Source: an uncultured Verrucomicrobiae bacterium
Lineage (GTDB): Bacteria; Verrucomicrobiota; Verrucomicrobiia; Limisphaerales; Palsa-1400
Assembly: GCA_963702845.1 (NCBI GenBank)
Contig: OY969763.1
Span: 5,792,001 to 5,856,000, forward strand
DNA: 64,000 nt
Direction: 5' to 3'
Made by a program: the position numbers and the translations under genes. A model generated the notes under the pieces. It was not told the origin of the DNA. It searched no databases and worked only from the letters and a program-made list of their open reading frames with translations. Numbering within the stretch: position 1 is the stretch's first letter; each line of letters opens with the position of its first letter. Positions 1 to 64,000 of this stretch are shown here, piece by piece.

Positions 1-369
1 CTCATGTACGCCTTTGCCGTCGCGCACAAGAAAGATCGGGCCGTGGTCGCGGCACCACGGTTCATACGCCGGAAAATGATGGAAGCGCACGCGGGCCAAT
101 GGCGTGTTCTCCTTTTGTAATAACCCGCGCACCCACTCTTCCATTTCAGCATTCCAGACGTTGATGTTCACGTCTTCGACCTGCACGAGGTGCTTGATCA
201 GCTCAGCGTAAACCGGCGGAACAGTGTCATATTTATCCGGGAAACTGATGCCTTCGGGACGCGGCCATGTCAGCCAGGTCGCGTGATGAGTTTCCCATTC
301 GGCGGGCATGCGGAAGCCCAACTCGCACGGGAGCGGGCCATTGGAAGGCTCTAAAACTTTGTCAGACAT
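1..369 (-). CDS. aguA: Agmatine deiminase / peptidylarginine deiminase family protein (5' part; runs off the window start)
   Basis: Manual minus-strand translation from ATG at 369: MSDKVLEPSNGPLPCELGFRMPAEWETHHATWLTWP...EPWCRDHGPIF. RMPAEW and WxRDxGP are family hallmarks. Absent from the ORF track because it is open-ended. Confidence 0.9.
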   Translation of the reverse strand, partial: MSDKVLEPSNGPLPCELGFRMPAEWETHHATWLTWPRPEGISFPDKYDTVPPVYAELIKHLVQVEDVNINVWNAEMEEWVRGLLQKENTPLARVRFHHFPAYEPWCRDHGPIFLVRDGKGVHE

Positions 370-418
370 CGAAGATTTACGATTTACCATTCACAAAATG
401 CGCTCCACGATTGCGTAA

Positions 419-2104
419 GTGGAAGCGGCTCGTCAATCGTCAATCGTAAGTCAGAAACCGGTTTTGCGCTACGTCATTGCAATCGCCAGCGGATTGATCC
501 TGACGTGTGCGTTTCCGAAGATGAACGTGCCCGGCCTGGCGTGGGTTGCGCCGGGCCTGCTTTTGTTCTCCGCCCTCGGCACGAGCGGGCGCCGCGCGTT
601 CTGGCTCGGCTTCTTCGGCGGTTTCGCGCATTTCCTCAGTTCACTGTCATGGTTGTTAAACATTCCGTACACATGGCACGGAATTCCGCTCGGGCCCGGA
701 TCGGCTTGGCTGGCGTTGAGCGCTTATTGCGCGATGTTTCCAGCAACGTGGGTTTGGCTCTGCTGGAAAGTTTTTGTTGGTAGGAGACGACGCCTGTCCT
801 CCGTAGCCTCGGCGAAGGAGGATGACGAATCTCTAACTTTCAAAACCTACGTTGCAACCTCATGGACCAAGCGCGCCCTCTGGTGTCTGGCTTGCGCAGT
901 CACCTGGACTGGCATCGAATTTTTTCGTGGCTGGTTCCTCTCTGGGTTTCCGTGGAATTTTCTCGGCGCATCGCAGTTCAAGATGCTTCCGCTGATCCAA
1001 ATCGCGTCCATCACCGGCGTCTACGGAGTTTCGTTCCTGATCGTGTGGCTGTCTGTCGGGCTGGTTAGCGGTGCGATTACGCTCTTCAATAAACCACAGA
1101 GCAAATTAGCAATTTGGTCAGAAGTGGCTCTGCCGGCTCTGGCCGTTGCAGGAGCGGTGCTTTTCGGTTCGGGAAAAATACGCTCGGATGTCGCCCCGGA
1201 TCGAATGGTTAAACTGGCGCTCATTCAACCAAGCATCCCACAGACCGTCATTTGGGACGCGGCAGGTGACGCCCCGCGTTTCCAGAAAGTCCTCTCACTT
1301 TCCGAAAAAAGCGTCACCTTAAAGCCCGACATCATCATCTGGCCTGAATCGGCTCTGCCGGCGTGGACTTCGGTAACGGCGAACGCAATCGCCGGGCTGG
1401 CGACCAGCAACAACGTATCTATCATTCTATGTGGGGACGATGTCGAGCAGTCGACACCGCCGAAATATTACAACGCCGCGTTTCTGCTCTCGCCCGAGGG
1501 AATGGTTAAAGAAGTCTATCACAAGCGCCGCCTCGTTATCTTCGGCGAATACGTCCCGCTCTCGAACTGGCTGCCGTTTCTAAAATGGCTCACGCCCATC
1601 GAGGGGCAATTTACGTCCGGTATTCGTCCCGTTCAGTTTCATGTCGAGAAGCCCGACCTGAAAACATCCGTGCTGATTTGTTTCGAAGACATGTTCCCAG
1701 CCGAAGCCCGGCAGCACGTCGTGGAAGACACGGATTTTCTTGTGAACCTGACCAACGACGGATGGTTCGGCCACGGCGCGGAGCAATGGCAACAAGCAAT
1801 CGGTGGCGTTTTCCGCGCGGTGGAAAATGGCGTGCCGCTGGTCCGCTGCACCAACGACGGACTGACCTGCTGGATCGATTCCGACGGTCGCATCCGCGAA
1901 ACATTTCGCGACGCACAGTCGACAGTTTACGGTGAAGGTTTTCTGGTCACCGAAATTCCGGTGCATCAAAAGCACGCGCAAACGTTCTACAACCGCTACG
2001 GTGATGTGTTCGGTTGGACTTGCTTCGGCATAACGGCATTGCTCGTTTGCAATTATTCCAGAAGACTGTTTACACCCTGCAACCGATCTTCCATCGCCTC
2101 CTGA
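419..2104 (+). CDS. lnt: Apolipoprotein N-acyltransferase
   Basis: N-terminal TM helices, GFPW motif, nitrilase-fold motifs WPE, K..LV.FGEY, ICFE, NDGWFG, RAVENG. Confidence 0.95.
   Translation: MEAARQSSIVSQKPVLRYVIAIASGLILTCAFPKMNVPGLAWVAPGLLLFSALGTSGRRAFWLGFFGGFAHFLSSLSWLLNIPYTWHGIPLGPGSAWLALSAYCAMFPATWVWLCWKVFVGRRRRLSSVASAKEDDESLTFKTYVATSWTKRALWCLACAVTWTGIEFFRGWFLSGFPWNFLGASQFKMLPLIQIASITGVYGVSFLIVWLSVGLVSGAITLFNKPQSKLAIWSEVALPALAVAGAVLFGSGKIRSDVAPDRMVKLALIQPSIPQTVIWDAAGDAPRFQKVLSLSEKSVTLKPDIIIWPESALPAWTSVTANAIAGLATSNNVSIILCGDDVEQSTPPKYYNAAFLLSPEGMVKEVYHKRRLVIFGEYVPLSNWLPFLKWLTPIEGQFTSGIRPVQFHVEKPDLKTSVLICFEDMFPAEARQHVVEDTDFLVNLTNDGWFGHGAEQWQQAIGGVFRAVENGVPLVRCTNDGLTCWIDSDGRIRETFRDAQSTVYGEGFLVTEIPVHQKHAQTFYNRYGDVFGWTCFGITALLVCNYSRRLFTPCNRSSIAS
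780..840. repeat. REP-like palindromic element with a second 30-bp hairpin element nested in it, inside the lnt coding sequence
   Basis: gtaggagacgacg[cctgtcctccgtagcctcggcgaaggagga]tgacgaatctctaacttt; the outer parts match gtaggagacgaggtaacgaggctctaacttt at 36160-36190. Confidence 0.7.
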
Positions 2105-3060
2105 ATCGGCTTGCAACGACCCCACGCTGCGTCCTGCGTTTCGCCGGGGAACGGTTTCATCGCAATTTTCACCACGGCCGCGACCTCACCGTTTCGATCG
2201 CGCAATGGCAACGTCAGTTCAATCAAGCTCTTGCTCCGTGTGCAGAAACCGTTCGCGCCTTGTAGCGTTTTGATTTCGTAGTCGCCACCCTCTTGGTTGA
2301 TGTCTTTCGGATTAGTCGCTGCAATCACGCGAGGCTTGTTCGAAGGTTGGGGCGCATAAACTTTAATGCCCACCAACTTCTTGTTCGGAAACTTCTCCAT
2401 CGTCTCTTTCACCAGCGCTTGGGCGAATGGCAAATGTGGCGTGTATTCGATGTGCAAATCAGAAAAGAGCACCTGCGAATCTGACTTTGTCCAAAGCCCG
2501 ATTTGCCCTTTAATAAATGCCGTATCCGTGATCGCCGGAAGAAGGCTTTTGCCATCCAGAAATGAATTAATCTTGTTACCTTCGCATTGAATACTCAATC
2601 CATGCCACTCATCGCGGGTCACTTTTACGTTGTTGCCGAATAGTTTTCCGCGGAGTCCGCCTACGAAGGATACAAACTTTGCGTTATTCCCTAACGCACT
2701 GACACTTATGCAATAATAACTGCGCTCATCTTTGGCGCGGAAGACAATTCCTGCCCTTTGGTCCTTTTCCCCGCCGACAATCTTGAAATGCATGGTCACC
2801 GTGAAGTCCGAAAAAATTTCCCCGCCATATAACAACACTGGAAAGTGTTCGTCGGTCGTTACCAGATCCATTTGCGTCAACGCGCGTTTGCCTTCGTGCT
2901 CGATGACGCGCCAAGTCCCCGGTGCGCCATTGCCTGTGATGGCACTGACGAAATTACTCGGGGTGCTTCCAGCCGGAAGCTGAGTGAAATCAAAATGCTG
3001 TTCCGCTGCAAACGCCGTTGCAGCCGTCGCCAAAAACAGCGGGAGGATAACTTTTAACAT
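2053..3060 (-). CDS. Secreted DUF1080 / 3-keto-disaccharide-hydrolase-like jelly-roll protein with an extra C-terminal domain
   Basis: Signal peptide; DF.V...FK, AGIVFR, WH.L.I...G..I...LDG and G.IGLW...F.DL patterns. Confidence 0.65.
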   Translation of the reverse strand: MLKVILPLFLATAATAFAAEQHFDFTQLPAGSTPSNFVSAITGNGAPGTWRVIEHEGKRALTQMDLVTTDEHFPVLLYGGEIFSDFTVTMHFKIVGGEKDQRAGIVFRAKDERSYYCISVSALGNNAKFVSFVGGLRGKLFGNNVKVTRDEWHGLSIQCEGNKINSFLDGKSLLPAITDTAFIKGQIGLWTKSDSQVLFSDLHIEYTPHLPFAQALVKETMEKFPNKKLVGIKVYAPQPSNKPRVIAATNPKDINQEGGDYEIKTLQGANGFCTRSKSLIELTLPLRDRNGEVAAVVKIAMKPFPGETQDAAWGRCKPIQEAMEDRLQGVNSLLE

Positions 3061-3160
3061 TGCGCGGCAACCGTATCAGAAACGCGGAGGCGGGCAAGTG
3101 TTGTCGTGCGACCGACTCACAGGTGCGTTTGATTTTCTTCTTAGTCCCCGTGGGAGCTTA

Positions 3161-3196
3161 ACAAAAAACCCATCCAGCTCGCGCTGGATGGGTTGT
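3161..3196 (-). terminator. Intrinsic terminator of the RRM gene
   Basis: Hairpin aacccatccagc-tcgc-gctggatgggtt with an A-run on its left (U-tract on the minus strand). Confidence 0.85.
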
Positions 3197-3220
3197 TAAA
3201 TTTGAAACCAGGAGGTTTCG

Positions 3221-3613
3221 TTAGCCGCGGTATCCGCCGCCGCCGCCGCGACGTTCTCCGCCGCGGTCACCGCCACCACCACGATAGCCACCGCCGCCGC
3301 CGCCGCCGCCACCCCCACGATATCCACCACCACCACCGCCCCCGCCGCCGCCTGGGGGACGATCTTCACGGGGACGAGCTTCATTGACCGTCAGAGCACG
3401 GCCTTGGAAGTCCTTGGAGTGAAACATTTGGATGGCCTTTTGGGCATCTTCTTGAGACGCCATTTCGACGAATGCAAAACCGCGGGAGCGGCCAGTCATG
3501 CGATCTTGCATTATGTTAACAGACACCACGACGCCGGCTTGCGCGAAATGATCTTGCAGGTCGTTTTCGGTCGCGGTGAAGGTGAGGTTTCCTACGAATA
3601 GTTTAGCTGACAT
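3221..3613 (-). CDS. RRM RNA-binding protein with Gly/Arg-rich tail
   Basis: RNP2 LFVGNL, RNP1 RGFAFVEM, VNEARPRE, poly-Gly/YRGG tail. Confidence 0.95.
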   Translation of the reverse strand: MSAKLFVGNLTFTATENDLQDHFAQAGVVVSVNIMQDRMTGRSRGFAFVEMASQEDAQKAIQMFHSKDFQGRALTVNEARPREDRPPGGGGGGGGGGYRGGGGGGGGGGYRGGGGDRGGERRGGGGGYRG

Positions 3614-3777
3614 ATACTTCTAACTTTAACCCTGGTGTTTAATCTCTCGTCGGCCACATGGCGCTATGAGCCCACGCGAACGAACCGACGTTTCCGTGCC
3701 AGGAATTAACGAACTCTATTGACAATCACACAATGTATGCAACGAAAAAGGTTTGGAAATTTCATCCCCTAAAATTG

Positions 3778-4452
3778 CTACATCACCATAGGAGAAACCA
3801 TTACGACGAACTCGCCCTTAATCGAGCGCTGTTGAAGTTGAGTGAGCAGATCGCGCGGTTTGCCCCGGAGAAACTCTTCGAATTTCTTGGTGATCTCGCG
3901 TGCGAGTACTACCTGGTGATTGGGAAATATATCGGCTAGTTCCTCGAGCATTTTGATAACGCGATAGGGCGATTCGTAGAACACCAGTGTGCCCGGAACA
4001 CTTTTTAATTTTTCGAGCAGGTTTCGGCGTTGGCCGGATTTGTGCGGAAGGAAACCGACGAAATGGAATTCGTCGCAAGGCAGTCCACTGGCGGTCAAGC
4101 CAGCGACGAGAGCGCATGGGCCGGGAATTGGTTCCACTTTGAAACCGGCCGCGATGGCTGCTTTAACGACACGTTCGCCGGGGTCGCTGATGCCGGGTGT
4201 GCCGGCGTCAGTGACGAGCGCCACTTTTTCGCCGCGTTGGAGACGTTGCAGGATTTCCTCGCTGCGCTTTGCTTCGTTGAATTGGAAATAGCTGAGCAGA
4301 GGTTTGGAGATTTCGAAATGCTTGAGCAATTGACCGGTGCGACGGGTGTCTTCGGCCGCAACAATATCGCATTCTTTCAACACGCGAATGGCGCGCAAAG
4401 TCATGTCTTCGAGATTGCCGATCGGTGTCGCGACCAAATAAAGGATGCTCAT
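3778..4452 (-). CDS. rsmI: 16S rRNA (cytidine1402-2'-O)-methyltransferase
   Basis: LYLVATPIGNLED, AEDTRRT, DAGTPGISDPG, YESPYR, REITK.FEE; start placed at MSILY (4452). Confidence 0.95.
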   Translation of the reverse strand: MSILYLVATPIGNLEDMTLRAIRVLKECDIVAAEDTRRTGQLLKHFEISKPLLSYFQFNEAKRSEEILQRLQRGEKVALVTDAGTPGISDPGERVVKAAIAAGFKVEPIPGPCALVAGLTASGLPCDEFHFVGFLPHKSGQRRNLLEKLKSVPGTLVFYESPYRVIKMLEELADIFPNHQVVLAREITKKFEEFLRGKPRDLLTQLQQRSIKGEFVVMVSPMVM

Positions 4453-4454
4453 AA

Positions 4455-6041
4455 TTAATCGCCCCACATGGGGCGGTCAGGCTCGACGTGGTTGACTTCG
4501 TAGCCTTTGAAGTACGTTAGCAAAGGTTTCAAATACTCCGCATCGCCGTCGGGCGCAAACACGACCTGCGCACGGTCGATGTTGGCGCGATTGTAAATCC
4601 ACTCAGTTTTTGGGTTGTGCTTTGGCGCGTATTGCACGAGCACTAGTTGTTTGTGCGGGGATTGTTTCAGCGTCGCAAGCATATCTGCGCGCTTGTATTG
4701 CCATTGCGTTTTTTGATCTTTCCACAAACGCGCGGTGAACATCGTCAAGCCGAGTAGGCATAAACCGATCAGTAGAAGTCGCGCCAATAAGCGAGTGCGG
4801 TCATGAGCGTGCAGTGTTCGAAAACCATAGAGCACCAGCGCGATGAACAACGGCAGGATGGGTGCGGAGTAATGTGGTTGTGCCCAAAAGGAGCTGCCGA
4901 GTGTGAGCCCAATTAGTGTGACGAACACGCACAAACAAATGCGGACTTGCGGTCTGCGCCAGAGGAAGAACGCCGGAATGATCAACAATGCAATAATCCC
5001 GTGTAAAAAATAGCGGTCGTATAATTTCAGTTTCGGCCAAAGCCCACGAACGAATCCGGAGAACGATCGTTGCATGTTGGCGTCGCGCTTTTCGTCGTCG
5101 TAGAAGCGATTGATTTCGAGGCGATGATTGCGGTCGTTTTTTGGATCGGCTTGCCAAATGAAGAGGGCGTTGCGGCTATACGTTTTTTCGTAGACTGCGT
5201 AAGGAGGTTGGAGCGGGTTGCCGGTGACGCGGAAATTGTAATAGGCATCGAATGTCAGAAACGGGAACACTCCTATAACTAAGGGAACAACGAAACGGCC
5301 AATGACATTCGATGGGCGCGTTTTCCAGAATGACCAAAGGCAAACGGCCGCAACCAGCGCGCACAACGCGGCTCCTTCGAACGGTCTTGTGATTGCCAAA
5401 ATGCCGGCGCCAATGCCAATCGCAGCGCTCGTCCACGGGCACGGTTTCGTCAACGTTCGAAACATTCCGCCGAGCACGAGCGCGCCGCCGAGCATCGGAA
5501 CGCAGCCGCCCCAGAAACTCCAATTCCACCACAGTACCTGAGCGTTGAAGAACGCAAGCGCCGCACCGGCGAGCGCCCAATTCGGTTTGAACAACGCGCG
5601 CAACATCCAGAAGAGTGCGGCGATGGCGAGCGCAGTTGAAATCCAAACGCCCAAAATTGGTTTCCATACGATTTGTCCAAACGCGAGAAACAGGCCTTGG
5701 CCCGGCTGGTATTTGGAGGCGTAGGTCGGTTGTTGCAAAACGTGGAACGTTTCGAAATAGCGCCAGAGTGGATGGGTGGGATTGGTCAGTCGGCCCTGCG
5801 CGAACGTGTCACCTTGCAGGAGGTAGCTGAACTCGTCGTGAATGCGAGGTTGAGGCAGACGATAGAATAGCGTCAGCGCGATGCTGAAGGCGAAGACTCC
5901 AAACGCAAGCCACATCATGGCCCAACGTCCGTTCGCAAATTGAGTGAGCCGCACTTCGATTCGATGAAAAAAGCGCCGGCCAAAATTCGGGCGGATCAGG
6001 GCAGAAATGCAGATGGCCGCAAGTATCAGGAACGCTTTCAT
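4455..6041 (-). CDS. Polytopic membrane protein, probable GT-C-fold glycosyltransferase
   Basis: Many TM segments; HDE.SY motif after the first TM helices and a KY.PG motif, typical of ArnT/PMT-like proteins. Confidence 0.55.
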   Translation of the reverse strand: MKAFLILAAICISALIRPNFGRRFFHRIEVRLTQFANGRWAMMWLAFGVFAFSIALTLFYRLPQPRIHDEFSYLLQGDTFAQGRLTNPTHPLWRYFETFHVLQQPTYASKYQPGQGLFLAFGQIVWKPILGVWISTALAIAALFWMLRALFKPNWALAGAALAFFNAQVLWWNWSFWGGCVPMLGGALVLGGMFRTLTKPCPWTSAAIGIGAGILAITRPFEGAALCALVAAVCLWSFWKTRPSNVIGRFVVPLVIGVFPFLTFDAYYNFRVTGNPLQPPYAVYEKTYSRNALFIWQADPKNDRNHRLEINRFYDDEKRDANMQRSFSGFVRGLWPKLKLYDRYFLHGIIALLIIPAFFLWRRPQVRICLCVFVTLIGLTLGSSFWAQPHYSAPILPLFIALVLYGFRTLHAHDRTRLLARLLLIGLCLLGLTMFTARLWKDQKTQWQYKRADMLATLKQSPHKQLVLVQYAPKHNPKTEWIYNRANIDRAQVVFAPDGDAEYLKPLLTYFKGYEVNHVEPDRPMWGD

Positions 6042-6104
6042 TAACGCGAGTTACCAGTAAACAGCAAACAGTAGTGAGTGAACAGTTCGAACCAATGAGA
6101 CTTG

Positions 6105-6956
6105 TTACTGCTTACTTGCTTCAACCACTCGTTCCAAAATCACATCGGTAATGTGCGGTTCGGTGCCGACGCTGCGCGTATACCAGACGAGTTTTCCTTT
6201 CTTCTCCGACGGATTGCGCCACGTTGGCTGCCCGCTTTTGAGCCGCTCCTGCACAATGCGTTTAGGTTCGCCGAGCATTTCGGGAATGTCCTCAACTGTG
6301 TGCATGCCGTCGCTGATAAAAAAAGGAACCACGATGATGTTCTTTTTTACCGCTAATGTGTAGCAGTCGACGATGCGCGGTTCTTCTTCTATGAAAATCG
6401 GGTGAACGTCATTGTATATATTCATCGCGGCGATCAATTCAACCTGATGCTCAATTGCTTTCCGCGAGTTATCGTTCGCGGTGGTTCCGTGACCGGCGAT
6501 GAACAGAGACGTGTCTTTTGGTTTGGGCGCACGCGGGAAAGGAAACTGCTCCACGATTTCCCTAGCTCGCCCAAGCAGGGCATTGGTCATGCTTTCATGC
6601 GTGCCGATGGGGTGACAGTAATATAAGGTTTGTGCGCCGCGTTTTTGGATGCGGTTGAAATCAGGTTCTCCTTTTTGGCGAAGACCGAGTTTTTCGGGAA
6701 TGGCCTCTTCGCTGAAGTAGCCTTCACTGATGAGAAGCGGAACGACAAATATTCGCGAGTTGGAAATCCCACTTACGACCACATCGACCAACGGTTGTTC
6801 TTTCCAAAATGCTGGCAGGACTTGTGCGAATATTTTGCGCCGACGTAACTTCTCGACGTGCTGACGCACGGGCGCGGCCGATTCGATGTTCACAGTGGAA
6901 CCGTGACCAACAATCACGAGCGAAGCATCTAAAAACAGTTCAGGCACGACGGTCAC
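6105..6956 (-). CDS. cbiX: CbiX/SirB-family sirohydrochlorin chelatase (two domains)
   Basis: Duplicated GHGS/GHGT motifs, VVPL/VVPFFISDGMH and VGT patterns. Confidence 0.8.
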   Translation of the reverse strand: MTVVPELFLDASLVIVGHGSTVNIESAAPVRQHVEKLRRRKIFAQVLPAFWKEQPLVDVVVSGISNSRIFVVPLLISEGYFSEEAIPEKLGLRQKGEPDFNRIQKRGAQTLYYCHPIGTHESMTNALLGRAREIVEQFPFPRAPKPKDTSLFIAGHGTTANDNSRKAIEHQVELIAAMNIYNDVHPIFIEEEPRIVDCYTLAVKKNIIVVPFFISDGMHTVEDIPEMLGEPKRIVQERLKSGQPTWRNPSEKKGKLVWYTRSVGTEPHITDVILERVVEASKQ

Positions 6957-7135
6957 AATTAAGATGTAAGAGCGCGGAATTAAGAAGTCAAAACGCCTCG
7001 GCGCTGGGTGATTAAAACACGATTTTAATCACACCTTTGATGCGGGCCTATTCTCTCGACTGCGTGATTAACGCTGCTGGGCTAATAACAAATGTACGCA
7101 GAGCGTGCGATTTGGTTTGGGCCTTTTGGATCGCG

Positions 7136-7528
7136 CTAGGCGCTGAAGCTTTCGCCGCAGGAACACGTGCTGGCAGCATTCGGATTTTTGACTTTGAAAC
7201 CGCCGTCCTGCAGTGCGTCGACGTAGTCCAACTCGCTGCCGGTGACGTAAAGCGCGCTCTTGGGATCCACCACCACTTTGATACCGCCGCTCTCGACCAG
7301 AATGTCGCGATTGGCCGGTTGATCCTGGAGGTCCATTTTATATTGCAACCCCGAACAACCTCCGCCGATAACTGCGACCCGCAGCACGCCGCCCGGACGT
7401 CCTTGTCGTTGCAACAATGATCCAACTTTTTTGGCTGCGCTGTCGCTCACCTTGATCAAGCGTTCGTCACCGACGCGAAAAGTCGGTTGAGCGCTTTTGG
7501 TGGAACTGTTCGGAACAGGCGCAATCAT
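7136..7528 (-). CDS. HesB/IscA/ErpA A-type Fe-S carrier
   Basis: GGGCSGLQY and NPNA..TCSCGESF motifs. Confidence 0.95.
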   Translation of the reverse strand: MIAPVPNSSTKSAQPTFRVGDERLIKVSDSAAKKVGSLLQRQGRPGGVLRVAVIGGGCSGLQYKMDLQDQPANRDILVESGGIKVVVDPKSALYVTGSELDYVDALQDGGFKVKNPNAASTCSCGESFSA

Positions 7529-7581
7529 TACGCTTAAAGTATCGTTTGGGAGAGCTTAACGTCAATGCTGACAGGTGCTGC

Positions 7582-9018
7582 CTATGCCGGTTGCACTTCG
7601 ACTTCGGTGTGCGTTTCCGGCGCGAGCGCTGGTTGGGAACTGTGGCGCAGTCGTTGCGCTTTCGCCTGGCGGCGCCACGTCTCGATGCGAGCGGTAAGCG
7701 CAAGCACTAACAGCCACAGCATGAGATTTCGTGGTTGGACAAGAACTCGTTCTAGAATGCTTTGTAGATAGTTGCACGAACAACCGACGCCGATACCAAT
7801 GCTGACGACACCGAGAAAATGGTTCCTGAAGAAAATTGCCGCACGGGCATTCAGGAACAGGAAGTAGATGATGAGAATCAGATAACTGATGTAACCTGGA
7901 TAACCCGTCTCGGATAGCAGGAGATAGTAATGGCTCTCGACGATTCCCTTCGATGTGTCCACTTCTTTGAACTCATTGTGGTCTTTGAAATATTGATCAA
8001 TCAGGCTGCCGTAGGGATAAGGCGGGTTGATGAGCACGCCGAAATTATTCCAGCCACCGCCGAGAGGATAATCGCGCAGCATTTCGCGCGACGCGATGTT
8101 GAGCATGCGGCGCGTTTCAGAGCTGTCGGCATTGTAGGTGTCGTTGAAACGATTGATGATTGTTTGCAACGATGCGGCGATACCGACGCAGACAACGGCG
8201 GCCAAGCTCACAACGACCAACAGCCGGCGAATTGTAATTTTGTCCGCCAATCCGATCCCCATCACAACAACCGTCCCGATCGCAAAAGCAACCAATCCAC
8301 CGCGTGACAAAGTGCATTCGACAATCCATGCCGCTGCGCAAAATCCCACTAAATACAGTGTGGAACGTTTTTGTTTTGGCCCCGCCGCGGCGCTCAGCAG
8401 AACGACGCCGATCAGGATAGAATACATCGACAAGGGGTTTTGGTGCTCGAATGTGCCGATGACCTGGTAGAGGTGATCGGCATATTTCAACTTCAGGCAG
8501 ACGATCAGTTCCCAAAACAGGATGAAACAAAACGTTGTGAGGAACCAGCGAACGCGTTCGGTGTTTTGCAAATAATTGTATGCCGCGACAAAGATCACGA
8601 TGACTTCGGCTGCTTTTACCGCGGCCATGCAGACGTATTCCGGATGCGGTGCGTTGATGATTGATACAAAACTCAAGCAAATGTAGACGACGTATAGAAT
8701 CAGGCCGGGCGGCAGCAAACGAAACCGTCGTGGCGATTCGAGAAAATTCGCAACGATCAACGCGCCTGCGAGTGCCTCGTTGAAATAGAAGTGATAGCCA
8801 CGCGCAGTGCCGCGATAGAACGGATGAAAATCGATCGTCAGACCCCATTCTGATGGTCCGAAAAAACCCGAGATCGTCATGAAACACATGACGAAAAACA
8901 CCCAGTCCTGAATTTTCGTTCGTCCTCTGATCAGCACGCCGAACAACGGCGCAAAAATAAAGTAAGCGAAGAACAGGACACAAAGCTTGATTAGGTCAAC
9001 AGTATCCAAACCGCTCAA
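7582..9018 (-). CDS. O-antigen ligase / Wzy-like membrane protein
   Basis: Polytopic; GTFEHQN, T.SRGG, P.G.G..NF and ES.Y...LSETG motifs of the Wzy_C family. Confidence 0.8.
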   Translation of the reverse strand: MSGLDTVDLIKLCVLFFAYFIFAPLFGVLIRGRTKIQDWVFFVMCFMTISGFFGPSEWGLTIDFHPFYRGTARGYHFYFNEALAGALIVANFLESPRRFRLLPPGLILYVVYICLSFVSIINAPHPEYVCMAAVKAAEVIVIFVAAYNYLQNTERVRWFLTTFCFILFWELIVCLKLKYADHLYQVIGTFEHQNPLSMYSILIGVVLLSAAAGPKQKRSTLYLVGFCAAAWIVECTLSRGGLVAFAIGTVVVMGIGLADKITIRRLLVVVSLAAVVCVGIAASLQTIINRFNDTYNADSSETRRMLNIASREMLRDYPLGGGWNNFGVLINPPYPYGSLIDQYFKDHNEFKEVDTSKGIVESHYYLLLSETGYPGYISYLILIIYFLFLNARAAIFFRNHFLGVVSIGIGVGCSCNYLQSILERVLVQPRNLMLWLLVLALTARIETWRRQAKAQRLRHSSQPALAPETHTEVEVQPA

Positions 9019-9203
9019 TGTTAAGCTGGATTTACCGCAATGAAATCAGGGCAACCTGCGAAGAATGCTTAAGTGTCGGCATGAGACCATTGAGGCAATG
9101 CACGCATCGAAGAAACAGCGACTGACCCGATGGTCAATTAACAGTGTTCCGCGCTTAATGGGATGACACATTCGGTGCCCGATTTTGGGTTTTAAAGGTT
9201 GTC

Positions 9204-10487
9204 ATGATGCAAGTCGCTCACGTATTGCGAAAATACGATCCCCGCGAATGGGGCGGAACAGAAACAGCGGTAAAACGGCTTTGCGACGGCTTGCGCGTCC
9301 ACGAGGTCAAATCAATCGCGTATGCGCCGCGTCTTTCGGGCGTGGTTCGTAGCGATCCGCTCGGTGCTGCCGGTCATCGCGTCGAAAGGTTCAAAGCCAT
9401 TGTTCCAGTTTGGGGAATCGGTGCGGAACAACGGCGCGCTCTCGTTGCGATGGGTGGGAACCTGATTTCACTCGATCTCATCTGGCAATTGGCGCGCGAG
9501 GCGAATATCGATTTGATTCACGCGCACACCCAGAATCGTCTCGGCGGAACGGCCCTGACGATCGCGCGTGCTCGTAATATTCCGCTCGTCGCGTCAATCC
9601 ATGGCGGAGTGCTCGATTTGCCGGCAACGGCGAAGGCGCATCTTGCTGAACCGTTGCGCGGCGGTTTTGAATGGGGAAAATTTCTTGGAGCATTGTTGCG
9701 CTCACGAAAGGTGCTCGAGCAGGCCGACGCGATTTTGACCTGCAATCGCAATGAAGCGCGATTGCTACAGGAGAAGTATCCAAATCAACGCGTGATCGTC
9801 CAGCCGCACGGGATTCCAGCCGACGATTACGCGCATGATCATCGCGCGGATGCGCTGGCGGCATTTCCGGGAATCGTCGGCAAACGCGCGTTGTTGATGG
9901 TCGGTCGCATCGACACAGTCAAGAACCAGAGTTGGGTGGTCGAGCAGGCGCCGTGTATTTTCCAACGTTATCCGGACACAGTTTTGGTCATGGCTGGCGC
10001 TAGCACCGACGACGCTTATCTCGCAAGTATTCGAGCACAGATTCAGAGGCTCGGTTTGCAGAATAACATCATCATGACCGGTGGCCTGCCACCGCAGGAT
10101 CGGCGGTTGATTGGATTGTTTCAGCAGGCAGTGGCGCTGGTGTTGCCGTCGATCTCGGAACCGTTTGGTTTGGTGATTTTGGAAGCGTGGGCCTCCGGTA
10201 CACCGGTGATTTCGAGTCGCACATCAGGGGGCAGCGAGCTGATTCAACACGGCGAGAACGGTTGGTTGTTCGACCTTTCTGATCCAATCGGCTTTCACGA
10301 ATCGCTGCATGAGGCGCTGACCAAACCTCAGGCGACGAAGCGCGCAGGGGAACTTGGCCGCGAGCGAGTGCGCGCACAATATGACTCGGTCGTAGTCGCG
10401 GCCCAGGTGAAATGCTTGTATGAGGAGCTAATCGAACGGAAGCGCGGAGCGCGTCTTGCGCCGAGGCTTCAGGAGGGGCGGGCATGA
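9204..10487 (+). CDS. Glycosyltransferase family 4
   Basis: GG.E N-terminal motif, VGRI...KN, PS.SEPFGLVILEAWASG.PVI. Confidence 0.92.
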   Translation: MMQVAHVLRKYDPREWGGTETAVKRLCDGLRVHEVKSIAYAPRLSGVVRSDPLGAAGHRVERFKAIVPVWGIGAEQRRALVAMGGNLISLDLIWQLAREANIDLIHAHTQNRLGGTALTIARARNIPLVASIHGGVLDLPATAKAHLAEPLRGGFEWGKFLGALLRSRKVLEQADAILTCNRNEARLLQEKYPNQRVIVQPHGIPADDYAHDHRADALAAFPGIVGKRALLMVGRIDTVKNQSWVVEQAPCIFQRYPDTVLVMAGASTDDAYLASIRAQIQRLGLQNNIIMTGGLPPQDRRLIGLFQQAVALVLPSISEPFGLVILEAWASGTPVISSRTSGGSELIQHGENGWLFDLSDPIGFHESLHEALTKPQATKRAGELGRERVRAQYDSVVVAAQVKCLYEELIERKRGARLAPRLQEGRA

Positions 10488-11311
10488 AATATGTGATCAT
10501 TCGAGATGATGACACCAACGCGTTGATGCCGGTCGAATATCTGGAACGGCTCTACCGGCCATTTATTCAGCGTAACCTGCCGATAAACCTTGCCGTCATT
10601 CCGAACGTTTCAACCAAGGCGAGCTACGCCCCCGGCAGACTGGAAAAATTCTTGCTTGCTTATCGCGGACAAGAAAACGGCTGCGTCCCGATCGGCACCA
10701 ATGCCGAGTTGCTTCGTTATTTGCGCTGCTTCCCGCAATACAATTTCGTCCAGCACGGTTCTCGTCATGAATTCGTCGGCGACCATTACGAGTTCGATCA
10801 CGAAGACCGCGCTGAAATTGCGAAACGGCTCGACGAAGGAATCCAGTTTTTCGAACAGGCGGGACTTGGACGGCCGCGGGGGTTTGTCGCGCCGTATGAC
10901 CAACTCTCGCGTGTCAGCATGGAAGAAGTTGCGAAACGATTCGAAGTTATTTCAACCGGATGGTTTGAATTGGGCCGCATTCCACCGTCCTGGTGGCCGA
11001 AGTACGCATTGAAAAAAATGCGCCATTCGCCGCACTGGCGCGTCGGACGCACCGCTTTGCTTTCCCATCCCGGCTGCCATTTGTCGTATCACCGCTCCTA
11101 CAGTTTGATGCTGCAGGAAATCGAACGCAGCATCGCGAGCCGCAGGCTCACCGTGCTGGTGACCCATTGGTGGGAATATTTCCGCGACGGCAGGCCTGAT
11201 GACGCATTCATCGATGTGCTGCATCGCACCGCCGACTATCTCGCCAGTCGCAAAGATTTGAAAGTTGTCTCCTTCAACGACGTTGCAGACAGAAAGGTCG
11301 CACTCAACTGA
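10484..11311 (+). CDS. Polysaccharide deacetylase-like protein (DUF2334 / NodB-like)
   Basis: IRDDD, LAVIP, QHG..H, FVAPY, THWWE motifs; ATGA-coupled to the upstream GT4 gene. Confidence 0.75.
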   Translation: MKYVIIRDDDTNALMPVEYLERLYRPFIQRNLPINLAVIPNVSTKASYAPGRLEKFLLAYRGQENGCVPIGTNAELLRYLRCFPQYNFVQHGSRHEFVGDHYEFDHEDRAEIAKRLDEGIQFFEQAGLGRPRGFVAPYDQLSRVSMEEVAKRFEVISTGWFELGRIPPSWWPKYALKKMRHSPHWRVGRTALLSHPGCHLSYHRSYSLMLQEIERSIASRRLTVLVTHWWEYFRDGRPDDAFIDVLHRTADYLASRKDLKVVSFNDVADRKVALN

Positions 11312-11326
11312 ACGCCGAAACGAACT

Positions 11327-12370
11327 ATGAAAACCGAAATACTTGAAATTTTGCGCTGCCCGCAATGCAATTCCAAATTTACCGCACGCGTTGATCAACG
11401 CACGGGGGACGAGATCCGCAACGGGCAACTCGTCTGCAATGGTCACTCCCAACTGGGCGGCGGAATGCTTCGCCACCACTACGACATTGAAGATGGCATC
11501 ATTCGTTTTTGCCAGGGCTTCGGCGCTGAAATCGTGCAAAAGGAAATCGAATACGAGAACACGACCTATCACGGCAGCGATCGTTTGACCGATCCACAAA
11601 TCATCGCCGGCTTTCCAGACACTTTGACGGAGTTGTGGCCCCACACCGCTCACTTCGGCCCGGACTTCCGCGTGTTGATTGACAGCATCAACGTGCGTCC
11701 TGGCGACTGGGTGCTCGACATCGGCACTGGTCCCTGTTGGAGCAGTCGCCTGCTTGCACAACGGGGCGCTCGCGTTATCGCTCTCGATGTTAACGAAGCC
11801 AATTTCTATGGCCTGAAAACGTCGGATATTTTGTTTTCCGCACACAATGTCTATTTCGAGCGCGTTCTGGAAAGCATGACGCATCTGCCGTTTTCCGACA
11901 GCAGCATCGATCGAATCACCTTCAATGCATCCTTCCATCACACGCCCGACCATGACCGCACGTTGTCGGAATGTTTCCGCGTTTTGAAACCGGATGGGAT
12001 CATCGCAATGGTGAACGAAGAATTTGGTTCGCTTCGGCAACGTTTGTTTTGCCCTGAATCGACCAGCGACACTGGTTCACATCATCGCATCGAATATGCT
12101 GACTTCGACCGTTCGGTGAAGGATGCCGGTTTTGAGGCAAAATTTTACGTCGCTGAACACGTTCGCAAAAAACTCAATAACAAGTTCTCCGTTGTCGGCG
12201 ATATGGTCGTGCACGCCATAGAGAGTGTGCCGTTGGCGCTGAAACAATTGAATTCGGCCCTGATCATTCTGACGAAGCAACCGGCCAAGCGCAGCTATGC
12301 TGTGCCGATCCAGTCGTTGCAAATCGAAAATGAGCCGGTGTCGATGGGAGCTTTGCAAAGTCACGCATGA
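11327..12370 (+). CDS. Class I SAM methyltransferase with Trm112-like N-terminal module
   Basis: LRCPQC...L.C...Y.I.DGI at the N-terminus; VLDIGTG, LPF.D.S.D, RVLKPDG. Confidence 0.85.
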   Translation: MKTEILEILRCPQCNSKFTARVDQRTGDEIRNGQLVCNGHSQLGGGMLRHHYDIEDGIIRFCQGFGAEIVQKEIEYENTTYHGSDRLTDPQIIAGFPDTLTELWPHTAHFGPDFRVLIDSINVRPGDWVLDIGTGPCWSSRLLAQRGARVIALDVNEANFYGLKTSDILFSAHNVYFERVLESMTHLPFSDSSIDRITFNASFHHTPDHDRTLSECFRVLKPDGIIAMVNEEFGSLRQRLFCPESTSDTGSHHRIEYADFDRSVKDAGFEAKFYVAEHVRKKLNNKFSVVGDMVVHAIESVPLALKQLNSALIILTKQPAKRSYAVPIQSLQIENEPVSMGALQSHA

Positions 12371-13980
12371 TAAAAGCAGTTCAACCAAGTCCGTCCGTTT
12401 TGTCGTTTCGCGCCCTGCGCGATGTCACTGGTCCGTCTCTCGGGCGTAATCAGTCCGCGCCCGCGGCGCCACCCGGTGTAGACGATGGCACGCAAAGCAA
12501 AGCGAGCGACTTCGAAGAGGTGAAGTCGACCGTCGCCGCGCCGATCCTCATCCTCGGGGTGCCATTCGACAATGTCACCACCGCACAAACCGTGTCGGTG
12601 ATCGAAGACATGGTTGAATCGCGCAAGCCGAACCATCTGGTCACCGCGAATGTCGACTTCCTCGTTCAATCGCTGCACGACGTCGAACTGCACCGCATCC
12701 TCACCGATGCGCAGTTGGTGTTGTGCGATGGAATGCCGTTGGTTTGGGCCTCGAGATTGCTGGGCAATCCGTTGCCGGAACGCGTTGCCGGTTCCGACCT
12801 CGTGCCGCTGCTAATCGAGACGGCCGTACGTAAACAATTTCGGTTGTTCTTTTTAGGCGGAAGTTCTGAAACCGCTGCGCAAGCGGTCGCAAACCTTAAG
12901 CAAAAACATCCGCAGGTTGTCATCGCAGGACATTACTCGCCGCCGATAGGCAACTTGTTCGAGATGGATCACGCGGAAATTTGTCGCCGGATCCGGCAAG
13001 CGAAACCGGATTTGCTGTTCGTGTCGTTTGGGTGTCCGAAACAGGAAAAGTGGATTGCGATGCACTATCGCGATCTCGGCGTTCCGGTTTCGGTCGGTGT
13101 CGGCGCAACCATCGACTTTCTCGCCGGCAAAGTATTGCGCGCGCCGCGTTGGATGCGTGCGACAGGCGCGGAATGGTTGTTCCGCCTCGCACAAGAACCG
13201 CGCCGGCTGTTCAAGCGTTACATGCGCGGCCTTTGGATTTTCGGCTGGGCGATCGCGCTCCAATGGTGGCGCATGCAATTACGCGGTGTCGCGAGCCGAT
13301 CCGCGCCACGCGTCAATCCGGTGCAGAACAAAAAGCAATGGCAACACATTGTTTTCCCGAAACGCGTCGACGGCGAGGCTGTTCGCCAATACTCGTTGCT
13401 ATGCGCTAACGCTCTGGCCTCGTCGCAAACCTGCCTGCTTGATCTGGAACGTGTGCGCTTTATCGACAGCACGGGCATGGGCCTGCTCGTGCGATTACAA
13501 CGGCAAGCTCGCATTGCTCGACGCAAAATTATTCTGCTGGCGCCGAGTTCCGCGGTGCGATCTGCCTTGCGGCTGATGAAGGTGGATAAGTTTTTCACGG
13601 TCGCTAACGATCAGGCGTGTGCGAAACAAATGATCGATGCGAACCACTTTGACGGCCCCGTCCTGGTTCAGCCGAACTATTTTCCTTCAAAGCCGTCGAT
13701 CTTCTGGCAAGGCGAGATTACCTCGCGCAACGTGGACGAAGTCTGGAAATCAACCGAGGGCGAATTGTTGTTGCGTTCGAACCGTGATCGTCGTTGTTTC
13801 ATTGATATCTCGGGTTTGCATTTTATCGACACAGCCGGCGCCGGGATGATGTTGCGCGTTAAGAAAACCGCGCAACAACAAGGCGTAGACCTGGTGTTCA
13901 CCGGTATCCGGCCGGCTGTGCGCAACGTTCTCGAATTATCGAAAGTCGATTCTTTGATTGTCGGTGGAGGCATGGCGTGA
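12367..13980 (+). CDS. WecB/TagA/CpsF (GT26) glycosyltransferase fused to two STAS domains
   Basis: T.NVD, DG.PL, ERVAGSDL, G.PKQE, RAP.WM...G.EW..RL..EP.RL..RY; then DL..VRFIDSTG and DISGL.FIDTAG STAS motifs. Confidence 0.88.
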   Translation: MIKAVQPSPSVLSFRALRDVTGPSLGRNQSAPAAPPGVDDGTQSKASDFEEVKSTVAAPILILGVPFDNVTTAQTVSVIEDMVESRKPNHLVTANVDFLVQSLHDVELHRILTDAQLVLCDGMPLVWASRLLGNPLPERVAGSDLVPLLIETAVRKQFRLFFLGGSSETAAQAVANLKQKHPQVVIAGHYSPPIGNLFEMDHAEICRRIRQAKPDLLFVSFGCPKQEKWIAMHYRDLGVPVSVGVGATIDFLAGKVLRAPRWMRATGAEWLFRLAQEPRRLFKRYMRGLWIFGWAIALQWWRMQLRGVASRSAPRVNPVQNKKQWQHIVFPKRVDGEAVRQYSLLCANALASSQTCLLDLERVRFIDSTGMGLLVRLQRQARIARRKIILLAPSSAVRSALRLMKVDKFFTVANDQACAKQMIDANHFDGPVLVQPNYFPSKPSIFWQGEITSRNVDEVWKSTEGELLLRSNRDRRCFIDISGLHFIDTAGAGMMLRVKKTAQQQGVDLVFTGIRPAVRNVLELSKVDSLIVGGGMA

Positions 13981-15182
13981 AGATTGGAATATCGACGTCG
14001 GTTGTGGCTCGCGGACGAAGCGGCATCGGCCAATACGTGTTCGGGCTCGTGCGCGCGTTGCTCGATCAACCCAGCGGACACGAATACGTCCTCTTCGTGC
14101 TGGAGGATGATCTCAATCTTTTTAACTTTGTGGATGGTCGCGCCAAAATCGTGACAGTCTCGGAACGCTATCGTTCTCCGATTAGGAACATCCTTTGGCA
14201 TCAAATCCGATTGCCGCGACTGGTGCGCGAGCTTGGGATCAATGTCATCCACGTGCCATCCTATCGTCGTCTACTCTGGACAAGGTCATGTGCACGGGTC
14301 GGCACCGTTCACGATCTCGCGGCCTTCGAGGTCAAAGGAAAGTATGATTGGGCACGCATGTTTTACGGTCGCGTGGTCGCACGGTCTTTAGTCTGGCGTC
14401 AGGACAAAATCATTGCCATCAGCAATACGACGGCGACTGATATGCAGAAATATTTCGGTCTGCCGAAAGACCAAATTTCAGTGATACACAATGGCCTCGA
14501 TCATTGCCGCTTCTTCCCATCCGAGCCGAGCCGGTTTGCCCATGAAGAGCGTTGTTTCCTCTACGTTTCGCGGTTGGAGCATCCGGCAAAAAATCATTGG
14601 CGATTGATAGAAGCGTTTAACCAATTCAAAGAAGGGACGCAGTCGAATTGGAAACTGGTGCTGGCCGGCGGCGATTGGCACGGAGCGGAAGTGATTCACC
14701 GAGCGGCGAAGGAATCGCCATTCGCTGATGACATTCACATGCTCGGCTTTGTCGCCGACGAAGACCTGGCCCACCTTTATCGCGCCGCAGACGTGTTCAT
14801 CTATCCGTCGCTTTACGAAGGATTCGGCATGCCTCCGATTGAGGCGATGGCGTGTGGTTGCCCTGTGATCGTTTCGCCCCGTGGCGCTTTGGCGGAAGTG
14901 GTTGGTGACGCTGGTTACATCGTCAATCCCGAACAAATCGATTCCATCCGCCTCGCAATGCAACGCGTCGCGACAGACGATGGTGCGCGCGCGCGGTTGC
15001 GCAAAGCTGGTTTGGAACGCGCAACCCAATTCGACTGGCATCGCACTGCGACGGAAACTTTGCGCGTGTATGAGAATGCCCATCGCGAACGCACGACAGA
15101 ACTTTCTCGCCGTTCGTGGATCGAACCTGAATTTCCAAACGGAATGCCGGAGCCGAACCTCAAGCGCGTCCCGACCGATTAG
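13977..15182 (+). CDS. Glycosyltransferase family 4 (MtfB/WbpY-like)
   Basis: SGIGQY, TVHDL, KN..RLI.AF, YPSLYEGFGMPPIEAMACG.PVI. Confidence 0.92.
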   Translation: MKIGISTSVVARGRSGIGQYVFGLVRALLDQPSGHEYVLFVLEDDLNLFNFVDGRAKIVTVSERYRSPIRNILWHQIRLPRLVRELGINVIHVPSYRRLLWTRSCARVGTVHDLAAFEVKGKYDWARMFYGRVVARSLVWRQDKIIAISNTTATDMQKYFGLPKDQISVIHNGLDHCRFFPSEPSRFAHEERCFLYVSRLEHPAKNHWRLIEAFNQFKEGTQSNWKLVLAGGDWHGAEVIHRAAKESPFADDIHMLGFVADEDLAHLYRAADVFIYPSLYEGFGMPPIEAMACGCPVIVSPRGALAEVVGDAGYIVNPEQIDSIRLAMQRVATDDGARARLRKAGLERATQFDWHRTATETLRVYENAHRERTTELSRRSWIEPEFPNGMPEPNLKRVPTD

Positions 15183-15193
15183 GCCCGGCCACC

Positions 15194-18100
15194 TTAATGA
15201 CTCTTCAAGGAGTAACTTGTCGGCAAGCTTTGTGTCGTGTGCCCCGCCGAATCGGTGGCCGTGGCAACGAACGTGTTCACGCCAGGCACGAGCGTGACGC
15301 GAGTTATCCAAGATTTCAAATTTGGAGTAGTCCCGCTCAGTGCAGCGATATTCGTTAAGAACGCGTTTGTCGGAAACGTGCGGATGAGCGTCACGTTGGT
15401 AATAAGCCCGTGATCGTAAGCGCGTCCCATCACATCCAACTGAGTTGCTACATTGGTTTCGCCCAGCACGAACACTCTGTTGGTAAATGAAGTCCCTTTC
15501 ATTGGACGAAGTATTGCGAGGGTCGGAAAATCTGTGTCGGGAATGATCGAGAGATTTCCCCTCGTCAACGCTGTCATCGCTGTGCTGCCATATGCACCCG
15601 TGACCACACACTGGAAATGGCCACTGTCACGTGTCTGGACATTCGTTCTCGTCAGCGTGATCGAAGTTGCGCCATCGATTGGCGTGCCCTCGAAGTTCCA
15701 CTGATAGGTCAACGGCGCTGTCCCAGCCGCGACCGCTCGAAAGCTGACGTTGTTTCCCGCGATCCTCGTCAGGTTCACCGGCTGAACCGTAAAGTGCGGC
15801 GCGGTGTAGAGTACCACTTTTGCGGTTTTGCTCGTGACGACATTCGGCGGATGAAACGAATCCGAGACTACAACGTAGTAACCCGGCGGCTGCGTGGTCA
15901 CCGTTCGTTGCAAAAGAAAAGTATCATTTGTTTGGTTAGCCAATTTGGTCCCGGACAATCCATTGTTGCGAGTCGAATACCACTGATAGTGAAAAGGCGC
16001 TGTTCCGCCTGATGCCAAAACGCTGAAAGTCGCATTTGCCCAAAATGCTGTTGGTCGATCAATCGGTTGCGCTTCGATCGTGAGCGGTCGCGCGACGGTA
16101 AAGCGAAACACGAGTTGGCCTGTGGCCCCGGAATAGCCGCCAGCTTCGTAATAGTAGGTCACGCCGGCGTTCACGAAATGGCTGAGTTGCGAGGCTAGAT
16201 TCCCGCCGCCATCATCATCGCAATCAATCGGTGTCAAAGCGCCGCAACTCCCCGAATAAACCGCGAGCACAGTATCGAAGCCACTGCCGATTGTATCGAC
16301 AGTAACGAAACCGTCAGTCGGCGCTGTCCAGGAATACCAAACCGCATTGCCAAAAAAACTGACACAGCTCGGATGAACATCTCCGGTGCTCGTCGCAAAC
16401 AAAGTCGATTGCACGTTCGTGTAGGTTGCGCCGCTGATGGGGGTGGCGTTAGCGCAGTCATTGTTGGGCGGGCGACCGTAGACAATCAGGACCGCATTCG
16501 AGCTCGTGGCCGTGCCGGCTGAATTCGCAACAACCACGTTATATGTGCCGGAATCTGAGGGCGTGACCTTGTTCAGTGTTAACGTCGCGCCCGTAGCGCC
16601 ACCAATCGTCCCGTTGTTAAAGGTCCATTGATAATGAAGCTTGGCGAGACCTTGCGCCGATGCCGAGAACGTCACAGCATCATTTTGATTGGCAGTTTGA
16701 CTCTTGGGTTGGAGAGCGATGACCGGTGCGCCAAGAACATTCAACGTAAAATCGCGCGTTTGGCCGACGCCATTGTTGATGTTAGTGAAAGCAACAGTTG
16801 CAGTGTAGGTTCCGGCAGAAAGCGTGTAAGCGATCGAATTGAGGCTGACGTCCACTCCGCTCGCCGTCGCGCCCGCCAACGTGCCTGCTACAGTTGAAAT
16901 GGATAGCCACGAAGCATCGTTGAAGGCCTGCCAATTAACAGTTGTGTCGCCGGAGTTTGTTACTGTGAACGTAACGTGCGTCACATCAAACGGACCTCCT
17001 ACGCCGCCGTTCGCGGTAAAACCCGTCGTTGGTGAGATACGCAATACATCGGTGGGCCCGGCCATCGCGTCGATAAAAGCGCTACCATTGGGCGTGCCCC
17101 AGCCTGTGCAAAGGTCATAACCGGGCACTGCATAAAAAGCGTTCGGACTGCTGCCGCTCGTATTATTGCCCGCCGTGACGTCGTGAAAAGCGCTCGTGTA
17201 GCTGGCACCTTTACCAATCGTGTAAATGGCCGGATTGATGAATCCAACCGGCGAATGTGAATTAGCCGTCGCTTGCTCATTGATCAACGCGGTCAGTCCG
17301 GCCCAAAGTGGCGCGGCGCAACTCGTCCCGCCGAAAACATCTGATGAACCGTGGTCATACGTGACGTAAACGTTGTCACCGGTGAGCGCGACATCCGGAA
17401 GATTGCGGAAGCTCGTCGAGCCACCGTTTTTATTCATGCTGATGCCCTGTTGATATGCGGGTAACGGGTAAGTATCGCTGACACCGCCACTGCTTCCAGT
17501 GCCGCCGCCCCAGTTCCAAACCGATTCCGAAACATACGCCCCACTCGAAGTTGTCGTCAGTGTCGTTCCGCCGACTTGAACAATGTTCGTGCTCTCCGAC
17601 GGAAAGTCGATCGCGCCGGTAAACGCGTCGTTGTCGCCGCTCGCATTAAAAAAGGTCTGACCTTGCGCCGCCATTTGTTTGAAAATTTGTTCCGACGACG
17701 GATCAGGCGGACCGCCGCCCCACGAGCAACTGAGTTGTTTGGCGAGATTGTCATTCGCCATTTTGCTCAGCAAATCCGGCCACGGACTCGGGTTTGGCGC
17801 TTCGTAAACATAAATCCGCGAAAGCCCCGGCGCCATCGCAACCGTCATTTCGATATCCAAACAGACTTCCCCGTTGCCATCGCTCGGCGTGGTAACGCCG
17901 CCATCAACCGGGACGACCGTTAGCGGCACATGCGACAAACCAGCTTGGTTTTCGTAGGCGTTGATATCAGTTTGCCAAAAGCCGTCGAATTGCAACAAAG
18001 CGACTGATTGACCGGCACCAGTGAGGGTCGTTCCAGGCACGTAAGCTTTGCGGAAATCATTCGCCCAATACGAACCGCCCGGGCCTGAGCCCGTGTGCGG

Positions 18101-18703
18101 GGTAACCGAAGGCGTCATATTCCCCTCCCTGTGATATTTCGGATGCGGCAATGAATAGTTATTTAAACCGCTGACGTGCAGCACAGGAATATTGGCGTCA
18201 ATGCTCGGTTCGGTATCGGGCGCAAAAAACGTGCGAGCCTCTTTCGGGTGATTGTAGACATGCAACTTAACGCCGAACGCTTGCTCGACATCGCCCGCGC
18301 TTCCCTCAACATCCAGCACAAGCCGGTTCCCATGCAAATACGTGACGTGCAGGTGATGCGCTTTGGCGAACGTTTTAACTGATTCGTAATCTTCCTTGGT
18401 CGGCCCGAACTTTTCCGCGAACTGTTCCGGCGTAAGGAATTTGTGATAATTCGGGCTCGTTGGATCCTGAAGGCTCTCGATGAACGCATTTAGCTTGTTC
18501 TCATCCGGCAATGGAACACCGATCGCAAGTCGCATCGATTGACGCGCATCGAGGCGCGAAATCGCGCGTAAACGCGCCACCGCAGCGGGCACATGTTGCT
18601 GCAACGTTTTAGTGCCAGCCGTTGCGATTGGTGCGTCGCTTAGCAACGCCAGACCAATGATCCACACAAAGAGAGTGGACGGCTTCAAATGACTTTTCCG
18701 CAT
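15194..18703 (-). CDS. Secreted S53 (sedolisin/kumamolisin) peptidase with prodomain, BACON-like and Ig-like domains
   Basis: Signal peptide; Pro-kuma P.SPNY.KFLT.EQF..FGP; catalytic E...D (EVCLD), SGD, GGTS.AAP, GYD..TGWGTP; several QP...YQW...Y.V Ig repeats. Confidence 0.92.
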   Translation of the reverse strand: MRKSHLKPSTLFVWIIGLALLSDAPIATAGTKTLQQHVPAAVARLRAISRLDARQSMRLAIGVPLPDENKLNAFIESLQDPTSPNYHKFLTPEQFAEKFGPTKEDYESVKTFAKAHHLHVTYLHGNRLVLDVEGSAGDVEQAFGVKLHVYNHPKEARTFFAPDTEPSIDANIPVLHVSGLNNYSLPHPKYHREGNMTPSVTPHTGSGPGGSYWANDFRKAYVPGTTLTGAGQSVALLQFDGFWQTDINAYENQAGLSHVPLTVVPVDGGVTTPSDGNGEVCLDIEMTVAMAPGLSRIYVYEAPNPSPWPDLLSKMANDNLAKQLSCSWGGGPPDPSSEQIFKQMAAQGQTFFNASGDNDAFTGAIDFPSESTNIVQVGGTTLTTTSSGAYVSESVWNWGGGTGSSGGVSDTYPLPAYQQGISMNKNGGSTSFRNLPDVALTGDNVYVTYDHGSSDVFGGTSCAAPLWAGLTALINEQATANSHSPVGFINPAIYTIGKGASYTSAFHDVTAGNNTSGSSPNAFYAVPGYDLCTGWGTPNGSAFIDAMAGPTDVLRISPTTGFTANGGVGGPFDVTHVTFTVTNSGDTTVNWQAFNDASWLSISTVAGTLAGATASGVDVSLNSIAYTLSAGTYTATVAFTNINNGVGQTRDFTLNVLGAPVIALQPKSQTANQNDAVTFSASAQGLAKLHYQWTFNNGTIGGATGATLTLNKVTPSDSGTYNVVVANSAGTATSSNAVLIVYGRPPNNDCANATPISGATYTNVQSTLFATSTGDVHPSCVSFFGNAVWYSWTAPTDGFVTVDTIGSGFDTVLAVYSGSCGALTPIDCDDDGGGNLASQLSHFVNAGVTYYYEAGGYSGATGQLVFRFTVARPLTIEAQPIDRPTAFWANATFSVLASGGTAPFHYQWYSTRNNGLSGTKLANQTNDTFLLQRTVTTQPPGYYVVVSDSFHPPNVVTSKTAKVVLYTAPHFTVQPVNLTRIAGNNVSFRAVAAGTAPLTYQWNFEGTPIDGATSITLTRTNVQTRDSGHFQCVVTGAYGSTAMTALTRGNLSIIPDTDFPTLAILRPMKGTSFTNRVFVLGETNVATQLDVMGRAYDHGLITNVTLIRTFPTNAFLTNIAALSGTTPNLKSWITRVTLVPGVNTFVATATDSAGHTTQSLPTSYSLKSH

Positions 18704-18840
18704 TCAGTTCCGGAGGCTGCTCAACTTGGACAATAGATGCCGATTATGATGCCGAAATCACCCTCGCAGGTCAACGTTAATACCCTGCGGCGTGATATGT
18801 TGACTGTCGTCGGGTAAGTGGGTAACGAGGAGCGGTTTAA

Positions 18841-20103
18841 GTGACTAATAATCAACTCAACGCAGGTTCTGACGTGCAACGCACGCGTGTATTGGTTGTT
18901 GGCGGCGGAGCCGCAGGTTTTTTCGCGGCCATCACTTGCGCTGAGGCCAATCCCGATTCTCACGTCATTCTCCTCGAGAAAACTGCTCACTTCTTGTCCA
19001 AGGTGCGCATCTCCGGCGGAGGTCGCTGCAACGTGACCAATCGAACCTCCGAGCCGAAAGAACTTAGTCAAAATTATCCACGTGGACGGTCCGCTCTGGT
19101 CGGTCCATTTCACACGTTCACTTCGCAGAACACCACTGAATGGTTCGAGTCACGTGGAGTGAAGCTGAAAGTCGAACCCGATGGCCGTGTCTTCCCGATA
19201 AGCGATTCTTCGCAGACAATCATCGATTGTTTAATGCAAGCGGCCAACCGAGCAGGCGTTGAACTGAAAACGGACCTCGGAGTTCAGTCGGCCAAACGAC
19301 TCGAAGACGGATTTGAACTGTCACTGTCCAACGGCGAAGTCATGTGCTGCGAAAAACTAATGCTCGCCACCGGTGGTTCCCGCACACCAGCCGCCGGGCA
19401 ACTCGCCGTTTCGCTCGGGCACACCTTGGAAACACCGGTGCCGTCCCTGTTCACATTTCATGTCGGCGTGCCGTGGTTGCGCGACCTGGCGGGAATTTCC
19501 GTCCCTCTGGTGCAAGTAACAGTGCCCGCGGTGAAATTAAAAGAGCAAGGTCCAGTGCTGATCACGCACTCCGGATTGAGCGGCCCTGCGATTTTGCGAT
19601 TGTCGGCGTGGGGAGCGCGTGCATTACACGGCCTCGGTTACAAATTCTCGCTGCAAGTGAATTGGTTGCCGCAACTCAACGAGGGTTCATTGACGCAACA
19701 GTTCGAGACCCAAAGAAACAGTTCTCCATCGCGGCTTGTGGTCAACTCACCCATCGCGCCGCTCGCCAGCCGTTTGTGGGAAGCCCTCGTGTTGACGTCG
19801 GAAATTCCGCGCGAGACGCGTTGGGCGGACTTATCGAGCGCGTCGCGCCATCGCCTTATTCAACAACTCACGCGCATGGAGTTACCCGTTACCGGCAAAA
19901 GCTTGAACGCCGATGAATTCGTCACCTGTGGTGGAGTGCGCCTGAGCGAAGTGAATTTCAAAACCATGGAAAGCAAAGTTTGCCCTGGCCTCTATTTCGG
20001 CGGCGAAGTTCTCGACATCGACGGCATCACTGGCGGATTCAATTTCCAATCAGCATGGACCACGGGATGGCTCGCCGGAAAAGCCATGGCCGAAAAAAGT
20101 TGA
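18841..20103 (+). CDS. HI0933/BaiN/YhiN-family flavoprotein oxidoreductase
   Basis: GGGAAG, K..ISGGGRCNVTN, GRVFP, TH.GLSGP, VT.GGV, GE.LD.DG.TGGFNFQ.AW. Confidence 0.93.
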   Translation: MTNNQLNAGSDVQRTRVLVVGGGAAGFFAAITCAEANPDSHVILLEKTAHFLSKVRISGGGRCNVTNRTSEPKELSQNYPRGRSALVGPFHTFTSQNTTEWFESRGVKLKVEPDGRVFPISDSSQTIIDCLMQAANRAGVELKTDLGVQSAKRLEDGFELSLSNGEVMCCEKLMLATGGSRTPAAGQLAVSLGHTLETPVPSLFTFHVGVPWLRDLAGISVPLVQVTVPAVKLKEQGPVLITHSGLSGPAILRLSAWGARALHGLGYKFSLQVNWLPQLNEGSLTQQFETQRNSSPSRLVVNSPIAPLASRLWEALVLTSEIPRETRWADLSSASRHRLIQQLTRMELPVTGKSLNADEFVTCGGVRLSEVNFKTMESKVCPGLYFGGEVLDIDGITGGFNFQSAWTTGWLAGKAMAEKS

Positions 20104-20138
20104 GGCAGTGGCCGAGATGCCCTTGACTCAACGACGCT

Positions 20139-20829
20139 ATGCCAGAAACGAACGCGAACCTTTCAGCGGTTCCCACCCGGGTTGGTTACGATCGATGGTC
20201 AGAGTTTTACGATGCTGACCAAAATCCTTTGGTGTTGTTGGAGAATCTGCATTTTCCAAAGTTGCTCGGCGAGGTGAATGGACTGGATGTTGCCGATATT
20301 GGCTGTGGCACGGGACGGCATGCGCTGAGGTTGGCGGAGCTGGGGGCGCGCGTGACCGCAATGGATTTTTCCGCAGGAATGCTTCAACACGCAAAAGACA
20401 AGGCCGCGGGCAAGCCCATCCGTTTTGTGGAGCACGATTTGAGCAAGCGGTTGCCTCTGGCCGATGCGTCGTTTGACCGCGTCATCTGTTGTTTGGTGCT
20501 CGATCACATCGGGAACCTCGAAAACTTCTTTTGTGAATTGCGAAGGGATCTGCAAACCTGATGGCTTCATTGCGCTTTCCGGGATGCATCCGGCAATGTC
20601 TTTGCGCGGGGTCCAGGCGCGATTCACCGATCCTGCTTCGGGCAACAAAGTTCTGCTCGCCAGCGAGGAGCATCGGTTTTCGGATTATGTCAACGCGGTG
20701 GTGAACGCGGGATTGCGCATTGATCATATCAGCGAACATTGCGGGGACGCTGCCTTGTCGGCACGTTGCGAGAGAGCGCAAAAGTATGAAGGATGGCCGA
20801 TCTTGATATTGATGAAGTTGGGGCTGTAA
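20139..20829 (+). CDS. Class I SAM methyltransferase, split by a +1 frameshift near 20545
   Basis: ORF 20139-20561 (DIGCGTG, LP..DASFD) continues in ORF 20464-20829. Removing one G from cgaagggatc restores ELRRICKPDG. Confidence 0.82.
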
Positions 20830-20881
20830 AGGGCTTTTCAAGAGAGCGCACGGGAGCAGTGCGTCTCCTTTCTAATTTCAT

Positions 20882-20910
20882 TTGACAGAACTTGCGTATC
20901 GCTTAGCAAT
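20882..20910 (+). promoter_or_regulatory. Possible sigma70 promoter of the methylmalonyl-CoA operon
   Basis: Perfect TTGACA at 20882-20887 followed about 16-17 nt later by tagcaat. Confidence 0.4.
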
Positions 20911-21052
20911 TAACGATTGTAGGAAGAGATGCAAAAGGCGTTCACCCTTTCGCAATTTCGGGGGCAGGTCATTAGATCGGCTGTGCTACGTTGTTTTCAC
21001 CTGATAAGCGTAGCTTACGGTAAAAGGGTGATGTTCTTTTCAGTCTAATGTC

Positions 21053-22564
21053 ATGAGCGCGAAACCTGTTCTCTTTAATAACACTGTGTTGCGGGATGGT
21101 CATCAATCGATGGCTGCTACGCGAATGTCCACTGCGCAGATGCTTCCCGCTGCGCCAATCCTCGACGAAATGGGCTTCCACGGGCTCGAAACCTGGGGCG
21201 GAGCCACCATCGATGCCTGTCTCCGCTATCTCGGCGAAAATCCGTTCGACCGGCTCCGCACGTTAAAACGCGTCGCGCCGAAAACGCCCCAATTGATGTT
21301 GTTGCGCGGACAAAATATCGTGCAGTACGCCAGTTTCTCGGACGACGTGGTCGAGGCGTTCGTTCGTTGCATGTGCAAAAACGGCATGGACATCATCCGT
21401 ATTTTTGACGCGCTGAATGATTTGCGAAATTTGCAAACCGCGATCAAATCGGTGAAGGCTTGCGGCAAACACGCGCGCGGCGAGCTTTGTTACACCATCA
21501 GCCCGGTGCACACGGTTGAGAACTTTGTCGCGATGGGCGTCGAGTTGGAAAAAATGGGGTGCGACTCGATCGGCATCAAAGACATGTCGGGCATTCTTTT
21601 GCCGCAGATTGCGCATCGGCTTGTCAAAGACTTGAAGCGAAAGGTGAAGGTTCCGATCACACTGCACACGCACGACACGGCAGGTGTCGGCGCGGCTTCT
21701 TATTTGGCTGCAATCGATGCCGGTGTGGATTGCGTGGAAGTTTCGATCGTGCCGTTCGCCAATGGGACTTCGCAGCCTGATACCGCGCGCATGTTGTCGC
21801 TATTGGAAGGGCATCCGCGTTGTCCAAAATTTGACATGGCGAAGCTGGCGCAGTTGCGCGCCTACTTCGAAGGCGTTTACAAAGAGCTTTCGCAATTCAC
21901 GAGTCCAGCCAACGAACGGGTCGACAGCGATATTCTGACTTATCAGGTGCCGGGCGGCATGCTCTCAAATTTCCGCAATCAGCTGAAAGAGCAGGGCATG
22001 ACCGACAAATTCGATGCGGTCTTGAAGGAAATTCCCGTGGTGCGCGAGGCGCTTGGTTGGATTCCGCTCGTCACGCCGACGTCCCAGATCGTCGGCACGC
22101 AAGCGATGATGAACGTGAAGTTCGGTCGCTGGAAAATGATTTGTCAACCCGCTCAGGACATTGTTCTCGGCAAATATGGCAAGCCACCCGGACCAATCGC
22201 GCCGGATGTGTTGGCGCAAGTCGAGAAACAATCGGGCAAGAAGCCGATGAAAGAACGTCCCGCGGATATACTCGAACCCGGCATGCCGAAATACCGCAAG
22301 CAATGCGCCGACAAAGGGCTGCCGACGGATGATGAAACTGTCGTGCTGTTCGCGATGTTCCCGCAGCAGGTCGAGGAGTTAGTTAAAGGCAAACCGGCCG
22401 GCGTGGCGAAACCCGTTGCTCCCGCTGCCGCCAAACCGGCAGCAAAACCAGTAGCGGCTGCGGCCGCTCCTGCATCGACCGCGACCACTAGTTCCAGCGT
22501 TGCGCGGCATATCTACGTCACGGTCGAAGGGACGCGCCACGACGTGACCGTCGAACAACTTTAA
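21053..22564 (+). CDS. Pyruvate/oxaloacetate carboxyltransferase (transcarboxylase 5S / OadA-like, no biotinyl domain)
   Basis: LRDGHQS..ATRM, E.WGGAT, MLLRGQN, IKDM.G, LHTH, QVPGGMLSN, PLVTPTSQIVG; Ala/Pro linker; no MKM motif. Confidence 0.9.
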   Translation: MSAKPVLFNNTVLRDGHQSMAATRMSTAQMLPAAPILDEMGFHGLETWGGATIDACLRYLGENPFDRLRTLKRVAPKTPQLMLLRGQNIVQYASFSDDVVEAFVRCMCKNGMDIIRIFDALNDLRNLQTAIKSVKACGKHARGELCYTISPVHTVENFVAMGVELEKMGCDSIGIKDMSGILLPQIAHRLVKDLKRKVKVPITLHTHDTAGVGAASYLAAIDAGVDCVEVSIVPFANGTSQPDTARMLSLLEGHPRCPKFDMAKLAQLRAYFEGVYKELSQFTSPANERVDSDILTYQVPGGMLSNFRNQLKEQGMTDKFDAVLKEIPVVREALGWIPLVTPTSQIVGTQAMMNVKFGRWKMICQPAQDIVLGKYGKPPGPIAPDVLAQVEKQSGKKPMKERPADILEPGMPKYRKQCADKGLPTDDETVVLFAMFPQQVEELVKGKPAGVAKPVAPAAAKPAAKPVAAAAAPASTATTSSSVARHIYVTVEGTRHDVTVEQL

Positions 22565-22577
22565 AAAAACGCTTTGT

Positions 22578-24725
22578 ATGAGTAATACAGCAACTAACGG
22601 ATTACTGTCGGAATTTCCGGCCGTGTCATATGAGGACTGGCGCAAGCTGGTTGAAGCTGAACTCAAAGGCGCGCCGTTCCTCAAGAAGATGTTCACCTCT
22701 ACGCCGGAAGGCATCACGCTCCGGCCGATCTATCGCCGCGATGACATCGCCGAAATGCCCCATGTCTATTCGATGCCCGGCTTCGCGCCTTTTGTGCGCG
22801 GCTCAAATGCGAGCGGGATGGTCGGGCGCCCGTGGAAAGTTTCGCAGGAACTGACCTTTTCAAGCCCAACCGAATTCAACCACGCCGCACGCAATTCAAT
22901 CAGCCGCGGCCTAAACGCCCTCAACATCGTGCTCGATAAAGCGACGCGCGATGGTAACGACCCGGATTGGGCGAAACCCGAAGACGTTGGTTTTGGCGGC
23001 CTGTCGATTGCGACGGTCAACGACCTCGATCGCGCTCTCGATGGAATTGATCTCGAGAAAACGTCTCTGCTGATTCGCTCCGGTGCGTCGGCCATGCCGA
23101 TCGCTGCGTTATTGGTCGCTCTCACCCGCAAACGAAAGAAAACGCTTACCGCACTACGCGGCTGTATTGAGATGGACCCGCTCGGCGTGTTATCGCACGA
23201 AGGCAAACTGCCGCAATCCATGCAAGGCGCTTACGATGAAATGGCGGCGTTGACGCAATGGTCCGCCGAACGCGCGCCACATTTGCAGACAATGTGCGTG
23301 CATGGCCGTGCCTGGCATGAGTCGGGCGCGAGCGCGGTGCAGGAGTTGGCGTTCGTTCTTGCGATGGGCGTTGAATACTTGCGCGAGATGAACAATCGCG
23401 GCCTCGACGTGAACGTCGTTGCCCCGCGAACGCGCTTCGCCATCACCGTTGGCGAGAACTTCTTCATGGAAATTGCCAAGCTGCGCGCCTTGCGAATGTT
23501 GTGGTCGCGCGCAGTGCAAACGCTTGGTGGCAGTCCCGAATCGCAACGGCTCAGCTTGCACGTGCGCACCTCCCTTTGGAACAAAACGACTCACGATCCC
23601 TACAACAATTTGCTGCGAACAACAGTCGAGGCGTTAGCTGGCGTGCTCGGCGGGTGCGACTCCATGCAGGTCGGCGCGTTCGACGAAGTCGTGCGACAAC
23701 CGGACGATTTCAGCCGCCGCATCGCACGTAACACTCAGCTTGTGTTGCAGCAGGAATGTCATCTTGAACACGTCATCGATCCGATTGGCGGCTCATGGTT
23801 CGTCGAGAATTTAACCGCCGAACTCGGCAAACTCGCCTGGGCGCTATTTCAGGAAGTCTGGAAAATGGGCGGCATGGAAGTGGCCTTGCGCGCCGGTTAT
23901 CCGCAAAAGGAAAGTCGCGAAAGTCGCGGCGGATAAGTTGAAAGCAGTCGACCAGTCGCAAGGCTTCGATCGTTGGCGTCAATCAATACGCCAATCCAAA
24001 AGAAAAACCGCTCGATCGGCCTCCACTTGGATCCGAACGTTTTCTACAAACGCCGCGTCAATCAAGTGATCGCCCATCGCACTTCGATGGAAACAGATTC
24101 CAGCGAAGTCGTGCTGGAGAAATTGACTGCCGTGGTGGAGAAGCGTGGAGCGCTGCGATTCGAGGCCTGCCTCGAAGCTGTCATTGCAGGTGCGACCATC
24201 GGTGAAATCACACGCGCTTTGCGGATTCACGAAAGCCCGTGCCAACCGATTACCCCCGTTTGCATTACGCGCGCAGCGGCCTCTTACGAAAAGCTACGAG
24301 AGGAGATGGATGCCTATACCGCTCGCGCAGGTTGCCCGGCGCAGGTCTTCCTCTGCAACATGGGCTCGCTCAAAGAGCACAAGGCGCGTGCCGATTTTTC
24401 GCGCGGGTTCTTTTCTGCCGGCGGATACGACGTGGTTTCGCCTAATGGGTTTTCCAACGCGACCGATGCCGCCAACGCATTTGCAGAAACAGCGGCACGC
24501 ATCGCGGTGATTTGTTCAACCGACGACAAATATCCAGCGCTTGTTCCCGACATTGTTAAAGCGCTACGCGCAAAGCGGCCCGATGTTTTTGTCGTGCTTG
24601 CTGGTTATCCGCAAGACCAGGTCGCAGCGCACAAGGCCGCTGACGTGAACGAATTTATTCACCTTCGCTGCGACGCCGTCGCAGTGCTCAAAAAGTGTCA
24701 TAAAGAAGCAGGAGTTGAGCGATGA
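22578..24725 (+). CDS. mutA: Methylmalonyl-CoA mutase small (non-catalytic) subunit, interrupted by three 1-bp insertions at 23911-24030
   Basis: [46 protein letters not shown]-terminal part HKARADF, ICSTD..Y, LAGYP. The two ORFs are in the same frame and [12 protein letters not shown] is readable in a shifted frame between them. Confidence 0.88.
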
Positions 24726-26899
24726 AACCGTTTCCAAATTTTGCTGAAATAGCGTTTGAAGTGCCGCCAGTCCACGCCTCGTGGGGCGATTGGCAGGTGA
24801 AGTTTGAAGAAGAGACCGGCAAATCGCTTGATCAATGGGTGTTCAAAACCCTCGAGCAACTCGATTTAAAAGCCCTCTACACCGCCGACGATTATCGCGG
24901 CTGCGAGCACTTGGACAGCATGCCCGGCATCGCGCCCTATGTGCGCGGCCCGTATGGCTCGATGTATCGCTCACGGCCATGGACCGTCCGGCAATACGCC
25001 GGGTTCTCCACCGCGGAAGAAAGCAACGCATTTTACCGGCGCAACATCGCCGCCGGTCAACAGGGCTTGTCCGTCGCGTTCGATTTGCCCACCCATCGCG
25101 GCTATGACTCCGATCATCCGCGCGCGTTTGCCGATGTTGGCAAAGCCGGTGTCGCAGTCGATTCAATCGCGGATATGAAACTCCTCTTCGACAGCATTCC
25201 GCTCGATCGCATTTCCGTTTCCATGACGATGAACGGCGCAGTCCTGCCGATCATGGCGTTTTATATCGTCGCGGCAGAAGAGCAGGGTGTGAAACCGGAA
25301 TTGCTCTCCGGCACGATCCAAAACGACATCCTCAAAGAATATATGGTGCGCAACACCTATATATATCCACCGTTGCCGTCGATGCGGATTGTCGCTGACA
25401 TCTTCAAATTCACTTCGCAGCACATGCCGAAGTTCAATTCGATTTCCATTTCTGGTTATCACATGCAGGAAGCCGGTGCACCGGCCGATTTGGAAATGGC
25501 TTACACGCTCGCCGACGGCTTGGAATATGTGCGCACCGGTATCAAAGCCGGCATCGACATCGACGCCTTTGCGCCGCGACTTTCATTCTTTTGGGCCCAA
25601 GGCAAAAACTTCTTCATGGAAGTCGCGAAAATGCGCGCCGCCCGAGCGCTGTGGGCGAAGTTGATCAAACAATTCAATCCGAAGAATCCAAAATCGATGG
25701 CGTTGCGCACGCACTCGCAAACGTCCGGTTGGACCCTCACCGAACAAGACCCGTTCAACAATGTCACGCGCACCTGCATCGAAGCCATGGCTGCGGCCCT
25801 GGGTCACACGCAATCCTTGCACACCAACTCGCTCGACGAAGCCATCGCGTTGCCGACCGATTTCTCCGCGCGCATCGCCCGCAACACGCAGTTGTTGCTC
25901 CAGGAAGAAACCGACATCTGTCACGTCATCGATCCGCTCGCCGGCTCGTTCTTTCTCGAAGCCTTGACCGACGCTTTGATGCGTCGTGCGTGGGCGCACA
26001 TTCAGGAAGTCGAAACGCTCGGGGGCATGGCTAAGGCCATCGAAACCGGCCTGCCCAAACTGCGCATCGAAGAAGCCGCGGCCCGTCGCCAGGCCTGGAT
26101 CGATTCCGGCAAAGAAACAATCATCGGCGTCAACAAGTTGCGCCTCGACAAGATGGAGCACTTGGATGTTCGCGAAGTCGATAACACGACCGTGCGCCAA
26201 TCGCAAATCGCGCGCTTGCAGCAGATCAAAAAAGATCGCGATAACGTGAAGGTGCACGGCGCGCTGGAAGCGATCACGCGTGCTGCCGAAAATGGCACTG
26301 GCAATCTGCTCGCGCTCGCTATCGAAGCGGCGCGGGCACGCGCAACCCTCGGTGAAATATCCTTTGCTATGGAAAAAGTTTTTTCACGGCACAAAGCCAC
26401 CATTCGTTCGGTGTCCGGCGTCTATGGCGCCGAATACGGCTCCAATCAACAAATCGAGCAGGTGCGTCAATTGGCCGACCAATTCGCCAAGCGCTACGGT
26501 CGCCGCCCGCGCATGCTCATCGCCAAGATGGGCCAGGACGGCCACGATCGCGGCGCTAAAGTCGTCGCGACCGCCTATGCCGATCTCGGCTTCGACGTCG
26601 ACATTGGCCCGTTATTCCAACAGCCGGATGAAGTCGCGCAAATGGCGGCAGAAAACGACGTCCACATTGTAGGCATCAGCTCGCTCGCAGGCGGTCACAA
26701 GACATTGCTCGTTCAGTTGGAGACGGAACTGAAGCGCATCGGCCGCGATGACATTCTCGTTGTCGTCGGTGGCGTCATTCCGCCGCAGGATTACGATTTC
26801 CTGAAACAGAACGGCGCCGTCGCCGTTTTCGGTCCCGGCACATTTATTCCCGATGCAGCGAAGCAGTTATTGACTGAACTGAACCAGCGTATCGGCTGA
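24722..26899 (+). CDS. scpA: Methylmalonyl-CoA mutase large subunit (B12-dependent)
   Basis: [38 protein letters not shown]12-binding [10 protein letters not shown]. Confidence 0.97.
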
Positions 26900-26930
26900 A
26901 GTTCTCGGTTCCTGTTTTTGAGAGGGCCCA

Positions 26931-27971
26931 TTGAATACGTTGAGCAGTGAAACCAGACCAACGCCGGGCAACAACCCGGCGCCTCGCACTGCTTTGACTG
27001 TCGACGATTACGTGAAGGGCGTGCTCGCCGGAAACCGCACCATTCTTGCCCGCGCGATCACCTTGCTCGAAAGCAGTTCCACACTGCACGAACCATTGGC
27101 GCAGGATATGTTGCGTCGCGTCCTCCCGGAATCGGGAAAAGCAAAGCGAATCGGCATCACCGGCGTCCCCGGAGTTGGTAAGAGCACCTTCATCGAATCG
27201 TTTGGTTCCATGCTCGCAGGCAAGGGACACAAGCTCGCGGTCCTTACGATTGATCCCAGCAGCAGTCGTTCCGGCGGCAGCATCCTAGGCGACAAAACGC
27301 GCATGCAGAAACTCAGTCGCGAACCAAACGCCTTCATTCGTCCATCGCCCGCCGGCCACAACCTCGGTGGCGTCGCCCGCCGCACGCGCGAAGCGATGCT
27401 GCTGTGCGAAGCTGCGGGATTCGACATTGTCTTGGTTGAAACCGTCGGCGTAGGCCAAGGCGAAACGGCGCTCCGCTCCATGGTCGACTTTTTCCTTTTG
27501 CTCCAACTCCCCGGCGCCGGCGACGAACTCCAGGCGATGAAAAAAGGCATCATCGAAATGGCCGACCTGATTCTCGTCAACAAAGCTGATGGCGACAATC
27601 GCTCGCGCGCGGAGCTGGCCCGTGCCGAACAGGAGATAATGGCTCACTACCTTGAATCCGCCACGCCCGAGTGGAAAACCCAGATTGCCTTGAGCTCCAG
27701 CCTGACCGGCGACGGTATTCCGCAGGCCTGGGAAACCATCGAAAAATTTTACCGGGAGCTCGAGCCTAAAGGCGTCATCGCCCGCCGTCGCCAACAACAG
27801 TCGATTGACTGGTTGGCAGACTTGATTACCGATGAATTGCATAGGAGGTTCTATCAGCATCCGGCGGTTGCCGAGCAACTCGCCACCGTAAAAGGCGAAC
27901 TGTTGCGCGGCGAATTGACCGCGATGCAAGGCGCAAAAAAACTATTGTCCGCGTTTAGCGGAGAAAAATAA
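26931..27971 (+). CDS. meaB: Methylmalonyl-CoA mutase-associated GTPase MeaB
   Basis: GITGVPGVGKST, DPSS..SGGSILGDKTRM, ETVGVGQ, GDELQ..KKG, NKAD. Confidence 0.96.
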   Translation: MNTLSSETRPTPGNNPAPRTALTVDDYVKGVLAGNRTILARAITLLESSSTLHEPLAQDMLRRVLPESGKAKRIGITGVPGVGKSTFIESFGSMLAGKGHKLAVLTIDPSSSRSGGSILGDKTRMQKLSREPNAFIRPSPAGHNLGGVARRTREAMLLCEAAGFDIVLVETVGVGQGETALRSMVDFFLLLQLPGAGDELQAMKKGIIEMADLILVNKADGDNRSRAELARAEQEIMAHYLESATPEWKTQIALSSSLTGDGIPQAWETIEKFYRELEPKGVIARRRQQQSIDWLADLITDELHRRFYQHPAVAEQLATVKGELLRGELTAMQGAKKLLSAFSGEK

Positions 27972-27975
27972 TTTT

Positions 27976-28392
27976 ATGCTCAAGAAAATCGATCATCTCG
28001 GCATTGCTGTTAAATCCTTGGACGAATCGATCCCGTACTATGAAAAGGCGCTGGGATTGAAATGCGAACATCGCGAAGAAGTGTCGTCCCAAAAAGTGCG
28101 CACCGCTTTTTTCCAATGTGGTGAAGTGCATCTCGAATTGCTCGAGCCGACTTCGCCGGAAAGCCCGATCGCGAAATTCCTGGAAAAAAATCCCAGCGGT
28201 GGCATTCATCACATTGCCTTCGCCACTGACGATATCAACGGCCAACTCAAGCAGGCCTCCGGTGCGGGAGTAAAACTAATCCACGAACAACCCTTCGAAG
28301 GCGCAGCCGACAAGCTCGTTGCGTTTCTTCACCCCAAATCGACCTTCGGTGTCTTGACCGAATTTTGTGCGCCCAAGTCCAACAACCACTAG
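27976..28392 (+). CDS. mce: Methylmalonyl-CoA epimerase
   Basis: IDHLGIAV, ELLEP...SPI.KFL, GIHHIAF, FLHPK...GVL.E. Confidence 0.95.
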   Translation: MLKKIDHLGIAVKSLDESIPYYEKALGLKCEHREEVSSQKVRTAFFQCGEVHLELLEPTSPESPIAKFLEKNPSGGIHHIAFATDDINGQLKQASGAGVKLIHEQPFEGAADKLVAFLHPKSTFGVLTEFCAPKSNNH

Positions 28393-28402
28393 GGACACGA
28401 TT

Positions 28403-29956
28403 ATGGCCATACCCAAAGCAGCATTGGATGATTTACAAAAGCGCCGCGAGTCCGCACGGGCGGGCGGTGGTGAAGACAAATTGCAGGCCCGCCGCGCCAA
28501 AGGCGTGATGACCGCTCGCGATCGTCTGGAGAAGCTTTTCCAATCCGGCACGTTCCAGGAATGGGGCCTCCATGCCAACCATGATTGTCATAACTTCGGC
28601 ATGGAAACCAAGAGCTTGCCCGGCGACGGCGTCGTGACCGGAACCGGCATGATCGATGGACGTTTGGTGGCCGCCTTCAGCCAGGATTTTACCGTCAGCG
28701 GTGGATCGCTCGGCCGCATTCACGCGAAAAAAATCTGCGACCTGATGGATTATGCTTTGAAGGTCGGTTGCCCCGTGCTCGGTTTCAACGACTCCGGTGG
28801 CGCGCGCATTCAGGAAGGCGACAACTCCCTTTCCGGTTACGGACAGGTCTTCTTCCGAAACGTTCTCGTTTCCGGTGTGGTGCCCCAGATTGCCGTCGTG
28901 GCCGGCCCATGCGCCGGCGGCGCAGCCTATTCACCAGCCCTGATGGACTTCATCATCATGGTCAAAGGTTCGTCGAACATGTTCATTTGCGGCCCCGACG
29001 TCATTCAAGCCGTCACCGGTCAAAAATGTACCATGGATGAAATCGGCAGTCCGCTCACCAACGCTTCCGTGAGCGGCAACGTCCAATTCGTCGCCGAGAA
29101 CGATCAGCACGCCATCGACATCGCGCGCAAACTCTTGTCCTTTATTCCTGCGAACAACCTGCTCGATCCACCGCATCGGCCGGTTCAACAACTCGATTTG
29201 TCCCACGATCCGGAATTGGGCAACTTGATTCCGGAATCCGCTAAAGACCCGCTCGACGTGAAAAAAATCATCGCGCGGTTAGTCGACAACGCCGACTTCC
29301 TCGAAGTCTACGAAATGTGGGCGCAGAACCTCGTCACTGGTTTCGCGCGCATTCAAGGCATCGTGGTCGGCATCATCGCGAACAATCCGTCGGTTAAAGC
29401 GGGCACGCTCGATATCGATTCGTCCGACAAAGGCGCGCGTTTCATTCGTTTTTGTAACGTGTTTAACATCCCGCTGCTCACCCTCGTCGACGTCCCCGGC
29501 TTCATGCCGGGCGTGCAACAGGAACGCGGCGGCATCATCCGTCACGGCGCAAAAATGCTCTTCGCCTACGCATCTGCCACGGTTCCGAAGCTGACGTTGA
29601 TAATGCGCAAAGCCTACGGCGGCGCGTATCTGGCCATGTGCAGCCCCGACATGGGCGCGGACTTCGTCTTCGCCTGGCCCACCGCTGAAATCGCAGTCAT
29701 GGGAGCCGAGGGCGCGGTCAAAATTTTGTTCAAACGCGAAATCGCTGCGGCGTCCGATCCCAAAGCCAAAGAAAAAGAACTCGTCGCCGACTATCGCGAA
29801 AAATTCTGTTCACCCTACGAAGCCGCCAAAAGCGCGATGATTACCGACGTGATCAGTCCCGCCGAGACGCGCGCCGCGTTGTCATTGGCGCTGCGCAATT
29901 CGCTGACCAAACGCGAAACGCGCCCGCCGAAGAAACACGGCACCATCCCTCTCTAA
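28403..29956 (+). CDS. Acyl-CoA carboxyltransferase beta subunit (transcarboxylase 12S / PccB / MmdA family)
   Basis: DGVVTG.G, QDFTV.GGSLG, DSGGARIQEG, GPCAGGAAY, DVPGF.PG..QE, RKAYGGAY, KKHG.IPL; start placed at MAIPK. Confidence 0.93.
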   Translation: MAIPKAALDDLQKRRESARAGGGEDKLQARRAKGVMTARDRLEKLFQSGTFQEWGLHANHDCHNFGMETKSLPGDGVVTGTGMIDGRLVAAFSQDFTVSGGSLGRIHAKKICDLMDYALKVGCPVLGFNDSGGARIQEGDNSLSGYGQVFFRNVLVSGVVPQIAVVAGPCAGGAAYSPALMDFIIMVKGSSNMFICGPDVIQAVTGQKCTMDEIGSPLTNASVSGNVQFVAENDQHAIDIARKLLSFIPANNLLDPPHRPVQQLDLSHDPELGNLIPESAKDPLDVKKIIARLVDNADFLEVYEMWAQNLVTGFARIQGIVVGIIANNPSVKAGTLDIDSSDKGARFIRFCNVFNIPLLTLVDVPGFMPGVQQERGGIIRHGAKMLFAYASATVPKLTLIMRKAYGGAYLAMCSPDMGADFVFAWPTAEIAVMGAEGAVKILFKREIAAASDPKAKEKELVADYREKFCSPYEAAKSAMITDVISPAETRAALSLALRNSLTKRETRPPKKHGTIPL

Positions 29957-29959
29957 CCT

Positions 29960-30358
29960 ATGGCCACCGACCAAACACCAAACGCCAACGCGCCCGAGTT
30001 CGGAGCCGTCGAGACGAACCTCGGCCAGGCTCTCGTTCTGTTGCAACGCGTCTTGCCGCGACTCGACGATCCGAGGCGTGCAACCGATGTGCAGAATGCG
30101 TTGAAACGCGCTGCCGCGTGCGTCGAAACTGCGCGGGACGCGCACAGGAAATTCTTCGAAACCCAGCTCGGTGTTGGCGTTGGTGCAGGCGTTCCGCCGG
30201 AAATCGTCGCCGTCATAGCCGCCGCGATTGCAGTCACATTAGGTGGCCGCGCCCATCGCGTTATGTCAGTTCAACCGGTTCAACCTTCCAGCCCATACAT
30301 GAACATTTGGGCAGTGGAAGGGCGCACCGAAATTTTCCATTCCCACAGACTTCGCTAA
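29960..30358 (+). CDS. Small accessory subunit of the biotin-dependent complex (OadG/MmdD/epsilon-like C-terminal motif)
   Basis: P.E.VAVIAAAIA...W...GR motif; located between the carboxyltransferase and BCCP genes. Confidence 0.55.
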   Translation: MATDQTPNANAPEFGAVETNLGQALVLLQRVLPRLDDPRRATDVQNALKRAAACVETARDAHRKFFETQLGVGVGAGVPPEIVAVIAAAIAVTLGGRAHRVMSVQPVQPSSPYMNIWAVEGRTEIFHSHRLR

Positions 30359-30379
30359 CCACCTTGATACGAAAAAACC

Positions 30380-30790
30380 ATGATCAAAAAACTTCGCGTC
30401 ACCGTTGATGGCAAACCCTACGAGGTAACCGTCGAGCTTTCGGACGAACCTGAATCAACGTCATCCGCACCGCCGCCAGTCGCCGCGCCGCCTCCGGTCA
30501 TTGCCACGCCCGCACCAAAACCTGCCGCTCCACCGCCCGCGCCTGCACCAACCGCTGCAGCTCCAGGCGTCGCTGGCCCGGGTTCCGTCGTTAGTCCGTT
30601 AGCCGGACTGGTTGTGCAAATCGGCGTGACGATCGGTCAACAGGTCAGCGAGGGCGACCGCGTGCTCACATTGGAAGCCATGAAAATGAACACGGGCGTG
30701 AACGCGCCGAAGTCAGGCAAAGTGACAGAAATCAAAGTCGCCGTCGGTGACGCGGTCAGCGAGGGCCAGGTATTAGCCGTCATCTCATGA
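30380..30790 (+). CDS. Biotin carboxyl carrier protein (transcarboxylase 1.3S-like)
   Basis: LRVTVDGK.YEV.VE N-terminus, Pro/Ala linker, SPLAG, LEAMKM biotinylation site. Confidence 0.93.
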   Translation: MIKKLRVTVDGKPYEVTVELSDEPESTSSAPPPVAAPPPVIATPAPKPAAPPPAPAPTAAAPGVAGPGSVVSPLAGLVVQIGVTIGQQVSEGDRVLTLEAMKMNTGVNAPKSGKVTEIKVAVGDAVSEGQVLAVIS

Positions 30791-32283
30791 ACCATTTCCC
30801 GAAACTTTCTGCCGCTGAAATCGCGAGCAACATCAAGAACGGCCAAACCGTCGCCTTCAGTGGATTCACCCCGGCCGGAGCCGCCAAAATCGTTCCAAAG
30901 GCAATCGCCGAACACGCCAAACAACTCCATGCTAAAGGCGAAGAGTTTCGGATCGGTGTCATGTCCGGCGCGTCCACAGGTCGATCTCTCGACGGCGCGT
31001 TAGCCCAGGCCGAAGCAGTTTTATTCCGCACGCCCTATCAATCCGACCCCGACCTTCGCAAAAGCATCAACGAAGGCAAAACCGCTTTCTTCGACATGCA
31101 CTTATCGATGATGCCGCAGGCCGTGCGCTATGGATTTCTTGGCCCGGTCCATTGGGCTGTGATCGAGGCGTGCGATGTTACCGATTCTGGCGAGATTACC
31201 TTAACTTCCTCCGTCGGCGCGAGTCCGACGTTTTGTCACAAGGCCGATAAAATCATCATCGAACTCAACCGCTTTCATCCCGAATCACTCCGCGGCTTCC
31301 ACGATATATTCGAACCAGAAGACCCACCCTTCCGAAATCCCATCCCGATTTTCCGGCCCTCTGACCGCATCGGCACGCCCACCGTCAGAGTGGATCCAAA
31401 AAAGATTTTTGCCGTCATTGAAAGCAACGCTGCCGACGAAGCCGGCTCCTTCGGTGAAATCTCACCCATCACACGCAAAATCGGCGAGAACGTCGCCGAC
31501 TTCCTCAGCGGTGAAATGCGACGCGGGCTGATTCCGAAATCCTTTCTCCCGATTCAATCCGGCGTCGGCGACACCGCGAACGCCGTGCTCGACGCTATGG
31601 GGCAGCATCCCGACATTCCATGCTTCGACATGTACACGGAAGTGATTCAGGACGCCGTCATCAAACTCATTAAACAAGAAAAATGCCGCTTTGCCAGCGG
31701 TTGTTCCTTGAGTGTTACCGCCCCGCTGCTCCGCGACATCTACGGCAACCTCGACGAATTCCGTTCCAAGCTCCTCTTGCGCCCGCAGGAAATCACCAAC
31801 AGCCCCGAGCTCGTTCGTCGTCTCGGCATCATTTCCATCAACACGGCCATCGAAGTCGACATCGCCGGCAACGTCAACAGCACGCACGTTCTCGGCAGTC
31901 GCATCATGAACGGCATCGGCGGTTCTGGCGATTTCGCCCGCAACGCCTTCATGTCTATTTTCACATGTCCCTCGACGGCGAAGGACGGAAAAATCAGCAC
32001 CATCGTCCCGCTCGTCAGTCATCTCGATCAAAGCGAACATTCCGTGCTTGCCATCGTCACCGACCAGGGCGTCGCCGATTTGCGCGGCAAAAGCCCGGCC
32101 GCTCGCGCCGAGGCGATCATCAACAACTGCGCCCATCCCGAGTACCGAAAAATTTTGCACGACTACGTCGCGCTGTCCGGCCACACCCATTCACCGCAAA
32201 CGCTCCGCGCGGCATTTGGCATGCACCTGGCCTTTCAAAAAAACAGCGACATGCGTCACGTCAACTGGGCCGAATTCACTTAA
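30787..32283 (+). CDS. scpC: Succinate:propionate/acetate CoA-transferase (acetyl-CoA hydrolase/transferase family)
   Basis: SGFTPAG, GASTG, R.PYQSD, QSGVG..AN, TEVIQD, LRPQEI.N, MNGIGGSGDF, VT.QG.ADLRG. Confidence 0.88.
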   Translation: MNHFPKLSAAEIASNIKNGQTVAFSGFTPAGAAKIVPKAIAEHAKQLHAKGEEFRIGVMSGASTGRSLDGALAQAEAVLFRTPYQSDPDLRKSINEGKTAFFDMHLSMMPQAVRYGFLGPVHWAVIEACDVTDSGEITLTSSVGASPTFCHKADKIIIELNRFHPESLRGFHDIFEPEDPPFRNPIPIFRPSDRIGTPTVRVDPKKIFAVIESNAADEAGSFGEISPITRKIGENVADFLSGEMRRGLIPKSFLPIQSGVGDTANAVLDAMGQHPDIPCFDMYTEVIQDAVIKLIKQEKCRFASGCSLSVTAPLLRDIYGNLDEFRSKLLLRPQEITNSPELVRRLGIISINTAIEVDIAGNVNSTHVLGSRIMNGIGGSGDFARNAFMSIFTCPSTAKDGKISTIVPLVSHLDQSEHSVLAIVTDQGVADLRGKSPAARAEAIINNCAHPEYRKILHDYVALSGHTHSPQTLRAAFGMHLAFQKNSDMRHVNWAEFT

Positions 32284-32333
32284 CCAGCGGAGTTGCCAAA
32301 AAACAAAATAGGAACTAGTTTGCGCCAAATCTT

Positions 32334-32954
32334 ATGAGTGGGCGAAAGTTGGATCTGGACCGTATGAACTTACCTTCCGTCATCCTGGCTTCTGGCTCGC
32401 CTCGCCGTTCTGAGTTGCTCCGTCAACTCGGTGTTGAATTCGAAGTCATGCCCAGCGCCGCGCCCGAAAGCGAATCCGAACATCTCTCGCCTGGCGAACT
32501 CTGCTCCCTTAACGCCTACCGCAAGGCACGCGTCGTTTCGAAACATCATCCCGATGCGCTCGTCATCGGCATGGACACCGTCGTCGCGCTTGATTCAAAA
32601 GTTCTCGGAAAACCGCACGACATGGACGAGGCATTTTCAATGATGCGCGCGTTACAAGGACAGACCCATCGCGTGCTGACCGGCGTCTGTTTGATTCACC
32701 TGCGCTCGCACAAACAAAAGATTTTCGCCGAGCAAACTGTCGTGACATTCCGTTCCTTGAACGACGATCAGATTCGAGAATACTACCGGCACGTCAACCC
32801 GCTCGACAAAGCCGGCGCTTATGCCATCCAGGAAAGCGGCGACCAAATCGTTGCGCACGTGAAGGGCTCGTTCACCAATGTCGTCGGGTTGCCGATGGAA
32901 CGATTACAGACCGAACTGACTGAGTTCGAATCCGTGGTCCGGCTTCACGCCTGA
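32334..32954 (+). CDS. maf: Maf-family nucleoside triphosphate pyrophosphatase
   Basis: ILASGSPRR, DTVV, LGKP, DKAGAYAIQ, NVVGLP. Confidence 0.93.
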   Translation: MSGRKLDLDRMNLPSVILASGSPRRSELLRQLGVEFEVMPSAAPESESEHLSPGELCSLNAYRKARVVSKHHPDALVIGMDTVVALDSKVLGKPHDMDEAFSMMRALQGQTHRVLTGVCLIHLRSHKQKIFAEQTVVTFRSLNDDQIREYYRHVNPLDKAGAYAIQESGDQIVAHVKGSFTNVVGLPMERLQTELTEFESVVRLHA

Positions 32955-32958
32955 ATCG

Positions 32959-32982
32959 GTAGCCGCCGCCGTGAGGAGGCGG
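32959..32982. repeat. GTAG-type REP-like hairpin between convergent genes
   Basis: gtagccgccgccgtgaggaggcgg: GTAG tail followed by an imperfect stem. Confidence 0.5.
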
Positions 32983-32989
32983 ACACTCT

Positions 32990-33922
32990 CTATTTGTCGC
33001 AGTGCTTCCCACCAAGCGGGAAACTGACATAAACGCCGTATCTATCTTTATCACCCGTGTTGCGGCCGTCAAAATTTCCCTGATAGTAAAACTGCCAATG
33101 CCAGTCACGTTTGTCGGTGTAACCGACACCCGCCTCGATCTGGTCGTTTACTTCCTTGTCAAAGGAGGAGTAGTCGATTCGATTTCCAGTGACGCTACTG
33201 GTGCCTGAAGATGTGGCGTCGGGGCCCGAGGTGTTTTGCTGATGGCGATAGCCTGCGCTCAGTGTGGCGCCACGGAAACTCTGATTCAAACCCACAGTGC
33301 CGAAAAACTGACTGTTAGCGCCACTTTCGATACTCCGGTATCCGCCTGTCGCATATCCCGCCAAGCCTGGCCAACCGAAACTTTTCTGCAACATCCCGGC
33401 GATCTCTAGACCGACACCTCCGTTACCCGGAGCAAATGGGAAACTCTTTTGATAGCTGCCCCGGTATATTCCGCCGGCGCGCAGCGTGAAAGTCGGTGTC
33501 CACCAGTTCTTGGGGTGAAGTTCATTCCAGAGCTGGTAACGAACGCCGAAAGTCGTATCCATCAACCCGCGCGTGTGCCGAACTGAACCGGGCGGGTCGG
33601 TGTATGCGCGCGTCGCCAAATCAGTGAACCCAAACATCAAATCAGCCGCCCAATCCTTCCGAAATCCATATTCAGTGAGCACCGCAAAATCGTTCTGATC
33701 AAAACCATGATCGTCGGGGAAAGTGATATTCTGTTTGCTTTTACCGACCCAAACATTTTGGAATCCGGTGTATTGATAAAGCGGCGTGAGGATCCATTGA
33801 TGATCAGATGGGATAAGAGCCTCCTGGCCGAACGGTTTCTTGGGCAGATCTTCCGCGGCATGTCCCGGCAAGGTCAACCCGTAACAAATTGAAGCAGTAA
33901 CTAAAATTCTGAGTGTCTTCAC
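32990..33922 (-). CDS. Probable outer-membrane beta-barrel protein
   Basis: Signal peptide; alternating aromatic/Gly strands (D..FGVRYQL, GLEIAG, YGVYVSF). Confidence 0.55.
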   Translation of the reverse strand: MKTLRILVTASICYGLTLPGHAAEDLPKKPFGQEALIPSDHQWILTPLYQYTGFQNVWVGKSKQNITFPDDHGFDQNDFAVLTEYGFRKDWAADLMFGFTDLATRAYTDPPGSVRHTRGLMDTTFGVRYQLWNELHPKNWWTPTFTLRAGGIYRGSYQKSFPFAPGNGGVGLEIAGMLQKSFGWPGLAGYATGGYRSIESGANSQFFGTVGLNQSFRGATLSAGYRHQQNTSGPDATSSGTSSVTGNRIDYSSFDKEVNDQIEAGVGYTDKRDWHWQFYYQGNFDGRNTGDKDRYGVYVSFPLGGKHCDK

Positions 33923-33993
33923 AGTCGTTTGCGATTTTACAACTCGCGTGCTGTCAGTTAAATACTCCTCAGCTCGGAAGTCATCAGGAAAAG

Positions 33994-36265
33994 TTAGTAA
34001 GTTAGGGTAATGGCAAACAATCCCGAGTAGAGAACCGTATCGAGTCGCCCGCGACTCCCCGTGTCGAATCCGGGAATCGGATCGGTATTCGACCGGTAAA
34101 TATCGCGATAGCCTCGACCGGGAACCAGAAGGCCGATGCCCGTGGAGATAATGACGTTGTCAGTCAGCAACGGCCGATATTGAAACCCGGTGCTGATGTC
34201 GTAGCCAAACTCCGCTCCAACTTTATCCGTCAGTAAAACAGTTTTCAGGGGATCGGTTTCGGCGAACCGGATGTAATTAAAGTTAATAAAATTTCTAAGC
34301 TTCGGCGTGACATCCATCTCCGCGCCCAGTCCATAGATGAACACGCCGGGATTGACGAAATTTGCCTGCCCCTCGGTTTTGCTCGTGCGAAGGTCGGGCA
34401 ATAAACTGTTCCGCTGCTTCAGCCCGACCGACGTTCCCGCCAAATTAAATCCTTGCCGCCCATACCAGCTAAACGGACCGCCGCTAAAATGTGGATTATC
34501 CACAATGCTGTCGAAGCCAGTGGCCCTGCCGTCCTCCGCATGGCCATCGCCGGACGCATAAAAGAACGAACCTTTGTAACGAATCCAATCGCGATCGTAC
34601 GAAATCTCCAAAGCCCCCATCTGCGCGTTGATGTCAGCAGGTTGCCCCGCGATGCCGTTAAACGAATCGTGCCCGAACACTTCGTAAAACGCATGATTTA
34701 CGTTCCAACGACCTATATGTCCATCGCCCGCCCATCCGAGGTAATACGCGTTCACATCATGTTCAACCACCGTCCCAATCGGCTCCGGTCGCGTGATATT
34801 GCCATTGCGATCGTAGTGCGTCCGTCCCTGGTCGAGGTTCGCGTGGAAACTGAACTCCGCCGTGTAACCCTTCACAAAAAAATCCTGCTTGTAAGCGTTC
34901 AAAATGAACACCTGTTGGTCGCGCTCATCCGGTTTATTCAACTCCGAGTTCGTGTCCTTCTCGCGCATGTCGAAAGCGATCACGTTATATTGCCAAAGAT
35001 TATCCGCGTAATTTCCGAACACTCGCGCAGCGGTATTGATGTCGTTAAAAATGAACCCACGAAAATCGCTGTTGAACGGTTGGTTGCCCAATCGAAACGC
35101 CCAGAAATCGTAATTGTCCGATAAATCGCCCAGGTGCAATTCGCCGAACGCCTGCTGTAGCGGCGAAAAATAATCCGAGAACCGCGTCGTGCCGCGGGCC
35201 GGATTTGGATTGATAACCGTCGTCTCATACAGGTCCACATAGTTGAAGTTGTAAACCGGTTGCATAAATAACGTCCAGTGCGCCGGCTGAAAAACCGTTT
35301 CACCTTTGAACAACTCGGCTGAGAACGAAAAATATTGCTGCACCAACGTCTGCTCGCTGTTGCCAAAAAATTCCGCGCTGAACGGCTGCGACGAACTGAT
35401 CCCGCTTGGCGTCGGCAACGCCCTCTCTTCGACCAACGTTTCCGTGCTCGCCGTCAGATTCAAAAAAATGTCCTGTCCGATGATTGGCAAATCTCCTTTT
35501 AAAATACTTTGCCGATACGGCCGCCACATCGCCGGTTCAGGGTTGAGGTAAGGCGTCTCCGCATCGCCTGTTACATAACGTCGCCACGGCGCGAACGGAA
35601 TTTTCCACCGATTCGTCATCGCTTCGGTATTCGGCGGATAGCCGTGTCCCACATATTCCGGCGTCTCCCATTTCCACGGAATACGTTGATTCAGTCGCGT
35701 GGGCGATCGCGGCAACTTCAAATTTTCCGGAACCGGCTCGTGCCCATAATTCCCCTGTGGGACAGGTTGTGTCGGCACAATTTCACTACTCTCAAGATTC
35801 TCCCGCGGCAATTGCATCGGTTTCTCGATCGGTTGCCCTTGATACTCCGGCAGCACTCCAAAATTCGTTTTGTAAAACGGTTCTGCATTTGGCGTGGCAA
35901 TGCCACCGCCCGGATCAGGATTAAATTGTGACGGCGGCGCCTCAGGTCGACTGCGATCCAAATGAATCGCCGCTGATATCGCGGCTCATCCTCCGCCTGA
36001 CTCGGCGAAGGTAGTTGCCGGCCCGTATCCGGATTAAACTTCGCGGCGCAAGCGGCGGTTGATTCGTGCTCACCGTCTGATGCGGCTTCGCCACATCTGG
36101 TGGTGGATTGGTTTGTGCAATCGCGCTTACCAAAGCCAAAGCCGTAACAATCAATATTTGTAGGAGACGAGGTAACGAGGCTCTAACTTTATTAGGCTTG
36201 CACCCTTTGACACACGTCCTCAGGTCTCCTGTGGTTTGGTTGTTTACGTCGGCGGTGGAGTGCAA
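33994..36265 (-). CDS. Large probable outer-membrane beta-barrel protein; N-terminus broken by about two indels at 35960-36045, start uncertain
   Basis: 655-aa ORF with amphipathic strands ending AITLTY (terminal aromatic). The upstream ORF 35942-36265 supplies a signal peptide (ILIVTALALVSAIAQ), and KFNPDTGRQLP... is readable in a third frame between them. Confidence 0.65.
36160..36190. repeat. REP-like element (same family as the outer element in lnt)
   Basis: gtaggagacgaggtaacgaggctctaacttt, compared with 780-792 plus 823-840. Confidence 0.65.
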
Positions 36266-36297
36266 TTTCCTAGTCGGATTACCAAATCATTCCTAAC

Positions 36298-37863
36298 ATG
36301 GCGAGCGTGAAACGACTCGCGTGCCTTCTATTTGTCTGCGTCTTCGCGCTTCGAGTAAGCGCTCAACTCACCGCCAGCGACGTCACCAACATCCTTGCTC
36401 GCGCCGTCACGCGCGCCAGCGCCATTTCTTCTAACAGCGTCATCACCATCACCGTGATGGATCGCGAAGGTTGGGTGCTCGGCTTGTGGAGCGTCAATGG
36501 ATTGAGCCCGGCAGCCGATGTCGTCGGTAATGCCATTTCCAAAGCCGGCACCGCCGCTTTCCTCAGCAGCAAACAAAACGCCTTCAGCTCACGTTCCGCC
36601 GGTTTCATCATCCAGCAACATTTCCCGCCGCCAGTAAACAACAAACCGCCCGGCCCGCTCGTCGGCGTGGAATTCTCCAACCTGCCATTCTCCGACATCA
36701 ACAAGTTCAAAGCGCCCGGCAGCACCATCACATTCGGTTCCTCACCTGGCAACAGCATCGTCCCGATTCCATTCACCTCTCTCGCTGGTGTTCCCGGCGG
36801 CTTGCCGCTCTACAAAAGCAACATCCTGGTCGGCGCGATTGGTGTCGCCAACGCCCCCGCCGCATTTCGACACGAATCAAAGACGGCAGCATCCGCTGTG
36901 GTTATCCCGACCTTCCTGCCAAATCTCTATGCCTACAATCGCGATGAAGATATCGCATTCGCTGGTCAACCGGCTTTGCTCCGCGCGCAGAAATCTTCGG
37001 CTCGAAGCGTGTTCATCGACGGCATTCGCGTCCCTTACGTGAATAGCGGAACCAAACTCGCACCTTCTGTTCCGCTCGGCACCATTGGTGCGCAGTAGTC
37101 GCGCCATATAACATCATCGGAGCACCAACACCATTTCCATATCCAATCGTCACTATCGGAAACGTCACCAGCGAACTGCGCCAGCCAATCATCGGCGACC
37201 CCATTCCCGGAACAATCGATGGCCAACCTCGCCTGACCGCCACCGAAGTCACCAACATCCTCGCGCACGCCGCCACCCGCTCCGTATCACACTCGCGCCG
37301 GCATTCGTCTGCCGCGCGGATCGTCCGCGCCGTGTTCATCACCGTCGTCAACAATCCCAACGACCCCACTCAAGCCCCAACCGTCCTTGGAACCATTCCG
37401 GACTCCCGATGCAACCATGTTCAGTTGGGACGTCGCCATCCAAAAAGCCCGCACCGTCATCTACTACTCCACGCGAACCAATCTTTTCTCGCAGACCATC
37501 GCCTATTCCACTCGCGCCGTCGGCTTCCTCGCCCAAAGCCTGTACCCGCCGGGAATCATCCGCACCTCACCCGGCCCGTTCTATTGTGATCAGGAAAGAT
37601 TCTCCGGACTGCTTCCGGACGTGTCACTGGAACCGAGCTTGCCCAATGGAATTACAATATTTCCCGGCGGTTTTCCGCTCTATCGCAACGGCGTCTTGAT
37701 AGGAGCAATCGGCGTGAGCGGCGACGGCGTGGACCAGGACGACCTCATCAGTGCCGCCGGCGATTCCTTATTTCCAGCCGCCTCCAATCTCCGCGCCGAC
37801 CACTTCACCTTCCGCGGCACCCGTCTGCCCTACGCAAAATTCCCCCGCAACCCAGCGCTTTGA
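36298..37863 (+). CDS. Secreted tandem GlcG/HbpS-type heme-binding protein, multiply frameshifted
   Basis: Signal peptide; two copies of LT..(D/E)VTNILA.A...KA.T...GG.PLY(K/R)...GAIGV...D.D.I. Pieces lie in ORFs 36298-37098, 37332-37589 and 37387-37863, with readable sequence in shifted frames between them. Confidence 0.75.
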
Positions 37864-37892
37864 TTGGATGTTGGACGTTCGCGTTTTGAGTT

Positions 37893-39657
37893 TTAGTCCT
37901 TGCGCCTCTGCTTCTTTGCGCCTTTGCGTTGAATAATCCCCCAGCTACTTCCTCCCGCCGTCACCCACTGCCCCTTGGCATGATAGCTATGACACGTCGC
38001 GCAAGTATCCGGCGCACCACCGGCTCTTGTGTGACAAGTCGCACAAGTATGTTTTCCCGGCAGATTGATATCCGCCGTATCGCGACTATGCGCAACATCA
38101 TGGCACTGTTCACACGCCACATTCAAATGCTTCGAATGATCAAAGTTCCCGCGAATAAACCAGCGATCTGGAATAACCGGCTTCGTCACCACCGGCACCT
38201 GTTCACCACTTGCCGTCATCTGGTGACAACGCGCGCAGCCCGCAAACTTCACCGGGGCCGCATCTCCCGTTCCGCCGACATTCGCAGACGGTCCCGATTT
38301 TTCCGTGCTAAAAAACACCGTCCGCTCCAGATCTTCACCCGATTGCATCTGCTCACGAATCCGCCGCATCTGCTCCGAAACAAACTTATCCAAACCGTCA
38401 CCGGTGATCCCGCGGCGTAATCCAAGCTCCGTATATTGCGCCGGTAAACTCCGCAAAAACGCGCGCACCGCCGCCGGATTGCCATGCGGCAACGTCAGGT
38501 CAGCATTGTGTGAATCAAACTGTCAGCGAGTGACACGCCTTGCAATCCGCATCGAACGAAATCTTTTGGTAATACGTCCCGGGAGCATCCGGCTTATGAC
38601 AATAGCTGCAGTCGAGTTGTTTCCCGTGCAGTCGAATATCACTCTGGAAATGCCGTTGATGATTAAACCGCAACGTGTCGTTCTCCTTCAAGTTCTGCGC
38701 GTGAACTTCGAAATCCGGATGATCCGCAAACGAATGAAACACTTCGGTATAGCCGCGCTCCGGTCGCGGTTCCTTGAACAAAACCCGCCCAAGGTCCGCC
38801 CGATAATCAAACGCGCTCGCCGCCAAAGTCTTTCCCTTTTCAACCGCCGCCTGCATGACGCCCGCATTGCCGTGGCACGAGATACAATTCGCATCATCCG
38901 GCTCCAGCATACGCCCACTCCCCTGGTGCTCGCGATGACATGCCGAGCACGAATGATCGCGAACAACATTCGGTTGGTGAAAATTGTGCTGCGTGTGGCA
39001 AACCTGGCACGAAGCATCGATCCGCTTCATCTTCGTTTTCGAAACGTGCATCAACTCGTGGAATTCAAATGGCCCCGGCTCCGCTGTCATCGCCGCCGAA
39101 ATCCATTGCGACGGTCCTTGCGCCGCCGCGTTATGACACGCCGCGCATGTCGGTTCATTGGCCGGCCCAAACTTCCACGAGTTACGCTTAAACGTTTTCT
39201 GCCCAGCTAAACTCTCACGCATAAACGACATGCCCGCGTGTTGAGCCGAAAGCGCCCCCGGCGAAATAAACTTGAACGTAAACCGTCCGCACAACGCCAA
39301 TAACAATCCGCCAATCGTCGCAGCCACAAAACAGACCGTCACCACCCCGCGTTTTCCGCGCAGACTTCGAACCGGCGCACATTTTGGAACCGGCCGACCG
39401 CACGTTCCATCAGGCAACGGCCCGTTCTCGCAAGGCCCGCCGTGTTCCTTCGGTCGCGTGCAGCGATAACGTCCTTTAGTTTCACCCGGCTTGGTTTCCA
39501 GCGCCGGCTTGCACTCAAACGTCGCCCGACACCTCCCGCTCGCACTCGGCCCAATCCGACACGGCGTCCCCTCGCAAGCTCGGCCGCAAATCCAATTCTG
39601 ATTCGGCCGATCATAATCGCGTCCACTGGAATCTGGTGATGGCAACTGCTCGCTCAC
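37893..39657 (-). CDS. Membrane-anchored multiheme cytochrome c (10 CxxCH), +1 frameshift near 38523
   Basis: CAACH, CQVCH, CSACH, CISCH, CSYCH, CKACH | CARCH, CEQCH, CATCH, CATCH; FNH..H and FDH..H distal ligands. Removing one A gives CKACHSLQFDSHNADLTLPHG. The GTG start overlaps the upstream stop (GTGA). Confidence 0.85.
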
Positions 39658-40475
39658 CGCGCCCCTCCCGAAAATGCATACACCAACACGATGTGAACCA
39701 ACGAAAAAATCAACAACCCATACGTCAGGGGAATATGCGCAAACAACCATGCCTTCAACGTGAACTGCAGCGAATAGTGATAATCCAGCCCGTCCTTCTG
39801 TCGTACCAGTTCAGCGATTTGGTCCATCACCGTTCTCTCCTTCTCGTTTAAAAACCGGTTCAAGTCCGAAATCTGATAAATCCGTCGTTGCAGCGGGCTT
39901 TGGATTTCGAACAAGTGCTTCAACCCGTTCTGCGGCTCGCGAAAAAACGAATCGAGATGTTTGATATAAAAATCCGCGATCGTCGTCGACTTGCCTTCCG
40001 GAACGGATTTCAGCGCGAGATCCTCCGCTCGTTGATGAATTGACCGCCGGATCGCCGGGATGCGATCAAACAACACCTCACCGCCGCGAGTCGTCATCCG
40101 TTTCGGTATCGCCCGCGAAACAAACCATCCAAACACACCGCTGACCGTCACCCCGACGTAAAAGCTCGCAAGAATCCAATCAAAGCATCCCCTCGGCAGA
40201 CGAAACGCGATGTGAACACCGAACAGCACCACGGTGAGCAGCCCAAGATATATGTGCAACTGCAGCCACGCCTCCGACGATCCCAGCGGCAGGAACGGCA
40301 GTTTCTTGCGCGCGTTGTAAAAAGTGAGGATCAACATGAACCCAAACAACAACCACCCGGAAATCAACGGCAGCCCCGGCACCCGGTCCCGAAACATCAC
40401 ATACCCACCAATCAACGCCACCGACCCCACAATGAAGAAAAACAGCCCGGCGGCTCGTTGGTTGGCGAAGGTCAT
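39654..40475 (-). CDS. Integral membrane protein with His in TM helices (ferric-reductase / cytochrome b-like)
   Basis: WLQLHIYLG, GVH, WLFAHIPL and LVHI motifs; coupled to the multiheme cytochrome gene. Confidence 0.6.
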   Translation of the reverse strand: MTFANQRAAGLFFFIVGSVALIGGYVMFRDRVPGLPLISGWLLFGFMLILTFYNARKKLPFLPLGSSEAWLQLHIYLGLLTVVLFGVHIAFRLPRGCFDWILASFYVGVTVSGVFGWFVSRAIPKRMTTRGGEVLFDRIPAIRRSIHQRAEDLALKSVPEGKSTTIADFYIKHLDSFFREPQNGLKHLFEIQSPLQRRIYQISDLNRFLNEKERTVMDQIAELVRQKDGLDYHYSLQFTLKAWLFAHIPLTYGLLIFSLVHIVLVYAFSGGAR

Positions 40476-40606
40476 TGCCACTTGTTATAGGCACAAAACT
40501 CACATGCGAGGCAAGCCGTTTGCTCTTTGTTCTTTTCTCGGTCTTGAATTTCCGATTTCGGAAAAAGATTGGCGTTCGCAACTTCTTTCCCCATATTCGG
40601 CCACCA

Positions 40607-41485
40607 ATGAAGTCGATGACCGGATATGGGCGCGGCGAGTGCGCTCAAGCCGGATTCAAAATTACCGTTGAGGTCAGCTCCGTTAACCGCAAGCAAAGTG
40701 AAATTGCGGTGAATCTTCCGCGTGAACTTGAGCTGCTCGAAGCCCAGATCCGCGATGCCGTCAACGAACGCGTTGCCCGCGGTCGTGTCACGGTTCGCGT
40801 GGCCGTTCACGCCGCCGAAGCTGGCACCGCCAAATTAAAAATCGACACTGCCCTCGCCAAAGCGCACACCAAAGAACTTAAAAAACTCGCCAAGACTCTC
40901 GACATTCCCGACGCCATTTCCCTCGACCTCCTCCTGCGCATTCCTGGCGTCTTGCAATCGAGCGACGGCGCTCTCGAGGCGAGCCAACTCTGGCCCGTCG
41001 TTCAAAAAGCCACCAGTGGCGCGCTCGATACCCTCGTCTCGATGCGCGAAAAAGAAGGCAAACATCTCGCCAAAGATTTGCAACAACGCATCACGCTCAT
41101 GCGCGACGCTGTCGCCCGCGTGCAAAAGCAAGCGCCGCAAGTCGCCGAGCGTTATCGCCAGCAACTCATCGAACGCATTAAAGCCGCCGGCCTTGAGGTG
41201 CCCGGTTTGGAAGACGAGCGCCTCATCAAAGAAGTCTTCTACTTCGCCGACCGCATCGACATCACCGAAGAGCTCACTCGTTTACAAAGCCACTTCAAAC
41301 AATTCGACGATTGCGTGAAAAAGGCCGAACCCATCGGACGCACTCTGGACTTTCTGGCGCAGGAGATGAATCGTGAAATTAACACGCTCGGCGCGAAGGC
41401 GAACGACAGTATCATTTCGCGCGAAGTGGTCACTTTGAAATCCGAATTGGAACGATTTCGCGAACAAGTGCAGAATGTAGAATGA
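40607..41485 (+). CDS. yicC: YicC/YloC-family endoribonuclease
   Basis: MKSMTGYG, SVNRK, RGRV, DITEE..RL.SH, GRTLDFL.QEMNRE.NT.G.K, REQVQNVE. Confidence 0.93.
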   Translation: MKSMTGYGRGECAQAGFKITVEVSSVNRKQSEIAVNLPRELELLEAQIRDAVNERVARGRVTVRVAVHAAEAGTAKLKIDTALAKAHTKELKKLAKTLDIPDAISLDLLLRIPGVLQSSDGALEASQLWPVVQKATSGALDTLVSMREKEGKHLAKDLQQRITLMRDAVARVQKQAPQVAERYRQQLIERIKAAGLEVPGLEDERLIKEVFYFADRIDITEELTRLQSHFKQFDDCVKKAEPIGRTLDFLAQEMNREINTLGAKANDSIISREVVTLKSELERFREQVQNVE

Positions 41486-42102
41486 AGCCGCCGACTTCGT
41501 TATTGATCGTAATCTCAGCGCCTTCGGGCGGCGGCAAAACCACGCTCTGCCACCAAATGCTCACCCGGCACGGCGAAATGACCCGCGCCGTCACCTGCAC
41601 CACGCGCCCGCCCCGTCCCGGTGAGCGCGACCAGCTCGACTACTACTTTCTCAGCACCGAGAACTTCAACGAAAAGCTCAAGGCCGGCGAGTTCCTCGAG
41701 AACGCCACCGTCCACGCTCACAGCTACGGCATTTTAAAATCCGAAGTCATCGCCCGCCTCTCCGAAGGCAAAGACGTCCTGCTCAATGTCGATGTTCAAG
41801 GCGCTGAGACCATCCGTCACCACGCCGAACAAGATCCCCACCTCAGGCACGCGCTCGTCACCGTTTTCCTCACCCCCGCCACCATCGGCGAATTGGAAAT
41901 CCGCTTGCGCCGCCGCGGCACCGAATCAGCCGACGACCTCGTGCGTCGCCTGCAAAATGCCCGGGAAGAAATCGCGCAGTGGAAACATTTTCAATACCTC
42001 ATTATCAGCACAACCGTCGCTGAAGACGTCCGATTAATGGAAGCAATCGTCGAAGCCGAACGCATGCGCCAATTCCGCGCCGAGCCGCCGCAGATGGATT
42101 AA
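41482..42102 (+). CDS. gmk: Guanylate kinase
   Basis: SAPSGGGKTT, TTR.PRPGE....DYYF, DVQGA, RL..RGTES. Confidence 0.95.
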   Translation: MKPPTSLLIVISAPSGGGKTTLCHQMLTRHGEMTRAVTCTTRPPRPGERDQLDYYFLSTENFNEKLKAGEFLENATVHAHSYGILKSEVIARLSEGKDVLLNVDVQGAETIRHHAEQDPHLRHALVTVFLTPATIGELEIRLRRRGTESADDLVRRLQNAREEIAQWKHFQYLIISTTVAEDVRLMEAIVEAERMRQFRAEPPQMD

Positions 42103-42950
42103 GCGAACGGGTTGCTGTTTTTCGGAGGAGGCATTTTCGCGTCCTCCGCCACCAGCTTCGGACATTTAAACGGCGCTCCGATCACGTAAACCAACCCGAG
42201 CGCCAGGTGGCCAAAATAGAAAAACGACAGCCCAAACAAATCAATCACCTGCCAGTGATATAGCCGCACCGCCAGCGCCAACAACAGCGCCCCCGGCATC
42301 AGCGCAATCGAGCAAACCTTCCACGTGCCGAACCAACTCAATCGCCGATCTAAAAACCACGTCACAATTTTCGCGACAAACGTCCAAACGATAGCAAGCG
42401 CACCCCACGAAATGAACATGTAGACCACTCCGACAACAAACGTTAGCGCCCAAATCAGCGGCTGACGCGCCCCCCACCACGGCTCCAAATGCGACCGCGC
42501 CAAACTAATCTTGTGATCGCGCGGATAATCAAACTCAACGCATCCGAGCAGCGACCGCAACACTGAGCACGCCCGTCCAATCGTTTTCTGGCACTCGATT
42601 TGAAAATCCGCAATTTCCGAAAACTCCGCGTCGTCGCTCGGGTTGATTTGCACCGACAGAAATTTCGTTTCAACCACGATGGGCGCTTCGATCCCGGTCA
42701 GCGCGCCGCCTTCGATCGCCGCAGTCTCAGGAAGTTGCGCAATGGTCTGGCTGATCACCGGTCCATAAGCATGCGCCACAAACCAGACGATGCTCGCGCT
42801 TGTCAAAATCGCGAACAGAAGTTGCACCAACAACAGCCTCCGCAACGGCGCGGTCGCGAATGCGGCGACACCGCCGAAAGTAAACGGTTGCCAGGCTGTC
42901 GGCGGTGTTGGCGCTGGAGCAGGTTCGGTTGGGCGAGGTTCGTCGGCCAC
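42099..42950 (-). CDS. Hypothetical membrane protein
   Basis: 283-aa ORF with several TM segments, co-oriented in the rluB-SH3-folD run. Confidence 0.6.
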   Translation of the reverse strand: MADEPRPTEPAPAPTPPTAWQPFTFGGVAAFATAPLRRLLLVQLLFAILTSASIVWFVAHAYGPVISQTIAQLPETAAIEGGALTGIEAPIVVETKFLSVQINPSDDAEFSEIADFQIECQKTIGRACSVLRSLLGCVEFDYPRDHKISLARSHLEPWWGARQPLIWALTFVVGVVYMFISWGALAIVWTFVAKIVTWFLDRRLSWFGTWKVCSIALMPGALLLALAVRLYHWQVIDLFGLSFFYFGHLALGLVYVIGAPFKCPKLVAEDAKMPPPKNSNPFA

Positions 42951-42953
42951 GGC

Positions 42954-43391
42954 TTAAGCCATTGCAGTTGGGCCGCCGCCCTGTTGTTGCGCCGGCGGTT
43001 GAACAATATTCACGACCAATGGAAACCGAAGCTTCATCACGTCATCCACCATCACCTCGACATAATAAGCTCCCGGCGTTTCAAATTTCACCTGCCCAAG
43101 CACAGTGACATTCGTCGCGTGCAGCGCGACGTCTTGCAGCGCAAATTTCAGATCGCTCTTCCGCAGAACCGTCGTCTGGTCCGGAGCAATCAGCCGCACG
43201 CTCTCATTGAACTGGCCGAACCCAGCCGTCCAACGATTAAAAAAGCAAAGCTTCAGTGCCGTCACCGGCAACTGCGGGACATTGATATAATTGATCACCC
43301 CAACAAGGATGAAATTGCCATTAACTTCCTGCCGGATGTCCTCGCAAATGAGCGAGCATTGCAGGTCGGGTAAAATTCTGGACGGAGTCAT
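42954..43391 (-). CDS. Hypothetical beta-sandwich protein (DUF6941-like)
   Basis: ICEDIRQE.NG...L.G and F..PG.Y.VEV.VD patterns; tight operon spacing. Confidence 0.6.
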   Translation of the reverse strand: MTPSRILPDLQCSLICEDIRQEVNGNFILVGVINYINVPQLPVTALKLCFFNRWTAGFGQFNESVRLIAPDQTTVLRKSDLKFALQDVALHATNVTVLGQVKFETPGAYYVEVMVDDVMKLRFPLVVNIVQPPAQQQGGGPTAMA

Positions 43392-43392
43392 A

Positions 43393-44283
43393 TTAAGCTT
43401 TATTTAAAAGTTCAGCGGCGCGAACGGTGTTTTGCATCAAGAGCGCGATGGTCATCGGACCGACGCCGCCGGGGTTCGGTGTAATTTTTCCGGCAATCGC
43501 TTGAACATTCGCGAAATCGACGTCGCCGACCAAACGCGAACCGCCTTTGGCCGCCGGATCATTGATTCGATTCACGCCCACATCGATCACGGTCGCGCCG
43601 GGCTTGACCATGTTTGCTTTGACGAACTCCGGCGAACCGAGTGCGGCGATGATTATATCAGCGCGTTTGCAGTGCGCCGCGATGTCGGCGGTTTGCGAAT
43701 GGCAAATCGTCACGGTCGCGTTGGCGTGCTTCGACTTCTGGCAAAGGATCGCCGCCATCGGTTTGCCAACAATATTGCCACGCCCGAGAATAACGACTTC
43801 CGCGCCTTCCGTTTTAACCTTCGAGCGTATCAATAACTCGTGAACGCCAGCCGGTGTGCAGGGACGAAATCCGGTCTCATCGCCCAACATCAGCTTGCCA
43901 ACGTTTTCAGGATGAAAACCGTCGACGTCTTTCATCGGCGAAACGGTCGAATAAACGCGTGTCTCCGAAATGTGTTTCGGCAATGGCGCCTGGACCAAAA
44001 TGCCGTGAACGTTTTTGTCGGCATTCAATTTCGCAATCAACGCGATCAGTTCCTGCTCGGTCGTGTTGGCGGCGAGCGCGTGCGTCGTGGAAATGATACC
44101 AAGACGTGCGGCGGTCTTTTCCTTCATGCCGACGTAAACCTTCGACGCCGGATCTTCACCGACACGCACGAAAACGAGGCTCGGTTGGATGCCTCGTGAT
44201 TTCAGTCCCGCGACTCGAGCGGCGGTTTGCTGATGAATCTCTTCAGCAATCGCGCGCCCGTCGATGAGATTGCCCACGGGCAT
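43393..44283 (-). CDS. folD: Bifunctional methylenetetrahydrofolate dehydrogenase/cyclohydrolase
   Basis: IDG..IA, VG.DPAS..YV..K, KDVDGFH, PCTP.G, GR..IVGKP, IDVG.N, TP.PGGVGPMT; start at MPVGN. Confidence 0.96.
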   Translation of the reverse strand: MPVGNLIDGRAIAEEIHQQTAARVAGLKSRGIQPSLVFVRVGEDPASKVYVGMKEKTAARLGIISTTHALAANTTEQELIALIAKLNADKNVHGILVQAPLPKHISETRVYSTVSPMKDVDGFHPENVGKLMLGDETGFRPCTPAGVHELLIRSKVKTEGAEVVILGRGNIVGKPMAAILCQKSKHANATVTICHSQTADIAAHCKRADIIIAALGSPEFVKANMVKPGATVIDVGVNRINDPAAKGGSRLVGDVDFANVQAIAGKITPNPGGVGPMTIALLMQNTVRAAELLNKA

Positions 44284-45380
44284 TATGGCAGCTCGATATT
44301 TTCGACTTCGACGATGGGAGTGCTCTTCCAACGCGCGTCGAGAACTTCCGGGCCGGTCACGAGGACGCGCACGCCGAGATAGGGCTTGAGCGTTTTGTCG
44401 GAGGTGGCGGACATCAAATATTCGATTACTTCGCCGGTGCGGGCGTCGTGCAGTTCGTAATCGGTCGGCGCTTGAATGTTGAGCGTTTTCTTGACGGTGC
44501 CTTCGCGGGTCACTACGCGCTTCGGCGGCGGTTCGTTGGAAACTTCAGGAGCAGGTGCAACCGGCGCTGGTGCCGCATCAGCAGGGGTCGCCGCAGGGGC
44601 CGGGGCTTCGTTCGGATTGGCTGCGACTGGTGCGGCTTCCGGTGTCACGGTCGTCGGCTCAGGAGCAGGGGTCGGCGCGGGTGCGGGTGCTGGTTCAGGC
44701 GTTGTCGCTGCGATCACCGGAGCAGTCGCAGGTTGAATGTTCAGGAAATCAGCGGCGACGAAACCGAAGGCGTTCGTTGGCGTCTCAATTTCAATCCAGC
44801 CTTTGTTCTTGCGAATTTCTTTAATGGGCGTGCCTTTTTCGACACGGGCGACGACGCTGTAATTTTCGCCAGGACCACCGCGAACGTTGAGGCGCGATTT
44901 TGCAGTCATGCTGGTGGCGTCGACGTAATCGCCGCTGACCCAAACCGGCGTATTGGTCGGCATCAAAATCTTGGCCCACTTGGCCGGTTCATCTTTCTTG
45001 GGCTTGCTGATGTTGATCTCTTCCAGGACCGACACCGTTTCACCCTTGTGCAAATGGGTGATGACTTCGCCGACGAACGACGAGCGGCCGCGGACGTTGA
45101 CGGCTTCTTGTTTCACCGTCGCGGTAGCGGGCGGGTTGTAAACGAGATTGGCGGCGGCGGTTGATTCTTTGGCCTTCGTCGTCTTGGTGGACTTGGCCTT
45201 TTTCTTCTTCGCCGGCTTGGGCTTGGCTTCTGGCGTTGGCGCTGGCTGAGCCGTCTCCGGTTGTATTGCGGGCGCGGCTGGAGCAGGGGCGGCGGGTTGC
45301 GGCGCGGCGTTGTCTTGGGCGACAAGGGCACCAGCGGTCAGCGCGGAGATGAGTGTAATCAGGTAAAACTTCGATTTCAT
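44283..45380 (-). CDS. Secreted protein with two bacterial SH3 domains and Pro/Ala linkers
   Basis: Signal peptide; VNVRG..S...W.KI...WVS and LNVRGGPG.NY...W.EI...GFV motifs. Confidence 0.8.
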   Translation of the reverse strand: MKSKFYLITLISALTAGALVAQDNAAPQPAAPAPAAPAIQPETAQPAPTPEAKPKPAKKKKAKSTKTTKAKESTAAANLVYNPPATATVKQEAVNVRGRSSFVGEVITHLHKGETVSVLEEINISKPKKDEPAKWAKILMPTNTPVWVSGDYVDATSMTAKSRLNVRGGPGENYSVVARVEKGTPIKEIRKNKGWIEIETPTNAFGFVAADFLNIQPATAPVIAATTPEPAPAPAPTPAPEPTTVTPEAAPVAANPNEAPAPAATPADAAPAPVAPAPEVSNEPPPKRVVTREGTVKKTLNIQAPTDYELHDARTGEVIEYLMSATSDKTLKPYLGVRVLVTGPEVLDARWKSTPIVEVENIELP

Positions 45381-45417
45381 ATGTTGTCGGGTACGGAAAT
45401 TTTTCAGTCCCGGAGGT

Positions 45418-46128
45418 TCACGGCGAGCCCAGTAGAGATTTTATTTCCGGTTCTGTCAACGCTCGCCATTTACCCTCCGGCAATTCTCCAAGTTTAATGC
45501 GTCCAATCTGCGTCCGTTGCAATCGTAAAACGCGAAAGTTCTGGCTCTCAAACAGCCGCCGCACCTCGCGGTTTTTTCCTTCGCCGAGGGTCAATTCCAC
45601 AATCGTGCTGGCGTTACTGACGCGCAGGATCTTCGCGCGTTCGGCCCGCAGTGTTTCGCCTTCGTGCGTGATGCCTTCGGTAATCTTCTTCAACACGTCG
45701 CCTTCGAGACGGCCTTCGACCTGCACCATATAAATTTTGCGAACGCCGTAACGCGGGTGAGTCAGCTTGAGGCAAAAATCACCGTCATTCGTCAAAAAAA
45801 TCAAACCGTCGCTGTCATAATCCAGGCGCCCGACGGTGACGAGGTCTGCCCATTCGCGCGGGAGCAGTTCGTTCACCTTGGCGCGATCGTCATCGGCCGC
45901 TTTCGTGCACATAAAGCCGCGCGGTTTGTTTAGCGCGATGTAGAGCTTTTTCTTCGCACGAATCGTTTTGCCGTCGACCGCCACCTTGTCGTGGAGCGGA
46001 TCGATTTTCGTGCCCAGCTCTTTGACCAGCTTGCCATTCACGGCAACGCGCCCGTCCAGGATGATGCGTTCACTGGCGCGACGCGATGCGATGCCGGCTT
46101 CGGCAAGATGTTTTTGCAAACGAACCAT
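45418..46128 (-). CDS. rluB: rRNA pseudouridine synthase (RsuA/RluB family)
   Basis: RLQK.LA.AG.ASRR S4 domain, LNKP.G, VGRLD.DS.GL..LTNDG, EGKNREVRR. Confidence 0.85.
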   Translation of the reverse strand: MVRLQKHLAEAGIASRRASERIILDGRVAVNGKLVKELGTKIDPLHDKVAVDGKTIRAKKKLYIALNKPRGFMCTKAADDDRAKVNELLPREWADLVTVGRLDYDSDGLIFLTNDGDFCLKLTHPRYGVRKIYMVQVEGRLEGDVLKKITEGITHEGETLRAERAKILRVSNASTIVELTLGEGKNREVRRLFESQNFRVLRLQRTQIGRIKLGELPEGKWRALTEPEIKSLLGSP

Positions 46129-46189
46129 AATTCACGTTACATCGAAAAGGGCGCGAAACACTACTGCGATTTAGTGCGACGCTAGTTTC

Positions 46190-46313
46190 AAGGTAGGGAT
46201 GACGCGCTGCGTCGTCCTCTTTCCATCGTCAACTTTAACGACGGACGACGGGAGATTTGAACAAATTATTTTGTCGTTCGCTGCCGCGAACCGCGCGATC
46301 GTCCCTACCTTAG
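46190..46313. repeat. REP doublet with GTAG ends; includes the left 70-bp inverted-repeat arm (46244-46313)
   Basis: aaggtagggatgacgcgctgcgtcgtcc ... gatcgtccctacctt; 46244-46313 matches the reverse complement of 48071-48140 at 62/70 positions. Confidence 0.8.
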
Positions 46314-48066
46314 TACCAGCCTGGATACGGCGTTGGCTTGGGAATTGGGTCGTCCGTGTGATAGGACGACCACGTGCCGTCGTCGTTCATCACCGAAATG
46401 CCGATGCCGCCACCGCTCTTCGGCGCTTCACTCGCCAAGGCGCCAGCCCAGGCGATATCGCAATGGCTCGCCGGGTTGAGCGCGTTTTTGCCTTCGGCGA
46501 AATTCCATTTGTTGCCGTTGAACATTTTTTTGAGCGCATAGTAATCGCCGGCGATATCGTGTTCGCTGCTCGGGAACCGCTTTTGCGCGACGCTCAACTG
46601 GTTCATCAGGTTGAAACCAAGGTCATGCTTCTTGCTGGCGAAGTTCACCGATTTCCAGCGCGAACCGAATTTCTGCGCCGCTTCCCAACAGATCTGGCGG
46701 CCCAGACCGGTTTCGTCGCCGGCGCCTTTGAGCGAACCGGTCGTGTTCATGAAATAGAACAGGACGGTCTTGAGAAAGTGCCAGTCTTCGGTGCGACAGG
46801 TGAACAAGGCGCGAAGCCAATGTTCGTCGCCCTTTTTCTCGTCGATATAAATGACGGCCAGATCACCCGTGCCACTGGCGGCGACGTCGAAGCCGAGCCG
46901 GAACGTCGGCGTGCTGTGGATGGGATTGAAATCCAGCGATGGAAACTTCTTGCACAGGAACGCTTCGATGTTGTTTTCGCGTTCGCGCGCGCTCGACGGA
47001 TTGAACGCACCGAATTGTTGTTGGACTTCGTCCGCTTCGAGATGAACACGCTCGATCTTGTAATCGTGACGGCAACGTTCGATGGCACTCCACTCAACGA
47101 TGTGATTGGTGGCCGCCCCGAGCGGATTGCACATGTAGGCTTGTTGGAACACTTCCTCATCGCGCGCGCGTGCTTTGCAATCGGCCAGGAATTGATCCGC
47201 AGTAAACTTAGTCCCGCGCGATTTGTTGATGACTTCGACGAGGCCGTGGCCGATGGCGTCCTGGATGGTGACTTTGTAGTAGAGGTTCCAGGGGACGTTT
47301 GGGCGCACATCGGAGCGCGGACAGCCTTGTCCGCGCGTGTTCGTCGTCGCAGAAGCAGTGGAACCTTCGACAGTGTTCGATGTAGCAGGAACTAAAACAC
47401 GCGGACAAGGCTGTCCGCGCTCCGATGCTCCCACCGTCACCCTCGCCTCCTGCGCGAACTCATTAAACAACGTATCCTCCCCATCGTGACTCGACCACAC
47501 GGCGAGATCATAACCCCACGTCACGCGACCCTGCGCCGTTTCCCAGAGCAAACGCGCGTTGGGATGTTTGGCGAATTCATCGAGGCCGACGTCGCCGCCG
47601 TAAACAGCCATCGCCTGCGGATTGGCTGAGAACGCGATGATGCGCGAGCCGTTGTCGAATTTGATCACGCCGACTTTGACATCTTGCGTGAACGCCGACG
47701 GCCGGCCTTTCCATCCAACCGATTGACGCTCAGCGTCTCTTCCCCGTGCGTTTTGATCGTGCGAGTGAGATCGAAGACCTCCGCAAACTTGTAACATTGG
47801 CGGACGTATTCGAGCGCACTGGCATAATCTTTGGTCGCGAAAAGATAATCGCGATTCGGATGCAGCAATCGCTTGCGCACATTTTTAAATCCATCGGCAT
47901 AAGTCCAGCCGATGCGAACGGATTTCTCCGCGAGCGCCACGACTTGTTTGCCGGCGGCGTGTAGTGTTTCTTCACCCTCAATCCAGGCGATCTGATGTGG
48001 CATGAAATAGTCGGCCAATTTCACCGACCCAATATTTGGTTTCGTATTTATAATCATAATTTTCAA
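46310..48066 (-). CDS. Mu gp28-like terminase large subunit (1-bp frameshift near 47710)
   Basis: F.PHQ..W (Q motif), KSVRIGWTY (Walker A variant), VGLDEFA (Walker B), WSSH.G...F, F.QAYMC.P; nuclease motifs LGFDVA...D, DETGLG, HCDIAWA.ALA. ORFs 47665-48066 and 46310-47797 join at gatggaaaggc. Confidence 0.85.
47308..47427. repeat. 120-bp palindromic element inserted in frame in the terminase gene
   Basis: Perfect 28-bp terminal inverted repeats catcggagcgcggacagccttgtccgcg / cgcggacaaggctgtccgcgctccgatg; each arm is itself a hairpin. Confidence 0.9.
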
Positions 48067-48070
48067 CTTT

Positions 48071-48140
48071 CTAAGGTAGAGACGGTCGCGCGGTTCGCGG
48101 CAGCGAACATCAAAACAATTTGTTCAATTCTCACGCCGTC
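48071..48140. repeat. Right 70-bp inverted-repeat arm
   Basis: ctaaggtagagacggtcgcgcggttcgcggcagcgaacatcaaaacaatttgttcaattctcacgccgtc; inverted copy of 46244-46313 with 8 mismatches. Confidence 0.85.
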
Positions 48141-48162
48141 TTCATTTTTTGCATTTTCAGAT

Positions 48163-48969
48163 TTAGTTAATGGTTTGTTGTTCGTTTATTGGTGTTTCGG
48201 TCGACGCAGCGGCGCCGTCCGTATTCTGATTTTGTGATGGCGCTGGCGCTGGCGCCGGACCGTCCAAAGCTTCAATGTGTTGGCGGCGATGGCGTCCCAA
48301 TCCCAACACTCGATCCACAATATCAACGACCGCCCGATGATCAGATTCATCCCCAAACGGCTTCTTCGGATCCCGCAACTTGAGTTCCTGCGCCTCCTCC
48401 CGTTCCGCCGACCGCCGATACTTCCGCGTCCGCAACGCTTCCCTGCTCAACTTCGGTACAAGCGATAACAACCGCACCAAATTGCGCGGATCCTTCTCAG
48501 AATTATCCCGGAGTTCCTGCGGTGTGAGATCAGAAAGCACGCCACCCACTCGCGCGGCGAATAATTTGACGATCAGATCAGGAATCTCCTCCGGTTCCGC
48601 CTTCGTCAGCAGATCGACAACACGGTCAGAATTCCCATTGAGAAGAGCGCTTCGCTCCTGCTCCTTCACCCAATCCCGATACCCACCCTGGGCCCAGCGC
48701 GAAATATTCTGCTTCGTCAACCCCTTGCCCTCATCGCCGAGCGTCTCAATGATCTTCTCATACTCCACCCCATCATCGATCCACTCATTGATGTCCTCGC
48801 GAACAGCCTTCGGCAACCGCGCAATCTTCCCATTGCGACGGTGACCACTCGCCCCCGGCACCGCATCAAGGTAGGGATCGCGCGCTGCGCGGTCCGCCTG
48901 CTGCTCGTCCGGCTCTCGCCCTTCGACTATCGACTTTCGACCCTCAAGTTCATTTATATTTTCATTCAT
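48163..48969 (-). CDS. Mu gp27 / DUF3486-like protein (putative small terminase)
   Basis: GKIARLP..VR..IN.....G..Y..II..L......ISRW HTH-like N-terminal region; directly upstream of the gp28-like gene, as in Mu-like phages. Confidence 0.6.
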   Translation of the reverse strand: MNENINELEGRKSIVEGREPDEQQADRAARDPYLDAVPGASGHRRNGKIARLPKAVREDINEWIDDGVEYEKIIETLGDEGKGLTKQNISRWAQGGYRDWVKEQERSALLNGNSDRVVDLLTKAEPEEIPDLIVKLFAARVGGVLSDLTPQELRDNSEKDPRNLVRLLSLVPKLSREALRTRKYRRSAEREEAQELKLRDPKKPFGDESDHRAVVDIVDRVLGLGRHRRQHIEALDGPAPAPAPSQNQNTDGAAASTETPINEQQTIN

Positions 48970-49261
48970 GCCCCCATTTTGCCCCGCGCCTGAACGAAAA
49001 GCTTCTTAGTGAAACCGACCTTTTACTAGGAAAGTGATTTGCAAGGGCTTGCGACTGGTTTAGCCACGGATTGGACTTGAAGAAGCTTGCATCAATCGGG
49101 TGATGTGTGGTCGTACGAGAATCCGAAACGAAACGTTTTTCAAGTTTGGCCGAAAGACGTGCCTTAATTCGAAGGAGAGGCGAGACAAAAAAAGAAGAGG
49201 TATTGGACATCACAACAACTTGGAAAGAATCGGCTTTTACGAAGAAGAAATGCGATGTTGG

Positions 49262-50158
49262 TCAGCTGAAAAGCGGGACCAAATCGAGAGCGAACTCAAA
49301 ATCCTTCTTTACCGACTTAAAGATAGGGACCGGCTTAGATCTCTTTTGGTTGAGCGCAAGAATTTCCTCTTCATGAGGTTTGCTCATATCGCAGCCGACC
49401 GTGATAGAAACGAGCAAGTCGTCTACTCGCACACAGCGCTTTGGAACGGTCGCGACGCCGATTCGCCATTCCTTTTCGTGGTGCCAACATTGAGCCTTGC
49501 TCAGCAGAATCTTATCTCCGAAAGCACCCGGATTAGCAAAATCCATTTCGAGCGCGCTAAACTTCGGATAGACATCTAGGTAATTCGCGTGCTCGGCAAG
49601 GCATAGCAAATTCTCTGCTGCCCGTTTGTATTTTAAATAATAACCCCTATGGTTCGCACCATAGTAAGCAAAAAGGAGAATGTCATTGGGAATCGCCGAA
49701 AGCGACAGCACGCCGTACCTGTCAATACGCTCTTGCATCCGTCGCCAGTGATCGTCGCGCACATGTTCGTTATCAACGACGGTCGTTCCTTTAACTTTTT
49801 TGATAAGCGCCCACTTCTTCCGCTTCTTGATCCCGGGATATTGTCGGTCGAGAGCTTTACTAAAGTATTTTTTGATTTGGTCTTCCGTGCCTTCAAAACT
49901 GTATCTAACTTTCGAATCAAAGGGATCGTTGAACATCGCTGGACTAGCGAAGAAAACCTCGCCGCGAGCTATCCATGACGCCGAGTGTTCATCGTGAGGC
50001 CTATACTTATATAGGAATTCAGGAGTTGCATCGAACTCATCGGGAACTGCAGGGCTGATTAAGGGGCAGCCGGCGCAGTCCGACACAACCTGCGCCGTAT
50101 CTGATTTCAATTTCAGATATACGCGCTGTTTACATTGCGGACATTTGCCTATGACCAT
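49262..50158 (-). CDS. DUF2971-like protein
   Basis: LYKYR, F.SP..FNDPFD, LSLS....ILL.AYY..NH.G, K...W.HEKEWR, I.VG motifs; N-terminal CPQC...C..C. Confidence 0.75.
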   Translation of the reverse strand: MVIGKCPQCKQRVYLKLKSDTAQVVSDCAGCPLISPAVPDEFDATPEFLYKYRPHDEHSASWIARGEVFFASPAMFNDPFDSKVRYSFEGTEDQIKKYFSKALDRQYPGIKKRKKWALIKKVKGTTVVDNEHVRDDHWRRMQERIDRYGVLSLSAIPNDILLFAYYGANHRGYYLKYKRAAENLLCLAEHANYLDVYPKFSALEMDFANPGAFGDKILLSKAQCWHHEKEWRIGVATVPKRCVRVDDLLVSITVGCDMSKPHEEEILALNQKRSKPVPIFKSVKKDFEFALDLVPLFS

Positions 50159-50192
50159 ACTACGACGCAGCGGTTTCCATTAACTGCATCCT

Positions 50193-50732
50193 TCAATTTG
50201 CCTTTTCGCCATAATAGTGATTGCGAACCCTAGCTACCCAGTTTTGGAAAACTGAATCCAGGTCGTCAAGAGCCTGAACTCCTGCCGTGGGCATCGGCAT
50301 TTCGTGAACAAAAATTTCCGTTGTGCCCACACTGAAGATGCCACCCTCAACTCCTTTCTCGCGGAAGATCATAGTCGGGATGCCAGCGCTAAATAGAATG
50401 CCTGCTTCCAACTGATTCCACGGCGTGGGAAAACTAACAATTTCTTTTGTAGCTACCGCTTTAGAGCTTCCACGCTTCCACTCCCCGCCTTTGGCGCGAA
50501 ACTGCTCAAACCCGAGAATAATCCCGCCGGAACAATGCTTAACCATCCTTAGCACCTCTTTGAGCGGCACGTCATTCGGATAATCACTTCGACCGAGGGC
50601 TCGCCATTCAAGTTTATAGCGGCGCACTAAATCGAGTATCAACTTTGCGCTCGCCTCCTGCGCTGGGCTTAAATTGTCAGGACTTGGTGCTGACACGAAT
50701 ACTGGAATGCGCATTCTTGGAATATTCAGCAT
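50193..50732 (-). CDS. TIR-like / nucleotide-binding alpha-beta protein
   Basis: VFVS first strand, PL.EV...V..C.G.IILG, TPWNQLEAG, P..IFRE..VEGGIF; pattern resembles TIR/DUF4062-type folds. Confidence 0.5.
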   Translation of the reverse strand: MLNIPRMRIPVFVSAPSPDNLSPAQEASAKLILDLVRRYKLEWRALGRSDYPNDVPLKEVLRMVKHCSGGIILGFEQFRAKGGEWKRGSSKAVATKEIVSFPTPWNQLEAGILFSAGIPTMIFREKGVEGGIFSVGTTEIFVHEMPMPTAGVQALDDLDSVFQNWVARVRNHYYGEKAN

Positions 50733-50835
50733 AGGGAATCAGGAAATTACTCTTAGCACTATGTAATTTACAACCGAAATAGGCAGGACAGATATACTCC
50801 TTCGACGCTGTCGTGAAACTTCGCCTTTTGTGACT

Positions 50836-50940
50836 GCTTCAACCTTTCAGCGTTGGTAGTGAAATCGACGGTGCGCCCAGGGTAGCTCCCCGCATCCCTC
50901 CGCAACCCTGGGCTGGATGCTTCAATGTCCTTTCAGGATT
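50836..50940. repeat. REP-like palindromic element
   Basis: gcccagggtagc ... gcaaccctgggc stem flanked by two related gcttcaa..cctttcag units. Confidence 0.6.
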
Positions 50941-51060
50941 TAGTGGGAACGTTGCGAACGGATGTTTTGATCTCGGGTTTTATTTTCAAGTCGTGGAACT
51001 CGACAACGATTGCCCACCAGCCTTGATCATCGTATGCGACTGCCGCGTAGTGACTCGCCA

Positions 51061-51160
51061 AGCGTTTGGAGTGCGTGCGGCTTGCCGCCGCTTTGGGATC
51101 GCGGGCTTCGATTAAGTTCGTATCCCAAAGCGGCAGCTCAGCTGCCGCACTCCATACGCT
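51061..51160. repeat. REP doublet / long hairpin
   Basis: agcgtttggagtgcg...gccgctttgggat / atcccaaagcggc...cgcactccatacgct. Confidence 0.75.
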
Positions 51161-51183
51161 TCGCGCCTTCCAAAACGCGTTCC

Positions 51184-52293
51184 TTATTTCTTTACCCCCA
51201 ACAAATAGCGCGCTACATCGGCGCCCGCCGGATCACCATCACTCGTGCGGCCTTTCTCGGTTTTTCGCAGACCGAGAACGTTCGTGCAATAAGTCGCAAA
51301 ACTCTGTTCCCGGTGGCACGGATAGAGCTTGGGCCGTTTGACGCTCGGCCGGATCGTTTTAAGCAGGTCCACATACGTCCAGTTGAAACGTTTCACCAAC
51401 GGCCACAGCGTGATCACCGCCGTGTCCACGTCTTCGTAATTCCACACCCGCGGCGTATCGGCGTCGAGCGTCGCAGCCATGGCGCGCTGTTTAGGCGAGT
51501 CGGGGTAATGTTCGACCGCCGCTTCGAACTGTGCCTGGTATCTCGCCTTCGTCTCGGCGTCAGCAGTGGCGATGTGATTTCGAACGAAAGCACCGGCAGC
51601 GAGATCCCGTTTCTCAGCATCCGGATCAAACATGGCAGGTTGGCAATACCACATCGCGTGCGTCTTCAGGTGAAGAATTGAGTCCAGCCATTCGCAAAAG
51701 TAAATGAGCGCGACGCGCGGGTCGCCAAAGCTGGGATGCATGATGAAGGGTTGCTCGATCACTGCTTGTGGTTTTAGCTGAACTTCGGTGGCGAAGTTCA
51801 TGACCGCTTCACGACAGATGCCAGCGAGAGGGTCGTCGAAGCTGGAGAAACGGAGAATATGTTGGAAGAAGGTGCGGGATTTTGTTTGGTCGAGGGCGGC
51901 CAGTTGAAGGATGAGTTGATCGCGCACGATCTCGTCCGCGCGGGAAGCGTCAGCGGACGACGCGGGACCGTTCGGTTGGCAAGCGCGCTCGTCGTTAGCT
52001 TCTGTCCGGCACAAGGCGTTGCCGATGATTTCGGCGAAGGCGCGTGCGGATTGTCCGGATTGAAGCAAACGGGTGCGCGCTACTTTTTTCTCGGCGTATT
52101 CCTTAGCGACCAAAACCGAGGCGCGTCCAATCCAACCCTGGATCATGAAGGCAGACATATAGAAGTTGTCCTGCTCAAGACGACAGAGTTCGTAGGCGTC
52201 CTCCATCGTTCCCATGAATGGTAAGACGAGGCGCGGAGTCGGTTCGTTGTTGTTTTGATTTTCGTTATTTTTATTTTCGTTTTTATTTTTCAT
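51184..52293 (-). CDS. Hypothetical protein (369 aa)
   Basis: Long ORF with Asn/Lys/Glu low-complexity N-terminus and an aromatic/Cys-rich C-terminal block (WPLVKRFNWTY..L, YPC..E.SFATYC.NVLGLRK); no family recognised. Confidence 0.7.
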   Translation of the reverse strand: MKNKNENKNNENQNNNEPTPRLVLPFMGTMEDAYELCRLEQDNFYMSAFMIQGWIGRASVLVAKEYAEKKVARTRLLQSGQSARAFAEIIGNALCRTEANDERACQPNGPASSADASRADEIVRDQLILQLAALDQTKSRTFFQHILRFSSFDDPLAGICREAVMNFATEVQLKPQAVIEQPFIMHPSFGDPRVALIYFCEWLDSILHLKTHAMWYCQPAMFDPDAEKRDLAAGAFVRNHIATADAETKARYQAQFEAAVEHYPDSPKQRAMAATLDADTPRVWNYEDVDTAVITLWPLVKRFNWTYVDLLKTIRPSVKRPKLYPCHREQSFATYCTNVLGLRKTEKGRTSDGDPAGADVARYLLGVKK

Positions 52294-52663
52294 GCGCCCA
52301 TTGTCGCAAAGTCACTTGGACAAAGGCTGTCCAAGTGAATTTTTTTCCCGGAAAAAGATGTCGCCTCTATCTACTTGATACCGAGCGAATTAAACAAAAA
52401 CGCCGCTTTTTGGCGTAAAATTTTTCAGGTAGGGCGGGCCGGCATCCGCGGTTAGCGGTGCCATCGACCAATTTGTTCTAACTCTCCGCGCCCGCCCGCG
52501 CCCGACCGCCCGCCGTCCGCGCCCGCCGCCATGCGCGCCGAGAATTTCTTTCTTAATAAAAACCTCAATCCACTAAGAAGCTTTTATTCCAGCGCCGTAG
52601 TAACCTCGCCGCATGTGTGAATTTGAATTAATCGCGCAGCCGGCGACCGCCACAAAAAAGGCG

Positions 52664-52765
52664 AGTGCGACTGACTGCGACTGCCACCGCGACTGGGGTG
52701 CGACTGCACTCCAATTTGTCGCGCCTGGTCGCAACCAGTCACGCCCAGTAACACCCAGTCGCACT
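52664..52765. repeat. Inverted array of short tandem units (tgcgactg)n / (cagtcgca)n
   Basis: Four gcgactg units on the left and about five 10-bp-period degenerate cagtcgca units on the right; the outer 10 bp are perfectly complementary. Confidence 0.7.
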
Positions 52766-52784
52766 AACTTTTTTCGGTTTTTTT

Positions 52785-52918
52785 CGTATCGCAGACTTCC
52801 GAGTCTGCTGTGTCGTATGGCGAGGCCGACGTTCGGCTTTCCAAACCTGCAGGGCTTCCGTTACACACCTGCCGACTTGGAAGTCGGCGATACGGCAGGT
52901 TTGGAAACCTGCGATACG
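52785..52918. repeat. REP doublet-like palindromic element
   Basis: cgtatcgcag...ctgcgatacg termini; internal tttccaaacctgc / gcaggtttggaaa and gccgactt-gg-aagtcggc stems. Confidence 0.75.
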
Positions 52919-53052
52919 GGTTCGGCATCAGCGTCGGGCAGTCCTCGGTTGTTACAGGTGCGGAGGTTGTTGCTATTCCTCCATGCCGTTGTTACACTCC
53001 GCGAGTTGGACGTGGAATTGGCCACGACAGCGAAAAACAACAACGCCCTGCC

Positions 53053-54090
53053 ATGAAAGCTGCCAGTCGAAACGGGATACTTGCCGGGGGGAATTGGATC
53101 ATTGACCAGGTCAAGATGATCGATGCCTATCCGGCGCGCGATCACCTCGCCAATATCCGTAGTCAATCGCAAGGGACCGGCGGGTCGCCTTATAATGTGT
53201 TGGTTGATCTGGCGAACTTGCAGGCGCCGTTTCCGTTGATGGCGGCTGGACTGGTCGGCAATGATGATCTCGGTCGCACGATTTTGCAGGATTGTCGCGA
53301 GCGTAAGATTGATTGGAAGTATTTGCGGGCGACGCCGCTGGCGCCGACGTCTTACACGGATGTGATGACGGAATCGAGCGATGGGCATCGGACGTTTTTT
53401 CATCATCGCGGCGCGAATGCCTTGTGGGATGGGCATGACCTGAATTTCTCGAAGGTTAAAGCAAAGATTTTCCACCTCGGTTATCTGCTCTTATTGGATG
53501 CGTTGGATGCGCCGGATGCGAAGTTCGGCACGCGCGCGGCGCGTTTGTTAAAGATGGCGAGTGACGCCGGTCTGAAGACGAGCGTGGATGTGGTGAGCGA
53601 GGACAGCAATCGGTTCGCCAAAATCGTTTCGCCGGCGCTGAAGCACGTGGATTATTGCATTCTCAATGAGATTGAAGCGGGGAAGACGACGGGGTTCACG
53701 ATTCGCGGCGCGGATGGGAAGTTGAATACGGTTTCGCTGCGGCATGCGGCGGGTGCGCTGTTGCAGCACGGGGTGAAGGATCTGGTGGTGATTCATTTTC
53801 CGGAGGGCGCGTTTGCCCGCACGCGTAAGGGTGAGGATGTTTGGCAAAGTTCGCTCAAGCTGCCTTCCAAACACATCGCTGGAACGGCTGGCGCCGGGGA
53901 TGCGTTTGCGGCTGGTGTGTTGTTGGGATTGCACGAAGGTTGGGCGCTGCAGAAGTCGTTGTTCACCGGTGTGTGTGTGGCGGCGGCGTCGTTGTCGCAC
54001 CCGACGTGTACAGGCGGGGTCAAATCGCTGTCGGCATCGGTGAAGTTGGCGCGGAAATATCCGCCGGGAGCGCCGATCGAGCGGGCTTAA
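53053..54090 (+). CDS. PfkB-family carbohydrate kinase
   Basis: GG.P.N....LA.L, G.VG.D..G, RTF....GAN, NE.E, GTAGAGDAF.AG; start placed at MKAAS. Confidence 0.9.
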   Translation: MKAASRNGILAGGNWIIDQVKMIDAYPARDHLANIRSQSQGTGGSPYNVLVDLANLQAPFPLMAAGLVGNDDLGRTILQDCRERKIDWKYLRATPLAPTSYTDVMTESSDGHRTFFHHRGANALWDGHDLNFSKVKAKIFHLGYLLLLDALDAPDAKFGTRAARLLKMASDAGLKTSVDVVSEDSNRFAKIVSPALKHVDYCILNEIEAGKTTGFTIRGADGKLNTVSLRHAAGALLQHGVKDLVVIHFPEGAFARTRKGEDVWQSSLKLPSKHIAGTAGAGDAFAAGVLLGLHEGWALQKSLFTGVCVAAASLSHPTCTGGVKSLSASVKLARKYPPGAPIERA

Positions 54091-54272
54091 TTCGAACCGC
54101 TAACACATCAAGTTGATTGTGAGGGAATACCGAGGGGTGCGGTGTTTAACGCTGAGTAGGTTTCAACAAAATCCCCAAGGCCGATTTCAGGCAAATCCTG
54201 AGCGGATTGGAATTGCACCTGATGCAGAAAAGTAGCTTCATAGTAGGCACCAAGTTGAGCTGGTTTTTTGAT

Positions 54273-54755
54273 ATGAAACCCCTGGTGCTTTACGCAGAAG
54301 ATGATTCGAATGACGCCTTGTTGTGTGAACATGCGTTCGAACTCAGCAATTTACCGATCGACTTGCGGATAGTGGATGACGGGGCGCACCTGATCAGCTG
54401 GCTTCGTGGCGAGGGCGATTATGCCGATCGCGCGAAGTTTCCCCTTCCGAGGCTCGTCATCACTGATTCCAAGATGCCGTTGAAGGGCGGTTTGGATGTG
54501 TTGCGCTGCGTCCGCACGTATCCTGAACTGCACGATATTCCCGTGGTTCTGTATTACGGGTCGATTTTTTTCCAGGATCTAGGTGTTTTCGGCGAACTGG
54601 GCGTTAACGCATGCATCGAGAAAGACTTCCACTGCCGCGAGTTGGTCCAGACAGTTGGCGACCTGCTAGGAATGCGACCAACTCTTTGGCGACCGACGAC
54701 TGCAGAAGGGCTGGGCACGTCTCCGCGGATGAGCGCTGGTGCGGGAACGCGTTGA
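54273..54755 (+). CDS. Single-domain response regulator (Rcp1-like receiver)
   Basis: LYAEDD..D, DG......L...G.Y.DR..FPLP.L.ITD.KMP..GG, conserved Lys. Confidence 0.85.
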   Translation: MKPLVLYAEDDSNDALLCEHAFELSNLPIDLRIVDDGAHLISWLRGEGDYADRAKFPLPRLVITDSKMPLKGGLDVLRCVRTYPELHDIPVVLYYGSIFFQDLGVFGELGVNACIEKDFHCRELVQTVGDLLGMRPTLWRPTTAEGLGTSPRMSAGAGTR

Positions 54756-54810
54756 GCGGTTGACGATCACGCTGAGTTTGGGACGACGTGGAAGTCGTCC
54801 TTACCTGCGA

Positions 54811-54847
54811 AACAAAAAAAGAGCGCGAACCATTTCGGTTCGCGCTC
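54811..54847 (-). terminator. Intrinsic terminator of the rpsP-rplS operon
   Basis: gagcgcgaacc-atttc-ggttcgcgctc with an A-run on its left (U-tract on the minus strand). Confidence 0.88.
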
Positions 54848-54890
54848 GTAAAATCAGATGGCGGACGAGGGTGTCCGCGATCGATTGAAA

Positions 54891-55280
54891 TTACTTCGCT
54901 GCAGCTGCGGCAGGGGCGGCCACTCTGGATGTTTCTTTTTCTTTCACCAGAGTTGCACCTTTGCCGATACGATTGCGCAGGTAGGTGAGCTTGGCGCGGC
55001 GGACGGCACCTTTGCGTTCCACATCCACTTTGTCGATGCGGGGCGAGTGAATCGGGAAAATACGTTCGACGCCTTCGCCGTAGCTGATGCGGCGGACGGT
55101 GAAGGTTTCGTTCAAACCATGACCGCGGCGGCCAATGACAATGCCAGCGAAAATCTGGATACGTTCTTTGTCGCCTTCGATAACTTTGGTGTGCACGCGC
55201 ACGGAGTCGCCGACGGCGAATTTGCCCGCGTCTTTCCGATATTGTTCGGATTCAATTTTATCAAGTAATACCTGGTTCAT
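54891..55280 (-). CDS. rplS: 50S ribosomal protein L19
   Basis: F.VGD.V.V...VIEG.KERIQ.F.G, FTVRRIS.G.GVER.FP, G.VRRAKL.YLR. Confidence 0.97.
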
Positions 55281-55291
55281 AAATTTTCTTT

Positions 55292-55320
55292 CGGACGCCG
55301 CAGCGCAGCGTCGCTACCTT
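55292..55320. repeat. GTAG-type REP abutting the trmD stop codon
   Basis: Minus strand aaggtagcgacgctgcgctgcggcgtccg, similar to 46190-46217. Confidence 0.55.
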
Positions 55321-55984
55321 ATTTCAACAAGTCCGGTCGTCTTTCTTTCGTTCTCTGCAGCGACTGTTCACGCCGCCATTTTTCTATCTCCGCATGGTGC
55401 CCGGACAAAAGCACCTCCGGGACTTTCATCCCGCGAAATTCTGCCGGCCGCGTATAGTGCGGGTATTCCAACTGGCCCGCACTGAACGATTCGTCTTGCG
55501 AACTTTGGTCGTCGCCGAGCGCTCCGGGCAAGAGGCGCGTTACCGCGTCAATTACCAGCATCGCCGGCAGCGAACCGTTCGTCAGAACATAGTCGCCGAT
55601 GGACAATTCCTCGTCCACCAACCCTTCGCGCACCCTTTCATCGGTCCCTTCATACGCGCCGCAAATGAATAACAGATGCTGCTCTTGCGCCAAACGTCGC
55701 GCCGCAGCCTGGTCGAACTTTTGTCCGACTGGTGTCATCAGGATCACGCGGGTTTTTTCGCCGCGTAACGCTTCGACCCCTTCAAAAATCGGTTCAGGTT
55801 TGAGGACCATTCCTGGTCCGCCACCGAACGGCCGATCATCGACCGTTTTATAATTGTCATGCGTGTAATCACGCAAGTTGACCACCCTCAGGTCAAGGAT
55901 CCCATTCTTCCGCGCCCGTTTCACAATGCTCACGTCCAGCGCGGAGAATATCTCCGGAAAAGGGGTGAGCACGTCGATTTTCAC
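55319..55984 (-). CDS. trmD: tRNA (guanine-N1)-methyltransferase
   Basis: [50 protein letters not shown]. Confidence 0.97.
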
Positions 55985-56053
55985 TTTTAACCTTTTTACT
56001 TTTTAACGACGCGAACGTTACAAGGTTAAAAAGTTAAAACGTTACAAACGTGA

Positions 56054-56344
56054 TTACTCTCTCTCAGCATCTCGTTCCCTCTCGCGATCCGGTTTTCCTT
56101 TTCCTCCCGGCCCGTCTTCGACAATTTCCATGGTGCAGCGCAATCCGCGCTTGGCACTGCCCGCCAAAAGTAAGCTGCGAATGGCATTGATGGTGATGCC
56201 CTGACGACCAATCACTTTACCAACGTCATCGGCGTGCATGCGCACTTCGTAGACAGTCAGGCCTTCCTTCGGCACCTCAGTGACGGTGACGGCCTCGGGA
56301 TGGCTGACCAATCCCTTTACGACAAAATCGAGGAAGGCTTGCAT
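56054..56344 (-). CDS. khpA: KH-domain RNA-binding protein
   Basis: LV..P..V, D.GKVIGRQG.TI.AIR; located directly after rpsP. Confidence 0.9.
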   Translation of the reverse strand: MQAFLDFVVKGLVSHPEAVTVTEVPKEGLTVYEVRMHADDVGKVIGRQGITINAIRSLLLAGSAKRGLRCTMEIVEDGPGGKGKPDRERERDAERE

Positions 56345-56440
56345 GTCTTTTAAAAAAATTTCAGGTCGAACTAGCTCGAATTAGGTCCAAATAGCGAATC
56401 GGGCCTAATTTGCTCGGTTTTGGCCGAGTCGCGCGGAACC

Positions 56441-56698
56441 TTAAGCGGTCGCCGCGGCAGCTTTTTTCGCCTTCTTCATGAAGCTGGCGACAGTTTCGCT
56501 GGGTTGAGCACCTTTGCTTACCCAATAATCGGCACGCGCGGTGTCGAGCTTGAAATTGTCGGTCTGCTTACGTGGCTGATACGTGCCGATTTCCTCGATG
56601 AACTTGCCATCACGAGGACTGCGACCGTCCGCCACTACAATGCGATAATACGGCGAATTTTTTGCGCCGACCCGCTTCATTCGAATTCTAACTGGCAT
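56441..56698 (-). CDS. rpsP: 30S ribosomal protein S16
   Basis: [32 protein letters not shown]...GAQPS.TV. Confidence 0.97.
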
Positions 56699-56780
56699 AA
56701 AATAGTATGTCCTAAAAAAGAGTTGGAGAGCCTAGACCCCGACCCGTGGCTTGGCAAGTCCTGTTTTAACCTGAATTTTC

Positions 56781-56834
56781 GGCGCGCGCGGAGCGGCGCG
56801 CCCTACCAGGAAAAACTACCGACGAGCCCTACCT
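56781..56834. repeat. GTAG-type REP-like hairpin(s)
   Basis: ggcgcgcgcggagcggcgcgccctacc plus a second gccctacc end at about 56827-56834. Confidence 0.5.
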
Positions 56835-56842
56835 TCGGAAAC

Positions 56843-57835
56843 TTATGGCGTTTTCTTGATCAACGCTGCGTTCGTTACCGCTCCGCCAGTGTGCACGGGC
56901 GTTTTGGAATAAATTGCAGTGAGATAGGCTGCGACGGAATTGATCTGAGCTTCGGTGAGCGGACCACCGTGGTCCTGACCGAAGGCCGGCATGGTCGAGC
57001 CGGTTTTGCCGCCGTCCTTAATCCAGTCACGCCAGTAATCGAAGGTGGTCTGTTTTACTGCGGCGAGGGCTTTCAGGTCAGGCACGCCCGCGGCGCGGTG
57101 AGGTGATTCGTGGCAAATGGCGCAGTCAGCAGCGAACAACTGCAGGCCCATTTTGCCGTCGCCTTTGCGGACGTGACATTCAGCGCAGTCCTGGTTGTCG
57201 ACTTTGTGGAAGACGGCCTGACGATCTTTCATCGCTTGATCGAGGTTCTTCTTCCGTTGCTCGTCAGTCATCGCGACCATCGGGGCTGGCGGGGGGTTGT
57301 TGACTTTGACGGTCAACATTTTCATGCCAACGGATGTGTAAACGGTGATGGTCTTGGTGATGAGGCCGGGAGGTTTGCCGGCTAAAGCGACGGTGACTTT
57401 GATTTCGCCGTTGGTGCCAGGCTTGAGGTGCCAGGGTTGCGAGGGTAATTGGGCGACGGTGCAGCCGCAGCTGGTCTGGCAACGTTCGATGATGACTTCG
57501 TTGGTCCAGACGTTGGTGAGATTGAAGACGTATGGGGCGGAAGCTTCGCCGACTTTGGCGTCGTAAGTCTTGGTCTCGGAATCGAAAACGAGCGTCGGTT
57601 CCTTGGGCAGATTGGTCATCGGAACGGTGACGGAGGAGATTGGAACGCCTGCGTTAACGACAGCAGGGCTTCCCGGACGGAGCGGGCCACTCGGGCTTGG
57701 GATGACGCGCGCGGGACGCACGTTTGGCACCGGCGCAGTTGGAGCTGGCGGCGCGGGCGGCGTTGGTGTTTGAGCCAAAACGGCTGACGCCAGGGAAAGC
57801 GCAGCCATAACCATAATCCGTCGAAAGTTCTGCAT
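56843..57835 (-). CDS. Secreted DUF1573 (Ig-like) plus diheme cytochrome c protein
   Basis: Signal peptide, Pro-rich linker, SCGCT...L.PG..G.I DUF1573 motif, CAECH and CAICH, MPAF distal Met; start placed at MQNFRR. Confidence 0.8.
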   Translation of the reverse strand: MQNFRRIMVMAALSLASAVLAQTPTPPAPPAPTAPVPNVRPARVIPSPSGPLRPGSPAVVNAGVPISSVTVPMTNLPKEPTLVFDSETKTYDAKVGEASAPYVFNLTNVWTNEVIIERCQTSCGCTVAQLPSQPWHLKPGTNGEIKVTVALAGKPPGLITKTITVYTSVGMKMLTVKVNNPPPAPMVAMTDEQRKKNLDQAMKDRQAVFHKVDNQDCAECHVRKGDGKMGLQLFAADCAICHESPHRAAGVPDLKALAAVKQTTFDYWRDWIKDGGKTGSTMPAFGQDHGGPLTEAQINSVAAYLTAIYSKTPVHTGGAVTNAALIKKTP

Positions 57836-57989
57836 AAGCGGCCAGAGGTTACACGAACTTTCCCTTAAAGACAATGTGGAAAAAGACCTAGCACCCCTTG
57901 CGTAATTACGAGTGGCTGCCGTCGCTCAATGCTTTGAATGGATTTGTTTGGGATCGAAACATTGTGTCAACTGCACAACGAGTTTAGTG

Positions 57990-58046
57990 AAAAAAAGCCA
58001 GGCCGTAGCTTAGTCCATTAATGAGGACAAGGCCCGGCCTGGCTTT
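57990..58046 (-). terminator. Intrinsic terminator of the PATR-repeat gene
   Basis: aaagccaggccg ... cggcctggcttt stem with an A-run on its left. Confidence 0.7.
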
Positions 58047-58065
58047 CAATCTGCTAACGTCTGTT

Positions 58066-60702
58066 TTATTGGGTGATGCGATAGTAACGTTCGGTCGGCA
58101 GCGGGCCGGGGTCGCTATAGGAGCCTGCGCCGTTCGCGTCTGTCGAGACAACGACAAGTGTCTGCCAGTTAATCGGCGTCAGAGTGTCGGTGTATTGCAC
58201 TGTGTAGCTGGTGTTCGGTGCGCCGGTGAATGTGCCGGTGCCAGCGCCGGTGACAGACTGGGACGGCGCTGGGAAAAGCAGGTTCAACAGCAACGACTTG
58301 CCATCTTGACTGGTGCTGAGGACAAATACGCGACCACCGGTCGAGTTGCTGAGGTTGTTTGTGGTGACATTGAATGCGGTGGGGTCAAAACCGGTGATTC
58401 CACCGGTGGTCGTGGCGATAGCCCAAGTTGATCCGCTGTTGAAACTGGCGGCGTTGCCCGGAGCGGTTCCGGAGAGCGATTGGACATCGATGTTGAATTT
58501 ACCGGCTGAAGTCGCGGCAATGGTGAGCGTTCCGTTAATGGCGACGGTGTCCCAACCAGGATCGGAACCGGCAGTGCCGAGCGCATCGTTGATTTGCCAC
58601 GCATAATGCCCAGCGGCGTTCCAGGTTTGATTGCCAGTGTTGATCGTACCGACGTTGATGCCAGGAGCAATCGTTCCGTTCGTGGCGACAGTGACTGCCG
58701 GGGTGGTTCCTGTTCCGTTGAGTGTGCCAGTGCTGTTGATCGAAACGGATGAACTGCTGGAGATGTTGCCAGTTACCGTCAGGGTGCCGGCGTTAATCGG
58801 TGTGGTTCCCGTGTAGGTGCTCGTGGCTGCAACAACCAATGTGCCCGCGCCCGCCTTGGTGAAATTGCGCGCTGACGCGTCCTGGCCGATTGCGCCGTTG
58901 AGCGTCAAAGTTTTGGCTGAAACGGTGATGGTGCGATTTGCTGCACTGAGAGTCACTGGTCCGCCGATGGTCATGTTGTTCGCGTTACCAACATAGGTTG
59001 GGCTGCCACCGCTCAACGTCAATGCATTGGCTACGGTCATGTCTGAACCAGAGGTATTGTCAAAGAAACCATTGCCGCCGATGATGTTCGTTCCAGTGCC
59101 CATAGCAGAGGCGTTGGCGAGATTAAGACGGCCGGCAGTATTGAGAGTCGTATTGCCGGTATAAGTATTAACACCAGAGAGCGTCCACGTGCCCGAACCC
59201 GATTTCACAACATAGGTGCGGTTCTTAAGGTTCGGGATGGTAATGGTTGCACCGGCAGTGATTGCGGCTGTCGTTGCGGCACTGAGAGTTATTTTCAAAG
59301 TGCTGTTTGTCACACCCAGAACAGTGGTTCCTGCAGCGATACCCGTGCCGGAAACCGCTGCACCAACTACAATGCCGTCCACCGATCCGAGGGTGAGCGA
59401 GGTGGCGGTAGTCACTGCTGCCGCGGTCGTCACGGTCGAACCGCTTGTGCCGTTATCAGAGATGATGCCAGCAAATTCACCGGTGCCGGCAGTCGCACCT
59501 TGGAGAGTCAAAGATTTGGTGCCGATACCTGTGGCTGTGGTCGCCGATGTAAACTTAAGCAGTCCGGTGCCGGATTGATCCAAGATCGCACCGCCACTTT
59601 GGCCAGCGAGGTCAACGACGCGGTCGGTCGTTTCACCGGCTCCGGTGTAAAGAAGCGTGCCGGTAAAAGTCGTCGCTCCAAAACTCAGCGTGCCGTTGGC
59701 AGCACTGGACGGTACTCCCAGATTGCTGGTGGGCTGTTGCGCGGGCGTCGAGACGCTGTTGATTGAACTGACGCTGGTAACGCTGGATTGCAAAGTCGTC
59801 TTGCCAGTGTAAGTGTTCGCGCCCGTGAGCTTGAGCACGCCATGTGTCGTCGAACTCTGCCGGCCAAATCCACCGGGGCCACTGATGACGCCCGACAACG
59901 TGACCGTATTGTCCGTCCCGCCACCAACGCCGTAATTCACATTGAAACTATTCAAGGCCACATTGCCGCTGAACGTGGTCGAAAACGGATGGCCCGTAGC
60001 AGAGAAGTTGAGAGCCGCGACGGCAGTATGCGCGTCTATAATATCGTTTGTAATGACAAGGCCGGTCGATTCCGCGATTAATGCCGGGCCACTCACAGTC
60101 GTAAGTGTGATAGGTCCAGTTCCAAACGATGAACCGTTATTGAAATTCACAAGCGAAGCGCTGCTGTTAAGGTTCATGCCGCCCGAATACGTGTTTGTTG
60201 CATCGAAAAAGATTTGTCCGGTGCTTTGCACTTGAATCCCGCTCGCTCCAGTAATCGGGATGTTAACGTGGGTAAATCCCAAACTGCCGTTGAAAGTTGC
60301 AAAGGTTGCAAGCTGGCCGATGGCAGTAGAAATATCAAACGAGCCGGGGCCAGAGAAGGTCACCGTGCATGGGCCGGGGTTTAGCTGTCCGTTATAGATT
60401 CCTCCCATCGGGATGGCAGAGTTTACCGTGATCGCAAATGTTCCCAGGTTGGTGCTGCCGCCTGGACCTGCACAAAAAAGAGCGGCATTAGTGCCATTAA
60501 TGTTCCAGGGGACAAGCGAGGCAGGGTCGACCTGGGTTTGCGTGCCCTCCGGGGTCCAAAGTGGGGTAGTGGTATCCCATGTGCCGCTACCGCCGACGGT
60601 AGTTGTGCCGTTGGGCTCCCATCCCTGGATGGCGGCCTGAGCGGAATTCAATGTGATAGCCGCGAGAGTCGCGGCAACGAATCGAAGGAGTGACGTTTTC
60701 AT
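58066..60702 (-). CDS. Secreted autotransporter-associated beta-strand-repeat (PATR) protein
   Basis: Signal peptide; repeated K.G.GTL.L.G.NTYTG.T units; Thr/Gly/Ser-rich; short C-terminal Y.VQY...L...W...YYR module; no beta-barrel. Confidence 0.85.
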   Translation of the reverse strand: MKTSLLRFVAATLAAITLNSAQAAIQGWEPNGTTTVGGSGTWDTTTPLWTPEGTQTQVDPASLVPWNINGTNAALFCAGPGGSTNLGTFAITVNSAIPMGGIYNGQLNPGPCTVTFSGPGSFDISTAIGQLATFATFNGSLGFTHVNIPITGASGIQVQSTGQIFFDATNTYSGGMNLNSSASLVNFNNGSSFGTGPITLTTVSGPALIAESTGLVITNDIIDAHTAVAALNFSATGHPFSTTFSGNVALNSFNVNYGVGGGTDNTVTLSGVISGPGGFGRQSSTTHGVLKLTGANTYTGKTTLQSSVTSVSSINSVSTPAQQPTSNLGVPSSAANGTLSFGATTFTGTLLYTGAGETTDRVVDLAGQSGGAILDQSGTGLLKFTSATTATGIGTKSLTLQGATAGTGEFAGIISDNGTSGSTVTTAAAVTTATSLTLGSVDGIVVGAAVSGTGIAAGTTVLGVTNSTLKITLSAATTAAITAGATITIPNLKNRTYVVKSGSGTWTLSGVNTYTGNTTLNTAGRLNLANASAMGTGTNIIGGNGFFDNTSGSDMTVANALTLSGGSPTYVGNANNMTIGGPVTLSAANRTITVSAKTLTLNGAIGQDASARNFTKAGAGTLVVAATSTYTGTTPINAGTLTVTGNISSSSSVSINSTGTLNGTGTTPAVTVATNGTIAPGINVGTINTGNQTWNAAGHYAWQINDALGTAGSDPGWDTVAINGTLTIAATSAGKFNIDVQSLSGTAPGNAASFNSGSTWAIATTTGGITGFDPTAFNVTTNNLSNSTGGRVFVLSTSQDGKSLLLNLLFPAPSQSVTGAGTGTFTGAPNTSYTVQYTDTLTPINWQTLVVVSTDANGAGSYSDPGPLPTERYYRITQ

Positions 60703-60900
60703 AGCTTTATTTGGGGTGGCGTGATTTGCATTTAGTTGACAGGCTGGATGTTAGGAGAGAACTCGAAGAAACGGATTGCTGACCCGGCCTGAATTCTTTC
60801 ATAAGTTTGATTGAGCCGTTTAAAGCGACAAAATCAGTTTCAGATTACATTTGATGCTCCCGTGGCACAAGTTTTGATCGCGTAATTCCGTATAGGTTTA

Positions 60901-60928
60901 TTGACAAGAATTCCGTATGTGAGAGAAT
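60901..60928 (+). promoter_or_regulatory. Possible sigma70 promoter of the LamG-Ig gene
   Basis: TTGACA at 60901-60906 and gagaat 16 nt later; aattccgta occurs on both sides of the -35 element. Confidence 0.4.
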
Positions 60929-60956
60929 CGCGCGACCTCGAATTACTGGCCCTGCT

Positions 60957-63900
60957 ATGGAAAAATCTACTGTAAGAATTATACGCAACCTACTGTGTGC
61001 CATGCTCCTGCTTTTTTGCGGGACGATGAATGGTCAGACGAACTGCGCTAGTCAACCATCTGGATTGGTGAATTGGTGGAAAGGTGATTCCAATGCGAAT
61101 GACAGTATCGGCACGAGCGGCGGTACGGTGACCGGAACTGTTTCGTATAGCACGGGTGAAGTGGGCAGCGCATTTGCGTTTGTGAACGGCAAGGTCAACT
61201 TCGGAACCAACACGGCAAACTTTGGCACCAATAGTTTTACGGTGGAATTTTGGCTAAAGACTACGGCGCAGGTGTCGGAGAGCTTTGAAATGGCTGTTAT
61301 GGAAAAGCGACCGGCTTGTAATGCGACTCTGTCGTTTTGGGGGATGCGAATGGGTGGGGCGGGGACCGGCGGCAAGCTGATTGTGGAAGCATCGTCGAAT
61401 GCCGCGCAGAATCAGCAGAGCATAATGGCCAACAAGCTGATCAATGACGGAGTGTGGCATCACGTGGCTTTTACGCGTTTCTTCGGAACGATGTCGTTGT
61501 ATCTGGACGGAACGCTGAACATTTCACAAACGAACCCGGCGACAGTGTATCTCAGTAACGCGGTCGGTTTTGTGGTCGGCCAAGGTGTGTGCAGTTGTTG
61601 TTCGGGAACACAGCCTTTTTCCGGGTTTATGGACGAATTGTCGATCTATAACCGCGCGCTGAGCGCTGCGGAGATTTTGTCTGTATATAATGCAGGCACT
61701 TACGGCAAATGCAGTGGTTCCGCGCCGTTCATCACGCAACAACCAACGAGCATTACGGCGCAGACAAACTCGATGGTAGGTTTCTCTGTGCTGGCGACGG
61801 GCACTTTGCCCCTTGGCTATCAGTGGAGTTTTAATTCGAGCCCGATTTCGGGAGCAACTACTTCGAGTTTGACGGTTACCAATGTTCAGGTGGCAAATGC
61901 AGGGTCGTACTCGGTTTTTATCACGAACGCGTTTGGCTCGGCCCAAAGTTCGAATGCGATTTTGACGGTGACAACGGGGAGTGGTGGTGGCGGCGGTGGT
62001 ACGTCGACAAATTGTGCTACGATTTCGGGCCTGACGCATTGGTGGCAAGCGGAAGGAAATGCCCATGACTCGGTCGGAACGAGCGCCGGTACTGCCAGCA
62101 CAGGAATATCATATACGTCAGGCAAGGTTGGTCAGAGTTTTAATTTTGATGGAACTTCCGGCGAAGTGGATATGGATACGAGCACGGGAAATTTTCGCAC
62201 GAACGATTTCACGGTCGAGTTTTGGATGCAGACGTCGTCGTCGGCAAACATGGCAGTCATCGCGAAGCGGGAAGCTTGTGACTTAGATCCCTCTGGCTGG
62301 GACATCGTTATGGGGTATGCCAACGGCGTCCAATACAATGCTGGAACAATCGGCTTTGAAGTCTTTGACCCGACCGAGGCGGATGGACCGGTTGTGCCAA
62401 ATACGACCATTAATGACGGTCTGTGGCACCACGTCGCGCTGACGCGTGCCGGCACAAGTGTGTCCATGTACCTGGACGGCACAATGAGGACAAACATCAC
62501 CATGGCGAGCCTGATCGATTTCACCAACGCCAACCCCTTTCAACTCGGTCGGAACGTTTGTGAGGGTGCCGCCGGAATTCAGCCGTATCAGGGGTTGATG
62601 GATGAAATTTCGATATACAACCGTGCGCTGAGTGCTTCGGAAATTTTGGCGATTTACAACGCTGACACCTTCGGGAAATGCGGTTCAAGCGGTGGCGGTT
62701 CCGCGCCAGTGATCACCCAGCAACCGACGAGCATCACGGCGCAGACGAACTCGATGGCGGGTTTCTCTGTGCTGGCGACGGGCACTTTGCCCCTTACCTA
62801 CCAGTGGAGTTTTAATTCCAGCACAATTTCCGGAGCAACCAATTCGAGTCTGACCATCAACCCTGTTCAATTGACGAATGCCGGGACGTACTCGGTTTTC
62901 GTTACCAACGCGTTCGGTTCGGCTCAAAGTTCCAACGCGATTTTGACAGTGACGACCGGTGGTGGTGGAACGTCAACAAACTGCGCTAGCATCCCGGGCT
63001 TGGTGAATTGGTGGCAAGCGGAGAGCAACGCCCTCGATTCGATCGGTACGAAAAATGGAACTCTTTCTTCGGGAGTGTCTTATTCGTCGGGCAAAGTCGG
63101 CCAGAGTTTTAGTTTCGGCGGAACCGGCGGGGTGACGATGGATACGAGCACGGGAAATTTTCGGACTAACGACTTCACGGTCGAGTTTTGGTTGATGACA
63201 TCGTCATCGCAAATCATGTCGATCATGTCCAAACGACAAGTGTGCAATTTAAATCCCGCCGGCTGGGACATCCTGACGGGGTATGCCAACGGTGTCACCT
63301 ACGCCGCCGGAACGATTGGCATTGAAGTTTTTGACTCCAGCGGCGCGTGGGGACCGGTCGTGCCAAATGTCACGATCAACGATGGACTGTGGCACCACTT
63401 TGCGATGACGCGCGCCGGTAAACTCGTGACCCTTTATCTCGACGGCACACAGAGGACAAACGTCACAACGTCCGGCCTGATCGATTTCACCAACGCCTAC
63501 CCATTCGAACTCGGCTTGGACGTTTGTGGAATGCAGCCTTATCAGGGCAATCTAGATGAAGTGGCGATCTTTAACCGGGCGCTGTCGTTAAGCGAAATCC
63601 AATCGATTTACAGCTCGGGTTATTTGGGCAAGTGTCCCCCTCCGCCGACTGGTCCATCGATTGTGACGCAACCGACGAATGTCGTTGTGGCGGTCGGCAG
63701 CACCTTATCGTTAGGCGTGGGAGCGACGGGGACGGCACCGCTGACGTATAACTGGATTTTCAATGCAACGAATGTCTATGTCACGGCTAGCTCGCCTTTG
63801 ATGATCACGAATGTGCAACTGACGAATGCGGGACCCTATTATGTGGTGGTCACAAATAATTATGGGTCGGCAACCAGTTCGAACGCGGTTTTGGTGGTGG

Positions 63901-64000
63901 GGAATGCGCCAGGACTCACCGCGCAACCGCAGAGCCAGACGGCGCTCCAGTTTACACCAGTGACATTTAACGCGAACGCGACCGGAACTGCGCCCTTGGC
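60957..64000 (+). CDS. Large secreted protein with repeated LamG-like jelly-roll plus Ig-like domains (runs off the window end)
   Basis: Manual translation MEKSTVRIIRNLLCAMLLLFCG..., then three GL..WW..(D/E).NA.DS.G / FTVEFW / DG.WHH.A / DE..I.NRALS units, each followed by an I..QP...Y.W.FN...Y.V..TN..GSA.SS Ig domain. Unit period about 1 kb. Absent from the ORF track, consistent with no stop before the window end. Confidence 0.88.
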   Translation, partial: MEKSTVRIIRNLLCAMLLLFCGTMNGQTNCASQPSGLVNWWKGDSNANDSIGTSGGTVTGTVSYSTGEVGSAFAFVNGKVNFGTNTANFGTNSFTVEFWLKTTAQVSESFEMAVMEKRPACNATLSFWGMRMGGAGTGGKLIVEASSNAAQNQQSIMANKLINDGVWHHVAFTRFFGTMSLYLDGTLNISQTNPATVYLSNAVGFVVGQGVCSCCSGTQPFSGFMDELSIYNRALSAAEILSVYNAGTYGKCSGSAPFITQQPTSITAQTNSMVGFSVLATGTLPLGYQWSFNSSPISGATTSSLTVTNVQVANAGSYSVFITNAFGSAQSSNAILTVTTGSGGGGGGTSTNCATISGLTHWWQAEGNAHDSVGTSAGTASTGISYTSGKVGQSFNFDGTSGEVDMDTSTGNFRTNDFTVEFWMQTSSSANMAVIAKREACDLDPSGWDIVMGYANGVQYNAGTIGFEVFDPTEADGPVVPNTTINDGLWHHVALTRAGTSVSMYLDGTMRTNITMASLIDFTNANPFQLGRNVCEGAAGIQPYQGLMDEISIYNRALSASEILAIYNADTFGKCGSSGGGSAPVITQQPTSITAQTNSMAGFSVLATGTLPLTYQWSFNSSTISGATNSSLTINPVQLTNAGTYSVFVTNAFGSAQSSNAILTVTTGGGGTSTNCASIPGLVNWWQAESNALDSIGTKNGTLSSGVSYSSGKVGQSFSFGGTGGVTMDTSTGNFRTNDFTVEFWLMTSSSQIMSIMSKRQVCNLNPAGWDILTGYANGVTYAAGTIGIEVFDSSGAWGPVVPNVTINDGLWHHFAMTRAGKLVTLYLDGTQRTNVTTSGLIDFTNAYPFELGLDVCGMQPYQGNLDEVAIFNRALSLSEIQSIYSSGYLGKCPPPPTGPSIVTQPTNVVVAVGSTLSLGVGATGTAPLTYNWIFNATNVYVTASSPLMITNVQLTNAGPYYVVVTNNYGSATSSNAVLVVGNAPGLTAQPQSQTALQFTPVTFNANATGTAPL

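Follow-up and report, generated by a model that had tools for sequence, protein, structure and literature searches.

Gene transfer agents (GTAs) have their terminase within a head-tail cluster and are inherited vertically. Among the PICI core genes that PMC10085698 describes for SatelliteFinder are an integrase, a regulator (alpA/merR/stl) and a primase-replicase, and the cf-PICI cores given there also include terL, portal, head-tail adaptor and connector. Satellites are reported in PMC9122126 to carry hotspots of antiviral systems. For incomplete prophages, the survey in PMC7744054 reports a preferential loss of the genes for terminase and portal and an enrichment of those for integrase and transposase. 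We found no description in the literature of portal-less, stand-alone pairs of small and large terminase genes (TerS-TerL). One such pair lies in the window (the whole stretch of 64,000 nucleotides that was analysed). It belongs to a family of lone pairs that is widespread among soil bacteria and for the most part intact, and so is probably not just the debris of a prophage.

A reading of this DNA made from its letters alone (the sequence-only reading) had placed adjacent gp27-like and gp28-like genes here, and both ORFs lie on the minus strand at the positions it gave (Table 1). The gp27-like product matches Pfam Phage_Mu_Gp27 (PF11985) at E 1e-4 and 23.2-23.9 bits, which is under the 28-bit gathering cut-off; in PHROGs it matches phrog_426, 'terminase small subunit' (E 1.1e-5). 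It is clearly homologous to paralogues at 2.18 and 2.60 Mb, which score 30.3 and 27.7 bits against PF11985 (29.3 with neighbours). The conserved core of the protein begins near GHRRNGKIARLPK (alignment A3); the first ~40 codons of the gene are variable and overlap a dispersed-repeat fragment at 48866-48895 (repeat D1). The AF2 model is all-helical (mean pLDDT 75). With this model a Foldseek search of the PDB returned nothing at E <=1e-3, TerS chains appearing only at E 1.6-2.3, and a wide VIA search gave only generic helical hairpins with Z up to 7.1. The label 'Mu-like' is a loose one: in the majority of viral relatives the portal is of HK97 type and carries a fused MuF domain. The models for Mu transposase (PF02914) and Mu portal (PF06074) had no match in the genome, and both were also silent in every control genome.

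TerL is spread over two frames. The N-terminal frame, whose true start is likely the ATG at 48057, is 72% identical over 119 aa to an intact paralogue (L001, an intact near-twin pair at 4.75 Mb in the same genome) and 79% identical to the metagenomic protein P0001. The second frame is 87% identical over 479 aa to the TerL of L001, passes Terminase_6N (E 1.3e-5, 25.4 bits against a cut-off of 22) and matches phrog_5909 (E 7.7e-13); Terminase_6C is matched only by six TerL paralogues of another clade (clade B), and not by the clade of the window's TerL. The large subunit had been read as keeping its ATPase and nuclease motifs, and all the blocks are indeed present in the window copy, in columns invariant across nine relatives (alignment A2), the motif names being our reading of conserved blocks and assigned by no tool. 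A palindrome sits in the variable linker between ATPase core and lid, where four of the nine relatives in A2 have unrelated inserts of 45-90 aa and five have none. Its genome match is itself only, and the sole Rfam hit, a plant miRNA model matched through the hairpin, has no meaning. The sequence-only reading had noted neither this palindrome, nor the copy of the 70-nt repeat between the two genes, nor the candidate defence gene next to the pair.

Table 1. Features of the lone terminase pair and its surroundings (window coordinates; motif names are our reading)
Feature	Position	Strand	Details
rluB	46128..45418	-	3' of repeat; PseudoU_synth_2 E 3e-19
Repeat block after TerL stop	46181..46320	.	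70-nt repeat 46244-46313 plus second fragment ending ...TCATCCCTACCTT (I1, I10, D1; BLAST)
TerL second frame (Walker B, linker, RNase-H-like nuclease)	46310..47797	-	495 aa; true coding begins at break, 47710
TerL nuclease blocks	start 46897, 46726, 46468	-	LGFDVAASG, GDETGLG, SHCDIAWA, respectively
TerL palindrome	47308-47427	.	120 nt; in-frame insertion; 37-nt arms 92% complementary (I2)
TerL conserved block	47497-47471	-	WSSHDGEDT
TerL Walker B block	47599-47570	-	GGDVGLDEFA
TerL N-terminal frame	47665..48066	-	133 aa; holds Walker-A-like block
TerL one-base deletion	47710..47711	-	single gap in alignment A1 against L001
TerL Walker-A-like block	47931-47902	-	AEKSVRIGWT
70-nt dispersed directional repeat with internal GC hairpin	48071..48140	.	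between TerS and TerL
gp27-like small-terminase (TerS) gene	48163..48969	-	268-aa ORF; Pfam and PHROG matches
Conserved leader upstream of gp27-like gene	48970..49053	-	near-identity in same-genus genome G002
PDC-S31 candidate single-gene defence family gene	49262..50158	-	298 aa; PADLOC PDLC04990 E 3.3e-45
Cargo gene	50193..50732	-	179 aa; no match in Pfam, PHROGs, PADLOC or NCBIfam
Conserved gene bounding cargo slot	51184..52293	-	369 aa

The two TerL frames are split by one base that is absent between 47711 and 47710 relative to intact L001. The intact P0001 reads ...LSVNRLDGKGRPSAFT... across the break site (protein LDGKGRPSAF), and this together with the L001 sequence shows the break to be the contraction by one base of an A-run (GGAAAGG), either within the run or beside it. 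Programmed frameshifting at the junction was set aside because intact relatives code the junction in one frame. The window copy, which as assembled is not one uninterrupted frame, may itself be broken, the loss from the A-run being either a sequencing error or the very recent death of this copy. Environmental contigs about 93% alike (three DNA runs from one study, each with 0.05 of the words) included none that spans 47710/47711, and no RNA run turned up for this stretch. The rate of indels in the assembly appears uneven: a lepA-like gene has at least four frame changes, whereas among relatives' ORFs (~13,500 aligned aa, some loci counted twice) frame changes occur in one ORF alone, a spurious antisense frame.

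As first read, only a repeat and rluB follow the TerL stop. This 70-nt repeat and its copy between TerS and TerL form an inverted pair (I1) with 89% complementarity, and about 13-16 copies are found genome-wide, in either orientation and mostly beside housekeeping genes, for which reason the repeat was rejected as a common control element of phage-like genes. On the other side of the pair, the leader is nearly identical in the same-genus genome G002, where the gp27-like coding part is about 82% identical, and a 55-nt stretch of it (49053-48999) has 84% identity to a site ~620 nt upstream of the gp27-like paralogue at 4.75 Mb. It may serve as a promoter or 5' leader; a simple sigma-70 scan of the leader gave no promoter, and promoter and terminator scans did no better than shuffles. 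There are no tRNA genes in the window.

Across 48750-50750 the GC content drops to 47-50%. The PDC-S31 product also matches phrog_1762 (E 2.2e-28) and has no Pfam match. The 369-aa protein beyond the cargo matched nothing in Pfam, PHROGs, PADLOC or NCBIfam and nothing usable in the ESM Atlas, but its gene has an orthologue in G002 (L054:4327-5451; 87% aa identity, dN/dS 0.148) and a homologue in L049 (27% identity, E 4e-29), where it immediately precedes TerL. Both gp27 and the 369-aa gene are shared with G002 at a dS of about 0.5, the dN/dS of gp27 being 0.28 (67 codons), which speaks for their retention in situ. The cargo upstream of the pair differs there, HD-CE/HATPase standing in place of PDC-S31. 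Further defence-type matches upstream of the pair are PDC-M48B (L045), PDC-S02 with a type I specificity subunit (L048), a CapP-like peptidase (L046) and, in L047, an AAA ATPase with HEC-01A as its best PADLOC match and AbiLi and AriA also matching. Lone pairs often border genes matching known or candidate defence families, such genes adjoining the pair in at least six loci. Three ORFs separate gp27 from the pfkB kinase; neither in these nor further out did Pfam, PHROGs or NCBIfam match an integrase, regulator or primase-replicase family, and none appeared in the flanks of ten relatives; nor was an integrase, replication gene, pac/cos site or terminal repeat found at the lone pair.

Are such pairs inert remnants of prophages or head islands? 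On this account erosion proceeds from the capsid end, the TerS-TerL end survives because deletions reaching into beneficial upstream cargo are purged, and the pair is idle. The counts in the genome descend as it would have them: tblastn finds 13 gp27-like loci and eight TerL loci, Phage_portal has two matches only (2.30 and 5.25 Mb) and Phage_capsid one (5.24 Mb), these being the nearest to the window, in which portal and capsid are absent, as the sequence-only reading had said. One locus, L010, has TerS-TerL-portal and then immediately hom, and resembles an intermediate. In clade B, the second TerL clade of the genome, lone and portal-linked TerLs interleave (6 changes of label against 7.3 when shuffled, 99/500 shuffles being as low). 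Erosion would also account for the broken copies, namely that of the window as assembled, a TerL with a TAG (L006), nine of 55 full-length copies elsewhere and truncations such as the internal one in L111, and the defence-type genes upstream would be the cargo.

The pair is no isolated case. Six pairs in the genome are portal-less (window, L001, L007, L008, L009, L011) and abut housekeeping genes directly (argS, purH, a radical-SAM gene, rluB). It had been asked at the outset whether homologues are repeatedly orphan, and they are. Nine MAG loci have at least 53% identity and DNA downstream, and in none of the nine does a portal or capsid turn up inside 5 kb. Metagenome loci were counted, without de-duplication, where the 3' end of TerL was complete and 800 nt or more followed it; of these 27, L130 has a portal and the other 26 match neither the portal nor the capsid HMMs. 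Combined, 35 of the 36 chromosomal relatives with enough downstream DNA are without a portal. The best 80 metagenome loci were picked by likeness to a lone copy and not de-duplicated, some of them duplicating MAG contigs, and our own portal and capsid HMMs reach only trained families, though the portal of L062, outside the training set, was found. A MAG locus of 42% identity (L052) has portal-protease-capsid, and L047 ends at TerL. In the IMG/VR viral loci (L058-L071), a portal is present in 13 of 14 and a capsid was found in 10 of 14; ten of the portals are Phage_portal plus Mu_F, one is Portal_Mu, and those of L062 and L069 were detected by our own HMM and phmmer. Viral contigs have the gp27-like family directly upstream of TerL (own HMM: L060 E 1e-53, L066 E 1e-52), and their TerLs are 40-57% identical to the window family.

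In a quick tree of clade A, eight chromosomal lone TerLs and L052, whose position inside the group is unsettled, form one deep clade (SH-aLRT 99) apart from the viral TerLs; the label 'lone' changes three times there against a shuffled mean of 7.5, and 0/500 shuffles are as low. Nucleotide similarity between genomes covers gp27 and TerL only and ends at the TerL stop codon, so TerS plus TerL is the only unit common to the compared loci. In every lone locus examined the 3' boundary is sharp, lying a few hundred bases at most past the TerL stop, and none has a portal stub. Single deep ancestry and sharp, stub-free ends count against inert remnants.

Selection points the same way. NG86 dN/dS values for the window are 0.077 and 0.146 against L001, 0.115-0.129 against G028 and 0.19-0.25 against G001, well below 1, as the sequence-only reading had proposed to look for. 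Of the 40 listed differences from the ~93%-alike environmental contigs, 35 fall at third codon positions (64 more lie outside this listing), and the nuclease halves of the window copy and L001 differ almost solely at synonymous sites. An open single frame is kept in 46 of the 55 full-length copies despite pairwise dS values of 0.5 to >2. Purifying selection has acted on the module, whose ATPase and nuclease blocks are all invariant, although the low dN/dS may be largely older than the loss of the head genes. The suggestion that homologues follow the host phylogeny did not hold: the pair is patchy and multi-copy, present in 10 of 31 related genomes, and the protein clusters with a match of E <=1e-20 or better number at least 756 (the labels Acidobacteriota and Binatota among relatives come from MAG binning). 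Such a distribution is more like that of a mobile accessory element than of a host gene that has been domesticated, and the patchy, multi-copy, partly decayed pattern suggests turnover by gain and loss.

Between the two possibilities first offered, a prophage remnant or a host-retained ATPase-nuclease, the portal-less relatives, low dN/dS and open frames favour a retained or self-propagating module, with the patchy spread and the frame break of this copy on the other side. Complete Mu-like prophages are not where the closest homologues are found, and the copies do not evolve neutrally, which largely answers the objections foreseen in that reading. Inert remnants are in our judgement a somewhat unlikely explanation.

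We tentatively prefer, as a possibility and not yet a probability, a satellite-like module made up of the terminase alone, which would hijack the capsids of phages and be gained and lost over time. Judged from sequence, the putative module is in origin the first two head-operon genes of a phage family with the order TerS, TerL, portal (often MuF-fused), protease and HK97-type capsid. When a phage of the matching family assembles procapsids in a cell with a resident pair, the resident TerS would bind a recognition site of its own, within the island or close to it, and the resident TerL would dock onto the foreign portal, cut, and fill the capsids with the island and the chromosomal DNA beside it. 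The island would thereby spread and the phage be starved of capsids. Several matters weigh against the satellite-like module: no integrase or the like was found that would explain its way into new genomes or across phyla, the clade-B interleaving and falling counts resemble head modules worn away time and again from one side, and nine of 55 copies, as well as that of the window as assembled, are broken. A more specific version, which we consider unlikely, is that of an integrase-less minimal phage parasite that would package in situ from the chromosome at its own site, giving particles with the defence island and flanking host genes, and so would be a platform for lateral transduction and a capsid-stealing defence in one.

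Could the pair instead be a dedicated anti-phage system? The TerS-like protein would then recognise the packaging site or terminase of an invader and TerL would cut or mis-package its DNA, the spread of the island not being its role. The defence-type neighbours, the diversity of the 13 TerS-like paralogues in one genome, the accessory, patchy distribution and the invariance of both catalytic domains are all in keeping with this. However, PADLOC-DB 2.0 has no family for the gp27-like proteins (window, L001) or for TerL (L001) and NCBIfam no model for either protein, the neighbour count is a raw one, and genuine packaging would explain the retention of a whole translocase no less well. We think this reading quite improbable.

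Dispersed packaging of the GTA kind, with lone pairs filling the capsids of a resident head-only island with chromosomal DNA, is very unlikely. The genome does hold an island, at 5.240-5.249 Mb (L006; protease-capsid-connector-portal-TerL), that could supply such capsids, and multi-locus GTA genomes are on record in PMC5026251. But the TerL of this island carries the TAG noted above and belongs to the other TerL clade; the two portals of the genome match Phage_portal only and no MuF-fused portal, the type adjoining most viral clade-A TerLs, was found in it; lone pairs occur in many genomes with no head island seen in the flanks; and the patchiness among relatives is unlike vertically kept GTAs.

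That the RNase-H-fold nuclease of TerL is a transposase and the gp27-like protein its DNA-binding partner is scarcely credible: the unit is multi-copy, its boundaries are those of the two genes and the 70-nt inverted repeat brackets the window TerL, but TerL as an IS so bracketed was rejected because the repeat is genome-wide, in either orientation and mostly by housekeeping genes, and because flank tests on nine units turned up a repeat better than shuffles in L001 alone, an inverted match of 17 nt, and in the remaining eight none, inverted or direct.

If active, the lone pairs would be smaller than any other satellite-like element that we know of, consisting of the two terminase subunits and lacking genes for capsid, integrase or replication, and would be a widespread route by which defence islands and neighbouring chromosomal genes move among soil bacteria; lone pairs would also mark defence-gene hotspots in poorly studied phyla. 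If inert, they would be an unusual case of polar prophage decay, contrary to the terminase loss reported in PMC7744054.

The pair resembles prophage remnants in consisting of phage-derived genes between housekeeping genes, with some copies broken. Unlike the remnants as summarized in the survey cited (PMC7744054), lone pairs have kept their terminases, have no integrase and sharp boundaries, and are mostly intact. With GTAs (RcGTA type and the multi-locus genomes described in PMC5026251) the window shares phage-derived packaging genes in a host chromosome, possibly apart from structural genes, but there is no head-tail cluster beside the pair and it is patchy among relatives. Like PICIs and cf-PICIs, as described in PMC10085698, it is chromosomal and has its own terminase subunit (terS in PICIs, terS plus terL in cf-PICIs), which in those elements redirects packaging; of the cores listed there, only terS and terL are found in the 6.5-kb island or in relatives' flanks. 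The packaging module of the MuF-portal phages (L058-L071) differs in having a portal after TerL in 13 of 14 viral loci and a capsid in 10, whereas none follows in the window or in 35 of 36 chromosomal relatives with enough downstream DNA; in the quick tree the lone copies group in a clade apart. It is like the window in having the same two families in the same order, with TerL 40-57% identical and the ATPase and nuclease blocks conserved.

An early reading of the window from sequence alone had placed adjacent gp27-like and gp28-like genes at 46310..48969, and this arrangement was recovered: a gp27-like ORF is followed by a large terminase (TerL) lying in two frames. The 268-aa ORF matches phrog_426 'terminase small subunit' (TerS) at E 1.1e-5 and, below the 28-bit cut-off, Pfam Phage_Mu_Gp27 (E 1e-4, 23.2 bits). 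The 495-aa frame matches Terminase_6N (25.4 bits, cut-off 22) and phrog_5909 (E 7.7e-13), and jointly with the 133-aa ORF makes up the large terminase. PADLOC and NCBIfam models gave zero matches for either protein of the pair. Past TerL the order is repeat, rluB, SH3 protein and folD; on the other side, beyond three upstream genes, lies a pfkB-type kinase on the opposite strand, so that the island from rluB to the kinase measures ~6.5 kb. GC drops to 47-50% across 48750-50750, and neither an integrase nor a tRNA gene was found in the island or the window.

Features of the gene pair, its neighbours and associated loci (G000:C1, the genome contig; G002, a same-genus genome; L numbers, loci)
Feature	Sequence	Coordinates	Strand	Remarks
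gp27-like ORF	window	48969..48163	minus	268 aa
TerL, first frame	window	48066..47665	minus	133 aa
TerL, second frame	window	47797..46310	minus	495 aa, overlaps 133-aa ORF in a different frame
rluB	window	45418..46128	minus	downstream of TerL, after repeat
Upstream gene	window	49262-50158	minus	PADLOC candidate PDC-S31, E 3.3e-45
Upstream orphan gene	window		minus	179 aa
Upstream gene	window		minus	369 aa, without known family
In-frame palindrome of TerL	window	47308-47427		120 nt
70-nt repeat, inverted pair	window	46244-46313, 48071-48140		on both sides of TerL
REP-like palindromic elements	window	51056-51165, 52655-52928
70-nt repeat copies (examples)	G000	3540244-3540312, 4433245-4433316, 4487568-4487635, 4496692-4496758
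Upstream gene	G002	L054:521-3916		HD-CE/HATPase, 1131 aa
Upstream gene	L045			PDC-M48B, E 1.7e-134
Upstream genes	L048			PDC-S02 and type I specificity subunit
Upstream gene	L047			AAA ATPase, best PADLOC match HEC-01A; AbiLi and AriA match too
Upstream gene	L046			CapP-like peptidase
gp27-like gene after TerL	L049, L051, L053	L049:3054-5840, L051:7980-10283, L053:1271-3362		one sub-clade
lepA-like (EF4) gene	L008	267-2100		G000:C1 about 2,173,966-2,175,800
gp27-like, TerL, portal, 842-aa frame	L010	8354-14791		G000:C1 about 2,301,953-2,308,390
Head-only island	L006	about 1500-10752		locus at G000:C1 5,238,500-5,258,499
Putative defence or mobile island	L003	14189-19142		G000:C1 about 4,494,188-4,499,141

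Alignment with the intact paralogue at 4.75 Mb shows that the window TerL is short by exactly one base at 47711/47710. An intact metagenomic TerL (P0001, 594 aa) is ~80% identical over both window frames, has the same C-terminus (...PGWY) and reads LSVNRLDGKGRPSAFT across the break point; since it reads through this point and the alignment has a one-base gap, the defect, as assembled, is one base lost at an A-run. Public sequencing runs sharing part of the stretch carry ~93%-alike relatives, and 0 contigs bridge the break site. Assembly indels exist elsewhere: a lepA-like gene with well-conserved amino acids requires at least four frame changes, and represents either local assembly indel errors or a pseudogene. 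In the relatives' ORFs (~13,500 aligned residues, some loci counted twice) frame changes are confined to one ORF, a spurious antisense frame. As to the palindrome in TerL, the linker where it lies carries unrelated 45-90-aa inserts in 4/9 aligned relatives and no insert in 5/9, and we therefore regard it as tolerated variation rather than damage.

The 70-nt repeat flanking TerL is genome-wide and directional, occurring in both orientations and chiefly next to housekeeping genes. It has an internal GC hairpin, is intergenic, numbers about 13-16 copies and occurs also in G002. Beside one copy, at L003, lie an exonuclease gene, DUF3631 and DUF4041 genes and a gene with a Cap17-like ATP nucleosidase domain, possibly marking a defence or mobile island. 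A ~50-nt piece (about 52865-52920) of the second REP-like element has many copies here and in same-order relatives.

The genome is a single 6.03-Mb contig with a second pair at 4.753-4.756 Mb, whose TerL (594 aa, intact) is followed by argS, with no portal. The two TerLs are mosaic (nucleotide identity 72-92% in the ATPase half, 93-100% in the nuclease half) and their gp27-like partners are just 30% identical. By tblastn the genome has eight TerL loci, two in the window TerL's own clade, A, and six in clade B (which matches Terminase_6C), and 13 gp27-like loci. A Pfam scan of 114 ORFs around six of its loci found four further pairs directly abutting housekeeping genes (L007, L008, L009 and L011), one TerS-TerL-portal set followed by hom (L010), and a head-only island (L006) of protease, capsid, connector, portal and a TerL bearing a TAG. 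In L010 the portal is immediately followed by an 842-aa frame that ends in 420 residues of homoserine dehydrogenase; its first 418 residues have no match. L006 runs prohead protease, HK97-type capsid, GH32-like gene, head-tail connector, portal and interrupted TerL, ending at gcvH, with no tail genes within the 20 kb scanned. That the window pair stands without portal or capsid was borne out: neither lies nearby, and the whole genome has Phage_portal in only two places and Phage_capsid in one. The SPP1_portal profile had no match in the genome; Portal_Mu and Mu transposase core profiles had 0 matches, their controls being likewise silent.

How widespread are such lone pairs? A TerL match is present in 10/31 related genomes and is patchy over genera, which speaks against the proposal that the pair follows host phylogeny. 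The folD-SH3-rluB block is conserved family-wide and the DNA beyond rluB varies; in the same-genus genome G001 the 2 kb adjoining rluB lack DNA similarity to the TerL side of the window, and the ORFs there have no Pfam family. GTDB species genomes gave 11 loci with close relatives, in Verrucomicrobiota and in MAGs labelled Acidoferrum and Binatia. Portal and capsid are absent within 5 kb in 9/9 of those with at least 53% identity and downstream DNA; the most distant (L052, 42% identity) has portal-protease-capsid, and one further locus is cut. From metagenomes 80 of 230 loci were kept, 27 of them having the whole 3' end of TerL and 800 nt or more beyond it; with duplicates retained and some repeating MAG contigs, our own portal and capsid HMMs matched one of the 27 (L130) and left 26 unmatched. 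The portal HMM recovered the portal of the viral contig L062, a sequence outside its training. The expectation that homologues are repeatedly orphan thus held in both sets. Two clade-A TerL loci per MAG occur in the Acidoferrum- and Binatia-labelled MAGs (L045/L051 and L047/L049), phyla outside Verrucomicrobiota, and reflect either cross-phylum transfer or binning error; the metagenome contigs L119 and L104 are near-equal in length to those MAG contigs.

IMG/VR yielded 14 viral contigs with TerL 40-57% identical. A portal comes next in 13/14 (ten Phage_portal fused to Mu_F, one Portal_Mu, two found with our own HMM or phmmer), a capsid was detected in 10/14, and the gp27-like gene is immediately upstream of TerL. 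Because viral relatives carry gp27-like-TerL ahead of the portal, the pair appears to be a phage family's genuine TerS and TerL. The chromosomal lone copies and L052 group in one clade (SH-aLRT 99) of a quick tree, separate from the viral TerLs; the 'lone' label needs three changes versus 7.5 when shuffled (0/500 shuffles as low). A protein search returned no fewer than 756 clusters at E ≤ 1e-20, many labelled 'phage FluMu gp28-like protein' by JGI and several on 176-286 kb contigs.

Nucleotide similarity across loci of different genomes covers the two genes alone, ending at the TerL stop. The pair is a phage-derived unit of just two genes, and almost every chromosomal locus sampled lacks head genes in the flanks examined. 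Purifying selection acts on the pair, whose catalytic blocks are all invariant. As had been anticipated, pairwise NG86 dN/dS is well below 1: 0.077 (N-terminal part, dS 2.2) and 0.146 for the window against the 4.75-Mb copy, 0.115-0.129 against the related genome G028 and 0.19-0.25 against G001. Against G002 (dS ~0.5) the 67 gp27 codons compared give 0.28 and the 369-aa gene gives 0.148. Third codon positions hold 35/40 listed differences in environmental contigs (our own count; 64 more exist beyond these). MAG and metagenome loci hold 55 full-length copies, of which 46 have one open frame and 9 are broken; a few internal truncations occur besides. Neutral debris would be less intact than this, and a core host gene would be broken less often; an accessory or selfish module, gained and lost over time, fits the pattern.

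We tentatively favor a reading, possible though short of probable, in which the pair still packages DNA, into capsids of an infecting matching-family phage or of a resident head island. Packaging would begin at a site bound by the pair's own TerS; the island and neighbouring genes would be moved and the phage robbed of capsids. Against this reading, searches found neither an integrase or replication gene nor a packaging site or end repeats. The declining counts from TerS through TerL and portal to capsid resemble polar erosion, as does the interleaving of lone and portal-linked copies in clade B; both lend some weight to the rather unlikely alternative that the pairs are inert remnants retained through linkage to selected cargo. 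The low dN/dS may be older than head-gene loss; the largely open frames are more than neutral debris would show.

The pair is patchy, multi-copy and often adjoins swappable cargo; in a descriptive tally, genes of known or candidate defence families lie upstream of it in six loci (table). G002 retains the gp27-like gene, inside which its contig ends, the near-identical upstream leader and the 369-aa gene. Between the last and the gp27-like gene the window has the PDC-S31-like gene (49262-50158) and the 179-aa orphan, and G002 the 1131-aa gene; because these contents differ, the slot looks like a cargo-swap hotspot. A pure defence system would suit such company and is improbable, the more so GTA-like dispersed packaging genes. 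The sequence-only reading had named a prophage remnant or a retained ATPase-nuclease, GTA-like or anti-phage; purifying selection, mostly open copies and portal-less relatives uphold it in part, and patchiness and the frame break in the window copy weigh against it. A transposon is very improbable.

Our literature search found no account of portal-less TerS-TerL pairs. In the description of PICI and cf-PICI (PMC10085698), the core components named include integrase, regulator and primase-replicase, with portal, head-tail adaptor and connector as additional cf-PICI core; none of these was found with the pair, which sets it apart from those islands. A survey of incomplete prophages (PMC7744054) reports preferential loss of terminase and portal genes and enrichment of integrase; the lone pairs show the opposite pattern, with terminase retained and no integrase. 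By analogy, the pair would act as terminase modules do in satellites that divert packaging.
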